Origin: Schmidtea polychroa
Lineage: Eukaryota
Direction: 5' to 3'
Length of the DNA stretch: 64,000 bases
Assembly (NCBI GenBank): GCA_044892525.1
Contig: CM097885.1
Span: 10,480,001-10,544,000, forward strand
Positions 1 to 64,000 of the stretch are shown here, one piece after another. Made by a program: the position numbers and the translations under genes. The notes under the pieces were generated by a model. That model made no database searches and was not told the origin of the DNA. It worked only from the letters and a program-made list of their open reading frames with translations. Numbering within the stretch: position 1 is the stretch's first letter; each line of letters begins with the position of its first letter.

Positions 1-109
1 AAAATAATAATAATAATAATAAAAATAATATATCAACCAAATACATAAAAATGAACTAGACACATAAAACACAAACAATTAACAAATGTAAAGATATAAA
101 ATTTATTCA
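1..109. repeat. Inner end of left terminal inverted repeat
   Basis: Reverse complement matches 13475 onward (TGAATAAATTTTATATCTTTACATTTGTTAATTG...) with one substitution plus a length difference in the (ATT)n tract. Confidence 0.9.
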
Positions 110-450
110 TCCAATATTTGCTTGTAATAAGCTCTTCTTAATTCTGCTAGTAAAATATGAACAACTTCTTTCATCTTATATTCTTGGCAGCATCTACATC
201 TAAACGGACATGGTAATTTCATCGGATCCATACATACTTCACAATCGTCTATGCATTTAAATCTTGATTCTTGTACAGATTCGAAATGTCTTCGTATAAG
301 TTCTTCTATATTGATCCCCGTTAATTGCTTGATTCTATAAGCTAATAATTCCGGAGCACAATATGAAAGTCTGTTCTTTATATTCGGGAACAATTCTTCC
401 ATCTTCGTTAATATAGTCTGGAATATGTAAGCTTGCTTATCGTCATCCAT
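103..450 (-). CDS. Polinton hypothetical protein with Cys cluster (possible Zn-binding)
   Basis: 115-aa ATG ORF containing CIDDCEVC...CPFRCRCC. Its stop codon overlaps an AATAAA inside the TIR. Confidence 0.65.
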   Translation of the reverse strand: MDDDKQAYIFQTILTKMEELFPNIKNRLSYCAPELLAYRIKQLTGINIEELIRRHFESVQESRFKCIDDCEVCMDPMKLPCPFRCRCCQEYKMKEVVHILLAELRRAYYKQILDE

Positions 451-513
451 TTTTGAATTTTTGTTATTGTAGATATTCAGTTAATTTAAACACAATTAAT
501 TAAATTAATTTAA

Positions 514-990
514 TTAACTTAATAAATATTCCAATATTTCTTCATTTGTTGTGATATTTATAGTTAATGATTTAATGAATTTCTGAATTTCTTGAATTTG
601 ATTAAAATAATCAAATGTTTTAATCCCTAATATAACAACTTTCCCACTTGAAAAAACATTTACACATAGGGGGTTATACTTGAGAATACGTAAAGCTGGA
701 AATATTTCAGGCTCATAGTAACTATCGGTTTTCCTTGACAATGCATTTAAATCAATGCATGTACCCATATCTAACGTTAATGTAATTGATTGGATTTGTA
801 AATCTTGAATCTGATATTTGAGATCGCCTTCCTGTAATGGTTTCTTACATCCCATTATCCTACATTTCCCGCTCTTGAAGAATAAAATTGGATATTTTCC
901 ACTTCTGTCCACGACATGTTGAGGTTTTCCTGATGGGAACTTCATTCCATTTACTACACATCTTCCTCTATAATTAATGTTGCTGATCAT
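514..990 (-). CDS. TATA-box-binding protein (TBP)-like protein
   Basis: Two TBP repeats: ILFFKSGKCRIMGCK and YEPEIFPAL...VNVFSSGKVVILGIK, compared with canonical YEPELFPGL...IFVSGKVVLTGAK. First ATG is at 990; the ORF track extends to a TTG at 1014. Confidence 0.85.
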   Translation of the reverse strand: MISNINYRGRCVVNGMKFPSGKPQHVVDRSGKYPILFFKSGKCRIMGCKKPLQEGDLKYQIQDLQIQSITLTLDMGTCIDLNALSRKTDSYYEPEIFPALRILKYNPLCVNVFSSGKVVILGIKTFDYFNQIQEIQKFIKSLTINITTNEEILEYLLS

Positions 991-1040
991 TCTAATTATT
1001 GTAATTATAAACAAATTAAATAAAATAATTTAATTAAAAA

Positions 1041-1664
1041 ATGGAATTAAGAAATGACGCAGTATATCAAATAGTAGGACCTAGTGGAAGCGGGAAAACT
1101 TTATTTGTATGTAATTTATTACAATCAAACATGTTTAAATCTAAATTTAATAAAATATATTGGCATCGAGGTGCAGATGAAGAACATGGATTGACTCAAA
1201 ACAGTTTCTGTAAATTAAAAATGACAATAATTAAAGGATTTGATAAAAATTGGTCATCTAGATTACGTCAAGGTGATGTTATTATTATCGATGATCTGTA
1301 CCAGGAAGCAAATAAAGAAAAAGATTTTAATAATTTATTTACAAAAATCAGTAGACATTGCGGAGTTACAGTTATTTTCATTACACAAAATCTTTTTCAT
1401 CAAGGTGGAAGTCATAGAACACGTAATTTAAATGTCCAATATTTAATTATTTTCAAAAATCCTAGAGATCAAACAATAATAGATTTTCTTGCGAGACAAG
1501 CTTATCCAAATAATAGAAAATTTTTGATTGATTCATTCCAAGATGCAACAAAAATTCCTCATGGATATTTATTTTTTGATTTTACACAACAATGTCCAGA
1601 TGATATGCGTATTAGAACTGATATTTTTAATATAAACGGTGTTACGATTTATAAACAAAACTAA
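1041..1664 (+). CDS. A32/FtsK-like genome packaging ATPase
   Basis: Walker A GPSGSGKT, Walker B IIIDD, and SRH...ITQNLF...RTRNLN...FKNPRD typical of Polinton ATPases. Confidence 0.95.
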   Translation: MELRNDAVYQIVGPSGSGKTLFVCNLLQSNMFKSKFNKIYWHRGADEEHGLTQNSFCKLKMTIIKGFDKNWSSRLRQGDVIIIDDLYQEANKEKDFNNLFTKISRHCGVTVIFITQNLFHQGGSHRTRNLNVQYLIIFKNPRDQTIIDFLARQAYPNNRKFLIDSFQDATKIPHGYLFFDFTQQCPDDMRIRTDIFNINGVTIYKQN

Positions 1665-1683
1665 AAACTAAATAAAATTAATC

Positions 1684-1836
1684 ATGTCATTTAAAAAAGT
1701 AGTTGTTAAAAATCTTCCAAGTGTTTCGAAGAAAATTACCAAGAAAACAAAACGTACAAAGAAAACAAAAAGTGGATCAAAAAGTACAAAAAGTACAAAA
1801 ACTAAGAAAAAAATCAAGAAGTGGATCAAATTATAA
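1684..1836 (+). CDS. Small highly basic protein (putative DNA-condensing core protein)
   Basis: Hand-translated 50-aa ORF MSFKKVVVKNLPSVSKKITKKTKRTKKTKSGSKSTKSTKTKKKIKKWIKL with 21 K/R and no acidic residue. It fills the gap between neighbouring genes and is below the ORF-track cutoff. Confidence 0.7.
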   Translation: MSFKKVVVKNLPSVSKKITKKTKRTKKTKSGSKSTKSTKTKKKIKKWIKL

Positions 1837-1858
1837 ACAATCCGTCGCGTAAATAATA

Positions 1859-2185
1859 ATGAAATTTGAACGGAGCTTACCATATTTTAATGCTTTAATA
1901 AAGGCACCAAATTCGAAACGAATATCAATTTTACAGTCTTTTCCATCATTTGTTATTGATGATTTACTTGAAGTTATTATAAATGTTGTCCGCGGTAATG
2001 TAAATATAACTAAAGCTAAAAGATTAGTATTGCAAAGACATAAAAGATCACTTTTATCTCTAGTTGATACAAAAAATCGTCGTCTAATGAGAAAGATAAT
2101 ATATAAACAAAAAGGAGGGTTCTTGGGTGCACTAATTCCTATAGTCTTATCTGCAATTAGTGCAATCTCATCATTAAGTTCTTAA
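1859..2185 (+). CDS. Polinton virion core protein with QKGG putative adenain site and hydrophobic C-terminal peptide
   Basis: 108-aa ORF with NVVRGNV and a QKGG-FLGALIPIVLSAIS tail, in the structural gene block. Confidence 0.75.
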   Translation: MKFERSLPYFNALIKAPNSKRISILQSFPSFVIDDLLEVIINVVRGNVNITKAKRLVLQRHKRSLLSLVDTKNRRLMRKIIYKQKGGFLGALIPIVLSAISAISSLSS

Positions 2186-2439
2186 TGGGTATCAAGAGTT
2201 CATTACCAAATAAAAATATTGTAGATTTTAATATTTTGACAACTTGTTGTAATAATGAAGGAAACGTATCACAAAACCAACACAAAAGTGGAAAAAATGA
2301 AAACAAAAGTGAAAACAAATGTGAAAACAAAAGTGAAAAAAGTGAAAACAATAGAGAAAAAGTTAAAAACCATATGGACAAACCCAAAAGATCCAGATGG
2401 TTTTGGTGGCGTAGAAAAATTAACAAAACGAGTGAATAA
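2185..2439 (+). CDS. Small protein with N-myristoylation-like start, overlapping the integrase 5' end
   Basis: MGIKSS (MGxxxS), a CC pair and a basic/aromatic RSRWFWWRRK patch. TAATG stop/start overlap with the upstream ORF. Confidence 0.5.
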   Translation: MGIKSSLPNKNIVDFNILTTCCNNEGNVSQNQHKSGKNENKSENKCENKSEKSENNREKVKNHMDKPKRSRWFWWRRKINKTSE

Positions 2440-3403
2440 TTCAAAGAAAGAAACTCAGAAATGGTTATCTAATCAATTAGCATATAGTTTAAATAAACCA
2501 ATGTTGAAACGTTTTCCAACAAGACCATACAAAACAATTGGAAACAATGATGTATGGCAAATGGATTTGATGGAAATGATACCTTATTCAAAAATTAACA
2601 AGGGGTACAAATATATTCTGACTTGTATAGATGTTTTTAATAGATATGCTCGTGCTGTTCCTACAAAAACTAAATCTGCAAATGAAATGGCTGATGCGAT
2701 AAAAGAAATGTTTGCAGATGGTAAACCTATTAATTTACAAACGGATTTAGGTAATTAAATTTAATTAATTAATTTTTAAATATATGATTTAGGTAAAGAA
2801 TTTTATAACAGCAAAGTTAAAGAGGTTATCAAAGGAATAAACCATTACTCGGTATTTTCTCAGTTCAAAGCTGCTCACGTAGAACGATTTAATCGAACTT
2901 TAAGAGAACGCTTGAAAAAATATTTTGTATATCAAGGTAATAAAACTTGGATAAATGTTTTGCCAAAAATTATTTTCAGTTACAATCATTCACCACACAG
3001 AGGATTAAAAGGACAAACACCTGCAGATTTTACTAAAAATCAAACAAAGTCAGAAAAAATCAATAAACCGAAATACAAGGTTGGTGATCATGTAAGAATT
3101 AGTAAAATCAATTCTTCACCATTCATCAAAAACTTTGATAATAATTGGAGTGATGAAGTATATCAAATTTTTAAAATCGATACAAAACAGAATCCTGTCA
3201 TGTATGTGATAGTTGATCATGAAAACAAACCAATCACTGGTAAATTCTATGAACAAGAACTCCAAGTAATTCCAGCTCCTACAATATTTAGAATTCAAAA
3301 GATTTTAAAAACCAAAAAAGATGGTAAATATAAACAATACTATGTTAAATGGCATGGATATGAAACTCCATCTTGGATATCCGAAAATCAATTGATTAAA
3401 TAA
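2255..3403 (+). CDS. Retroviral-like (rve) integrase with C-terminal chromodomain; exons 2255-2750 and 2793-3403
   Basis: DDE residues in WQMDL, QTDLG|KEF and VERFNRTL; chromodomain YYVKWHGY...SW. Removing the 42-nt GT-AG intron 2751-2792 joins two track ORFs into 368 aa. Confidence 0.93.
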
Positions 3404-3408
3404 ATATT

Positions 3409-4434
3409 ATGAAAGATTTTTATATTATTTTACCTTCTAATAGTTGTCCTCTTATTTTCCCCGATAATGAAGCTAGTAAATTTAATGTCGAATTTCAAAA
3501 TCCTATTTACTTGGATGGTGAATGGGAAGTAGCTCTCATGGACTTTACCTTTGTGTATAATACTTTTCCTTATTACAGTAATTCATTGATACAATATGAA
3601 AAAGTAAAGATGGATGAAGAAATTAAATATTTTAGAATAAATAATTCAAATCGAACCTTTGAAGTAATAAATCCTAAAAATACTCCTGAAGTTGACATGT
3701 TCATTGAAAGATATGAGAATTTGGTTGTTGTTTGTCCACATGTTCCATTTAAAATAACGTTTCCAGATTTTGAACATGCTATTAAATTTGGATTAAAATC
3801 AGTATCGATTATTAGTGATAGTGATCATTTGCGAATTAAATTACCAAAATTTACAGAAGATAAAACAATTGATCAATTTGGTATAATTATAAGTGTTGTT
3901 GAAAAAACAAAATTTGAACATTATTTCGAAGATGAACTATACATCAATACTTTATCTGAAATACATGGTCAGTTAATGACAATTAATCCGTCTCCCTTTA
4001 AAGATTTAAAAATACAAAATAATGAATTGGTTAAAATAAGTCTTGCTGATAACATTTCATCAATAACCTTTGATAAAAATTTAACAAAAACATTGGGATT
4101 AAAGAAACAAACATTTACAGAGAAAGAAATTATTGGAACAAAAATTCCAAAGTTATTTAATCATCATCAACAAATGTTTATTTACTCAAATATTATCGAA
4201 CCATTGACTGTTGGAGATGTAAGAGTTCCGTTATTGAAATCTATTTGGATAAAAAAATATGAACAAGGAGAAATTGTGCAACTAGAAATGAAGAATCCAA
4301 TGTATCTACCAATTTCTAATTCTTCTATAAACAACATTGAAATCAATATACGAGATGATAGTGGAAAATTAATAAAATTTAGTAGAGATACAAAAACACA
4401 CTTGACATTACATTTTCGTAAAATAAATGATTAA
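3409..4434 (+). CDS. Minor capsid (penton) protein, paralog 1
   Basis: FYIILPSNS...N..SKF...PIYLDGEWEVAL N-terminus and FIYSNIIE...VGD...PLL...Y.P...IEINIRDDSG...LHFR C-terminus typical of Polinton pentons. Confidence 0.88.
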   Translation: MKDFYIILPSNSCPLIFPDNEASKFNVEFQNPIYLDGEWEVALMDFTFVYNTFPYYSNSLIQYEKVKMDEEIKYFRINNSNRTFEVINPKNTPEVDMFIERYENLVVVCPHVPFKITFPDFEHAIKFGLKSVSIISDSDHLRIKLPKFTEDKTIDQFGIIISVVEKTKFEHYFEDELYINTLSEIHGQLMTINPSPFKDLKIQNNELVKISLADNISSITFDKNLTKTLGLKKQTFTEKEIIGTKIPKLFNHHQQMFIYSNIIEPLTVGDVRVPLLKSIWIKKYEQGEIVQLEMKNPMYLPISNSSINNIEINIRDDSGKLIKFSRDTKTHLTLHFRKIND

Positions 4435-5443
4435 AAAAGATTTTTATGTGAATTTACCTTCTAATAGTTGTCCTCAGACTCATCCAAATAATGAAGCTGG
4501 TAAATTTAATGTCGAATTTCAAAATCCTATTTACTTGGATGGTGAATGGGAAGTAGCTCTCATGGACTTTACCTTTGTGTATAATTATTTTCCTTTTTAC
4601 AGTAATTCAAATGTCAAATATAGTAAAAGTGTATTACATACAAGTTATGAATACTTTTACTTTAACCAAGAAAAAAATGAATATACAATCAGTCACGACT
4701 CTCCATTTTATTTAATATATATTGATGGAAATACATTGAACATTAATTGTAAATATTTTCCTTTTAAAGTAGAATTCGATAGTATTAAAGAAGCGCAAAA
4801 ATTGGGATTTTCAGAAAAAGAAATAACTTTTAAAAAAACCTTGAACCAAATCACTATTCCTCCAAATAATCGAAAAATAAAGTTTGATACAATTCGATTA
4901 ACTATACAATATTATTACGATGTCGAGTATACAGATACATTCGAAGAAAATATCATTACAGATCTTTCACAAATAAATGATCAACTATCACTCTTTTATC
5001 CTCGTCCATTTAAATCTGTTGATATTCAAAAAGGAAAAATCGTTAAAATTGTAATGGATGATGATGTCAGTAAAGTTCAATTTAGTAAATTTTTAGCCAA
5101 TAGTTTAGGATTATTAGAAGAAGCATATACTGACAAACTTATTATTGGTTTTAAAGAACCTGAAGTATTACAACGCAATCAACAATTGATGATCTATACA
5201 AATATTATCGAACCAATTATTGTTGGTGATACATTGGTCCCTCTTTTGAAATGTATTTGGGTGGAAAAACATAAAAAAGATGATTTAGTACAAATAATTG
5301 AAAAGAATCCAATGTACTTACCTGTATCGTCTTCATATATAAACAATATAGAAATCAATATACGAGATGATAGTGGAAAATATATATTTGGAAAAGAAGA
5401 TAAAACATACTTGACATTACATTTTCGTAAAATAAATGAGTAA
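4427..5443 (+). CDS. Minor capsid (penton) protein, paralog 2
   Basis: Same N- and C-terminal penton motifs as 3409-4434, with a divergent centre. Confidence 0.88.
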   Translation: MIKKDFYVNLPSNSCPQTHPNNEAGKFNVEFQNPIYLDGEWEVALMDFTFVYNYFPFYSNSNVKYSKSVLHTSYEYFYFNQEKNEYTISHDSPFYLIYIDGNTLNINCKYFPFKVEFDSIKEAQKLGFSEKEITFKKTLNQITIPPNNRKIKFDTIRLTIQYYYDVEYTDTFEENIITDLSQINDQLSLFYPRPFKSVDIQKGKIVKIVMDDDVSKVQFSKFLANSLGLLEEAYTDKLIIGFKEPEVLQRNQQLMIYTNIIEPIIVGDTLVPLLKCIWVEKHKKDDLVQIIEKNPMYLPVSSSYINNIEINIRDDSGKYIFGKEDKTYLTLHFRKINE

Positions 5444-5834
5444 TCCTGACATAATACATTTTTATAGTAGTAACCAATCGGGTGGTGATTTACCATATTT
5501 TGTTGGTAAACAATATGGAACCGGTTGGTTGAAGACAATAGGTAGATTTGCACTCCCAATTCTTAGACGAATAGGAAATTTTGGTATGAAAACAGCTAAT
5601 GACGTAATAAATAACAATGCAAATATCTTGCCTGCTTTAAAATCAAATGCAATTTCTGAAATTAAAGAATCATTACCAGCTGTGATGCAACATTTACCTG
5701 AAGTAATTAATAAAGTATCCGATGTATTTAAAAATGATAAAGAACAAAAAGGCGGAATACTTAAACGCCGAAAAATTATGAAGAAACATATAAACAAAAG
5801 AATGAAAGGATATGGTACCATCTTTGAAAAATGA
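5436..5834 (+). CDS. Polinton core / putative membrane-lytic protein with several protease sites
   Basis: QSGG, QYGTG, QKGG and MKGYG motifs plus an amphipathic WLKTIGRFALPILRRIG helix. Lies directly upstream of the major capsid gene. Confidence 0.75.
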   Translation: MSNPDIIHFYSSNQSGGDLPYFVGKQYGTGWLKTIGRFALPILRRIGNFGMKTANDVINNNANILPALKSNAISEIKESLPAVMQHLPEVINKVSDVFKNDKEQKGGILKRRKIMKKHINKRMKGYGTIFEK

Positions 5835-7054
5835 TTAGTGCTAAATCAGAATTATGTCTTTTTGATAGACCTTCTCCCCAAGCAGTGATTGAACATGGAG
5901 CATTTGAAGATGTATACCCAAGAAATTCAATTACAGATGCCGGTTCTTCTTCGATTCAATTTTACATAAATGGATCGCAGACTGAATATTTAGATTTGAA
6001 TGATACTTTGTTATATATTCAATTGAAAGTTGTTAATAATTTAGGTGAGAATTTAGGCGAATCAGAAGTAATTCCAAATAATTTCTTCTTCCAAACCCTT
6101 TTTAAAGATGTTGAATTAATTTTTAATTCAATCAAAGTTGAAGGATCAAATGATAGATTTGCCCACAAAGCATTAATTGAAACACTTATAAATTATGACG
6201 GAGATACTAAACGAACATCTTTAGGTGGAATGGGGTATACTAACAAAGATCTTACGAGAAAAACATGGATTGAAAAATCAAAATCCTTTTCTTTATGTTC
6301 CCCACTTCAATTTGATTTCTTTGATCAACCTAAATATTTACTACCAGGTGTTAGTGTTCAAATTAAATTAACAAGATCAAATCCAACACTTAGTTTAACT
6401 TGTGCGAAAATTGAACCGAAAATTTTATTATTAGACGCAAAATTAATGGTTAGAAGAGTTCGTGTTGAACCATCGGTTTTGGCAGGACATCAAATTGGTC
6501 TGTCTACCAAAAATGCAATTTATCCTTTAAGAAGCAAAGAAGTTGTTGATTTCTCATTACCTATTGGTTCTTCCTCTTTTTATAAAGAACAAATATTTGG
6601 AGATAGACGATTACCTAATTTTATACTTGTTGCATTTCAATCTAGTAAAAGATTTAGTGGATCGTTTTCAGAATCATTTTCTTTATTTGATCACTTTAAT
6701 GTCAAGTCCATAACTTTAAGTAAAGGAAGTGATTATCGCGAAAAATATAGTCAAGATTTTGAGAATGATGATTATAGTACAAGTTATATGCAATCGATTA
6801 TTAGAAATATGGGTTATCTAAATAAAAATATGAATTGTGGTATCACCATGTCTGATTTTAAGAGCAAGTATCCATTCTTTACATTCGTATTGGCACCAGA
6901 TTTTGATCTTCATCAAAGTCAGTTACCACAAAGTGGAAATTTGCGATTAGATATTAAATTCGCATCTTCACTTACTGAAGCTGTTTCTGTAATCGTATAT
7001 GGAGTTTTTGAAAAAGAAATTCAAATTACATCTACTCGTACTGTTTTGGTATAA
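5831..7054 (+). CDS. Major capsid protein (double jelly-roll, hexon-like)
   Basis: 407 aa with SELCLF...Q, YLDLNDT, PNNFFFQTLF, FFDQPKYLLPGV, KNAIYP and GNLRLDIKF motifs of Polinton capsid proteins. Confidence 0.9.
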   Translation: MISAKSELCLFDRPSPQAVIEHGAFEDVYPRNSITDAGSSSIQFYINGSQTEYLDLNDTLLYIQLKVVNNLGENLGESEVIPNNFFFQTLFKDVELIFNSIKVEGSNDRFAHKALIETLINYDGDTKRTSLGGMGYTNKDLTRKTWIEKSKSFSLCSPLQFDFFDQPKYLLPGVSVQIKLTRSNPTLSLTCAKIEPKILLLDAKLMVRRVRVEPSVLAGHQIGLSTKNAIYPLRSKEVVDFSLPIGSSSFYKEQIFGDRRLPNFILVAFQSSKRFSGSFSESFSLFDHFNVKSITLSKGSDYREKYSQDFENDDYSTSYMQSIIRNMGYLNKNMNCGITMSDFKSKYPFFTFVLAPDFDLHQSQLPQSGNLRLDIKFASSLTEAVSVIVYGVFEKEIQITSTRTVLV

Positions 7055-7088
7055 TATAAACCAAATATCGAAAATCAATTAATCAAAT

Positions 7089-7467
7089 ATGAAGTAAGAA
7101 TTAATTTAAATTATTTAATTATTATTAATTTAGTTCTATTCAGATACATGTTATCGGAAGAAAATTACTAGGAAAAGAATTTCTAGGTGTTTTCCCATTA
7201 GACAAAATACCTTATTTAGATGTCAACAAAGCAATAATTGTAAATACTCAATCTGCTAATCTGAATGGTGAACATTGGCTTGCAGTATACGTGAAACCAG
7301 ACAAAATATATGCATTTGATCCAATGGGATTCTATTATCCACCTATATTAATCAATAAACTACAATCAATGTCAATGCCAATTGAATACAATCGAATACG
7401 TTACCAAAACCCTATAACAAAAACATGTGGACAACATTGTTTGGCTTGGTTAAAGTCAATGAAATAA
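7089..7467 (+). CDS. Adenain-like cysteine maturation protease; exons 7089-7093 and 7134-7467
   Basis: Not in the ORF track. ATG AA|40-nt GT-AG intron|T TCT gives 112 aa: MNSIQI...FLGVFPLD...IVNTQSANLNGEHWLA...FDPMG...YQNPITKTCGQHC, with catalytic H, D, Q and C present. Confidence 0.92.
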
Positions 7468-7604
7468 ATTTTTATAATAAAAAGTTGTTTTCAATAAATT
7501 TTAGCTGATTATTTCAATAAATTTTTAGTTGATTATTAATTCAATATAATTGATTATTAAAATTTAAATTTTAGTTGATTATTAAACTAAATCTTTAATT
7601 AAGT

Positions 7605-7826
7605 TAATTATTATGTAAGGTATTAAATCCTTTAATTATTATGTAAGTTATTTAATCCTTTAATTATTACGCATGGTATCAAATTTAATCCTTTAATTAT
7701 TACGTAATGTATTAAGTAGAAGAAGAAGTATATAAATGATTTGTTTTTAAAATATGGTCATAATTTGCTAGTACCAAGGATTGTAAGAATTTTATTTTTT
7801 AATTATTAAAATTTAATTATTTTTAG
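7605..7826 (+). promoter_or_regulatory. Putative Pol II promoter: repeated TTA(T/C)GTAA-type sites, TATA box and 5'UTR intron
   Basis: Four ~30-bp repeats ending TTATGTAA, TTATGTAA, TTACGCAT and TTACGTAA. TATATAAA at 7729-7736. A 44-nt GTAAG...TTTTAG segment at 7783-7826 just before ATG 7840. Confidence 0.55.
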
Positions 7827-7839
7827 ATAAAAATCAAAA

Positions 7840-8113
7840 ATGAATAATAATGCAACAATGAAAAATGTTAGAAATGCAACAATGAAAAATGCTAATAATG
7901 CAACAATGAAAAATGTTAAAAATGAAACAATGAAAAATGTTAAAAATGCAACAATGAAAAAAGCTAATAATGCAACAATGAAAAATGTTAAAAATGCAAC
8001 AATGAAAAAAGCTAATAATGAAACAATGAAAAATGTTAAAAATGAAACAATGAAAAAAGCTAATAATGCAACAATGAAAAATGTTAAAAATGCAACAATG
8101 AAAAATGACAAAT
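7840..8113 (+). CDS. Repeat-encoded exon (11 x 8-aa N[AE]TMK[NK]xx), probable first coding exon of PolB
   Basis: 24-bp tandem repeats in an open frame from ATG 7840. A GTAAGT donor at 8114 (phase 1) is phase-compatible with the TTTTTAG acceptor at 9359 in the PolB ORF. Confidence 0.55.
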
Positions 8114-8134
8114 GTAAGTATTTTTATCAATTTT

Positions 8135-8470
8135 TAAATAATATTTTATAATGAAATTATTAATATTTTTAAAAATGATTATTAATATTTTTAATAAAAT
8201 TTTATCTTAAGAGTAAAAATAGTGGGAAATCCCTCGTAAAAAATTTTTTAATAATATTTTATAATGAAATTATTAATATTTTTAAAAATGATTATTAATA
8301 TTTTTAATAAAATTTTATCTTAAGAGTAAAAATAAGGGTAAATCCCTCGTAAAAATTTTTTTTATATAATGATGAAATTATTAACATTTTTAAATAATAT
8401 TTTATAATGAAATTATTATTAATGATATTTTTTAATGATATTTATTTTGAAATAAGGGGAAATCCCTCGC
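8135..8470. repeat. ~113-120-bp AT-rich tandem repeat x3, each ending in a GGGAAATCCC-like site
   Basis: GGGAAATCCC 8224-8233, GGGTAAATCCC 8336-8346, GGGAAATCCC 8457-8466. Confidence 0.8.
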
Positions 8471-8490
8471 AAATTTTTTTTATAATGATA

Positions 8491-8697
8491 ATAATGTAGT
8501 CTACAGTGAGCACGTAGCTACATAATAGTCTGCAGTGAGCATGCAGTACTCTTTAATATAATAATGTAGTCTACAGTGAGCACGTAGCTACATAATAGTC
8601 TGCAGTGAGCATGCAGTACTCTTTAATATAATAATGTAGTCTACAGTGAGCACGTAGCTACATAATAGTCTGCAGTGAGCATGCAGTACTCTTTAAT
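8491..8697. repeat. 70-bp perfect tandem repeat x3
   Basis: Unit ATAATGTAGTCTACAGTGAGCACGTAGCTACATAATAGTCTGCAGTGAGCATGCAGTACTCTTTAATATA starts at 8491, 8561 and 8631. Confidence 0.95.
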
Positions 8698-8774
8698 AAT
8701 AATAATCTGACCCTTATTAAATACTTATTAACTTTAAAATTTTTTCAACAACATTTAAAATAACACTTAAATAT

Positions 8775-9212
8775 TTATTCAAAAACATTTGTAATTTTCC
8801 AAATTGGTTTAATTATAACTCCATTTATCTTGACTCCTTGAATAAGTATTCGCACTTTTGATTTTTTATCTTCGTCTAATTTACACCCTTTTTCACAATT
8901 GATAAATGTAAATTTTTCATTAAAAATCATTTCTTTATTAATTAATTTAAGAATTTCTCCAAGATTTTTTCTATCTTCTTCCCCAATATCTCCAATTTGA
9001 ATATTGAATTGACATGTTTTTAAATTAACTGGTTCCTATAACAAATTAATATTAAATAATTAAATAAAAAAAAAAATTACCTTGAACGAATAAGTAATAG
9101 GATATTTCAAATAGTACATATTATATTGAAGGAATTGAATAGGAGGTTTACATACCATACCTATAACTGATGTACTATTTTCTTCTAATAGGATACTATT
9201 TATAGTAGACAT
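8775..9212 (-). CDS. Hidden two-exon 130-aa protein (exons 9212-9081 and 9035-8775); possibly OB-fold ssDNA-binding
   Basis: ATG at 9212, 44 codons, then AAG|GTAAT...TTATAG|GAA 45-nt intron with an in-frame stop, then 86 codons ending GAA TAA inside AATAAA. The function is only a guess from the C-terminal KVRILIQGVKINGVIIKPIWKITNV. Confidence 0.75.
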
Positions 9213-9343
9213 TTTTTGTTAAATTTATTTCATTAAATTATCATTTATAGCAAATAATTAATTTTGATTGGATGCATACATGCAAAATTATAAGAAAATT
9301 TTAATAGTTTTATTTTTATCAAATGTTTTAGCCAAATTTTTAA

Positions 9344-12300
9344 ATGTATATATTTTTAGGTATACTTTACCCAAATTATTGTTCGTCGAAAGAACATAAT
9401 AATTGCCATTCTATAATGGAGAATTATTATTCTAAAAAATACTATAATAAAACTTTTTTTATATGCCCCATATGTAAGATTAGCGAGCCCTTAACATATA
9501 GCGTTTTTTATAATAAGCATAAACAACATTTAGATAGGTTCAATTCTAAAAAAGATGTTATTTTTAAACGTCCTTCAACTATTGAAATAAATACTACTAA
9601 TAAAAAAATTAAATTAAATACATTTGTTGAATCCCAGGTCGGATTAGTTGATGAATCCAATGATGGATTGTCTTTTGTTGAATCCAATGATGGATTGTCT
9701 TTTGCTGAATCCAATGATGGATTGTCTTTTGCTGAATCCAATGATGGATTGCCTTTTGTTGAATCCCAGGTCGGATTAGTTGATGAATCCTATAATGAAT
9801 TTGATAATCTTTCACTCGACTCTTGGGATGTAGGCGAACCCAATAATGAATTTGATAATCTTTCACTCGACTCTTGGGATGTAGGCGAACCCAATAATGA
9901 ATTTGATAATCTTTCACTCGACTCTTGGGATGTAGGCGAACCCTATAATGAATTTGATAATCTTTCACTCGACTCTTCGACTACTAATGTACAAATAGGA
10001 GGTAATGTACCCATAGTACAAAAAGATTTAAGGGGTACACATCAAATTTTAAGTCTAAATACAAGTAACTTGAATATAAAGGAAATAATATTTCCAGAAC
10101 AATTAATTATAAAATTACGAGATATTATTAACGAATTAGGCTCCGTCAAAATTCAATTCGGAATAACAATCGAATTTGAAAAAGACGGGGAAATAAAGGT
10201 TAATAATATTTCGAATTACGCAAAACCTTTAACTGCCTCATTTTTTGACGAAGGCATTAGGGAACTAAACGAGAAAATAAGTAATATCACAGAGTTAGGA
10301 AGTAGCTGGATCATAAAAAAAATAACTGAAATTCACTTCACCATAACAAAGATAAGTAGGCTAAGTAGATTAAGTGGTAAGAGTTTCATTGAACTACCTA
10401 CTTGTCTAAAAAATAAATATTGCTTAATTAATGTAAAAAACACTGACGATTCGTGTTTTTTATATAGCATTTTAGCTATTTTAAAATATGATGAGGTTAG
10501 TAGTTATGCTAGAAATAGGACATCTAGTTATAATTTATCTGAGTTAATATATAATCCATTAGACTTACCAATGAAATTAAAAGATATTAGAAAATTCGAG
10601 GCCAAAAATCCTGGTTTAATAATTAATGTTTTTTCTTATGACAATAACAATCAATTAATAGACAATTACGTTTTAAAACACCCCCATTTAGACATTATAC
10701 ATCGTTCCAAAGTTTTAAATGGAACAGTAATTAATTTACTTTTATTAAATAAAGGGAACAATTTCCATTACATTGCTATAAGCAATTTAAATAGGTTACT
10801 GAATTGCCACATAAACACTAGTTGTCCTACACGCATACAATCAATATGGTGTCATCGTTGTTTGAATGGTTTTAAAAATAGAAACGCACTAGAAAAGCAT
10901 GAAATATTATGCAAACGCAATCAATTAGGAACTACTCTTTATACTTTCCCTGAAAATAAATTCTTACAGTTTACTGACTGGTCGAAAACAGTAACTCCTC
11001 CTTTCGTAGTTTATGCCGATTTTGAGGCTATTTTACCTTGTGATAATGTTCATTTTCAGCGACACATGCCAATATCTGCTGGTCTTTTACTAGTAAATAA
11101 CTTTGACGGATCTAAATCCTATCAACAGTTTATAGGTTTAGATTGCGTCGAGAGTTTTTTAAGTGCTATAGAGGATATAGCATTAAATAAGGTTCTTCCT
11201 TTTTATTATAAAATGGGTAGGAAACCAATGATTAAATTAACTAAAAATGAGCAACAACAATTCATTAATTCAACGGTTTGTTATCTTTGTTTGAAATCTA
11301 TCATGGATCCTGTTAGAGATCACGATCATTTTACGGGCAAATACTTGGGTGCAGCTTGTAGCACATGTAACGTAAATAGAAAAATAAATAAAATTTTGCC
11401 TATCGTATTTCACAACTTGAAGGGATACGATATGCATCATATACTTAAATATGGATTAAATAAATTTAAAAATTGGAATTTAGGGTGCATCCCAATAACT
11501 ACGGAAAAATTTATATCTTTGATTGCTCATTTAGGCAAAATTAGCATAAGATTCATTGATTCATATCAATTTGTCAATGATTCTTTGGCTAAAGCAGTCA
11601 AAACTTTGAATTCTTTGCCTTTTACTAATTCTGCTTTTTCTGGCACCATAGTAAGTGAAAAAGGAATCTTCCCTTATAATTTCGCCACTTCTTTAGATGT
11701 TCTACAAACTACGTATGAATTACCACCAATCTGGGAGGGTGTCACTGAGCTTGAGTATGAAAAAGCTCAGGAGATTTGGGTAGAATCTAATTGCAGAACT
11801 TTACTAGATTATATGATGATCTACCTAAAACTTGATTGTTTTCTTTTGGCTGATTTCTTTCATCAGTTTAGGTTGAAATCAATTGCTCACAATAGATTAG
11901 AGCCTTTGAATTATTTCGGAATTCCAGGCATGTCTTGGTCTTCTGCATTAATGTCTTTAAATGAACCAATTGAACTCATAACTGAAAACGAAATGTTTAG
12001 CTTTTATGAGGGTGGAATAAGAGGCGGTCTTACTTTTGTGAATAAGCATTACGTAAAAACCGACGAGAACACCGAGTTACTTTATATAGATATTAATAAT
12101 CTTTATGGGTGGGCTTTAAGTCAATCATTACCTTGTGGCGAATTTTGTTGGGTTCTTGATGGATTTGATAAAATAATGGATGAATGTAGGAATTTAAATC
12201 TTGAATCTTTGTCTTATGGATACACACTTGAAGTTGATCTTGTAATTCCTTCTGAGCTTCATGATAAGTTGGATGATTTCCCTGTAGCTGCTGAAAAAAT

Positions 12301-13468
12301 GAAACCTGCTGGGTCTAAGGTTGAAAAATTATTATTAACTCATCTTCCAAAATCAAATTATGTTATTCATTGGAGATTATTAAAATTATATTTAGAACTT
12401 GGTGTTAAAGTAACACGTGTAAATAGAGGTGTAAGATTTAAGCAATCACCAATTTTTAAAAAATATATAGATACAAATACCGAATTAAGATCAAAAAGCG
12501 TAAATAACTTAGATAAAAATTATTATAAATTGCTAAATAACAGTTTATACGGCAAAACAGTTGAAAATTTAAAGAGAAGAATGAATCTTCGTCTTTGTAC
12601 AACTGCCGGTAAATTAGTTAAATATTCGTCAAAACCGACTTTTAAAAAATCTATTAAAATAGCAGATAATTTAATTGCAACACTATTGAATTCAGATTCT
12701 ATATGTTTAGATAGACCGAGTTACATTGGTCAATCTGTACTTGATCTATCTAAACTTAGAATGTATGAATTACAATATAAGGATCTGGAATCATTTCGCA
12801 ATGAGTTTAATTGTAAAATTAATATCGTTGCTGGTGATACAGATTCTTTTTTCCTCGAAGTCATTAACTGCAAACTTGAGGTTCTTTTACCTGCAATGAT
12901 TCGAGATAATTTATTAGATACTTCCAATTACAATAGTTGTCATTCCTTATATAGTAAGAACCTTGATTCAGTCATTGGAAAGTTCAAAGACGAGAATAAA
13001 GGTCTTAAATATAATGAGTGGGTTTTTCTTAGACCTAAATGTTATAGCTTGTTGGGTGATGAGGAAACAAAAAAGGCTAAAGGTGTAACATTGAAAGGTA
13101 GTGACATAAAACATCAGTCATACCTGGATTGTTATAACACTAACCAGATTTTTTCGGTTCCTCAGACTAAAATAACAAGCAAAAATCATCAAATTTTTAC
13201 AATTAAAAACACAAAAATAGCACTAACAAACAAAGATGACAAAAGGGTTTGGGTGGGGAAAAATGCTAGTCTTGCATATGGGCATGTAAGATTAAGTGAA
13301 TTAAATATTGGAGAAAATGTTGGAGAAATTGTTGCAGAAAATGTTTCAGAAAATGATGGAGAAGATGTTTCAGAAAATGATGGGGAAAATGATGGAGAAG
13401 ATGAGGAAGAATTTAATGAAGAAGATGACATCGATATCGATGACGTTATTTTGTCCGATGAGGACTAA
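9344..13468 (+). CDS. Protein-primed family B DNA polymerase (pPolB)
   Basis: ExoI YADFEA, EndoVII-like RDHDHFTG..GAACSTCN, ExoII HNLKGYD, KGIFPY, motif A DINNLYG, motif B KLLNNSLYGK, motif C DTDS. The frame is uninterrupted. Confidence 0.97.
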   Translation: MYIFLGILYPNYCSSKEHNNCHSIMENYYSKKYYNKTFFICPICKISEPLTYSVFYNKHKQHLDRFNSKKDVIFKRPSTIEINTTNKKIKLNTFVESQVGLVDESNDGLSFVESNDGLSFAESNDGLSFAESNDGLPFVESQVGLVDESYNEFDNLSLDSWDVGEPNNEFDNLSLDSWDVGEPNNEFDNLSLDSWDVGEPYNEFDNLSLDSSTTNVQIGGNVPIVQKDLRGTHQILSLNTSNLNIKEIIFPEQLIIKLRDIINELGSVKIQFGITIEFEKDGEIKVNNISNYAKPLTASFFDEGIRELNEKISNITELGSSWIIKKITEIHFTITKISRLSRLSGKSFIELPTCLKNKYCLINVKNTDDSCFLYSILAILKYDEVSSYARNRTSSYNLSELIYNPLDLPMKLKDIRKFEAKNPGLIINVFSYDNNNQLIDNYVLKHPHLDIIHRSKVLNGTVINLLLLNKGNNFHYIAISNLNRLLNCHINTSCPTRIQSIWCHRCLNGFKNRNALEKHEILCKRNQLGTTLYTFPENKFLQFTDWSKTVTPPFVVYADFEAILPCDNVHFQRHMPISAGLLLVNNFDGSKSYQQFIGLDCVESFLSAIEDIALNKVLPFYYKMGRKPMIKLTKNEQQQFINSTVCYLCLKSIMDPVRDHDHFTGKYLGAACSTCNVNRKINKILPIVFHNLKGYDMHHILKYGLNKFKNWNLGCIPITTEKFISLIAHLGKISIRFIDSYQFVNDSLAKAVKTLNSLPFTNSAFSGTIVSEKGIFPYNFATSLDVLQTTYELPPIWEGVTELEYEKAQEIWVESNCRTLLDYMMIYLKLDCFLLADFFHQFRLKSIAHNRLEPLNYFGIPGMSWSSALMSLNEPIELITENEMFSFYEGGIRGGLTFVNKHYVKTDENTELLYIDINNLYGWALSQSLPCGEFCWVLDGFDKIMDECRNLNLESLSYGYTLEVDLVIPSELHDKLDDFPVAAEKMKPAGSKVEKLLLTHLPKSNYVIHWRLLKLYLELGVKVTRVNRGVRFKQSPIFKKYIDTNTELRSKSVNNLDKNYYKLLNNSLYGKTVENLKRRMNLRLCTTAGKLVKYSSKPTFKKSIKIADNLIATLLNSDSICLDRPSYIGQSVLDLSKLRMYELQYKDLESFRNEFNCKINIVAGDTDSFFLEVINCKLEVLLPAMIRDNLLDTSNYNSCHSLYSKNLDSVIGKFKDENKGLKYNEWVFLRPKCYSLLGDEETKKAKGVTLKGSDIKHQSYLDCYNTNQIFSVPQTKITSKNHQIFTIKNTKIALTNKDDKRVWVGKNASLAYGHVRLSELNIGENVGEIVAENVSENDGEDVSENDGENDGEDEEEFNEEDDIDIDDVILSDED

Positions 13469-13474
13469 TTTTAT

Positions 13475-13554
13475 TGAATAAATTTTATATCTTTACATTT
13501 GTTAATTGTTTGTGTTTTATGTGTCTAGTTCATTTTTATGTATTTGGTCGATAT

Positions 13555-13585
<31 letters not shown>

Positions 13586-15206
13586 TTATTATTTTTATTA
13601 TTATTTCGTTAAAATTTTCATTTGACTTTGAAAAATATTTCATAAAAATTTTCATTAAAAGTTATCTTAAAAATTTCCATCTAAAATTATCATTGAAAAA
13701 TATTTCATAAAAATTTCCATTAAAAATTACTTAAAAAAATATTTCATAAAAATTTCCATTAAAAATTACTTAAAAAAATATTTCATAAAAATTTCCATTA
13801 AAAAATTTCAATTCTCAAACACCTTCAACTTTTTGTTAATAAATTTTAAAATCTTACTTTAATTTACTTATTACATTACTTTAATTTACTTATTTAAAAA
13901 TTATTACTTTAATTTACTTATTTAAAAATTATTACTTATTTAAAATTTTTTACCATTGATTACTTAATTTTAAATTTAGACCATAATTTACTTTAATTTT
14001 AATTTTTAGAACCATTATTTACTTTAATTGAAAAATTTGGACCATTATTTACTTTAATTTAAAAATTTGGACCATAATTTAAAAATTTGGACCATAATTT
14101 ACTTTAATTTAAAAATTTGGACCATTTAATTTTAATTTTTAGAACCATTATTTACTTTAATTGAAAAATTTGGACCATAATTTACTTTAATTTAATTTTT
14201 TAGAACCATTATTTACTTTAATTGAAAAATTTGGACCATAATTTACTTTAATTTAATTTTTTAGAACCATTATTTACTGTAATTTAATTTTTAGGACCTT
14301 AATTTACTTTAATTTAATTTTTAGGACCTTAATTTACTTTAATTGAAAAATTTGAGCCATAATTTACTGTAATTTAATTTTTAGGACCATTATTTACTTT
14401 AATTTAAAAATTTGGACCATTATTTACTTTAATTGAATAATTTACCACGTTTTTTAGTGTAGACCACCTTTTTCTCAGGACCAAGGAGACTCACCTCACT
14501 ATAGTCTGAAAAATCCTTGGCTTTTTTAGTGTAGACCAGCTTTTTGTATTGAAAATATCCTGAGACCTTAAATTACCATGCTTTTTAGTGTAGACCAGCT
14601 TTTTGTATTGAAAATATCCCGAGACCTTAAATTACCACGTTTTTTAGTGTAGAACACCTATTTCTCAGGACCAAGGAGACTCACCTCACTATAGCGTGAT
14701 AAATCCTTGGCTTTTTTATTGATAGTAGGATTTTTGTATAGAAAAAAATTTTTTGTATTGAAAATCCCAGGACCATCGAGACCCCCTCACTATATTCTGA
14801 AAATTCCATGCTTTTTTAGTGAGACCGCCTTTTTGTATTGAAAAAATTTTATTTGTATTGAAAATCCCAGGACCATTGTTTTTGTATAGAAAAATTTTTT
14901 TTTTTGTATTGAAAATCCCAGGACCATCGAGACCCCCTCACTATAGTCTGAAAATTCCATGCTTTTTTAGTGGTAGTCGGATTTTTGTATAGAAAAATTT
15001 TTTTTGTATTGAAAATCCCAGGACCATCGTTTTTGTATAGAAAAAATTTTTTTGTATTGAAAATCCCAGGACCATCGAGACCCCCTCACTATAGTGTGAA
15101 AAATTGCGTAATCAAAAGTTGCAGCAAAAAAATTACGGCAGCAGAACCCCCCCCCCCCCCCCCCCGGGGGGGTCATTGCTGCCGTAGGCTACTATCTACC
15201 TACTAT
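13475..15206. repeat. Right terminal inverted repeat (~1.7 kb) made of nested tandem repeats
   Basis: Inner boundary is defined by the match to 1-109. Contains ~35-bp GGACCAT(A/T)ATTTACTTTAATT repeats (13975-14440), TTGTATTGAAAATCCCAGGACCAT and CCTCACTATAG blocks (14450-15100), and a terminal C/G hairpin. Confidence 0.85.
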
Positions 15207-16644
15207 AGTATCATCAGGGAAAAGTCGTTTCATAAGATTTTGAATTGATTGGAACAAATCCTGACTTATCGCTGTTTATATTCAAATATTTTGCGTCTTC
15301 TTAAACTTGTCCGTTCATCACTGGTGACACCGTATTTGTAAGGAATACCCCATACTAGAAATTAATTCGTAGTTATAGATTGTTCATTGTTAACGGTTTA
15401 GTTCATGAAAATCTTATGAACAAGTTTAAGATGATTTATTATTGCTCCCATTGAATCATTGGCATTTGATATTTTGGATTTGCATTTCATCAATACAGCA
15501 TTTGACAAAATACATAACGCACAATCACATACAATTACATTCATACATTCAAAATTAATATTAAGACTTAACGTCTAATAACACTCAGTAATGTTAGTGA
15601 TAAAGATTTGTGTTACAACAGAAATAAAAGATTTTATATATAGTCGTAATAAGAATAAATGAAATGTTAAAAGAAAACATAAAAAGATAAAAGGTGAATA
15701 AAAAGGAATTATCAATTAGTTATTTTCACCTATATAAATTAAAAAAGCATATAAATAAAATCATATTATTAATAAGGTACCTTAAATAATAATTTCTTAC
15801 TGTCAGTATCAGTTTTGTGCCACAGACAACGTCTGTGGCCATATTCACTAAATGTATGAGGTAATAAAGTGAATTTGAATTGTGTAAACCTATTTTGTTT
15901 ATTAACATCAACCGCAATCTCTACCAAATCTCTACCAAGAAATCATCACGTTATAATACCATAGAAATTGTAAACTTTTATTTACCAGAAATATTTGCCC
16001 AGTATGTAACTGTTGAGGATACCTAAATAACAAATTTACGAATAAATAAATAAAATTACTTGAGGAAAAATCGTCATGACAAACGGGACGATCTATGGGA
16101 ACTCGAAAAAGAAAACAAAAGTAAAAAGAAATGAGAAATGAGAAAGATAATATGAACAAAAGAAAGCGAACAAGGAATTAAAATAAAAGTCATTAATAAT
16201 TAATTAGTACAAAAGGAAAAAGAAATTTCAAATTGGGAAAAACAAAGATAACAACAATTATGTCAGCAATTATCAAATATTCCACATTTTTTAATATAAT
16301 ATGCTCATTCACGACTAAATATAACAATGTGCGTAACTGAGTTTTCGCGCCCTTGACAAATTTCAGCTTTGCAAACTTTTCAATCGTTACAAAAATTAAT
16401 TAGATTTCTCTTATTTATGAAAATAATTACATAGTCTGATAGTCATAGATAAATATCAAAAACCTAAAAGACAAGAAAATACTCAATAATCTAATAGGAT
16501 ATTGTTGCGGTAATACAGTAATACTTGACCTATTATTAACAATAGTGTCAGTGTGTCATGCTCATACATAAATAAAAAAACATAAAATTAAAAGTAAATT
16601 GAGTAACGCTATATTCGGAACACTTCTAGTCCTATATCAAAAGC

Positions 16645-16938
16645 TCAAAGCTTAAGCTTTCTTGCTTTATTGTTTACAAAAGTAAGGATTATTTCATCGA
16701 AGATTATTTGACTGGTAAGTGGACGTTCAATGGAAAGAAGAGCTAGAGATGATATGCGTTGTTGGCATGATGTCGATCTTAAATAGTTTTTAATAATTTT
16801 TAGTTTGCTGAAACTCCTTTCGGCGGTAGCTACTGTAGTTGGCATTGCGAGAAATGTTTTCAGAGATATTTCGATAATCGGGTACGGTTTTTTCAATTCC
16901 CATGTAGCTAAAACATTTAAAATATTTAAATAAAACAT
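16645..16938 (-). pseudogene. hAT transposase C-terminal dimerisation-domain fragment
   Basis: YP...LKTFLAMPTTVATAERSFSKLKIIKNYLRST...R...LALLSIE. Confidence 0.85.
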
Positions 16939-17109
16939 GTCATCGGGTATTTTGTTTTGTAACAGTTCAATTATTTGGTGTTTAAAGCATTAAAAGGCAC
17001 CCGTTTGTTGCTGGTGAGCAAACATTCACCAATTTTCATTCTGAAATTGAATGGAGACATTTGTTTCTTTTTAGAGATACCATTCAGGGAAGAGTCTCGT
17101 CTGTATAAC

Positions 17110-17516
17110 GGTCATAAATTTGCGAACTTCACATTTATTATGTAATACAAAACTTAATTAGACCATTTTTGCTTTTAAGGCTCACTCGATAGTACGAAAT
17201 CAGCTGGTCACTGACATCAACGCCATTCATGAACTCTTTACATTGCACTATATCTGACTACTGGGCTTCCTAAAATTGGAAGAATAAAGTTTGAAGCCAC
17301 TATGAGTGATATTTTATCAATTTGACAACAGTAAGTCTGTTTTGACGATCACAACGCCAATCAAACAATCTACGACTTATTTTCCGCATGTTTTTGTCCG
17401 ACTAGAAATTGAAAGTGACATCCTTCAATCGATTGGAACCAACCGTACCAACTGCATTGATACCTCGCTCTTTTAGCATGATAAGAAGGCAAAGTGTGAT
17501 GAAATAATTATCGAAT
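17110..17516 (-). pseudogene. piggyBac transposase fragment
   Basis: Hand translation of the minus strand gives FDNYFITL...LKERGINAVGTVGSNRL and FMNGVDVSDQLISYYRVSLKSK, broken by stops and frameshifts. Confidence 0.8.
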
Positions 17517-19282
17517 CATTCGCATGTAGATTCTCCAAGGGTAATGTTTTTGTCTTTCTTGGAAGCATTCTGAAATGAAAAAATGTAGGTTTAATGTTTG
17601 AAATGAAAAATGGATTGTTCCAGAATTCTGAGAAACAAAAAGTGAGAAAAAGAAATTGAAAATGAGAAAAAAATAATAGTCAGTAGAAATTAAACAATGA
17701 AATACGAAAAGGTCGTTTTTAAATAACAAGTACAAAAGGAAGGAAGAACAAAAACAAAATCGAAATTAAATTTATATAATTATAAACTGTACGAGATAAA
17801 AGAAAGGGATCACTGGGAAATCGAGAGATGGTGTCTTCTAAAAATTGTATATTTCAACAGTTTTCAGAGATAATAGAAACACTGAAGATGAACGAAGGAA
17901 TATACCATAGAAAGAAATCTGTACTGAACTCAATGTCAGTAAATGCCATTAGATTGCAGATTATAAAAGGAAACACAATCTGAATCAACAGACAGAGGTT
18001 GTAAAGAAAAGACGAAAACAGAATTAAAACAAAATCCAAAATTAATTACAAAGTTATCAGATAAACGATTAGAAAACAAATTAAAGTTATTGGGTAAATT
18101 CAGGTTTTAGCTAAGAAAGCAACTAGATTGAATCTACCGATCATTTAAATCAAAACAGTGGTCAAGTAGTTGTGAATTCCAAGTTAAATCGTAAACAAAT
18201 ATTTACAATAAGCTCTCAAGTTATTGTTGTAATATTGAATTATTGGTGTCGCTGTAAATTGATAATCAATTGTGTTAATCAATAAAGGTTTATACTGTCT
18301 GGAGTTTGTTATTGTTGTTTGGAGTTAGATCAATAATTGGTAATATTTAATTTCACAGACAACCTCAACAAAAAAATTAATAACCAATAATAACCAATAG
18401 AAAACAAATTAGTCGACTCATCACAACGATGTAGTGTATTATAATAAAATATAAGAAATTTGAATTCAGCGTGCTCAGTTCTATGAAGTACATGGAAAAT
18501 TATGTCTGATGAAAACCCTGTTGACCAGTGTTTTTGTTAAAATTTATTAATATTAAAATAAATGTATTTTAGTTAATGAAAATGAATTGAAATTTAATCT
18601 AAAAATAAAAAAATGAAAATTTCATCCTTCTCAATCAAAATAAAGTGTAATTGAAACTTTTGATTTTGATTTTATTTAATTAATGTTGCATGTAAAGAAG
18701 ATTATTTTCATGTCGATTTGTTCAATTCCTATGGTAATTAAAATGTAATTAAATATAAATATTATTTTAATAAAAAATTTTAATTAATTTTAATTATTTT
18801 TAATTAAGAGTTTGCTCGTTTAACCACAAAAAATTTTATGTTCAAAAATTAATTGAGGTTGTCAAATATTGTTCAAAGATCCAGAAGTTGAATGTTTTCT
18901 TTGAAATAATTGCTTTCAAAAACTAGTGAAGTTGATTTCTTGAAATTTTAATTTGACTTTATCTTTGCTTGCAATTAAAATAACATGGGAGATAAAAGAA
19001 ATTTCCCTAAAAATATGTTAGATTCACTATGTTGATGTATCACTTGAAAAGAATAAACATGTCATGCTGTTTTTTGTAAACAATTGTTTGGAATTTTAAA
19101 TTTTGATGCAATAATTGGCCCAATAATTTAGATGTTTTTATTTATAATTTCTTTTTTGAAAAATCGGTTATTTTTGAAATGAAATGGAAAATTTTATTAA
19201 TATAATAATTTATTTTCATCAAAATAATTTTTATAATTTTTATTATCTTATTATTTTATTTTTTTAATTTTATTTTTTTATT

Positions 19283-19588
19283 CAGTGATTCTCAAAAACT
19301 GTGAAGCGGCACTTTTATGTGCCGCTAAATTTTTAAAGTGTGCCGCGAAATAATCTCATAATTATATAAAATCAAAATTCAAACCTTAAATGTTACTTAA
19401 ATTTAAAAAACTTACTTTTAAACCATTTATAAAATTGAATAAATGAAGTAAATAACTTCACTTTCTCATAAATGGTGAGTCATATTCACTGATGCACACA
19501 CCTACGTGTATTATAGAAACTTTTGTGTGCCCCAAAGTTTTGAAATTGTTAAAAGTGTGCCGCAACAAAAAGAGGTTGCGAATCACTG
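19283..19588. mobile_element. Non-autonomous hAT (Charlie/Buster-like) MITE
   Basis: TIRs CAGTGATTCTCAA / TTGCGAATCACTG and internal GTGTGCCGC repeats. No clean TSD. Confidence 0.6.
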
Positions 19589-22137
19589 CGCTAATTTCTT
19601 GCGTATAACCCGCACTTTATAAATATCAATAATTTTCATCAAAAGTAAAATTATTCACGTATAACCCACCCTTAAAATAGTCAATATAATTTTTACCTAT
19701 GAATGTACTTATATATGCTATCATACAAATACTATTTATTAATACATGCGTAAACCCATCCATACAATAAACGTGACAACCAACTGAATAAGACCATTTT
19801 TAAACTTGTGACAAACACGTGCCATTGTTTACGAACTTAAATTCAATACAAATATAAATCTTGTTAAATAATAAACAGTGAGTGTGACCGAGCCACCAGT
19901 CACAATGAGTATCAGTGACGATGACCTCCGACAGTTCATACGTGAACCAACTACGCCCGTTGTCAAATTCACAGATACCCATGCCACACGCAGGCTGTGG
20001 AGAGGTGCATCAAGGTGGTGACTGAGGCATCTCAGTCTGTGTGTGGTGAGAAACGACGAGACGGTTTTATCCGTACAAGACTGGAGTCTAGGGCAAAAAT
20101 GCCCGTTTTTGACACAAAACGGGACTTCAATATGTGACAGTCATATCGACTCATTTGAATGTGTGTGTTTTTATTGAGACAATATATGTTAACACTGTGC
20201 CAAAAACTGCCTAAAAATGTTTCTGATAATATAGAAGCAAATTGTATCACTATTTTTCAGTATATTATAATTAAACATTTTCGGTAAAAAATGTCCAAAT
20301 ATTGTCATTTTCATCGCTCGTGGGGGAGCCTAAGATATCAACTTATCAAGTTGAACTTTTAATATCTTTTAGATGACAACACTCCAAGTTTTTTCATTGC
20401 TATTCCAAGTAAAAACTCTCAAAATGATTTTTTTTCTCACTTTTCACTCCACCCTATTACACACATATAGAATGAGACAAATATTAAAAATTAAAAAAAT
20501 TATATTTAATAAAAAAATTCATGAATTACCGCACCCATCGTATATATTTTGTTATTAAATATTGAAATAAATATAAATATTAATATTGCCGCATAAATAC
20601 TAATATGATCCATAATATATTATATAAAAATATAAATACTTATTTTTCATTGGTCAAAATAAAATATTAATTTTTTTATTATTAATATTTCAAAAATTTT
20701 AAGACAATGCAAAGAAGTTAATATTTATTATTACATTGTTAGGGTTGAAAAAATTAATTAAAAATTAATTAATTGAATGGTAAGTATAACAATTTATCAT
20801 TTGGAAAAATCAACTGAAAACATGACAATTAAAACAAATAAATTAGTATCAAATAATTTTAAATTTAAGTGGTCCCTAGACAAGTGGCACGTTTACAGAA
20901 AACGAGATTCTAGTTTCAAACATTATTTGGGATTTTCTAAACATGTAGAATATAAGTCGAAGACTAGTGGGGGACAGCTTATGTGCAAAAGGTTGCCCAA
21001 AAATCCACGAAGATTTAGTACTTAAAATGATGTAATTATCACAATAAAACTTTATATACGTAAACTGCAGCAGATGACTATTTATTAATCTTAACCGTTT
21101 GCGGACGGAATTAATTTTAATAAGTAGTATACGAAATATACGAAATCTTTTAGTATACGAATGCCCGATATCGTGGTATGATTTTTTCAAGTTTGGCCAG
21201 TACAGCTGGCCATTATACATTGTTGAACGTCTGGAACAAAATTCGTGGCCAGCGGTGCTGGCCTACCGTCAGCAACCGTATAAGCATTTTAAGTCCTTTC
21301 ATTAATTCAGAAAGTATTTTATCCGGACTTTGATTTGCTTTTCTTTCATTACTCATTCTTATCAATAAAATTACAGTGGTAACAAAATGAACAAAATAAA
21401 AGAATAATAGTACCTACTGTAGTGGAAAATATTCAAATGATTAACGTTTTATTACATGTAAAATAAAGAAACTATTGCACTACAAAACTATTAATTCGAA
21501 ACTAACACAAGTTAAATGTGTCGAATGCGGAGAAGTGGGAGTGGCACTCGTCTATGTATTTTATTGTGCCACAAAGACCGACAAACTACGGGAATAGCTA
21601 GCGCGAGCATAATTGTGCTGTCTTGGATTTGAAAAGACTTAACTAAAAATATGCATTGTCTTTTTTTTTATTCTCATACAATTTCCATAACAAAACCAAA
21701 ATAAAGGTTTAATTAAAAAATTTCATCCCTAATTTATATTTGATAATCTATAATTCATTTTGGAGGAGAGGTAGGCAAATGCTCCGTATGCTCCCCTCAT
21801 TAGCTATGTCTATGATTGGCTAAATACCAAAAATTTAAATAATTTGTACAACGACACCGACTCATAAAACCCGTTAATTAACGATCCAAATTAGCCGATA
21901 ATCTCCCAACATTGATTCCCGAGCTCTAGAAAGTTCTAATTATTCACCATTTAGCCTTAATTAAATAGACCGTCATTGCACCTGCCACATTAGGGATTAT
22001 AAAAAAATGTTAATTAATTATTAGCCAACTGGAAATTTCTAAAATCATATCGTAAAATAAAACTCAATTTTGATTGGATGATTTTTGCAAAATAGAATTT
22101 AATTTAAAAACTGATATTTTAAAAATTCATTTATATA

Positions 22138-22767
22138 ATGCATGGCAATAATCTGCCCCAAGAACCGCAATTACTGAACAATGTCTGCTGGTTTTGCAAG
22201 AGCTCAGTGAAAACGACTCTGGAGGATTTTCATTCAAATCAAATCCAGGAAGAGGCGATTTTAAATTCTCCGACGTTCAAGAAGTTATTAAAAAATGAAC
22301 TGCTTCATTTCTGTAAGAACACAACAATCCGCGGAGTTCCGAGAATAGTTAACACAACCAACAAATCCAGTAAGATTCTATGGATAGGTTTTTTTATTTT
22401 TCTCTGTGCTGGTTTGACAATCTGTCTGACATTTCTCATCCGACAATTTATTGAATATAGTGTCATTCATCCACCGAGAGTTCTCCAAAACAGTCCATCT
22501 CCATTTCCGTCATTTACTGTCTGCAATCATCGGCCATTGAGTTACAATGTCAGCAGTTTCTTTCATCAAAGAAACATGAGAAATCCTCGAGAATTTGCAA
22601 TAGCGGCCAACTACGTATCGAAAAACTATTTATTTGACCGAGGAGATAAAGGTCACTATAGTTTAATAACTTCAAGCTTTTCTTTAAGCGGTTACTTGGA
22701 AAGCATTCCATTGGAATATCACAAAATGCTTGGACACGACTATTTTGATTTTGTCATTGACTGTTTG
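22138..22767 (+). CDS. Host DEG/ENaC (amiloride-sensitive sodium channel family) gene, first coding exon
   Basis: FCKNTTIRGVPRI pre-TM1 motif, TM1 ILWIGFFIFLCAGL..., and FPSFTVCN. GTAAGT donor at 22768. Later exons were not identified in the window. Confidence 0.85.
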
Positions 22768-22857
22768 GTAAGTAGATTATTATTTATAATTAATTTTAGA
22801 AACAATATTTATAATATCATTAGTTTATTTGAATTTCACCATAACAAATTGTATAAA

Positions 22858-23362
<505 letters not shown>

Positions 23363-24056
23363 CTAAAATTGAAATTAAACGTTTATTTCGTTTGATATTT
23401 CTTTTATTTTTATTGTTTTAATTTTAATATTTCAATTGAAATTTTTTTAAATAAAATAAAACTAAAGTTTCGAAAAAGTAATAGTTTTATTTGGATTTTA
23501 AAGTTAAAACATGTTTTCAGAATTTGACAGGTGGGGCTGAAAGCTGACAAAGCGGAAGGCGCCCGTTGAATATAATAAAATGTAACAACAGTTTCGTTTT
23601 ATAAATTCTCTTTTCATGTATTTCTTATACGTAAATAATTTGTTATAATTATAATTTGTTAACAATATTTGTTAAATAAACATATTTGTTAACCAGTTTT
23701 TAATAATTCAAATATTGAAGAACTATTATTACTATGGATACGATTAATTTGTAAAATAAACAACTTTAAGAGAGAAAAACAGCAACAAACATTTCAATAA
23801 AAACAAATATTAATATAATCATAGCATTAAAAGTGAAAGTTTAAAATATAGTAAATATTTGCATAAATTAAAACAATTTTATTAAGACTTACATTTGAAA
23901 TCTTTATTAGGTGTGAACATTGCAATTTTTAAATTTCATCTTGTATTATTTGTAAATTTAATAATTAATAATTAATTATCTAACCAAATCACTATAACTT
24001 CTATGTATGATGAATGATGATGAAAGCAAACAATAATTAACAGAAATAGTTTACAT

Positions 24057-24115
<59 letters not shown>

Positions 24116-24379
24116 CCAAATGGCTAACATTAAATAAGAGATTAAACTATCGAAAAATATAAAAAATCTGTAGGCAAGCACGTTTCACAATTTTCAATAA
24201 TAATAAATACACACGAATGGACATTAAATAAGGGTCTTAAAATTAAAAAATTTCCAAATATTTATTCCACAACAGTAGTAGGATGTGGGCCATCCAGATC
24301 AGGAGCTCCCCGCGCCACATATACCCCCTCCCCCCCCCGGGAAAAAAAAAATTTTTTTTTTTAATTTTTTGTTTTAATT

Positions 24380-25430
24380 AATTGGCCTGGCGGGCTCACA
24401 CTTTTTTTCATCCCAAAAATTAATGTTCCCACCAACGGATTTTATTGGACTATACCTCATCTTAAAGCCCAGTCCAAGACCTTTCGAATGAGCTATAGGT
24501 ATCATATATATCTTTAATAGTTTTAATGTTATTAACAATTGATGACCACCATCTTTTCAACGTTAAATTATTATTATTTTCCAAAATATTATTAATTGGC
24601 CTGGCGGGCTCACACTTTTTTTCATCCCAAAAATTAATGTTCCCACCAACGGATTTTATTGGACGATACCTCATCTTAAAGCCCAGTCCAAGACCTTTCG
24701 ATTGATCCATAGAAGGTATCATCATCATTAATATTGACAAAGTTATTAACAATTGATGACCACCATCTTTTCAACGTTAAATTATTATTATTATTCAAAA
24801 TATTATTAATTGGCCGGGCGGGGACATACTTTTTCTCATCCCAAAAATTAATGTTCCCATTATCCGAATTTATTAATCGATAGCTTATTTTGAAGCGTAG
24901 TCTAAGACCTTTCAATTGAGCCATAGAAGGTATCATCATCATTAACATCGGCAAAGTTATTAAAGTTTTACCGAGACCATTTTTCAAGGTCATTTATTTT
25001 TCAAAATATTATTTTCAAGGTCAAGGTCAAATTTTTAATAAAAGGTCAAGGTCATTTATTATTTTCAAGGTCATTTTTTTTTTATAATTATGTGGCCGGG
25101 ATGGCCCCTACTTTTTTTCATCCCAAAAATTAATGTTCCCGCCAACAGATTTTATTAATCAAACACTTATTTTAAAGCCCAATGCAAGACCTTTCGAATG
25201 AGCTAATAAAGGTATCTTCATCATTATTATTGACAAAGTTATTAACATTTTACCAAAAATCATTTTCAAGGTCATATAATTATTAAGTGGTCTGGCGGGC
25301 CCCTACTCTTTTTCATCCCAAAAATTAATGTTCCCATTATCCGAATTTATTGGACGATACCTCATCTTAAAGCTCAGTCCAAGACCTTTCGAATGAGCCA
25401 TAGAAGGTATCATCATCATTAATATTAACA
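24380..25430. repeat. Subterminal ~214-bp degenerate tandem repeat (mirrored at ~37045-38815, 50460-51630, 61535-62780)
   Basis: Recurrent CATCCCAAAAATTAATGTTCCC...AAGACCTTTCGA...GGTATCATCATC units. The right arm of copy A has an extra 707-bp tandem duplication. Confidence 0.9.
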
Positions 25431-25437
25431 AAGAGAA

Positions 25438-25700
25438 TGACTCACCCAATGACTCACCCAACGATGTCTAATATTTTTAGAACGATGACTCATCAAGGTC
25501 ATTCCCAAGGTCATATGACTCATCAAGGTCAAGGTCATTTTTTTTTAATTTAATTTTTTGTTTTAATTAAGTAATCTTTTTATTTTCAAGGTCATTTAAT
25601 TTTCAAGGTCATTTAATTTTCAAGGTCATTTAATTTTTCAAGGTCATTTAATTTTCAAGGTCATTTACTTTTCAAGGTCATTTAATTTTTCAAGGTCATT
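25438..25700. promoter_or_regulatory. Cluster of TGACTCA (AP-1 consensus) and TCAAGGTCA (NR5A/ERR consensus) motifs
   Basis: TGACTCA at 25438, 25450, 25486 and 25516. Seven TCAAGGTCA at 17-18-bp spacing in 25586-25698. Present in all four arms. Function is inferred only. Confidence 0.5.
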
Positions 25701-25741
25701 TATTAAAATAATTATTATTTTCTAAGTTTTTAGTTTCTAAG

Positions 25742-25793
<52 letters not shown>

Positions 25794-25796
25794 TTA

Positions 25797-25844
<48 letters not shown>

Positions 25845-26058
25845 ATATATACTCCTAGTCTATCCGACAAAATATTCTGTCTCCCTATGGGTATTGCTAG
25901 CAAGGGTACTACTCACACTCAACAAGTCACATGGTTATTGTTCACAAAGGTACTGGTAAAAATATTCAAGGTAAAACTTTCTAAATTCTAAATATTATTC
26001 TTTAAATATACGCTCAACTCATATAATTAGTGGTGTGCTCACTACAACATACATTTCA

Positions 26059-26101
<43 letters not shown>

Positions 26102-26104
26102 GTT

Positions 26105-26278
26105 AATGAAAAATCTAAAATATGGTTTACACACACAACCCCTCAACCATTATTATTATTATCAGTATTAAAAACCTAAAATATTTTCTACACACTCACA
26201 CAACCCACTAACAATTATTATTATCAATATTAGTGAAAACCTAAAATATCTTCTACACACATATACAACCCATTAAAC

Positions 26279-26371
<93 letters not shown>

Positions 26372-26652
26372 GCAAATATTAGTCAAAAACATAAAAACAC
26401 ACACTCAACCAATTAACAATTATTATTAACCATTATTATTAGCAATATTAGTGAAAACCTAAAATATTTTCTACACACATATACAACCCATTAAACTTTT
26501 ATTATTAATATTATTATCTATATTATGATTATTATCAATATCAGTCAAAAACTTAAAATATTTTCTACCCACATACAACCCCCATTAAACTTTATTATTA
26601 TTATTAGTGAAAAACCTAAAATATTTTTTACACAACCCATTAACAATTATTA

Positions 26653-26750
<98 letters not shown>

Positions 26751-26905
26751 GAAAAACCTAAAATATTTTTACACATACACACAACCCATTAACAATTATT
26801 ATTATCAATATTAGTGAAAACCTAAAATATTTTCTACACACATACAACCCATTAAACTTTATTATTATTATTATTAGTGAAAACCTAAAATAATTTTTAC
26901 ACACT
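26105..26905. repeat. ~60-bp minisatellite (AAAACCTAAAATATTTT...CACACAACCCATTAAC) mixed with (ATT)n
   Basis: Multiple degenerate copies, with variable copy number in each of the four arms. Confidence 0.85.
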
Positions 26906-29900
26906 AAGTTATGGGGTAGAGAATTATTATATGTTTGCAATATTCTGTGTTTGCCTTTACAGGAAGTTGTCAATAAGGAGCGATAATTTGACACACACAC
27001 ATTCTATATACACATACCTTGTTTAACATGGGTGTATATACTCCTAGTTTATCCGACAAAATATTCTGTCCCCCTAAGGGTACTGCTAGCAAGGGTACTA
27101 CTCACATTCAACATATCGCAAGGGTATATTAATTAGGGTTAGTAAATAAAACTTATGACACATACTATTTAAACGATAAAAATCAAGACAAGAGAGGACA
27201 AGGCAAAGTTTATGCATTTAGTATTGCCAGGCCTAATGAGCAGTGACCAAATATCTGTGCCTGAAAGACACGGTGGATATTTGTTCGCGTCCACAAGGGT
27301 CGTCTGTGCCTCCCCCAAGTGGGGTCAGAAGAACCTGGGCATTATAGCTTTCCGTACGGAACATTACGCCTAGCATGGGTAGTCAACTACCAGCACATTC
27401 GAAACGTATAATTTCAAAATACATGCGTCATTGGCACTATAACCAAATTAATTAATGTTTTCACTAACACAAATATATATTTACAGAGGCCTCCCACTAG
27501 TTGGATTACAACCGCCCACCACGACGATCAGCTTGTAAATATATATTAATTAAGGGATAAAGAGGACCCACCCAACCCTATTATATTTAATTTACAAATT
27601 TTTCTCGCTCTTCTGCTGGTATTCTATCTCAAAATTATCATCTCCATCGGGCCATTTGATAGTGATTTCATGGAATACATCTTGCAAATTGGACATATTT
27701 CTTAGTTTCTGATGCGGTGTCAACTATCATTGCTAAAATTTATATTGATTTAAAAGCAATTAACTTACATTATCTAGCATTTTATCGTCACAGGCTTGAT
27801 AAATTAGGCAACTGTTATTTGTGGTATACTTTTTCAATGTCATTTCCCACCATAAAACACAGATACCTAAATATAATATATATATATTTTAAAGAATTAA
27901 TTCATGTCTTACATTAATAATAATATTCTTCAGGTAGTACTTTACAATATCTAATTGATAAAACATCGGTTTTTTCCCATTTTTCTTGACATTCGTTGAA
28001 AGTTTACATAATTTAAGTAAACATTCATGTTGAAGGACACCCCCAATCAGCTAATTCATTTAAGAAATCCCGAACATAGCAATGTTTCACCATTTTGTCT
28101 GGTTCATTTTCTTCTATAATTCATGTTTTAATAAGAAATTTCTAAATCCAGAACATAAGTCATTTAGTGTTTCACCATTTTGTTCATCTTCTTCATAATT
28201 ATATAATTCATTTTCTTCATTACTAAGTAAAATAATTAAAATATTTTAGTAAATTCTTTATTTACTTACTTTATGGATACTAAAACGAAAGAAATAACGT
28301 TATATCAGAATTATATTTAAATAATTTAAATTTAGTTATTTAAACATATTTAAACAATTTAGTTATTTAAGCATATTTAAACATTAACATTATTATATAG
28401 TATAATTTTATATAATTTTATATAATATTATAATATTATAATATTATGTATTGTAAATTTAATATATCCTTAATTTAATTTTTTAAATTCAAAAATTTAT
28501 AATGAAGATTCTTTGAATTAAAAAATATTCTGTTAGTATTTCCAGGCAGAAAACAACGAATTCAATAATTAAAATCTTAATTTTCATGTTGTTAGGGTTG
28601 TGGCCAGAAGTTAATCGCCATCTAATCGTTTGTTCTCAATTTCGCTCATTTTTGTTCAAAACATTCAGGTGAGTTGTTATCTGGAAAGTTTCTTTGAGCT
28701 CAGTTTTGTTAAAACACTCACGGTATTCTTGAGGGACGTGACACTGGAAATAAATTAACAATGGGTGGTCATACATACATGTTGTTGGTTTGAACTGTTG
28801 ATTTATTTTAGAAATATGTATATTAAAAACATTTAAGGTATCATTCAGTAAAATAATATAGTATTTTTGAGTATTTTTAGTTAATTTATAAATAACAGTA
28901 TTTTGATATATCAATAAAGACCATATACTCCTAGTTTATCCGACAAAATATTCTGTCCCCCTATGGGTATTGCTAGCAAGGGTACTGGTCACACTCAACA
29001 AGTCGCAATATTAATCATTTAGAAATTCTTAGGTAAGATAATCAGAAATTTGTGAATATTTTAAATGTAACTTTACACTTATGTCGAGCGACTAATTTAT
29101 TGTTTAACTTTGTAGTCATTTAAAGCAAAAGGTAATTTATTCATCTAATGTTCGTTACAATAGATAATAATATGAGAAAAACATGGTCATTATTCATTGA
29201 TAATTTTAAATTCTTTATCATTTGGAGTAAATTTGTTTGAGGCAAAAATATTTGAAGGAGTCATAATAGAAATATGGTTATCATTTAACCAAATAAGGTG
29301 CTTATTAGTTAAAAATATATATTTATATAGGGTTACAATTCTTTTCTAATTTAATTAGATGATCATTAGACGTAATATATCTTTGCGAGAAATTTAAGAT
29401 GTTTGAGTAACCAAAACATTGATATTTTGGGTCATCAATTTATGAATAGTGCTTAATTTTCTCATTTTTAGTGATTTAAAATAATATTTAGCAAAGGTAA
29501 TTTGGCAAAATATCACTTATCCATCCGATAACAATATTCCTTCAATAGATATTCAACCGATTTAATTTCTAATTAAAATCATAAAATTCCTTCAATAAAG
29601 ATCAATTTTCTTTAGCCGTTGTCGATTTCCAACTTTTAAGTCAATATTTCTCAAGTTTTGTCACTGATGTCCCCACAATGAATAAAATAACTTCTTAAGT
29701 AAATAATTTAAAGCAATAACCTTTGATATCAATCCCAATTAATTCTAAAGATTTCAAATATTTCATTGTGAAAACCAAGTAAATTGATCATTAACCCTAA
29801 ACGACTTAATAAAACAGTGGATAATTAATAAAAAACTGGTTCTAAAACATAAATCTAAATTACTGTGCAATAACATTCATCACAACCTAATAAACCTCTA

Positions 29901-32900
29901 AAACGATATAATTTCACAGGAACTATTATTAATTCATAGCTAAATACTGACTATTTCCCTTTAAAATTTACCAATAAGAACATTGTCGATTTAAATAGAG
30001 ATTTTAAACATTTCCACCAAATATTTCTATCATTTTAAACACCTTAAAAACATCTATTACCATCTTAACCAACCGACTTTAATATATCAGACCTTTAATA
30101 TATCAATTCTCTTAAAATCCATAGAAAATTCTTCAAAATATGAATTTTATTTATTTGTTACAGACATCCTTCCATTGAAATAATTTAGTATCTAAATTCA
30201 TGTAGTAAGAGCCCACTAAAAGATCAAAATTCACTAAAATCAATATTTTCTACAAATATTTCACCACATTTACCATCAAATACCTAATTAGAGATGAAAT
30301 ATATTGATTGATCATCGATTCAGCCAATTATATAGCAATTATAACGTGATATATCTTTCAAAATCACAAATTTCAGTATATTTTACAATAATTTTCAAGT
30401 AGATTTCAAATATATCATCATGATAAAATTAGCTAGTTTCAACTTTAGATTTTCAATATTTAAAAGTTCATCAATATTCGTAGAAAATATATGAAAATAT
30501 TATTTTGTCAAATTCAATACAGAGTCATCATAAAAATTAAATAATAATCACTTGATTATTGTAAAAACTCTAATTATTAACCTAACTGTCATTAAAAATA
30601 ATTTTTATTTAAAATTAAATTTAAAAACAAGTCAATAAAATGTAGCAAATTATGAAGAAATTAATTAAATTTGTCTTCGAATTAACACTAAAACCTTAAA
30701 TTTTTAAATATTCTTTCAATTATTCACAAAATAAATGTTAGTAAAATCCCGCTAACTCTAAAAATTACCAATGAATTTAATTCCAAATAATAACCAAAAA
30801 TTTTCCTAAATAAAATCATTAAAACACATCAGTACCTTTACGACCAGTACCCTTACGACCAGTACCAATTGTGAACAGTACCCATAGAGGGAGAAAATAT
30901 CTTGTCGGATAAACTCAGAGTATATATAATAAAACGAATTAACAATAACTCCATCAAATTGAATCAGTCAAATTAACACAAATTTTGATAAAAAATCTTA
31001 TTCTAAAATGGTAAGAAGCGTAAAGTCGAAAGATAATTTTAATAACACCGAGATAAATTAACAATATTATTCTCAGGTGGTAAGAATCTTCATTAAAGTT
31101 AGGAAATTATAAGAACTACCAATTGCTATAAAATATTTAAACGAATTTAGTTTTGTTGTTTTATAACTTTCGGTTATATTTGAGTGAGTTTTCGAGTGTA
31201 CCTTTTAACTTTCAGTGCTCATTTTCATTAAAAAGAGTAATGTATCTTAAATTATCTTTTGGAATATTTGTTTTTGAAATATTTAGTGTAAAATAGTAAA
31301 TTTAATAATAAATTGTTAATATTAAAGGACTTAATCAAAATTTAAAATCGGAATTTATCATAATTACTCTGTCAAATACAATTCACGGTTTCTTATGTAA
31401 TAAAATAATCATTTGGGGATTAAATACTTTATTAAATAAAAGTTTATCACATTATTAAAATATTTTAATTCGTTAGTAGCTCATATAATAGAAATAATTT
31501 TATATATCCTCATCACTTATAGCCGCCGACTCTCGATTTCCCAATAATTATTATCATTTATATTCTCCCGGCAAATATTTCTTTTAAAATTGTATTAAAT
31601 ATTTTTTTATTAAAGTGAACGTTTTTTATGAATTTTTATGAAATTTATGAATTTTATGAAATAATTTTAAATAAATACAATTAATATATATCCATGCCAC
31701 TTCTCAGTATATTTTCATTAACCTTCCATAATCCAATAATGAATTATTCTAACACTTATTTTAACCCCTTTGAAGTTTATTATTAATTTATCACAGAATA
31801 ATAAATAATTTCCTAACTTTAATGAAGATTCTTACCACCTGAGAATAATATTGTTAATTTATCTCGGTGTTATTAAAATTATCTTTCGACTTTACGCTTC
31901 TTACCATTTTAGAATAAGATTTTTTATCAAAATTTGTGTTAATTTGACTGATTCAATTTGATGGAGTTATTGTTAATTCGTTTTATTATATATACTCTGA
32001 GTTTATCCGACAAGATATTTTCTCCCTCTATGGGTACTGTTCACAATTGGTACTGGTCGTAAGGGTACTGGTCGTAAAGGTACTGATGTGTTTTAATGAT
32101 TTTATTTAGGAAAATTTTTGGTTATTATTTGGAATTAAATTCATTGGTAATTTTTAGAGTTAGCGGGATTTTACTAACATTTATTTTGTGAATAATTGAA
32201 AGAATATTTAAAAATTTAAGGTTTTAGTGTTAATTCGAAGACAAATTTAATTAATTTCTTGATAATTTGCTACATTTTATTGACTTGTTTTTAAATTTAA
32301 TTTTAAATAAAAATTATTTTTAATGACAGTTAGGTTAATAATTAGAGTTTTTACAATAATCAAGTGATTATTATTTAATTTTTATGATGACTCTGTATTG
32401 AATTTGACAAAATAATATTTTCATATATTTTCTACGAATATTGATGAACTTTTAAATATTGAAAATCTAAAGTTGAAACTAGCTAATTTTATCATGATGA
32501 TATATTTGAAATCTACTTGAAAATTATTGTAAAATATACTGAAATTTGTGATTTTGAAAGATATATCACGTTATAATTGCTATATAATTGGCTGAATCGA
32601 TGATCAATCAATATATTTCATCTCTAATTAGGTATTTGATGGTAAATGTGGTGAAATATTTGTAGAAAATATTGATTTTAGTGAATTTTGATCTTTTAGT
32701 GGGCTCTTACTACATGAATTTAGATACTAAATTATTTCAATGGAAGGATGTCTGTAACAAATAAATAAAATTCATATTTTGAAGAATTTTCTATGGATTT
32801 TAAGAGAATTGATATATTAAAGGTCTGATATATTAAAGTCGGTTGGTTAAGATGGTAATAGATGTTTTTAAGGTGTTTAAAATGATAGAAATATTTGGTG

Positions 32901-35900
32901 GAAATGTTTAAAATCTCTATTTAAATCGACAATGTTCTTATTGGTAAATTTTAAAGGGAAATAGTCAGTATTTAGCTATGAATTAATAATAGTTCCTGTG
33001 AAATTATATCGTTTTAGAGGTTTATTAGGTTGTGATGAATGTTATTGCACAGTAATTTAGATTTATGTTTTAGAACCAGTTTTTTATTAATTATCCACTG
33101 TTTTATTAAGTCGTTTAGGGTTAATGATCAATTTACTTGGTTTTCACAATGAAATATTTGAAATCTTTAGAATTAATTGGGATTGATATCAAAGGTTATT
33201 GCTTTAAATTATTTACTTAAGAAGTTATTTTATTCATTGTGGGGACATCAGTGACAAAACTTGAGAAATATTGACTTAAAAGTTGGAAATCGACAACGGC
33301 TAAAGAAAATTGATCTTTATTGAAGGAATTTTATGATTTTAATTAGAAATTAAATCGGTTGAATATCTATTGAAGGAATATTGTTATCGGATGGATAAGT
33401 GATATTTTGCCAAATTACCTTTGCTAAATATTATAAATAAAATTAAGCACTATTCATAAATTGATGACCCAAAATATCAATGTTTTGGTTACTCAAACAT
33501 CTTAAATTTCTCGCAAAGATATATTACGTCTAATGATCATCTAATTAAATTAGAAAAGAATTGTAACCCTATATAAATATATATTTTTAACTAATAAGCA
33601 CCTTATTTGGTTAAATGATAACCATATTTCTATTATGACTCCTTCAAATATTTTTGCCTCAAACAAATTTACTCCAAATGATAAAGAATTTAAAATTATC
33701 AATGAATAATGACCATGTTTTTCTCATATTATTAACTATTGTAACGAACATTAGATGAATAAATTACCTTTTGCTTTAAATGACTACAAAGTTAAACAAT
33801 AAATTAGTCGCTCGACATAAGTGTAAAGTTACATTTAAAATATTCACAAATTTCTGATTATCTTACCTAAGAATTTCTAAATGATTAATATTGCGACTTG
33901 TTGAGTGTGACCAGTACCCTTGCTAGCAATACCCATAGGGGGACAGAATATTTTGTCGGATAAACTAGGAGTATATGGTCTTTATTGATATATCAAAATA
34001 CTGTTATTTATAAATTAACTAAAAATACTCAAAAATACTATATTATTTTACTGAATGATACCTTAAATGTTTTTAATATACATATTTCTAAAATAAATCA
34101 ACAGTTCAAACCAACAACATGTATGTATGACCACCCATTGTTAATTTATTTCCAGTGTCACGTCCCTCAAGAATACCGTGAGTGTTTTAACAAAACTGAG
34201 CTCAAAGAAACTTTCCAGATAACAACTCACCTGAATGTTTTGAACAAAAATGAGCGAAATTGAGAACAAACGATTAGATGGCGATTAACTTCTGGCCACA
34301 ACCCTAACAACATGAAAATTAAGATTTTAATTATTGAATTCGTTGTTTTCTGCCTGGAAATACTAACAGAATATTTTTTAATTCAAAGAATCTTCATTAT
34401 AAATTTTTGAATTTAAAAAATTAAATTAAGGATATATTAAATTTACAATACATAATATTATAATATTATAATATTATATAAAATTATATAAAATTATACT
34501 ATATAATAATGTTAATGTTTAAATATGCTTAAATAACTAAATTGTTTAAATATGTTTAAATAACTAAATTTAAATTATTTAAATATAATTCTGATATAAC
34601 GTTATTTCTTTCGTTTTAGTATCCATAAAGTAAGTAAATAAAGAATTTACTAAAATATTTTAATTATTTTACTTAGTAATGAAGAAAATGAATTATATAA
34701 TTATGAAGAAGATGAACAAAATGGTGAAACACTAAATGACTTATGTTCTGGATTTAGAAATTTCTTATTAAAACATGAATTATAGAAGAAAATGAACCAG
34801 ACAAAATGGTGAAACATTGCTATGTTCGGGATTTCTTAAATGAATTAGCTGATTGGGGGTGTCCTTCAACATGAATGTTTACTTAAATTATGTAAACTTT
34901 CAACGAATGTCAAGAAAAATGGGAAAAAACCGATGTTTTATCAATTAGATATTGTAAAGTACTACCTGAAGAATATTATTATTAATGTAAGACATGAATT
35001 AATTCTTTAAAATATATATATATTATATTTAGGTATCTGTGTTTTATGGTGGGAAATGACATTGAAAAAGTATACCACAAATAACAGTTGCCTAATTTAT
35101 CAAGCCTGTGACGATAAAATGCTAGATAATGTAAGTTAATTGCTTTTAAATCAATATAAATTTTAGCAATGATAGTTGACACCGCATCAGAAACTAAGAA
35201 ATATGTCCAATTTGCAAGATGTATTCCATGAAATCACTATCAAATGGCCCGATGGAGATGATAATTTTGAGATAGAATACCAGCAGAAGAGCGAGAAAAA
35301 TTTGTAAATTAAATATAATAGGGTTGGGTGGGTCCTCTTTATCCCTTAATTAATATATATTTACAAGCTGATCGTCGTGGTGGGCGGTTGTAATCCAACT
35401 AGTGGGAGGCCTCTGTAAATATATATTTGTGTTAGTGAAAACATTAATTAATTTGGTTATAGTGCCAATGACGCATGTATTTTGAAATTATACGTTTCGA
35501 ATGTGCTGGTAGTTGACTACCCATGCTAGGCGTAATGTTCCGTACGGAAAGCTATAATGCCCAGGTTCTTCTGACCCCACTTGGGGGAGGCACAGACGAC
35601 CCTTGTGGACGCGAACAAATATCCACCGTGTCTTTCAGGCACAGATATTTGGTCACTGCTCATTAGGCCTGGCAATACTAAATGCATAAACTTTGCCTTG
35701 TCCTCTCTTGTCTTGATTTTTATCGTTTAAATAGTATGTGTCATAAGTTTTATTTACTAACCCTAATTAATATACCCTTGCGATATGTTGAATGTGAGTA
35801 GTAGCCTTGCTAGCAGTACCCTTAGGGGGACAGAATATTTTGTCGGATAAACTAGGAGTATATACACCCATGTTAAACAAGGTATGTGTATATAGAATGT

Positions 35901-36346
35901 ATGTATAAAATTATCGCTCCATATTGACAACTTCCTGTAAAGGCAAACACAGAATACTGCAAACATATAATAATTCTCTACCCCATAACTTAGTGTGTAA
36001 AAATATTTTAGGTTTTCACTAATAGTGATAATAATAATTGTTAATGGGTTGTGTGTGTGTGTAAAAAATATTTGAGATTTTCACTAATATTGATAATAAT
36101 AATGGTTTATGAGTGTTTTTATGTTTTTGACTAATATTTGCAATAATAATAATGGTTAATGGGCTGTGTGTGTGTGTGTGTAGAAAATATTTTAGGTTTT
36201 CACTAATATTGATAATAATAATTGTTAGTGGGTTGTGTGAGTGTGTAGAAAATATTTTAGGTTTTTAATACTGATAATAATAATAATGGTTGAGGGGTTG
36301 TGTGTGTAAACCATATTTTAGATTTTTCATTAACAATAATAATAAT

Positions 36347-36395
<49 letters not shown>

Positions 36396-36631
36396 TGAAA
36401 TGTATGTTGTAGTGAGCACACCACTAATTATATGAGTTGAGCGTATATTTAAAGAATAATATTTAGAATTTAGAAAGTTTTACCTTGAATATTTTTACCA
36501 GTACCTTTGTGAACAATAACCATGTGACTTGTTGAGTGTGAGTAGTACCCTTGCTAGCAATACCCATAGGGAGACAGAATATTTTGTCGGATAGACTAGG
36601 AGTATATATATTAATAATAATAATAATAATA

Positions 36632-36679
<48 letters not shown>

Positions 36680-36682
36680 TAA

Positions 36683-36728
<46 letters not shown>

Positions 36729-39700
36729 CTTAGAAACTAAAAACTTAGAAAATAATAATTATTTTAATAAATGACCTTGAAAAATTAAATGACCTTGAAA
36801 AGTAAATGACCTTGAAAATTAAATGACCTTGAAAAATTAAATGACCTTGAAAATTAAATGACCTTGAAAATTAAATGACCTTGAAAATAAAAAGATTACT
36901 TAATTAAAACAAAAAATTAAATTAAAAAAAAAATGACCTTGACCTTGATGAGTCATATGACCTTGGGAATGACCTTGATGAGTCATCGTTCTAAAAATAT
37001 TAGACATCGTTGGGTGAGTCATTGGGTGAGTCATTCTCTTTGTTAATATTAATGATGATGATACCTTCTATGGCTCATTCGAAAGGTCTTGGACTGAGCT
37101 TTAAGATGAGGTATCGTCCAATAAATTCGGATAATGGGAACATTAATTTTTGGGATGAAAAAAAGTAGGGGCCCGCCCGGCCAATTAATAATTATATGAC
37201 CTTGAAAATGATTTTTGGTAAAATGTTAATAACTTTGTCAATAATAATGATGATGATACCTTCTATGAATCAATCGAAAGGTCTTGCATTGGGCTTTAAA
37301 ATGAGCTATCGTTGAATAATTATCGTTGTCGGGAACTCTGTACATTTAAATTTTAAAATATGACCTTGAAAAAATAAATGACCTTGAAAAAATAAATGAC
37401 CTTGAAAAAATAAATGACCTTGAAAAAATAAATGACCTTGAAAAAAATAAATGACCTTGACCTTGACCTTGAAAATAATATTTTGAAAAATAAATGACCT
37501 TGAAAAATGGTCTCGGTAAAACTTTAATAACTTTGCCGATGTTAATGATGATGATACCTTCTATGGCTCAATTGAAAGGTCTTAGACTACGCTTCAAAAT
37601 AAGCTATCGATTAATAAATTCGGATAATGGGAACATTAATTTTTGGGATGAGAAAAAGTATGTCCCCGCCCGGCCAATTAATAATATTTTGAATAATAAT
37701 AATAATTTAACGTTGAAAAGATGGTGGTCATCAATTGTTAATAACTTTGTCAATATTAATGATGATGATACCTTCTATGGATCAATCGAAAGGTCTTGGA
37801 CTGAGCTTTAAGATGAGGTATCGTCCAATAAATTCGGATAATGGGAACATTAATTTTTGGGATGAAAAAAAGTAGGGGCCCGCCCGGCCAATTAATAATT
37901 ATATGACCTTGAAAATGATTTTTGGTAAAATGTTAATAACTTTGTCAATAATAATGATGATGATACCTTCTATGAATCAATCGAAAGGTCTTGCATTGGG
38001 CTTTAAAATGAGCTATCGTTGAATAATTATCGTTGTCGGGAACTCTGTACATTTAAATTTTAAAATATGACCTTGAAAAAATAAATGACCTTGAAAAAAT
38101 AAATGACCTTGAAAAAATAAATGACCTTGAAAAAATAAATGACCTTGAAAAAAATAAATGACCTTGACCTTGACCTTGAAAATAATATTTTGAAAAATAA
38201 ATGACCTTGAAAAATGGTCTCGGTAAAACTTTAATAACTTTGCCGATGTTAATGATGATGATACCTTCTATGGCTCAATTGAAAGGTCTTAGACTACGCT
38301 TCAAAATAAGCTATCGATTAATAAATTCGGATAATGGGAACATTAATTTTTGGGATGAGAAAAAGTATGTCCCCGCCCGGCCAATTAATAATATTTTGAA
38401 TAATAATAATAATTTAACGTTGAAAAGATGGTGGTCATCAATTGTTAATAACTTTGTCAATATTAATGATGATGATACCTTCTATGGATCAATCGAAAGG
38501 TCTTGGACTGAGCTTTAAGATGAGGTATCGTCCAATAAAATCCGTTGGTGGGAACATTAATTTTTGGGATGAAAAAAAGTGTGAGCCCGCCAGGCCAATT
38601 AATAATATTTTGGAAAATAATAATAATTTAACGTTGAAAAGATGGTGGTCATCAATTGTTAATAACATTAAAACTATTAAAGATATATATGATACCTATA
38701 GCTCATTCGAAAGGTCTTGGACTGTGCTTTAAGATGAGGTATCGGTCAATAAAATCTGTAAACGAGAACATTAATTTTTGGGATGAAAAAAAGTGTGAGC
38801 CCGCCAGGCCAATTAATTAAAACAAAAAATTAAAAAAAAAATTTTTTTCCCGGGGGGGGGAGGGGGTATATGTGGCGCGGGGAGCTCCTGGTCTGGGGAG
38901 CTCCAATCATACTACTCACAACTGTTCCATATTAAGAAAAGCATTGAAATGCTTAATTATATATTTTTAATAATATTTTGATTAAAGTAAAATATTTATA
39001 TAGCAAAAATTACTAAACAAAATTAGAAACAATAAAACTAGAAAATAATCCAAATTTTCAATTTTTGACAAGAGTGTTATTTACGTAATTAAATAAAAAA
39101 CTTCTTTATTTTGAATAATTATATCATAAATTCTAAAAAATCTTTTTAAGCAATCTTAACATTAAAAAATGACAATTAATAAAATAACCTTGACATTAGC
39201 ACAATTGACCTGCCCCTAATTTATGTCTTATTAAATACATAAATGATTTGGACTGATTGTAAAAAAGAACCCACAACTTAGACTAATGTTATGAAAATAT
39301 TATTGTTAAACTCTAGTAACCTCAACTCGATGATTATTATATATAATTATTAACACAATTACTGTTTTAAAAGATTTATATGATATAACAATGATGTAAT
39401 AATAATATTTATCTTGTCAAACTTTGAAATTATTCTTAAACGCAAAAACATTTTTTGGTCTCATGAGACTGAAAAACCTTTTGTTTAGCAATATTTTTCA
39501 GCTCCGATTTGTTAATGTTGGTTAGATTTAGAATGCCGGAATTTCAGGATTAAAATATGTACCGGGATCCCGGAATTGGATGTCCTAGAATTTAATAATT
39601 TAGTTATTTATATTTAACTTTCTTATGTATTTTTAATAGTCTTACTCAATTAAAATACATAATAAATATTATATAAAGTATTTGTTAATGGAAGTGTGCA

Positions 39701-42559
39701 CAGATTAATTAAATATAAAAATTAAAATTAATTAAACAATAAATATAATACAAATTAAAAATATATAAATTTTCCACCATCAAGAAATTCATTTTCATAA
39801 TATTTCACATACAATAATGTCAATAAATGTTGATAAACCATGAATCACATAAATCTGATAAATGTCATATTAATAATTATGAATTGATAAACGTTATATT
39901 ATTTATCTGATCATATTTTGTTCAATTATACATTTTATTGCATTAATGATATTTATTAAAAATTATCATATTTTTCACATTTAAAAAAAAATTAAAAAAA
40001 AATTACATTGAGTTAAAATTCTTTGTTTAATTATTTTTTCCCCAACTTTTTGAAATAGAAAAAAAATTCCCCGGAATATATAAATTGAGAAAATATATAT
40101 TTTAAAAATTAAAACACTTGATAATTGATTGCGTTTAGATTTCTAATTTCCCTCAATTATCTGAATTTGGCTTTTCTTAAAGAAACCAAAATTCGTAAAA
40201 AATACTGTAATTTTATTTATATTTATTAAATATTCTCCTAATTTGACTGTGACAGAAAAATAAAAGAGCTACTTAAAAAACTTTTGTCAAAATTATCATA
40301 TATATAAGTTACAGCAAATATTGTACTTTTCACAATTCCAACACCTTATCCAACCTTCATCTTATTCAAAAATAAGTTATAAATTATAATTTCATTTATC
40401 AATTGCTCTTTACAATTCTTCAAGAGTTATCTGAGACTTTAAAGATGTATTTTCGGAATCTAAAGAAAGATTCACCAATTTACATATTTGTTCAGATTGA
40501 GTGTTGGTAACAAATTTACAACTTTATTTTGCACAATTAATTTACGTGTCTTGAATATTTTGATCTGTCGAGGTTTTCATCATTCAAATTATCATTTTAA
40601 ATTTCTTATGTCGTTTCAAAAGTACGTCATATTCACGCGTCATCTTTTGTGGTTAAATAGAAAATACAGCAACGCACAAAAAGATTGTGAAGGATGAGGA
40701 CCGGGCCGGATTTAATTTCCCTTTGTCCCATGGTTTTGATCTCATGTCACTAATAAAATGTCACTAAAAGGCATACATTTATATGGTTATACATTTATTT
40801 GCACGGACTAATAACATCTATAATATACAAAAAATCAATTGTTATATTATGGAAACACGCAAACTTACCTGTGTATTGAATTTTGATTTTTCACTATTAA
40901 TAACATTTCACTATAAAATTTGAGAAAGTGGTAGAAAACAAATTTAACACACAAACACAAAACATAATAAATAATGCATGTGAATCTTCTATATGTAGAA
41001 TTATTTCATGAAATAATTCCATTTTAAATTATTATTGAAATTATTTCGTCAAAAATGGCGGAAAAATCTTTTTTTTGAAAATTCAAACAACTTTACTTTG
41101 AGTTGTTGAGAAAAACAAATTTTGTAAGATTTATTTATTAGTTTTAATAAATTTAATAATAATAAAAAAAAATTCAGATATTTCTGAAATTTCGTTGAAA
41201 ACTTTCCCTTTATGCGAAGATAACACGATGATTACATAAGAATTATTCTTTAAATACTTCTGAATAATACAGTCAGGAGTTTCTACAGTTGCAACAACCT
41301 TTGGGAAAAAACTTGTGAATCGTAAGTTGTTTTTAAAATTAAGTAGAAGAGCTAATAGGATTTTCCAATTTGAGAGAATCATCAATCCCATATAAAGTGG
41401 TGAAGATTATTATGATTTTTAATGTGTTAAAAAAATATAGAATTTTTTTGAGATTATTTTTGTTTTTAATAAATTATAATGTAAATACATCTAACTTACT
41501 TTAATTCGAAATAAATTCCAAATTATATTGCATAAATTCAAAAATATCTGAAAAAAGTAATTAAAAATAAATTAAAACAAAAAGTAATATAAAAGTGATA
41601 TTTAAGAGTTTTACCTCATATCTTTATAAAATCAAAATTCTTAAAATATTCTTTTTTTCTCTTAGTTGGCGACTGTAGTAGAATGCCACATTTTATCATT
41701 TTTATGAGTCAAAACTGTTCCTAAATTAGGTTTTGTTTTTATTCCCATTTCTGTGTCCCAACGGCATGAAACGAAATGTTTTAAAAAACTATATAAAAAC
41801 TATAACGAAAACTAATAAAAAAATCAGCAAATCAATATACGAATTAATAACTACAAATCCTGATACTCAACCAGAACAATATTCTACAAATTAATAACAT
41901 TTAAAGATACAAATCCTGATATTCAACCGAACAATATTCTACAGATTAATAACTCTCAATATAACAATATTATTATAACAAACAAATCAATAATCTTACA
42001 TTATAGAAACATACATACTTACTTTGATTTCACGTTGATGTTCTCATTTATAGCTCAGTGAGATACATCTTATACTATAGAAATTTGAAAAGTGGAAGAA
42101 AAATTAGAAACTGCACACAAGCGCAACACATACTAAAAACCACATACAAACCTTTGTTAATTATAATTAAAAATATATCTGACTCACATTTTTTCGAAAT
42201 AATTCCAAAATGCTCAAAAATAAATGTCATAAAATTCCTAAAAATCCCTGAAAATTAATTAAAAATAATTTATAATTATACTATTGACTAAAAGTAAAAT
42301 TTAAGAACTTGAATAATGATCTCATATCTATATGGATCAAAATTCAAGCCTTAAAATTTACTTAAAATTAAATATCTTACCTGAAAGCCATTTCTAAAAT
42401 GGCTAAAATAAATTTAGAAAAATACATTCATGATGAGAAATTGATAAATAAATTAGTAATTTTATCATTGTAATTGGTGAGTGAATAACTTTACACATTA
42501 ACCACCACTATAGAGAATGTATTTCAGTGATGTTTGATGTTTGTAATAAATCACAAGAT

Positions 42560-42785
42560 GCAAACTTTCTAAACCAACATTGGTATTTAATGAACTTTAA
42601 CAGTTAGACTGCGGAGAGTCAATAAATTGACGCATAGTATGTCTCTTCAATTACTTCAGCAGCGTAATATAACTAAGTTGCGCATATATTTCTAGTAGCC
42701 TCAGTTGCATTGATCACTTAAAAAAACAAAAACTACATGGAATGTCTTAAATGAGTCTCATCAACTTCTGTGTCAAACCCTATAA
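42560..42785 (-). mobile_element. Decayed mariner-like 5' fragment
   Basis: Minus strand gives INATEATRNICAT, resembling a mariner N-terminal HTH, with stops. Preceded by a TA-flanked TIR-like end near 42782. Confidence 0.4.
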
Positions 42786-44249
42786 TCTATATTATTTTAG
42801 ATTATAGATTTCGAAAATAATTAATTACTTTCCACTACACGTTTAATTATTTAATAAAATAAATGTTTTTAATTTTTTAAATAATAATTGATTACTTTCC
42901 AGTACTTTTATATATTCTATTATTTGATTTAGAATATTGTTTATGTTTTTCTCTTTTTTTTCTATAATTGGTATTTATTAAAAATAAACTTTCATATTTT
43001 TCTAATCAATTTAAATTGCAAAACAAATTTCCATATCCAAATAAATCATAAATAATTTTACGTAAAATTACAGTGGAAAAATTGTTTTCAAAAATTTTCC
43101 TTAGCCTGCCTTCCGGAGTTCCAGAAATACAATTCTTATCGGGATATTTTCAAGTCTGAATAACTGTATTTTTATCACACAAATCCTAGACATCCATATT
43201 GATAAATTTATAATTAAGATTGATAAAAAATTTTATAAAAATAATTCACAGAAAATATATTTTGTTTTTCATATTTGCATTTTTGGTAACATAATTTTTG
43301 TGCATAAAGAAAGATAAAATGTTAGGAAAATTTTCAAAAAAATAGATATTTATTTATTTTATTATTATTTAAATTTTTATTTATTTTATTATTAATTAAA
43401 ATAATGTTATTGACTTCATAGTAAAAAAAACTTATTAATAAAATAATTAAATAAAAAATTATAATAAATAAATTATAAAATAATTAATAAATATTATATA
43501 TAAATAAAATTTGAATTTGGTAACAAATACTATTATTTATATTATTTTTATTAGCTCTAAAAAGGATTTATATTAAATTATATTTCGATTTTTTAATATA
43601 ATTTTAATTTTTTTAATCCGATTTTATTTTGTTTTAACAAAGCAAACATAATTACAAAAGCCATGAAATGGAAATCAAAAGTAAAATATATGTTATTAAT
43701 CCATTTGCTGGAAATTTAATTTATAATTTAAATAAAGTAAATTTAATTATTTATAATTAATAATTAAATGAAACTTTGGAATTGTGCAAATAATTGTCAT
43801 GCTAAATATTTACTCATATTCTATCACAGTTATGGCGGGCAGTTTTGGCAAGGTAATATACACGAATTCGACATATTCTTCTAAACCTCCACAATTAGCT
43901 CGAGTCTACTATAAAGAGGATTTAAGACCCCTTATTCTCAAAATTTGCATTCTAGCACATTTTTCATTTAAAAATCATATATAATCTACTTTTCTTCCGA
44001 AATTACGATAAACATATTTCACGTATTTGCTACAACAGTTGTATCGCAGAACATATTTCGAATTTTAACATCTAGTTCTAAGATGAATATCTTTCCTTAT
44101 CTTACAAATATGTAAAATCCTTTTCTTTTCTCTGCTTTCTAATGATTAACCTTTTCGCGTCGAAGACCCCGTATTCCCGCATGAATTTTATGAAACCACC
44201 CATTAGATATTATATAATAGAAAATCGTCAACTAAGCATATTAAAATAT

Positions 44250-45009
44250 AAATTTGTTATATATTTCAACCGTTTAATAGTCTTCTTCAGACTGGGAATC
44301 GTATTAATAACAACTAAATAAAAATGGTAATATTCAAACAAATTAACAAATAATAATCGTAATCAAATTGTCGTAATCAATAATTAATCAAAATATTAAT
44401 CCTAATCAAATTTTTTTTAAATTAATATGAAAAATAAATTTAATTTAAATTTAAAAATAGTTTTCATACAAAAAAATTTAACAAACAACAACATTTAAAA
44501 TATTAATTATACAAAAGAAATTATTTAAATAAATTCAAAATCCCTGTTGACTTGGTACTTTGAATATTAATTATAAGATTTAAAGATCTAATCAGCAACG
44601 TTTTAAACGTCACTGGTACCCAATAATTACTCAAACTCTTCGACAAAATATAAAAATCAGAAATACTTTTTTTACTGGTACACTTCTTAAAATGATCACT
44701 AATATGGGTCAATCCATTCCGTTGTCAATGCCCAAGAACTCGAGTGCAAAGAATACGGGTAGTCTCTCCAATGTATGTGGCATTACATCCTTTACACGAA
44801 AATTGATACACGAGTTGTAAACACAGACCAACTGGAGTTGGAGACTTATTTGTGAACATGCTGCCAACCTTGCAAGACGTTGAAACGATCCTAAAGATCG
44901 TCTTATCTACATGTTTAAGGATCTTATGCTTGAATTTGCTGAAACCTTCAGAATAATGTAATACCAACACATTTATAATTAAGCTCTCCAGAATCAGTTG
45001 AATTATCAC
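44250..45009 (-). mobile_element. Penelope-like element remnant (GIY-YIG endonuclease end)
   Basis: LVYQFSCKGCNATYIGETTRILCTRV.GH followed by ISDHFKKC...F.IL in a broken frame. CTGAAGA...GAAA motif downstream. Confidence 0.8.
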
Positions 45010-46948
45010 ATTGTAAGTAATTTCAAGAAGATGTATTTTGTCTTACGATAACGAAACCCATCATTTAGCAGCAGCTCTTTTCCTTTCTGTGATTTCTTCA
45101 TCATGAATTATAACTTATCAATTTTTTTTAAAATTTTTATTTAAAAATACAGAGATGGCCTATTTATATAGGATACCAATTCTACATGGTAGGCACAAAA
45201 GTATTTGAACCGTGTCATTTTAATTGGAATTATTTAAGTCAATTTGAATAATAAATTGAGGATAAATTGCAGATCAGTGCAAACAATATTTATTGAGAGA
45301 TTTTATCATAGAATTAATAAATGAATTCAGATATTTTGGTATTATTTTTTATGATTTCCTTTGTTTAATTACATTTCTTTCTCCAGTTCATTGATGACAG
45401 CTGAATTCTTTCTTACTTGTAGCAATTAATTAATTAATATTTCAGCCCTCCAAACAGCAAACAGTTTATTTCCCAATATTGTAATTTTGAATGAGATAAA
45501 TTGGGTTGGGCATTTTTGACGGTGCTCTCTTGTTGGCATTGGTTTTATTGAATCATTTTGACCGGGTGACATTTAATTGGAAAGAATACAACATCAGCAA
45601 TCTTTTGTAGGATTATTTCGAAGAGGATTATTTCATTATCGAAATTCTCATTACTCATTTATTAAATATTTGTTATTAAGTTTGTTTAAATATTGTTTGC
45701 GGTGTCAATAAAGTAAATGGTAACTGTGAGATGTTTAAAAATACTCTAAAGATTTCTATAAATTAATTTAAAGGTGTATTTTTTAAAGGAAACAATTCTT
45801 TTAAAGTAAAAATAATTATGAAGTTAAACTTTTAATTATCCGAATTGTAAAAATCAAATTTAAAATTACAATAATAAATCAAATAAAGTTTTATTCAATA
45901 TATAGGTTTATTAAAATATAACTGAAATTAATTAAAAAAAAAATAAAAAAAATACAATAATTAAAAATCGTATGTTGAATGTATGTATGAATATTTAAAA
46001 AAATCCTGTCAAGAAAAATTGCATAGTTTGGATTCTCCTAACTTTGTTTTAATATTGTGTAATAAAATACATATTTCTGATAACGTGAAATTATTTTTAA
46101 TTTAATGATCGATGCAATTAACACACGAAGTTCGGGATAAAAAGATACTAATAGTAATAATTGAATGCTTATTTTATAAATAGAATAATTATCAATATAA
46201 AATATGCCAAATAATGATATGATGTATTGAATGATTGCGGAATATTGGAAATCTTAAAATTCTTTCTTTGACAACCTTTTTTTTTAAATATATATTATCC
46301 TATTGAAATCTTTAATTAAATTATGAATGTTTTAAATACTGAGAGTTCCGACAAAAACGGTAACTTTAATGTACGCAATTATTTCAAAGAAAACATATTT
46401 ATTTATTAACATAAAGTCTCCAGTAGTTAATGGATGATTTTATTGAAAATGCAATGATAAGATTAAGGGAAAGAGATTAGGAACCCGAAAATAATTTACA
46501 AACCCAATATTTAATTCATTAATTAAGCCTATCTAAATAATCTACACTTATAAAATTATGTAATAATTCGTTCACATATACCTTCCTGTCAGTGCTAGAT
46601 CAAACAAAATCAGTTTATTTCACAAATACAACTTTTTAATCATAGATTCAAACAATATTTCAAATAACTAATTTGCAGTGTCTATTGAATGGCAAATTAG
46701 TAAAAATAAATTTGTTTTTTTTCAATTTGAAAAAAAATGAATATTAATTATTTATATTATATAAATTTGGCATTAAATATAATAAAAGTTAAATTTAATA
46801 AATAACTAAATTTTGTATTAATTCTATATAAATAAGTTTTATAATTTAAAACTAATTTGGACATGAAGCTATGAAATAGTTGAACATTTTCTTTAATGTA
46901 AAAATTAAAATCTACATTGAATAAATTTTTTTTATTTATTTATTTTCA

Positions 46949-47059
46949 TTTGACATTGTAGTGTAGTTAAAAAGCATGACTATGAATCAATAAATATATC
47001 GATGTTTTTTTATATATTTACTGATTCATAGTCAAGCTTTTTAATAAATACAATGTCAA
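46949..47059. repeat. ~110-bp imperfect palindrome (MITE-like)
   Basis: TTGACATTGTA..TTAAAAAGCATGACTATGAATCAATAAATATA / TATATTTACTGATTCATAGTCAAGCTTTTTAA..TACAATGTCAA. Confidence 0.75.
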
Positions 47060-49891
47060 TTGAAAAGAAATCAGTGGTGAAATTTGAAAGAAGTTCTTAT
47101 AATATTTTCAATTCGACTATAGATCAATATTTTTCCTCATAAGTGAAACAAACTTTTGACACTCCCATTTTTTTTCTCTTATTAAGAAAAAGTAAAACGA
47201 AATAAAAGGCGAAATAAAAATTTTTAAAACCACGAGCATTAAAATTAAATTAAATAATCAAACTAAATAATAAATAAGATTAAAAAACTTTATATAAATA
47301 AATATTTAAAATATTTTTTTTAAATATGCATTTTAAAGAACAATTAAATTAATTTAAATATAACGAAAAGCACCAAATCCAATATTTTACTACAATATAT
47401 TTCGACAGAATCACAGTCACTTTCAGGTAGAATTGAAAATCAAACTAAATCAATATAAATTGCTCTTTTTTAAACAAACTCTTTCATTAATTTTTTTAAA
47501 ATTAAATTCGCTAAAAATTCACAAAATTCTGTTTTTTCAATTCAAACTTTAAAAATTGTAAAACTTTTATAACTCACAAAAGTTGAAATCAAACAACATC
47601 TTAAAATTAAAATTGTGTTTACTAATATTAATCAATTCCTTCAGTCGATAGTGATCAGTACCATTAAAACAGTACCATTATTCAGTAATTGTTATAATAA
47701 ATTAATTTAAAATTAAAATATGTTAAATAAGTTAAATTAGTTTTGTTATTTTTAAATTTGAATGTGTTATTTTTAAATAAATATTTTTATTATTAAACAA
47801 AAAATTAGATTAAATGAAAATAAATTGCTCGTTCTTAATCTATGTATATATCACTATATACAATACATTATCTTAATTACAATAAATATTCAATTTCAAT
47901 GATTCAATTTTAAACAATAAAGTTATCCTAGTCACTAGGACCTAGCGTATCACTTTTGCTCTAAGGTACAAATCATACTCAAGCTTCTGAATTGACTATT
48001 TACAAATTTGTATATAAATGATTATTTTCAAATTCCTAAACCGTTACAATATGAATGTGAATATTACAACATGTGATGAATAAATAATTTATTGTAAATT
48101 ACTCAATTACAATATTTCTCCAATATGTCACAAATTTGTTTAAATATTTATCATTGATTATTAAATGAGTTGCTGATTTGATAAATCGATTAACTTCACA
48201 AAACAAAAAATCGAGAAAATTGATGAAATAAATTATCTTCTTTAAAATAACTTTCAAAGTTTAAATTCAAATAAATATTTATAAAAAATATACAAAACAA
48301 AGACATTAAAATTAAAATAATTTCGCACTAAAATTATAAAATATTTTGAAGATGCAGTTAAATTAAATTATTTTTTAAAAATGTTGGAGCCATTGGAATA
48401 CGTACGATGATCAATTCGTACATAACATGTGAACGACCAAAGTAATATTGTACGATAAAAAGTAAAATTTGTTTTACTAAAGCAAATATCCTAATTTAAA
48501 AAAAGGACATTTAAAGATAATACAAATAAACTTATTTTCTCAATATGAAAATAAATTTAAATTTGTCCTCTGATGTGATCATTTATCTTTTCTAATCAGA
48601 TAATTCATATCACTTTGTAAGTCAAATATTAAAATATTTCCTCAATAAAATCTAGATTTATGATAAAAAACAACTATAAAAAATTTATTATTTTAATATA
48701 TTTCACCAATAAAATTTGCATTTTCAAAATATAATTCAAAAAGAAAATGATTAAAAGGATTTTTGGAATAAATTGTCTATATATATATATATATATATAA
48801 TTTTTTATCAAAATAATCTTTTTCTCACGTGGCACATATGGAGAAACCAGATGAAAATTTATATCATTTTTCTGCTGAATGAAAAATATTTTCATAAATT
48901 GCTCCAGAGATCTTCGAGCTTAACAGATTTTAAAATAACATTAAATATTATCATATTTCACTGAATTCAAGGTAACATTTCATATGCAAAGTATACAAAA
49001 TAACAGAAAAACTATAAAGAAAAAACGAGAAAAAATTGTAATAAAAGACATAACAAGAATAAATATAGCAAATAATTAATTGACTGAATATATTTAAACA
49101 ATAAATTATTAAAGATTATGAATTTTAATATCTTAATACAGTCAAACCTGTCTAATATAAACAACAAGTGACCGATTAAAAATATGTTCAAATATTAAAA
49201 TTGTTTAAATGATTAAATGTTTTTAATACATTTATTTTTTACTATAGTAGTCTCTTACTTTCCTCTCATTTATAACTACGCTTATTAACTCTTCAATTTT
49301 TTATTAATTAATTTAATTTATTAAAAAAATTTCGAATTTATCAATGCAGTCCATTGGATCATTGTTTTTCCTACATTTTACATTTCCTAAATAGGCACCC
49401 GAAAACTTCGCATTCAACTAGATATTTTTTCATAATTATATCATCTTGTTGATCCTCTCTTTTTTCATCATTTTATATTAATGTTAATCAAAATATCTCC
49501 AAATATTTTTTGTTCTATATTATCATCATTTTTCGAATAAAACCGCATTTTAAAACAAATTTTAATTTATTTAAAAAAAATTAATGCGCATAGTTAAACA
49601 AATAAGAATATTAATTTTACCTTACGAATTTTCATAATTTTCATCACAGTTTTCATCTAAAAATAAGAATTTTCTGTTTTTAGTTTCTATTAAATTCATC
49701 TTATTAATTTACTTTATTATTTCGTAATTCCCTTCCCTTTCAGATACAAACATCTAGTACAGGGGTCTCAAACTCAAACTGGCCTGCGGGCCGCAACATA
49801 AATAATTGTTTTTCAGAACATGTGGAGTCTGAAACACCGACGTTAATATTTATTTAATTAAAAACTCAACAAAACTAAAAAACATTTTTTT

Positions 49892-50048
<157 letters not shown>

Positions 50049-50059
50049 TTTGAAGAAAA

Positions 50060-50300
50060 TGTGGTAACATTTGAATGCATTAACTTGGTTACACATGTTT
50101 GTAATGATTGGATCCTTTCCTTGCAGTTTTAAATTTAAATCGGATAAATGTTTCGTTATATCAACCATAAAAGATAAATCTTGCCACCACACTGTTTTTT
50201 TGATGTTAAAAACTGACATATTTCGTCTTTTAAATCCCAAAATTGTTTGAGAACCTTGGAGCAGGATAACCAACGTACCTCACTATAGTACGACAAACCA
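50060..50300 (-). pseudogene. Buster/GTF2IRD2-type hAT transposase fragment (frameshifted)
   Basis: YYSEVRWLSCSKVLKQFWDLKDEI, then in another frame WWQDLSFMVDITKHLSDLNLKLQGKD...VNAFK. Confidence 0.88.
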
Positions 50301-50343
50301 GAATTTATTTTCGCACCCTAACTAGATTTTTGGGGTCCGTTTC

Positions 50344-51979
50344 AGTAGTAGGATTGGAGCTCCCCAGATCAGGAGCTCCCCGCATCACATATACCCCCTC
50401 CCCCCCCCCCTCCCCCCCCCGGGAAAAAAAATTTTTTTTTTAATTTTTTGTTTTAATTAATTGGCCTGGCGGGCTCACACTTTTTTTCATCCCAAAAATT
50501 AATGTTCCCACCAACGGATTTTATTGACCGATACCTCATCTTAAAGCACAGTCCAAGACCTTTCGAATGAGCTATAGGTATCATATATATCTTTAATAGT
50601 TTTAATGTTATTAACAATTGATGACCACCATCTTTTCAACGTTAAATTATTATTATTTTCCAAAATATTATTAATTGGCCTGGCGGGCTCACACTTTTTT
50701 TCATCCCAAAAATTAATGTTCCCATTATCCGAATTTATTAATCGATAGCTTATTTTGAAGCGTAGTCTAAGACCTTTCAATTGAGCCATAGAAGGTATCA
50801 TCATCATTAATATTGACAAAGTTATTAACAATTGATGACCACCATCTTTTCAACGTTAAATTATTATTATTATTCAAAATATTATTAATTGGCCGGGCGG
50901 GGACATACTTTTTCTCATCCATTTTTCAAGGTCATTTATTTTTCAAAATATTATTTTCAAGGTCAAGGTCATTTATTTTTTTCAAGGTCATTTATTTTTT
51001 CAAGGTCATTTATTTTTTCAAGGTCATTTATTTTTTCAAGGTCATTTATTTTTTCAAGGTCATTTATTTTTTCAAGGTCATTTATTTTTTCAAGGTCATA
51101 TTTTAAAATTTAAATGTACAGAGTTCCCGACAACGATAATTATTCAACGATAGCTCATTTTAAAGCCCAATGCAAGACCTTTCGATTGATTCATTGAAGG
51201 TATCATCATCATTATTATTGACAAAGTTATTAACAATTGATGACCACCATCTTTTCAAAGTTAAATTATTATTATTTGTCAAAATATTATTAAGTGGCCG
51301 GGAGGGCCCCTACTTTTTTTCATCCCAAAAATTAATGTTCCCGCCAACAGATTTTATTAATCAAACACTTATTTTAAAGCCCAATGCAAGACCTTTCGAA
51401 TGAGCTAATGAAGGTATCATCATCATTATTATTGACAAAGTTATTAACATTTTACCAAAAATCATTTTCAAGGTCATATAATTATTAAGTGGTCTGGCGG
51501 GCCCCTACTCTTTTTCATCCCAAAAATTAATGTTCCCATTATCCGAATTTATTGGACGATACCTCATCTTAAAGCTCAGTCCAAGACCTTTCGAATGAGT
51601 CATAGAAGGTATCATCATCATTAATATTAACAAAGAGAATGACTCACCCAATGACTCACCCAACGATGTCTAATATTTTTAGAACGATGACTCATCAAGG
51701 TCATTCCCAAGGTCATATGACTCATCAAGGTCAAGGTCATTTTTTTTTTAAATTTAATTTTTTGTTTTAATTAAGTAATCTTTTTATTTTCAAGGTCATT
51801 TAATTTTCAAGGTCATTTAATTTTCAAGGTCATTTAATTTTCAAGGTCATTTAATTTTCAAGGTCATTTAATTTTTCAAGGTCATTTAATTTTCAAGGTC
51901 ATTTACTTTTCAAGGTCATTTAATTTTTCAAGATCATTTATTAAAATAATTATTATTTTCTAAGTTTTTAGTTTCTAAG

Positions 51980-52024
<45 letters not shown>

Positions 52025-52638
52025 CATATATACACCGAGTCTATCCGACAAGATATTCTGTCCCCCTATGGGTACTGCTCACAAATGTACTACTCACATT
52101 CAACAAGTCACAAATGTACTACTCACACTCAACCAATTAACAATTATTATTATCAATATTATTATTATTGCAAATACTAGTCAAAAACTTAAAATTTTTT
52201 TTTTTTACACACGCACAACCCATTATTATTATTATTATCATTATTAGTGAAAAACTAAAATATTTTTTACACACACACACAACCCATTAACCATTATTAT
52301 TATTATTATCAATATTAAAAACCTAAAATATTTTTACACACACACACACAACCAATTAACAATTATTATTATCAATATTATTATTATTGCAAATACTAGT
52401 CAAAAACCTAAAATATTATTTACACTCACACAACCCATTAACAATTATTATTATCAATATTAGTGAAAACCTAAAATATTTTCTACACACACACACAACC
52501 CATTAACCATTATTATTATTGCAAATATTAGTCAAAAACATAAAAACACTCATAAACCATTATTATTATCAATATTCGTGAAAACCTCAAATATTTTTTT
52601 ACACACATATACAACCCATTAAACTTTATTATTATTAA

Positions 52639-52678
<40 letters not shown>

Positions 52679-55600
52679 ATTATTATTATTATTAGTGAAA
52701 AACCTTAAATAATTTTTACATACTAAGTTATGGGGTAGAGTATTATTATGTTTGCAGCATTCTGTGTTTGCCTTTACAGGAAGTTGTCAATAAGGAGCGA
52801 TAATTTTACACATACATTCTATATACACATACCTTGTTTAACATGGGTGTATATACTTCTAGTCTAACCGACAAAATATTCTCTCCCCCTATGGGTATTA
52901 CTCACAAAGGTACTACTTACAACATATCGCAAGGGTATATTAATTATGGTTAGTAAATAAAACCTATCACACATACTATTTAAACGATAAAAATCAAGAC
53001 AAGAGAGGACAAGGCAAAGTGTATGCATTTAGTATTGCCAGGCCTAATGAGCAGTGACCAAATATCTGTGCCTGAAAGACACGGTGGATATTTGTTCGCG
53101 TCCACAAGGGTCGTCTGTGCCTTCCCCAAGTGGGGTCAGAAGAACCTGGGCATTATAGCTTTCCGTACGGAACATTACGCCTAGCATGGGTAGTCAACTA
53201 CCAGCACATTCGAAACGTATAATTTCAAAATACATGCGTCATTGGCACTATAACCAAATTAATTATTGTTTTCACTAACACAAATATATATTTACAGAGG
53301 CCTCCCACTAGTTGGATTACAACCGCCCACCACGACGATCAGCTTGTAAATATATATTAATTAAGGGATAAAGAGGACCCACCCAACCCTATTATATTTA
53401 ATTTACAAATTTTTCTCGCTCTTCTGCTGGTATTCTATCTCAAAATTATCATCTCCATCGGGCCATTTGATAGTGATTTCATGGAATACATCTTGCGAAT
53501 TGGACATATTTCTTAGTTTCTGATGCGGTGTCAACTATCATTGCTAAAATTTATAATGATTTAAAAGCAATTAACTTACATTATCTAGCATTTTATCGTC
53601 ACAGGCTTGATAAATTAGGCAACTGTTATTTGTGGTATACTTTTTCAATGTCATTTCCCACCATAAAACACAGATACCTAAATATAATATATATATATTT
53701 TAAAAGATTAATTCATGTCTTACATTAATAATAATATTCTTCAGGTAGTACTTTACAATATCTAATTGATAAAACATCGGTTTTTCCCATTTTTCTTGAC
53801 ATTCGTTGAAAGATTACATAATTTAAGTCTGATAATTCATGTTGAAGGACACCCACAATCAGCTAATTCATTTAAGAAATCCAGAACATAGCAATGTTTC
53901 ACCATTTTGTCTGGTTCATTTTCTTCTATAATTCATGTTTTAATAAGAAATTTCTAAATCCAGAACATAAGTCATTTAGTGTTTCACCATTTTGTTCATC
54001 TTCTTCATAATTATATAATTCATTTTCTTCATTACTAAGTAAAATAATTAAAATATTGTAGTAAATTCTTTATTTGCTTACTTTATGGATACTAAAACGA
54101 AAGAAATAAAGTTATATCAAAAGTATATTTAAATAAATTAAATTTAAATAATTTAATTTAGTTATTTAAAAATATTTAAACAATTTAGTTATTTAAGCAT
54201 ATTTAAACATTAACATTATTATATAGTATAATTTTATATAATATTATAATTTTATGTACACTTATATATCCTTCATTTAATTTTTTAAATTCAAAATTTA
54301 TAATGAAGATTCTTTGAATTAAAAAATATTCTGTTAGTATTTCCAAACAGTAAACAACGAATTCAATAATTAAAATCTTAATTTTCATGTTGTTAGGGTT
54401 GTGGCCAGAATTTAATCGCCATCTAATCGTTTGTTCTCAATTTCGCTCATTTTTGTTCAAAACATTCAGGTGAGTTGTTATCTGGAAAGTTTCTTTGAGC
54501 TCAGTTTTGTTAAAACACTCACGGTATTTTTGAGGGACGTGACACTGGGAATAAATTAACAATGGGTGGTCTTGCATACATGTTGTTGGTTTGAACTGTT
54601 GATTTATTTTAGAAATATGTATATTAAAAACATTTAAGGTATCATTCAGTAAAATAATATAGTATTTTTGAGTATTTTTAGTTGATTTATAAATAACAGT
54701 ATTTTGATATATCAATAAAGACCATATACTCCTAGTTTATCCGACAAAATATTCTGTCCCCCTATGGGTATTGCTAGCAAGGGTACTGGTCACATTCAAC
54801 ATGTCGCAAGGCTATATTAATCATTTAGAAATTCTTAGGTAATTTAGTGAGATGATCAGAAATTCGTGAATATTTTAAATGTAACTTTACACTTATGTCG
54901 AGCGACTAATTTATTGGTTAACTTTGTAGTCATTTAAAGCAAAAATTAATTTATTCATCTAATGTTCGTTACAATAGTTAATAATATGAGAAAACATGGT
55001 CATTATTCATTGATAATTTTAAATTCTTTATCATTTGGAGTAAATTTGTTTGAGGCAAAAATAATTAAAGGAGTCATAATAGAAATATGGTTATCATTTA
55101 TCCAATTAAGGGGCCTATTATTTAGAAATATATATTATAAAGTAACAATTATTTTCTAATTTAATTAGATGATCATTAGACGTAATATATCTTTGCGAGA
55201 AATTTAAGATGTTTGAGTAACCAAAACATGGACATTTTGTGCGATAAATTTATGAATATTGCTTAATTTTGTTATTTTTAGTCATTTAAAATAATATTTA
55301 GCAAAGGTAATTTAGCAAAATATCATTTATCCACCCGATAACAATATTCCTTCAATAGATTAACTGATATTCAACCTATTTAATTTCTGGAAATATAATT
55401 AAAATCATAAATTTCCTTCATGAAAGTTAAATTTTCTTTAGTTGTCGATGTCTAACTCTTTTAAGTCAATATTTTTGTTACCGTTATCTTCATAATGAAT
55501 GTCTGTCTTTAAAATGTTAAATAAAATAATTTAAAGCAATAACCTTTGATATCAATTATCTCTAAATATTTCAAATATTGCATTGTCAAAACCAAGTAAA

Positions 55601-58600
55601 TTAGTCATTACCCATTAATAAAACCGTGGATAATTAATAAAAACTGGTTCTGAAACATAAATTACTGTGCAATAACATTCATCACAACCTCTAAAACGAT
55701 ATAATTTCACAGGAACTATTCATAGCTGACTATTTCCCTTGAAAATTTGATATTTTACCAATAAGAATATATAAATATTCAAAACATTAACCGATCCCTC
55801 ACCAAATATCTTTACCCCTTAAAACACCTTAAATCGTATATATTACCATCTTAACCTTCACTAAATCCAACCGAATATAATTTCATCCACTTGTGCCCTT
55901 TAATAAATCTTAAAATCTATAGAAAATTCTTCAAAATATGAATTTTATTTAATTGTCACAGACATTCTTCCATTGAAATAATTTAGTAGCTAAATTCAAA
56001 GAGTCCACTAAAAGATCAAAATTCATTAAAATAAATATTTAACCACATGTGTCATCAAATACCTAACTAGAGATGATAATATCTCATTGATTGATCATAA
56101 TTATAACCATTATAACATGATATATCTTTCAAACTAAATTTAGGTATATTTTACAATAATTTTCAAGTAGATTTCAAATATATCATCATCGTGAAAAAAT
56201 TAGATTGTTTCAACTTTAGATTTTCAATATTTTAAAGTTCATCAATGTGTAAATATTCTTAGAAAAATATATGAAAAAATTATTTAGTCAAATTATCATT
56301 ACAAAGTCATCATCATCATCAAAATTAATAAAATATAGCAAATTATCAAGAAATTAATTAAATTTATCTTAGAATTAACACTAAACCTTAAATATTCTTT
56401 CAATTAACATGAAATTCACAAAAAAATATTAGTAAAATCCCGCTAACTCTAAAAAATTACCAATGAATTTAATGCCAAATAATAACCAAATATTTGCCTA
56501 AATATAATCATTAAAACACACCAGTACCTTTACGACCAGTACCCTTACGACCAGTACCCTTACGACCAATACCCTTACAAGCAGTACCCATAGAGGGAGA
56601 AAATATTTTGTCGGATAAACTCCGAGTATATATATAATAAAACGAATTAACAATAACTCCATCAAATTGAATCAGTCAAATTATCACAAATTTTAATAAA
56701 AAATCTTATTCTAAAGTGGTAAGCAGCGTAAAATCGAAAGATAATTTTAATAACACAGAGATAAAATTAACAATATTATTCTCAGGTGGTAAGAATCATC
56801 ATTATTCTATGATTAATTAATAATGAAATTCAAAAAGGTGAAAATAAGGGTTTGAATTATTCATTAATGGAACGTAAATGTAAATATACCGAGAAGTGTC
56901 ATAGATAAGATGGAAATATATTAATTGCATTTATTTAAAATTATTTCATGAGGGATCGGTTAATGTTTTGAATATTTATATATTCTTATTGGTAAAATAT
57001 CAAATTTTCAAGGGAAATAGTCAGCTATGAATAGTTCCTGTGAAATTATATCGTTTTAGAGGTTGTGATGAATGTTATTGCACAGTAATTTATGTTTCAG
57101 AACCAGTTTTTATTAATTATCCACGGTTTTATTAATGGGTAATGACTAATTTACTTGGTTTTGACAATGCAATATTTGAAATATTTAGAGATAATTGATA
57201 TCAAAGGTTATTGCTTTAAATTATTTTATTTAACATTTTAAAGACGGACATTCATTATGAAGATAACGGTAACAAAAATATTGACTTAAAAGAGTTAGAC
57301 ATCGACAACTAAAGAAAATTTAACTTTCATGAAGGAAATTTATGATTTTAATTATATTTCCAGAAATTAAATAGGTTGAATATCAGTTAATCTATTGAAG
57401 GAATATTGTTATCGGGTGGATAAATGATATTTTGCTAAATTACCTTTGCTAAATATTATTTTAAATGACTAAAAATAACAAAATTAAGCAATATTCATAA
57501 ATTTATCGCACAAAATGTCCATGTTTTGGTTACTCAAACATCTTAAATTTCTCGCAAAGATATATTACGTCTAATGATCATCTAATTAAATTAGAAAATA
57601 ATTGTTACTTTATAATATATATTTCTAAATAATAGGCCCCTTAATTGGATAAATGATAACCATATTTCTATTATGACTCCTTTAATTATTTTTGCCTCAA
57701 ACAAATTTACTCCAAATGATAAAGAATTTAAAATTATCAATGAATAATGACCATGTTTTTCTCATATTATTAACTATTGTAACGAACATTAGATGAATAA
57801 ATTAATTTTTGCTTTAAATGACTACAAAGTTAACCAATAAATTAGTCGCTCGACATAAGTGTAAAGTTACATTTAAAATATTCACGAATTTCTGATCATC
57901 TCACTAAATTACCTAAGAATTTCTAAATGATTAATATAGCCTTGCGACATGTTGAATGTGACCAGTACCCTTGCTAGCAATACCCATAGGGGGACAGAAT
58001 ATTTTGTCGGATAAACTAGGAGTATATGGTCTTTATTGATATATCAAAATACTGTTATTTATAAATCAACTAAAAATACTCAAAAATACTATATTATTTT
58101 ACTGAATGATACCTTAAATGTTTTTAATATACATATTTCTAAAATAAATCAACAGTTCAAACCAACAACATGTATGCAAGACCACCCATTGTTAATTTAT
58201 TCCCAGTGTCACGTCCCTCAAAAATACCGTGAGTGTTTTAACAAAACTGAGCTCAAAGAAACTTTCCAGATAACAACTCACCTGAATGTTTTGAACAAAA
58301 ATGAGCGAAATTGAGAACAAACGATTAGATGGCGATTAAATTCTGGCCACAACCCTAACAACATGAAAATTAAGATTTTAATTATTGAATTCGTTGTTTA
58401 CTGTTTGGAAATACTAACAGAATATTTTTTAATTCAAAGAATCTTCATTATAAATTTTGAATTTAAAAAATTAAATGAAGGATATATAAGTGTACATAAA
58501 ATTATAATATTATATAAAATTATACTATATAATAATGTTAATGTTTAAATATGCTTAAATAACTAAATTGTTTAAATATTTTTAAATAACTAAATTAAAT

Positions 58601-60070
58601 TATTTAAATTTAATTTATTTAAATATACTTTTGATATAACTTTATTTCTTTCGTTTTAGTATCCATAAAGTAAGCAAATAAAGAATTTACTACAATATTT
58701 TAATTATTTTACTTAGTAATGAAGAAAATGAATTATATAATTATGAAGAAGATGAACAAAATGGTGAAACACTAAATGACTTATGTTCTGGATTTAGAAA
58801 TTTCTTATTAAAACATGAATTATAGAAGAAAATGAACCAGACAAAATGGTGAAACATTGCTATGTTCTGGATTTCTTAAATGAATTAGCTGATTGTGGGT
58901 GTCCTTCAACATGAATTATCAGACTTAAATTATGTAATCTTTCAACGAATGTCAAGAAAAATGGGAAAAACCGATGTTTTATCAATTAGATATTGTAAAG
59001 TACTACCTGAAGAATATTATTATTAATGTAAGACATGAATTAATCTTTTAAAATATATATATATTATATTTAGGTATCTGTGTTTTATGGTGGGAAATGA
59101 CATTGAAAAAGTATACCACAAATAACAGTTGCCTAATTTATCAAGCCTGTGACGATAAAATGCTAGATAATGTAAGTTAATTGCTTTTAAATCATTATAA
59201 ATTTTAGCAATGATAGTTGACACCGCATCAGAAACTAAGAAAAACATCCAATTTGCAAGATGTATTCCATGAAATCACTATCAAATGGCCCGATGGAGAT
59301 GATAATTTTGAGATAGAATACCAGCAGAAGAGCGAGAAAAATTTGTAAATTAAATATAATAGGGTTGGGTGGGTCCTCTTTATCCCTTAATTAATATATA
59401 TTTACAAGCTGATCGTCGTGGTGGGCGGTTGTAATCCAACTAGTGGGAGGCCTCTGTAAATATATATTTGTGTTAGTGAAAACAATAATTAATTTGGTTA
59501 TAGTGCCAATGACGCATGTATTTTGAAATTATACGTTTCGAATGTGCTGGTAGTTGACTACCCATGCTAGGCGTAATGTTCCGTACGGAAAGCTATAATG
59601 CCCAGGTTCTTCTGACCCCACTTGGGGAAGGCACAGACGACCCTTGTGGACGCGAACAAATATCCACCGTGTCTTTCAGGCACAGATATTTGGTCACTGC
59701 TCATTAGGCCTGGCAATACTAAATGCATACACTTTGCCTTGTCCTCTCTTGTCTTGATTTTTATCGTTTAAATAGTATGTGTTAGGTTTTATTTACTAAC
59801 CATAATTAATATACCCTTGCGATATGTTGTAAGTAGTACCTTTGTGAGTAATACCCATAGGGGGAGAGAATATTTTGTCGGTTAGACTAGAAGTATATAC
59901 ACCCATGTTAAACAAGGTATGTGTATATAGAATGTATGTGTAAAATTATCGCTCCTTATTGACAACTTCCTGTAAAGGCAAACACAGAATGCTGCAAACA
60001 TAATAATACTCTACCCCATAACTTAGTATGTAAAAATTATTTAAGGTTTTTCACTAATAATAATAATAAT

Positions 60071-60107
<37 letters not shown>

Positions 60108-60636
60108 TTAATAATAATAAAGTTTAATGGGTTGTATATGTGTGTAAAAAAATATTTGAGGTTTTCACGAATATTGATAATAATAATGGTTTATGAGTGT
60201 TTTTATGTTTTTGACTAATATTTGCAATAATAATAATGGTTAATGGGTTGTGTGTGTGTGTAGAAAATATTTTAGGTTTTCACTAATATTGATAATAATA
60301 ATTGTTAATGGGTTGTGTGAGTGTAAATAATATTTTAGGTTTTTGACTAGTATTTGCAATAATAATAATATTGATAATAATAATTGTTAATTGGTTGTGT
60401 GTGTGTGTGTAAAAATATTTTAGGTTTTTAATATTGATAATAATAATAATAATGGTTAATGGGTTGTGTGTGTGTGTAAAAAATATTTTAGGTTTTCACT
60501 AATAATGATAATAATAATAATAATGGTTAATGGGTTGTGTATGTGTGTAGAAAATATTTTAGGTTTTTAATATTGATAATAATAATAATGGTTGAGGGGT
60601 TGTGTGTGTAAACCATATTTTAGATTTTTCATTAAC

Positions 60637-60683
<47 letters not shown>

Positions 60684-61061
60684 TAATAATAATAATAACT
60701 CCCGCGCGTGTTAATACTTTAAAAGAAAATATTGAAAATTTAAAAAATAATAATATTTATGCAAAGCATGTGCAATAATTATGTCTTTGTTAATTAAGTA
60801 AACTTTAGTGTCAAAATAAGTTTTTAAAATATTTTTAAATTTAAAATACCGCAACTTAATATATTTTTGTTCTACCCCTTCATTGATTTAAGTTGGTCAG
60901 AATTTAATAATAATTATATTATACCCTTTGAGACATGTTGAATGTGAGTAGTACACCTTTGACCATTACCCATATGAGCAATACCCATAAAGGGATAGAA
61001 TATTTTGTCGGATAGATTAAGAGTATATATGATAATAATATTCCCCGTGCGCGTAATAATA

Positions 61062-61155
<94 letters not shown>

Positions 61156-62887
61156 CTTAGAAACTAAAAACTTAGAAAATAATAATTATTTTAATAAATG
61201 ACCTTGAAAAATTAAATAACCTTGAAAAGTAAATGACCTTGAAAATTAAATGACCTTGAAAAATTAAATGACCTTGAAAATTAAATGACCTTGAAAAGTA
61301 AATGACCTTGAAAATTAAATGACCTTGAAAAATTAAATGACCTTGAAAATTAAATGACCTTGAAAATAAAATGACCTTGAAAATAAAAAGATTACTTAAT
61401 TAAAACAAAAAATTAAATTAAAAAAAAATGACCTTGACCTTGATGAGTCATATGACCTTGGGAATGACCTTGATGAGTCATCGTTCTAAAAATATTAGAC
61501 ATCGTTGGGTGAGTCATTGGGTGAGTCATTCTCTTTGTTAATATTAATGATGATGATACCTTCTATGGCTCATTCGAAAGGTCTTGGACTGAGCTTTAAG
61601 ATGAGGTATCGTCCAATAAATTCGGATAATGGGAACATTAATTTTTGGGATGAAAAAGAGTAGGGGCCCGCCAGACCACTTAATAATTATATGACCTTGA
61701 AAATGATTTTTGGTAAAATGTTAATAACTTTGTCAATAATAATGATGATGATACCTTCATTAGCTCATTCGAAAGGTCTTGCATTGGGCTTTAAAATGAG
61801 GTATCGTCCAATAAAATCCGTTGGTGGGAACATTAATTTTTGGGATGAGAAAAAGTATGTCATCGCCCGGCCAATTAATAATATTTTGAATAATAATAAT
61901 AATTTAACGTTGAAAAGATGGTGATCATCAATTGTTAATAACTTTGTCAATAATAATGATGATGATACCTTCTATGAATCAATCGAAAGGTCTTGCATTG
62001 GGCTTTAAAATGAGCTATCGTTGAATAATTATCGTTGTCGGGAACTCTGTACATTTAAATTTTAAAATATGACCTTGAAAAAATAAATGACTTTGAAAAA
62101 ATAAATGACCTTGAAAAAATAAATGACCTTGACCTTGACCTTGAAAATAATATTTTGAAAAATAAATGACCTTGAAAAATGGTCTCGGTAAAACTTTAAT
62201 AACGTTGCCGATGTTAATGATGATGATACCTTCTATGGCTCAATTGAAAGGTCTTAGACTACGCTTCAAAATAAGCTATCGATTAATAAATTCGGATAAT
62301 GGCAACATTAATTTTTGGGATGAGAAAAAGTATGTCCCCGCCCGGCCAATTAATAATATTTTGAATAATAATAATAATTTAACGTTGAAAAGATGGTGGT
62401 CATCAATTGTTAATAACTTTGTCAATATTAATGATGATGATACCTTCTATGGCTCAATTGAAAGGTCTTAGACTACGCTTCAAAATAAGCTATCGATTAA
62501 TAAATTCGGATAATGGGAACATTAAATTTTGGGATGAAAAAAAGTGTGAGCCCGCCAGGCCAATTAATAATATTTTGGAAAATAATAATAATTTAACGTT
62601 GAAAAGATGGTGGTCATCAATTGTTAATAACATTAAAACTATTAAAGATATATATGATACCTATAGCTCATTCGAAAGGTCTTGGACTGGGCTTTAAGAT
62701 GAGGTATCATCCAATAAAATCCGTTGGTGGGAACATTAATTTTTGGGATGAAAAAAAGTGTGAGCCCGCCAGGCCAATTAATTAAAACAAAAAATTAAAA
62801 AAAAAAATTTTTTTTCCCGGGGGGGGGGGGGAGGGGGTATATGTGATGCGGGGAGCTCCTGATCTGGGGAGCTCCAATCCTACTACT
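50344..62887. mobile_element. Giant palindromic non-autonomous Maverick-like element, copy B (12.5 kb)
   Basis: AGTAGTAGG...CCTACTACT termini. 6-bp TSD CGTTTC at 50338-50343 and 62888-62893. Inverted arms 50344-55801 and 56949-62887 around a 1147-bp spacer. Homologous to copy A. Confidence 0.9.
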
Positions 62888-64000
62888 CGTTTCTTTAATG
62901 TTTTGTTTAATGGGCGATAAAAACTAAATGTAACAGTTATAAGAAGTGATTACATAAAAAATTTTATTTTTAAGTTTTGTTTTGTTTTTTTGTACTGATA
63001 TATCAAGTGGGCCGCAAGTTTGACATATCTGATCTAGTATAATTTTTCTTTCTTTCCATTTCTTTTGAAAATATAAATTATGGATAGGAAAACATTCAAG
63101 TCTCATGGGGAAATTTTGACTAGATTAATCCTTATGGTCTACCAGAGAAATTATTTTAAATATTAAAAGAGTGCTTTCAACTGTAATATATTTATTTTAT
63201 TTAAAAACAAAAAAGAAAGTAAAAATATATAAATGTAAATTTTTCCCGTGATATAAATTGTTATTTGCGGGTGACTTCCAATAGTTACACGGTCGAAGTC
63301 TTTGACATCCGTGCTAAAGATCAATATTTTTATGACGTCTAACAAGTATGGATATTTCATCTGGAAAACCGCTTTTCATCAAAATATATCCGTTTGAATA
63401 CAGCAAAATATAAATTGCATTTGAAATTACCACAAAAATTGCTTTAAAATTTATTAAATTTTTTTTATCTATTTTATTATATTAATAATTTAATAAGCTT
63501 TCAAATTAATAAAAAATTAAAATTTCAGAGAAAGGAATATTTTATTTTTACATTTATTTTCAATTTTCTTCTTAATGTTCTTTTATTGTGGTATTTCAAA
63601 CGATAAATAAATCTTTCTAATCTGTATGGTCATATAATATATAAAAGATTAATCAGTATTCTGAATACAAAACATTGATATTTAAAGATCCAAATTACAT
63701 TGAAATAACTGTCGATATTTACATTATTTTGAAACACACACCATCAACCAATCAGAATCATGCATTATATATCATTTTTGCTGCAAAATTTGTTTTCATC
63801 AATTACTGATATTGCTAATAAGTTCATTAACCAAATCATGATTGTCTAATGATTAGCTATTTTAGCTACTAAGTTTAGCTATTTTATCATGTTGCTGCTT
63901 GAAAGATTACACTGGATATAGACAATTGATATTATTTCAAATTTCATATGGAATTATGTGTTCCAATACCTTCAGTAATTTTAATTCATTGGATTTTCTA

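Follow-up and report, generated by a model that had tools for sequence, protein, structure and literature searches.

Does this locus carry a Maverick/Polinton whose genes are split by spliceosomal introns, or a dead copy whose genes were broken by AT-rich insertions? The window, i.e. the whole 64,000-nt stretch of Schmidtea polychroa DNA analysed here, holds an element that we read, with a probability of about 0.82, as an intact, coding-complete Maverick/Polinton of a clade bearing a TATA-binding-protein (TBP) gene. Its integrase, protease and SSB-like genes would carry true U2-type introns that are removed by the host spliceosome and inherited with the element. Apart from the split genes and one repeat ORF, the following features were recognised.

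3..109, left terminal inverted repeat, inner end; pairs with 13475-13581 (107 nt, 97%), the remainder lying beyond the window
103..450, minus strand, small ORF from the ORF listing
514..990, minus strand, TBP-like gene (PF00352, E 5e-16; NCBIfam TBP models below cut-off)
1041..1664, plus strand, A32-like packaging ATPase (PF04665, E 6.6e-7; identity 69-75% in L012-L030)
1859..2185, plus strand, small basic protein with an adenovirus pX/mu-like motif (PF05829, E 2e-6)
3409..5443, plus strand, two paralogous ORFs, 3409-4434 and 4427-5443, at a position conserved in relatives
5831..7054, plus strand, double jelly-roll major capsid protein (predicted model and Foldseek)
9344..13468, plus strand, polymerase frame of 1374 codons, 45-49% to the L018/L019 polymerases
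13475..15204, right terminal inverted repeat, containing tandem arrays; the position of its outer end is approximate

The hallmarks of a Maverick/Polinton were present, namely an rve integrase, a packaging ATPase, an adenain-type protease, a double jelly-roll capsid and long inverted repeats. The preliminary description had called the element intact and not decayed, and this stood: the internal region is whole between inverted repeats of 97%, and the core frames are open except at the introns. Homologs of the TBP-like gene were found in L012, L013, L017-L019, L030 and L044, while the small ORF at 103..450 had no Pfam or NCBIfam match and none at E<=1e-3 in 91 loci. The capsid model (pLDDT 65) matched an iridovirus capsid in Foldseek at E 1e-14 and the Sputnik and mavirus MCPs at 2e-12 to 6e-12. 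From their position, we take the two paralogous ORFs to be, probably, minor capsid proteins. The polymerase frame gave tblastn matches of 31-49% to polymerase frames in integrase-linked loci, and PolB was not matched in the Pfam search; by its motifs, the product is presumably a protein-primed family B polymerase, a further Maverick/Polinton hallmark. Neither the integrase exon nor the alignments of capsid and protease retrieved a confirmed relative from IMG/VR, and a scan with a broad integrase alignment gave 11 distant loci, all intronless. The window also contains one host gene, a sodium-channel gene with best matches in flatworms only, for which no additional exons were found within the window.

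Four GT-AG segments of 40-45 nt were confirmed where the preliminary description had placed them, at 2751-2792, 7094-7133, 7783-7826 and, on the minus strand, 9080-9036. Each has a G+C of 7%, with GTAA as donor and TAG as acceptor, and their branch-like words (TTAAT) are only weak. Such donors numbered 4 in 1-13500 versus local-shuffle means of 1.5-2.1, with 4 or more reached in 59/300, 38/300 and 19/300 shuffles, and the same pattern occurred 15 times in 48.8 kb of host DNA. The short-segment pattern alone is near chance and not significant. An open-frame filter passed 26/132 donors, including candidates within long ORFs, and was not taken as proof. The label 'host-style' given in the preliminary description is plausible. 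Short host introns were not visible in the window; short introns peak at 45-85 nt in Schmidtea (PMC13594981), and the available text of PMC6530080 gives a microintron peak of 37 nt in a fluke. A near-chance pattern suits the view that AT-rich insertions disrupted genes in a dead copy, with GT-AG ends that arose by chance, as does the direct-repeat insertion footprint at the integrase segment (see below); in the part of PMC8097293 available, Genewise 'introns' of vertebrate Mavericks mark degraded copies. Homology supports the integrase, protease and SSB-like segments as real introns, since in these three genes the flanks abut on intronless homologs.

The segment at 7783-7826 lies upstream of an ORF made of repeats.

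7729..7736, plus strand, TATA-like box upstream of the repeat ORF (sequence only)
7783..7826, plus strand, candidate 5'UTR intron of 44 nt, non-coding (pattern and position only)
7840..8151, plus strand, ORF of 24-nt tandem repeats, rich in K/N/A/M, with a further GTAAGT donor at 8114

This segment may instead be plain AT-rich leader sequence, or it may serve only through its 3' end, as a trans-splice acceptor. It is under no coding constraint and lacks homologs, chance alone would yield about 2 such patterns in each element, and flatworms trans-splice (available text of PMC6530080). Against this, its donor equals the protease donor over nine bases, and it sits between the TATA-like box and the ATG and tolerates an indel among genomic copies (a 1-nt insertion at 7819). 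We regard a leader or trans-splice acceptor as a real, if lesser, possibility.

In the integrase, the interruption falls between the catalytic motifs.

2255..2750, plus strand, integrase exon 1 with the first two catalytic Asp motifs (rve, PF00665, E 1.3e-8; extent as P0121)
2751..2792, plus strand, integrase intron of 42 nt, phase 1, with an in-frame stop (homology gap and direct repeat)
2793..3403, plus strand, integrase exon 2 with the catalytic Glu motif and a chromodomain (rve_3 and Chromo both below cut-off)

The integrase motifs were conserved in the alignment of relatives, and the protein was 53-66% identical to its best dozen full-length relatives. With six intronless relatives as tblastn queries (54-66% over the whole protein), one frame was kept across the intron site. 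The claim that removing this segment restores an integrase motif was borne out by a gap of exactly 14 codons, relative to intronless relatives, at the second catalytic Asp motif. The intron boundaries lie within an 11-nt direct repeat (2744-2754 and 2786-2796), and the intronless L014-L016 carry a single copy of this 11-mer, an empty site. The integrase was read straight through in 86/87 listed loci. The proteins P0121, P0122, P0170 and P0171 are truncated records that end early; P0121, P0122 and P0170 stop just past the second Asp motif and group with the window sequence in a clade (support 97/93). The protein records suggest that the integrase intron is common to a subclade, the introns of P0122, P0170 and P0171 being putative and read from the protein ends. 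P0123, P0134 and P0135 read through, yet they are placed between two integrase-stop groups in the tree, which may reflect loss, parallel gain or cDNA. A near-identical read-through integrase was not present among the relatives found in the homologue searches, and this was counted against the intron reading.

The direct repeat would also fit an introner or transposon that inserted after integration, for which the dinoflagellate Maverick-like proviruses are a precedent (available text of PMC11957031). We consider such an origin highly unlikely, in that the pairwise likeness of the four introns (0.68-0.78) equals AT background and defines no common family, likeness across the window and six relatives is likewise at that background, the boundary repeat is absent from the protease and UTR introns and only 3 nt long in the SSB-like intron, and the protease intron is older than the divergence among the elements.

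The protease intron lies directly behind the start codon.

7089..7093, plus strand, protease coding exon 1, ATG and two bases (same five-base layout in L018, L019, L022, L025, L028 and L029)
7094..7133, plus strand, protease intron of 40 nt, in phase 2, at a site conserved in the clade
7134..7467, plus strand, protease exon 2, adenain-type cysteine protease with His/Asp/Gln/Cys motifs (Peptidase_C5, E 1.4e-5)

Exon 2 gave a profile match to adenovirus protease structures (E 1e-4). As had been proposed, intron removal supplies the protease start: an ATG and two further bases lead up to the donor, and exon 2 itself has no in-frame Met until residue 64, beyond the catalytic His at 47. The unspliced reading is Met-Lys-stop, and a two-residue product results in 7/7 genes; without splicing, no in-frame Met precedes the catalytic His in 6/7 genes (window included), and L022 has one, at residue 7. 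Two other routes to a start were rejected. A spliced-leader AUG, known for flatworms, would on inspection be out of frame at the protease acceptor, and a capsid-protease fusion via the donor is in frame in L022 only and is not conserved.

A comparison with related Mavericks, suggested in the preliminary description, gave a conserved position for the protease intron and SSB-like introns that differ among elements. The protease intron was found at the identical site and phase in 6/27 loci with a protease match (the six named above), which represent five distinct elements, 52-58% identical; the other 21 protease loci lack it. In the six loci the introns have a GTAAG donor throughout and are 37-47 nt long, with interiors only as alike as those of unrelated AT-rich introns. 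The five carriers placed in the tree and the window fall in one 30-row clade (support 96/94), and L044, L046 and L054, whose proteases start directly, lie outside it. L028/L029 have a second short frame-joining intron in the protease. An identical position and phase in five diverged elements with open frames argues against a dead copy, as do the intact remaining frames, the 97% inverted repeats and the 12,907/37,357 contigs of run X5 that are >=99% alike. We hold decay to be most improbable.

The third split gene is on the minus strand.

9081..9212, minus strand, SSB-like gene exon 1, 44 codons (profile positions 25-59, E 6e-10)
9036..9080, minus strand, SSB-like gene intron of 45 nt, phase 0, with an in-frame stop; the exons abut on the profile
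8775..9035, minus strand, SSB-like gene exon 2 (profile positions 60-154, E 4e-22)

The profile is that of a 104-protein family and is independent of the window. The exons also abut in L030, and in L019 the gene has an intron at another site; the 5' region of the L019 polymerase has three short frame-joining introns. Among genomic copies, the 12 indel rows listed include four non-triplet or mixed rows inside two introns, and the SSB-like intron shows 1-, 3- and 5-nt deletions at 9066. Two further non-triplet rows fall in the polymerase 5' frame (9353 and 9454), which weighs against the intron reading. As modelled on the L030 homolog, the predicted fold resembles the T7 gp2.5/Enc34-type OB fold, with Z 6.4-7.2 (below 8) and rmsd 2.7-3.5 over 97-118 residues. 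The top four VIA and top five Foldseek PDB matches of the model were all of gp2.5 type, at E > 0.05, and giant-virus proteins matched at E 1.6e-5 and TM 0.72. The alignment held no shared Pfam family (7 single-member matches among 79).

Contigs of runs X1, X2, X3 and X5 were compared at 85% likeness, and the joint table was filled by the DNA-like X5. Spliced junctions at the introns were absent from the 15 of 369 joint rows listed, which would fit decay, and the integrase junction lies inside a stretch that the comparison skipped as repeat. An X1 contig (a run guessed to be RNA, whose longest record is 19 kb) extends across the SSB-like acceptor for 36 nt without splicing, and an X2 contig, from a run with poly(A) loose ends, enters the SSB-like intron by 13 nt only, too short to count. 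These unspliced contigs, from two runs guessed to be RNA, could be taken as retention, by which splicing control would time integrase versus protease, with Met-Lys-stop as the off state; such control is compatible with real introns. The anatomy allows it, since retained introns would give a dipeptide protease and an integrase without the third catalytic residue, the two-residue product recurs in every gene compared, and the protease intron is kept across about 45% protein divergence. On the other side, a phase-2 GTAAG donor creates the stop automatically, the introns are unlike in age and distribution, and the contigs may be DNA or antisense RNA. Since none of the five elements with the protease intron has the integrase intron, a paired switch between integration and maturation is not a feature of the clade. 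Regulated retention is a doubtful addition to the reading of inherited introns. In Schmidtea, Polintons lose their repression when smedwi-2 is knocked down (PMC8532177).

What we observed are the segments and their phases, exons that fit intronless homologs exactly, and a protease intron whose position is conserved. To account for them, we propose that the integrase, protease and SSB-like introns are of U2 type and that the host spliceosome would excise them by intron definition. The clade would live in animals that have micro-introns, here probably a flatworm. They were probably gained piecemeal and inherited with the element, and would persist because it copies as DNA, without a reverse-transcription step to purge introns. 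The protease intron appears old and clade-wide, and the integrase intron younger. The latter may have arisen when a ready-made acceptor/donor motif was duplicated around an AT-rich filler, through staggered-break repair or local duplication. The SSB-like and polymerase introns would vary between elements. Splicing would be obligatory for function because the unspliced protease is Met-Lys-stop and the unspliced integrase stops before the catalytic Glu. The default would be constitutive splicing, with the start-proximal protease intron retained because it aids expression or because its clean loss is hard. As a speculation that goes further, the TBP-/SSB-like-bearing animal Maverick clade might be a spliceosome-dependent lineage in which the protease start intron has been a maturation switch since the origin of the clade and micro-introns are still gained at proto-splice sites, in parallel at the integrase motif, tied to hosts that splice introns of 37-47 nt.

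The warning that ORF-only annotation would miss the protease proved sound: it misses or truncates the protease and splits the integrase, and the four truncated integrase records exist. Surveys that score intactness by open frames would file a micro-intron clade as decayed or protease-less. A position-conserved intron would mean that Mavericks pass introns on for long evolutionary times and need the splicing machinery of the nucleus. Adenoviruses, too, depend on nuclear splicing. Because one small replicon would hold introns of different ages and its relatives show an empty site, intron gain would become directly testable, and the Met-Lys-stop layout would be a simple readout of splicing control over capsid maturation.

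Among known systems, vertebrate Mavericks have core genes called intronless in the available text of Barreat and Katzourakis 2021 (PMC8097293), and the C. plicata Maverick, in that of Widen et al. (10.1101/2022.07.12.499685), has intronless core genes and introns in nematode cargo genes only. Both share with the window element TIRs, pPolB, rve integrase, packaging ATPase, adenain-type protease and double jelly-roll capsid; compared with them, the window element has three split core or replication genes, plus the TBP-like and SSB-like genes. As far as the available text of PMC8097293 goes, intronless core genes are a descriptive trait and not part of the Maverick/Polinton definition, and the window element departs from it, its integrase and protease being split. 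The T7 gp2.5, Enc34 and ASFV CP312R SSBs have the OB-fold topology predicted for the SSB-like family, whose protein, unlike them, has about 120-130 aa, 7-11% identity and putative DNA binding. No account of spliceosomal introns conserved in the core genes of animal Mavericks was found in the literature searched (Kapitonov and Jurka 2006, Repbase and supplements lay outside its scope), and the available portions of PMC10748475, PMC8502044, PMC6431247, PMC5718144, PMC12220804 and PMC11296320 hold nothing on them. Dinoflagellate Maverick-Polinton-like proviruses (Gozashti and Corbett-Detig, PMC11957031, in the available text) contain spliceosomal-type introns, as here, but theirs are multi-copy introner transposons, mostly post-integration, whereas the window introns belong to no family and one is position-conserved. 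New introns in Daphnia (available text of PMC4202315 and PMC3443670) are short and AT-rich, have a direct repeat where an AG/GT proto-splice site lies, and may be gained in parallel, like the integrase intron, which differs from the gains in PMC4202315 in sitting in a mobile virus-like element; repeats of >=5 nt also flank about 1/4 of old Drosophila introns (available text of PMC3443670). What is new here is a protease intron, as predicted from sequence, that keeps its position across diverged Mavericks.

The element near the start of the window is a Maverick by each testable feature. The features referred to are as follows.

1 to ~15,200, Maverick/Polinton, based on gene content and inverted repeats
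2751-2792, candidate intron, integrase
7094-7133, candidate intron, protease
7783-7826, candidate intron, 5'UTR
9080-9036, minus strand, candidate intron, SSB-like gene
9212, minus strand, start of the SSB-like gene
22138-22768, host gene, DEG/ENaC exon, 9/9 matches in flatworms (39-42%)

Pfam-type domain matches identified a packaging ATPase (PF04665), an rve integrase, and an adenain-type protease, the last also backed by a structure profile match. The capsid protein was a double jelly-roll (Foldseek E 1e-14), and the polymerase frame was open over 1374 codons. Since 3-109 paired with 13475-13581 as inverted repeats (97%), the entire internal region falls inside the window, which excludes the left end and target-site duplication of the element. 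In sequencing run X5, 37,357 contigs matched the element, 12,907 of them at least 99% alike, and these numbers fit a multi-copy family. Paralogs of a putative minor capsid gene, which has one or two copies in relatives, formed a tandem pair (3409-5443) with a near-identical stretch of ~90 nt near their starts. The DEG/ENaC exon was the sole host gene in the window, and its flatworm matches make a flatworm the probable host. A fragment adjoining the element (16645-16989, minus strand) resembles a hAT transposase C-terminus. Host DNA at 26995-35904 and 52969-59782 contained palindromic duplications of very large size and near-perfect match (arms of up to 2466 nt, 100%), which may be an artefact of assembly or a further element.

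The preliminary description had proposed four short introns, and their coordinates were reproduced (40-45 nt, 7% G+C, GTAA...TAG). Four such patterns occurred in 1-13500, where local shuffles gave means of 1.5-2.1 and reached four in 59, 38, and 19 of 300 cases; host DNA contained 15 in 48.8 kb. The pattern by itself is weak evidence for introns, and the case therefore depends on homology.

The protease ATG was located five bases upstream of the donor at 7094, and reading without splicing gave Met-Lys-stop. Exon 2 encoded the complete catalytic domain, with its first Met only downstream of the catalytic His. As the preliminary description had advised, intron positions were compared in related Mavericks. 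Among 27 fetched loci with a protease match, six (L018, L019, L022, L025, L028, and L029) shared the layout of ATG, two bases, GTAAG donor, 37-47 nt, and AG in identical phase. Two of these (L028 and L029) were near-identical, so that the intron was found at the same site and phase in five other elements, 52-58% identical, and the similarity of the intron interiors did not exceed that among unrelated AT-rich introns. An alternative start is possible in L022, where exon 2 has a Met at residue 7. Of the other 21 loci, 20 had an in-frame Met just upstream, and in L009 the frame was open, with no visible Met. A 42-row tree of N-terminal integrase segments, drawn from the closest loci and proteins together with distant ones, placed the window and the five carriers that it contained within one clade (96/94), and L044, L046, and L054, which have direct protease starts, fell outside it. 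The simplest reading of these alignments is that the protease intron was gained once, long ago, and retained since. Insertion of an introner is very improbable and decay of the element genes slightly more so, in that both leave the conserved protease site unexplained.

At the integrase site, the alignment to intronless relatives stayed in a single frame and left a gap of 14 codons at the QTDL-X-KEF motif. The site was read without interruption in 86 of the 87 loci listed, L078 ending there and four of the 91 loci not reaching it. The proteins sampled were 29 of the 49 matching integrase exon 1, plus two cluster members. Records P0121 (98%), P0122 and P0170 (~80%), and P0171 (74% cluster) stopped a few AT-rich codons past the motif. 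P0124, with the same N-terminal part as P0171, passed from the motif straight into C-terminal-like, chromodomain-like sequence, which may reflect either a deleted stretch or splicing to a remote acceptor; P0128 and P0151 ended at the motif, where their contigs may stop. A clade (97/93) united the window with P0121, P0122, and P0170, with the read-through proteins P0123, P0134, and P0135 as sister rows and P0171 one step further out. This topology would be accounted for by one gain and a loss, by two gains, or by read-through records that are cDNA. The intron boundaries lay within an 11-nt direct repeat (2744-2754 and 2786-2796) that resembles an acceptor followed by a donor, splice consensus accounting for part of the 11 nt, and in L014-L016 the 11-mer was single and unbroken. 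Such a layout matches intron gain at a proto-splice site through duplication or the repair of a staggered break (PMC3443670; PMC4202315). A retained integrase intron would end the protein upstream of the catalytic Glu. The preliminary description had suggested that retention switches between integration and maturation, which is possible for the protease and on the whole unlikely. All five other elements with the protease intron had no integrase intron, and a paired switch is therefore not a trait of the clade.

For the SSB-like gene, a profile from four homologous frames retrieved 104 proteins, from which a second profile was built. On the latter, exon 1 (9081-9212) covered positions 25-59 and exon 2 (8775-9035) positions 60-154, with neither gap nor overlap. 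The L030 homolog was uninterrupted at this site, and its predicted structure (pLDDT 96) resembled the SSBs T7 gp2.5, Enc34, and ASFV CP312R (Z 6.4-7.2, below 8) and uncharacterised giant-virus proteins (E 1.6e-5). The product is probably an SSB, a lead given Z below 8. The L019 homolog had a 43-nt intron at another site, with none in those of L018 and L030.

The 5'UTR segment, downstream of a TATA-like box (7729) and upstream of the ATG at 7840, agreed with the protease intron at nine donor bases, and we lean towards regarding it as an intron. In relatives, where reading frame was the sole criterion, three frame-compatible short introns (45, 53, and 49 nt) were predicted in the 5' part of the L019 polymerase (12562-12909, minus strand), a second protease intron (48-49 nt) near the 3' end in L028/L029, and further candidates in L012 and L030.

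Relatives carried a conserved ORF after the protease (L022 7836-8309, L025 5997-6242, L044 5843-6352) with a D-x-Q/E motif that we take to be exonuclease-like. The window had a repeat ORF in its place, ending in a perfect GTAAGT donor (8114, phase 1) in frame with an AG acceptor (9359) near the polymerase frame start, an agreement expected by chance one time in three. A 5' exon of the polymerase might lie in the repeat ORF, separated from the main frame by a 1.2-kb intron within which the tandem arrays and the SSB-like gene, in antisense, are found; in L019, 5' polymerase exons were predicted to be spliced from their reading frames. Near the left part of the L018 element, an intronless ORF (225-722, minus strand) resembled a ubiquitin-conjugating enzyme. 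A TBP-like gene was common to the clade; the window copy (514-990, minus strand) had counterparts in L012, L013, L017-L019, L030, and L044, and a figure legend of PMC8502044 carries a TBP label for adinto-like viruses of non-animal hosts.

Four runs (X1, X2, X3, and X5) were compared as contigs, with the integrase junction inside a stretch skipped as repeat. The 15 of 369 joints listed were nearly all from X5, and none of these 15 fell at intron sites. An X1 contig (8657-9071) ran unspliced across the SSB-like acceptor, which counts against splicing, though X1 is RNA by guess only and its longest record measures 19 kb. An X2 contig reached 13 nt into the SSB-like intron, under the 31-nt bar. 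Poly(A) loose ends in X2 included 2341 (integrase 5' part) and 4784 (second minor-capsid-like gene), which may mark where transcripts from upstream terminate. Among the 12 genomic-copy indels listed, one was in the UTR segment, three in the SSB-like intron, and two were single-base deletions early in the polymerase frame.

From the homology we infer splicing of the protease, integrase, and SSB-like segments. We favour, with a probability of about 0.8, removal of these micro-introns by the host U2 spliceosome through intron definition, without which none of the three proteins would be expressed. Because an element copied as DNA would have no reverse-transcription route for intron loss, gains would be expected to build up. 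Published values give an intron-length peak of 37 nt in flukes, with micro-introns in other flatworms too (PMC6530080), and a Schmidtea short-intron peak of 45-85 nt (PMC13594981).

Searches of the literature outside Repbase, subscription papers, and supplements yielded no account of spliceosomal introns conserved in the core genes of animal Mavericks. Maverick-like proviruses of dinoflagellates are known to contain introners (PMC11957031). Intact vertebrate Mavericks (PMC8097293) and the core genes of a Caenorhabditis Maverick (10.1101/2022.07.12.499685) are reported to be intronless, whereas the present element has predicted introns in protease and integrase. The strongest new point would be the position-conserved intron at the protease start codon, as read from the aligned loci.

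Follow-up and report, generated by a model that had tools for sequence, protein, structure and literature searches.

A block of about 400 bases, repeated in each arm of two gene-less palindromic elements in the window (the whole stretch of 64,000 nucleotides of Schmidtea polychroa DNA that was analysed), joins a foldable island to an Alu 5' domain of the 7SL (SRP) RNA type. The context of this unit, its copy number, the joint occurrence of its two halves, its conservation, its retained Alu fold and its dispensability are established directly. We put at about even the chances that the island and the 7SL Alu head form one functional satellite RNA, presumably a discrete transcript, which would bind SRP9/14 and aid amplification. 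The module would be an amplification enhancer; it is not a requirement. The original prediction had placed the island at 27220-27445 and read it as an element-borne noncoding RNA (VA-RNA-like or a ribozyme) or as a signal for replication or packaging of single-stranded DNA. The island is real, but conservation extends over a larger block (27178-27600), in which there is also an SRP Alu-domain match that was absent from that claim. An element-borne noncoding RNA is still the best reading, on the minus strand and with the island as half of a larger 7SL-headed unit.

The two carriers are a 14.6-kb palindrome at 24274-38916 (element 1), flanked by the 6-bp target duplication CACAAC, and a 12.5-kb palindrome at 50344-62887 (element 2), flanked by CGTTTC; both have AGTAGT termini. 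Termini of the AGT type and 6-bp target duplications are end marks of Maverick/Polinton elements (PMC8097293). Both window elements have the (AG)n/(AGT)n termini of that group, in the form (AGT)2, and 6-bp duplications flank them as they do 20 of the 21 terminus pairs examined on contig C1. The satellite arms are 6-7 kb long, compared with repeats of 46-1,447 bp described for vertebrate Mavericks (PMC8097293). None of the Maverick core genes (pPolB, integrase, ATPase, protease, capsids) was found in the arms, where the longest stop-to-stop frame is 105 aa, and comparison of the arms with 437 ORFs of Maverick-bearing loci gave no protein likeness beyond a common 100-bp module. Maverick ends without core genes make the carrier a non-autonomous satellite, and in this it differs from a Maverick/Polinton proper. 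Coding Mavericks with the same ends exist in this genome, and the terminal repeats are common to satellites and helpers. Five Maverick regions that carry genes, from this family and others, gave no match to the island, and an Rfam scan of six loci gave only two SRP matches, both in adjoining satellite arms. The common module, about 100 bp at 27037-27130, lies just downstream of the unit and is repeated at about 25848, at 28924 and, reversed, at 30870-30948; it is also found inside both helper ends, past the helper's last genes.

Several other features of the window and its relatives were observed. A coding Maverick at 100-13600, bracketed by a 107-bp inverted repeat (3-109 and 13475-13581), has Pfam matches to TBP-like, A32-type ATPase, protein X-like, integrase and protease domains, together with capsid-like ORFs and a polymerase ORF of 1,374 aa. 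Four duplication-flanked chimeras on contig C1 (15.24, 118.3, 226.4 and 243.7 Mb) consist of the capsid/integrase half of a helper and a satellite arm that replaces the polymerase, the helper genes being joined to the island arm at differing junctions. Elements with the same termini but inverted flanks and no target duplication (C1 0.19-0.21, 12.8 and 235.39 Mb; C3 32.54 Mb) sit centrally in larger inverted duplications of neighbouring DNA. A sister family (L057, L062, L063, L081) is 67-81% identical to the inner arm at 29500-31900 and has no island match nearby. An amiloride-sensitive sodium channel gene of the host (PF00858) has an exon at 22123-22860, 1.4 kb from element 1. At 42298-42358 there is a precursor resembling mir-753 (61.4 bits against a cut-off of 62), which we take to be a flatworm family. 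ARAGORN found no tRNA in the window.

The island is the 3' part of the block at 27178-27600, which is best read on the minus strand, pointing outward. In that order come the Alu head (27532-27488), a linker, the island and a T5 run; head and island are on the same strand and about 110 bases apart. The Alu head (27488-27532, minus) has helices 2-4, the U-turn motif UGUAA and the loop-loop pairing of the 7SL/SRP Alu 5' domain. In the minimum-energy fold it is closed by an AU-rich helix of about 14 bp, in which 27550-27535 pairs with 27484-27469. All motifs that the original prediction named in the island are present where it placed them. Its stem of 12 pairs in 14 between 27225-27238 and 27362-27375 stands on the plus strand, but the minus strand does better with 13 of 14, a C-A mismatch becoming U-G. 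This 13-pair terminal stem closes an island core at 27225-27375 (minus) that is supported by sequence, folds, pair probabilities and low substitution. Within it are a short hairpin (27361-27350), a central domain at about 27342-27285 and a long hairpin (27283-27248), all on the minus strand. The long hairpin had been drawn at 27245-27286; it is present with a narrower paired base, 27248-27255 with 27276-27283. The hairpins at 27350-27361 and 27378-27391 are exact as described. The latter, of 5 bp, immediately precedes the terminal stem in minus-strand order; its pair probability is 0.98, and three of its five pairs are invariant among 57 distinct copies. The T5 run at 27178-27182 (minus) marks the end of conservation and is a candidate Pol III terminator; a T4 run comes earlier on the minus strand, at 27419-27416. 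A discrete outward transcript would end near 27182-27178.

The claim that the island is nearly invariant in all four arms holds. The 500 bases at 27101-27600 recur at 35798-35299 (100% identity), 52920-53411 (98.8%) and 59829-59340 (98.6%), and the arms around them have diverged, those of elements 1 and 2 being about 86% alike. The copies of the unit are at 35299-35721 on the plus strand in the right arm of element 1 (100%; Rfam match 35367-35465), at 52989-53411 on the minus strand in the left arm of element 2 (98.8%; Rfam match 53245-53343) and at 59340-59760 on the plus strand in its right arm (98.6%; Rfam match 59408-59506). Since the minus-type reading points outward in both arms, discrete transcripts of the two arms would not overlap.

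Folding energy, which the original prediction had proposed as a check, goes only modestly beyond that of shuffled sequences. For 27220-27445, z was -0.93 on the plus strand (37 of 200 shuffles fold as well) and -2.18 on the minus strand (6 of 200); for the hand-picked 27225-27375, the values were -2.07 and -2.76. When minus-strand windows were slid along the rest of the arm, 3 of 55 had z of -2.7 or lower. With modest z values and comparable windows elsewhere in the arm, folding energy alone is weak evidence. The proposed covariation check on island copies within the genome gave no significant covariation. Among 57 distinct copies (out of 138 matches), RNAalifold found none of 44 pairs with a double change; in the five firm helices 2 of 36 pairs had one, a count reached in 28 of 500 shuffles. 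Variants that break pairs are common, in 11 of the 57 copies for the terminal stem and in 6 for the short hairpin. Single changes that give G-U pairs number five on the minus strand and two on the plus strand, the two plus-type changes being present in 11 and 6 copies, and both wobble pairs of the firm helices favour the minus strand. Pair probabilities give no single well-supported fold for the central domain. As modelled, the island fold is neither proven nor refuted, the copies being too alike for a strong test. The plus strand, considered as the functional one for its VA-like order, is less supported by folding z values, by the 7SL alignment and by the wobble pairs.

On the minus strand there was no Pol III A or B box within one mismatch; the plus strand has three B-like 9-mers and no A box. 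No likeness to the spacer upstream of host 7SL genes was found, and the word of the helper late promoter is absent from the arms. A scan for bacterial promoters and terminators, unsuited to animal DNA, was at chance level.

The original prediction recognised no known RNA family, and for the island itself this is borne out: Rfam gives only the adjoining Alu head and one weak snoRNA match. The SRP model (RF00017) matches 27532-27434 on the minus strand with E 1.7e-5 and 29.6 bits, below the gathering score of 70. Over the first 45 bases, 35 agree with host 7SL RNA. Helix 3 has three double-sided changes relative to the host, with all pairs kept and three G-U pairs; as many double changes were seen in 5 of 500 shuffles, the five distinct rows amounting in effect to one contrast of host and element. 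These compensatory, G-U-rich changes argue, at the level of sequence, for a function as RNA, although the covariation is a single contrast and could have arisen before capture. The three-way junction of the Alu domain arises unprompted in the minimum-energy fold, and its predicted closure by the upstream strand is a circularly permuted arrangement. In the AU-rich closing helix, four distinct A>G variants keep minus-strand pairing and three transversion variants break pairs. Only 15 matches in the genome differ at the loop base G14, nine of them in one local cluster in which the island is damaged too. This cluster (contig C1, 0.4-1.3 Mb; L088, L092-L096, L099, L100 and L103) has the change G14A; six of its copies lack 17 bases of the central domain, and three are truncated in the linker or island. 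These lesions indicate that head and island decayed together. On contig C2 (31.93-31.98 Mb; L032-L045) the host 7SL genes are arrayed in tandem, with a period of 593 bp.

Is the island also derived from 7SL RNA? The 310 bases that follow the head align collinearly but weakly with host 7SL 46-297. Under three scorings, global p was 0.012, 0.001 and 0.008 with dinucleotide shuffles as the reference, and 0.052, 0.022 and 0.030 when blocks were shuffled; local p was 0.006-0.12, and the plus-strand control gave 0.22-0.59. When 118 GC-richer segments of the window are ordered by 7SL likeness, the island copies come first to third, by a small margin; p values of 0.01-0.03 were also obtained for some spacer controls. 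With a covariance model of the host S domain, the island edge scored 3.8 bits (E 8.9), amid 35 matches at chance level. Going by these alignments, descent of the island from a whole captured 7SL gene is no more than plausible and would need a rebuilt S domain.

The unit is abundant. In the 781-Mb genome, a 20-mer of the island matches 2,042 times and one of the Alu head 2,348 times, host 7SL genes included; of the first 100 island matches listed, 66 belong to pairs that face inward, with a median spacing of 7.9 kb. The cleanest sample consists of 21 terminus pairs on contig C1. They were chosen by their ends only, by visual selection among the first 100 of 277 end-pattern matches, and all but one have target duplications. 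In this sample, 15 of 17 duplication-flanked elements without a polymerase carry island and head in equal numbers and in the same orientation (two of the 15 with four copies), and three polymerase-bearing helpers and two satellites have neither. Relative to the window copy, substitutions in the island (27200-27400) are 1.8% at GC sites and 0.37% at AT sites, and those in linker plus head 0.9% and 0.4%, compared with 6.2-10.3% and 3.2-4.2% in six of seven other blocks. The seventh, 28500-28800, is intermediate (3.6% and 2.0%). Indels are 10- to 25-fold fewer in the unit than in five of the other blocks. An older lineage is 76% identical overall and 89-91% in the island bins. A separate sample of 30 loci is pseudo-replicated, nine being from one local cluster, and the terminus-picked sample is the cleaner of the two. 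At least two deletions of the unit have occurred, one of which removed it from both arms of an element with flanking duplications, so that it is not required for transposition. The block at 28500-28800 is a second conserved stretch with few indels; it is duplicated with the island in the four-copy elements, is deleted in an older lineage and overlaps a 99-aa stop-to-stop frame without a Pfam match. The substitutions in the arm show no three-base periodicity. There was no excess of solo island copies over head copies, all 30 loci had arm sequence on at least one side, and neither a target duplication nor poly(A) was found around the unit. Pattern scans of metagenome contigs and of viral contigs gave 0 matches each.

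Sequencing runs, all in the form of contigs, were compared with the unit; that run X3 derives from RNA is a guess. Over 27180-27560, 53 of 74 changed places in X3 are A>G or T>C, compared with 2 of 18 in X4 and 17 of 139 among genomic variants. One X3 contig has clustered T>C changes in 27180-27640 that are missing from three other runs. The X3 changes, judged against genomic variants rather than DNA of the same animal, suggest ADAR hyper-editing of long dsRNA and hence transcription of the arms. As they affect loop positions and places beyond the island too, and occur in either sense, they indicate long dsRNA and not the island fold, and they suggest arm transcription, not a discrete RNA. Planarians have ADAR- and RLR-based control of dsRNA (PMC8797187). 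Contigs of X1 and X2, which are from one sample, span 27166 or 27205 to 27742 and not the next flanks, a pattern confounded with conservation and therefore given no weight. In X5, from organism B, depth is about 54,000-63,000 over 27284-27309, contributed by short diverged contigs, and about 315 elsewhere, a flat level that may stem from cross-contamination by organism A, which belongs to the same study. The diverged homologue has about 200-fold greater depth, and its alignment is confined to the island core; no matching deep signal was found over the Alu head. One X5 contig has, by eye, a different hairpin in place of 27350-27361. A search of this genome for the homologue of organism B by exclusion patterns returned only main-family variants and one chance match; 14 of the matches so obtained joined later alignments as near-identical copies.

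The explanation that we favour, at the even chances given above, would work as follows. One outward RNA of 350-420 nt would carry head and island; the Alu head would bind host SRP9/14, and the island domain would probably be a second protein-binding platform, the whole favouring amplification of the satellite. The unit may descend from a captured and remodelled 7SL gene. More speculatively, the SRP9/14-bound RNA would dock on ribosomes like Alu RNA and, where a helper is active, the docked RNP would capture or compete for new helper proteins (polymerase, integrase, capsid). The full form of this account, in which a whole 7SL gene was captured, its Alu head circularly permuted and its S domain rebuilt, and in which SRP9/14-mediated ribosome docking takes helper proteins as Alu does with LINE-1, is drawn by analogy and we think it rather unlikely. 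For Alu RNA, a 46-nt 5' domain is described as associating with SRP9/14, with an association with ribosomes proposed, and Alu embedded in Pol II transcripts is reported to work as well (10.1101/2024.12.16.628748). Alu RNPs are described as affecting translation initiation (PMC11581171), and bacterial satellites as competing for helper proteins by other means (PMC6431247). The weak point is that an RNA acting in trans should leave room for cheaters among 1,000 elements; a benefit in cis is the main gap in the account. A search for the SRP14 family gave no match but lacked a responding control and is uninformative.

The block might instead act as DNA: a cluster of protein sites, an internal promoter, open chromatin or a single-stranded fold could raise excision, replication or packaging, with the Alu head kept as promoter sequence. 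We hold this to be improbable but worth serious attention. Selection in cis would fit conservation copy by copy and presence in 15 of 17 satellites; the core best common to organism B is the central sequence and not the long stems, and stem-breaking variants are tolerated. However, helpers with the same ends lack the block, as does one duplication-flanked element in both its arms, and the changes in the Alu helix are compensatory and G-U rich; in a displaced strand, moreover, the two arms would presumably pair with each other and melt local hairpins. For the essential replication or packaging signal of the original prediction, the island-free helpers and the 2 of 17 duplication-flanked satellites without the island make that role unlikely. 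It is somewhat more doubtful that the unit is a passenger, a captured 7SL or SINE relic that seems conserved through a recent sweep by template switching and arm-to-arm conversion, helped by a lower mutation rate of GC-richer unique sequence than of repeat-rich flanks. That would suit a young mosaic family, of which the four helper/island-arm chimeras with their differing junctions are examples, as well as the deletions of the unit and the fair conservation of 28500-28800. Against it, the rate is lower at GC and AT sites separately, in the older lineage and apparently across species, and the unit has neither an excess of solo copies nor a target duplication or poly(A) of its own.

The VA-like idea of the original prediction survives as a loose resemblance of architecture. 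An abundant small RNA could be a decoy that saturates Dicer, ADAR or RIG-I-like sensors of palindrome dsRNA, and the 151-nt arrangement of terminal stem, long hairpin and central domain resembles the VA layout as described in PMC6599070. The hyper-edited contigs would fit dsRNA from the elements, and planarian control of dsRNA through ADAR and RLR (PMC8797187) would provide the targets. We regard this as quite improbable: the GGGU/ACCC tetrastem arrangement is missing, as are A and B boxes on the likely strand; a decoy would leave the Alu head unexplained; and the helpers, with the most to gain, lack the unit. Least probable of all, to the point that we give it very little weight, is a self-cleaving ribozyme or a miniature rolling-circle element of the Helitron2/Helentron type inserted in the arm. 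With its imperfect inverted repeat of 14 bp and the small hairpin behind it, the island recalls Helitron2 ends, but island copies are not in excess of Alu-head copies, which gives no sign of copies independent of the carrier. Rfam returned no ribozyme match up to E 10, neither strand has an HDV-like descriptor match or a hammerhead core, and the catalytic core motifs and topology of small self-cleaving ribozymes (hammerhead, HDV-like, twister) were not found.

By the tests run, the unit is not SRP RNA, a SINE, VA RNA or a known ribozyme; if functional, it is most like a 7SL-derived RNA. With metazoan SRP (7SL) RNA (RF00017) it has in common the 45-nt Alu 5' domain with its helices, UGUNR U-turn motif and loop-loop pairs. 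However, 7SL RNA forms helix 5 with its own 3' end, whereas here the head is internal and closed by the upstream strand; the S domain (helices 6 and 8) is not kept, Rfam aligning the head only; and the unit scores far below the family cut-off and sits in a mobile DNA element. The 7SL-derived SINE RNAs (Alu, B1, BC200) are alike in combining a minimal Alu head with an unrelated or remodelled 3' domain, and use of SRP9/14 is described for Alu and BC200 (PMC11581171, 10.1101/2024.12.16.628748). Unlike SINEs, the unit is without poly(A), its own target duplication or an excess of solo copies, and it spreads as DNA inside Maverick-type ends, its RNA being no transposition intermediate. Adenovirus VA RNA is likewise a structured RNA of about 150 nt with a terminal stem, a long hairpin and a central domain, and the carrier here is related to adenoviruses (PMC6599070, PMC6431247). 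Neither strand, however, holds both tetramers of the VA tetrastem (GGGU/ACCC, as defined in PMC6599070) inside the island, and the unit has no A or B box on the likely strand, is absent from helpers and is fused to an Alu head.

The titles and abstract openings returned by the literature searches mention no noncoding RNA of Mavericks/Polintons or of their gene-less derivatives, although repeat catalogues, in Repbase or in the supplements of genome papers, could already list the family. What is new is the island as a co-conserved 3' partner of the head, the distribution over satellites versus helpers, the possible origin from a whole 7SL gene and the signals of editing and of a cross-species homologue. 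The hyper-edited contigs suggest that the host ADAR system receives a large endogenous supply of dsRNA from the palindromes. Most satellites carry the conserved 7SL-headed module, which numbers about 2,000 copies, and helpers lack it; the module offers a handle on how gene-less parasites compete for helper proteins. It raises a question that can be tested, namely whether a DNA element in an invertebrate has arrived anew at the hijacking of SRP9/14 for which Alu retroposons are known. If the ribosome-docking reading is true, the unit would be a noncoding RNA of the Polinton system of a kind that the literature searches did not return, and a parallel, in a DNA element, to the strategy of Alu.
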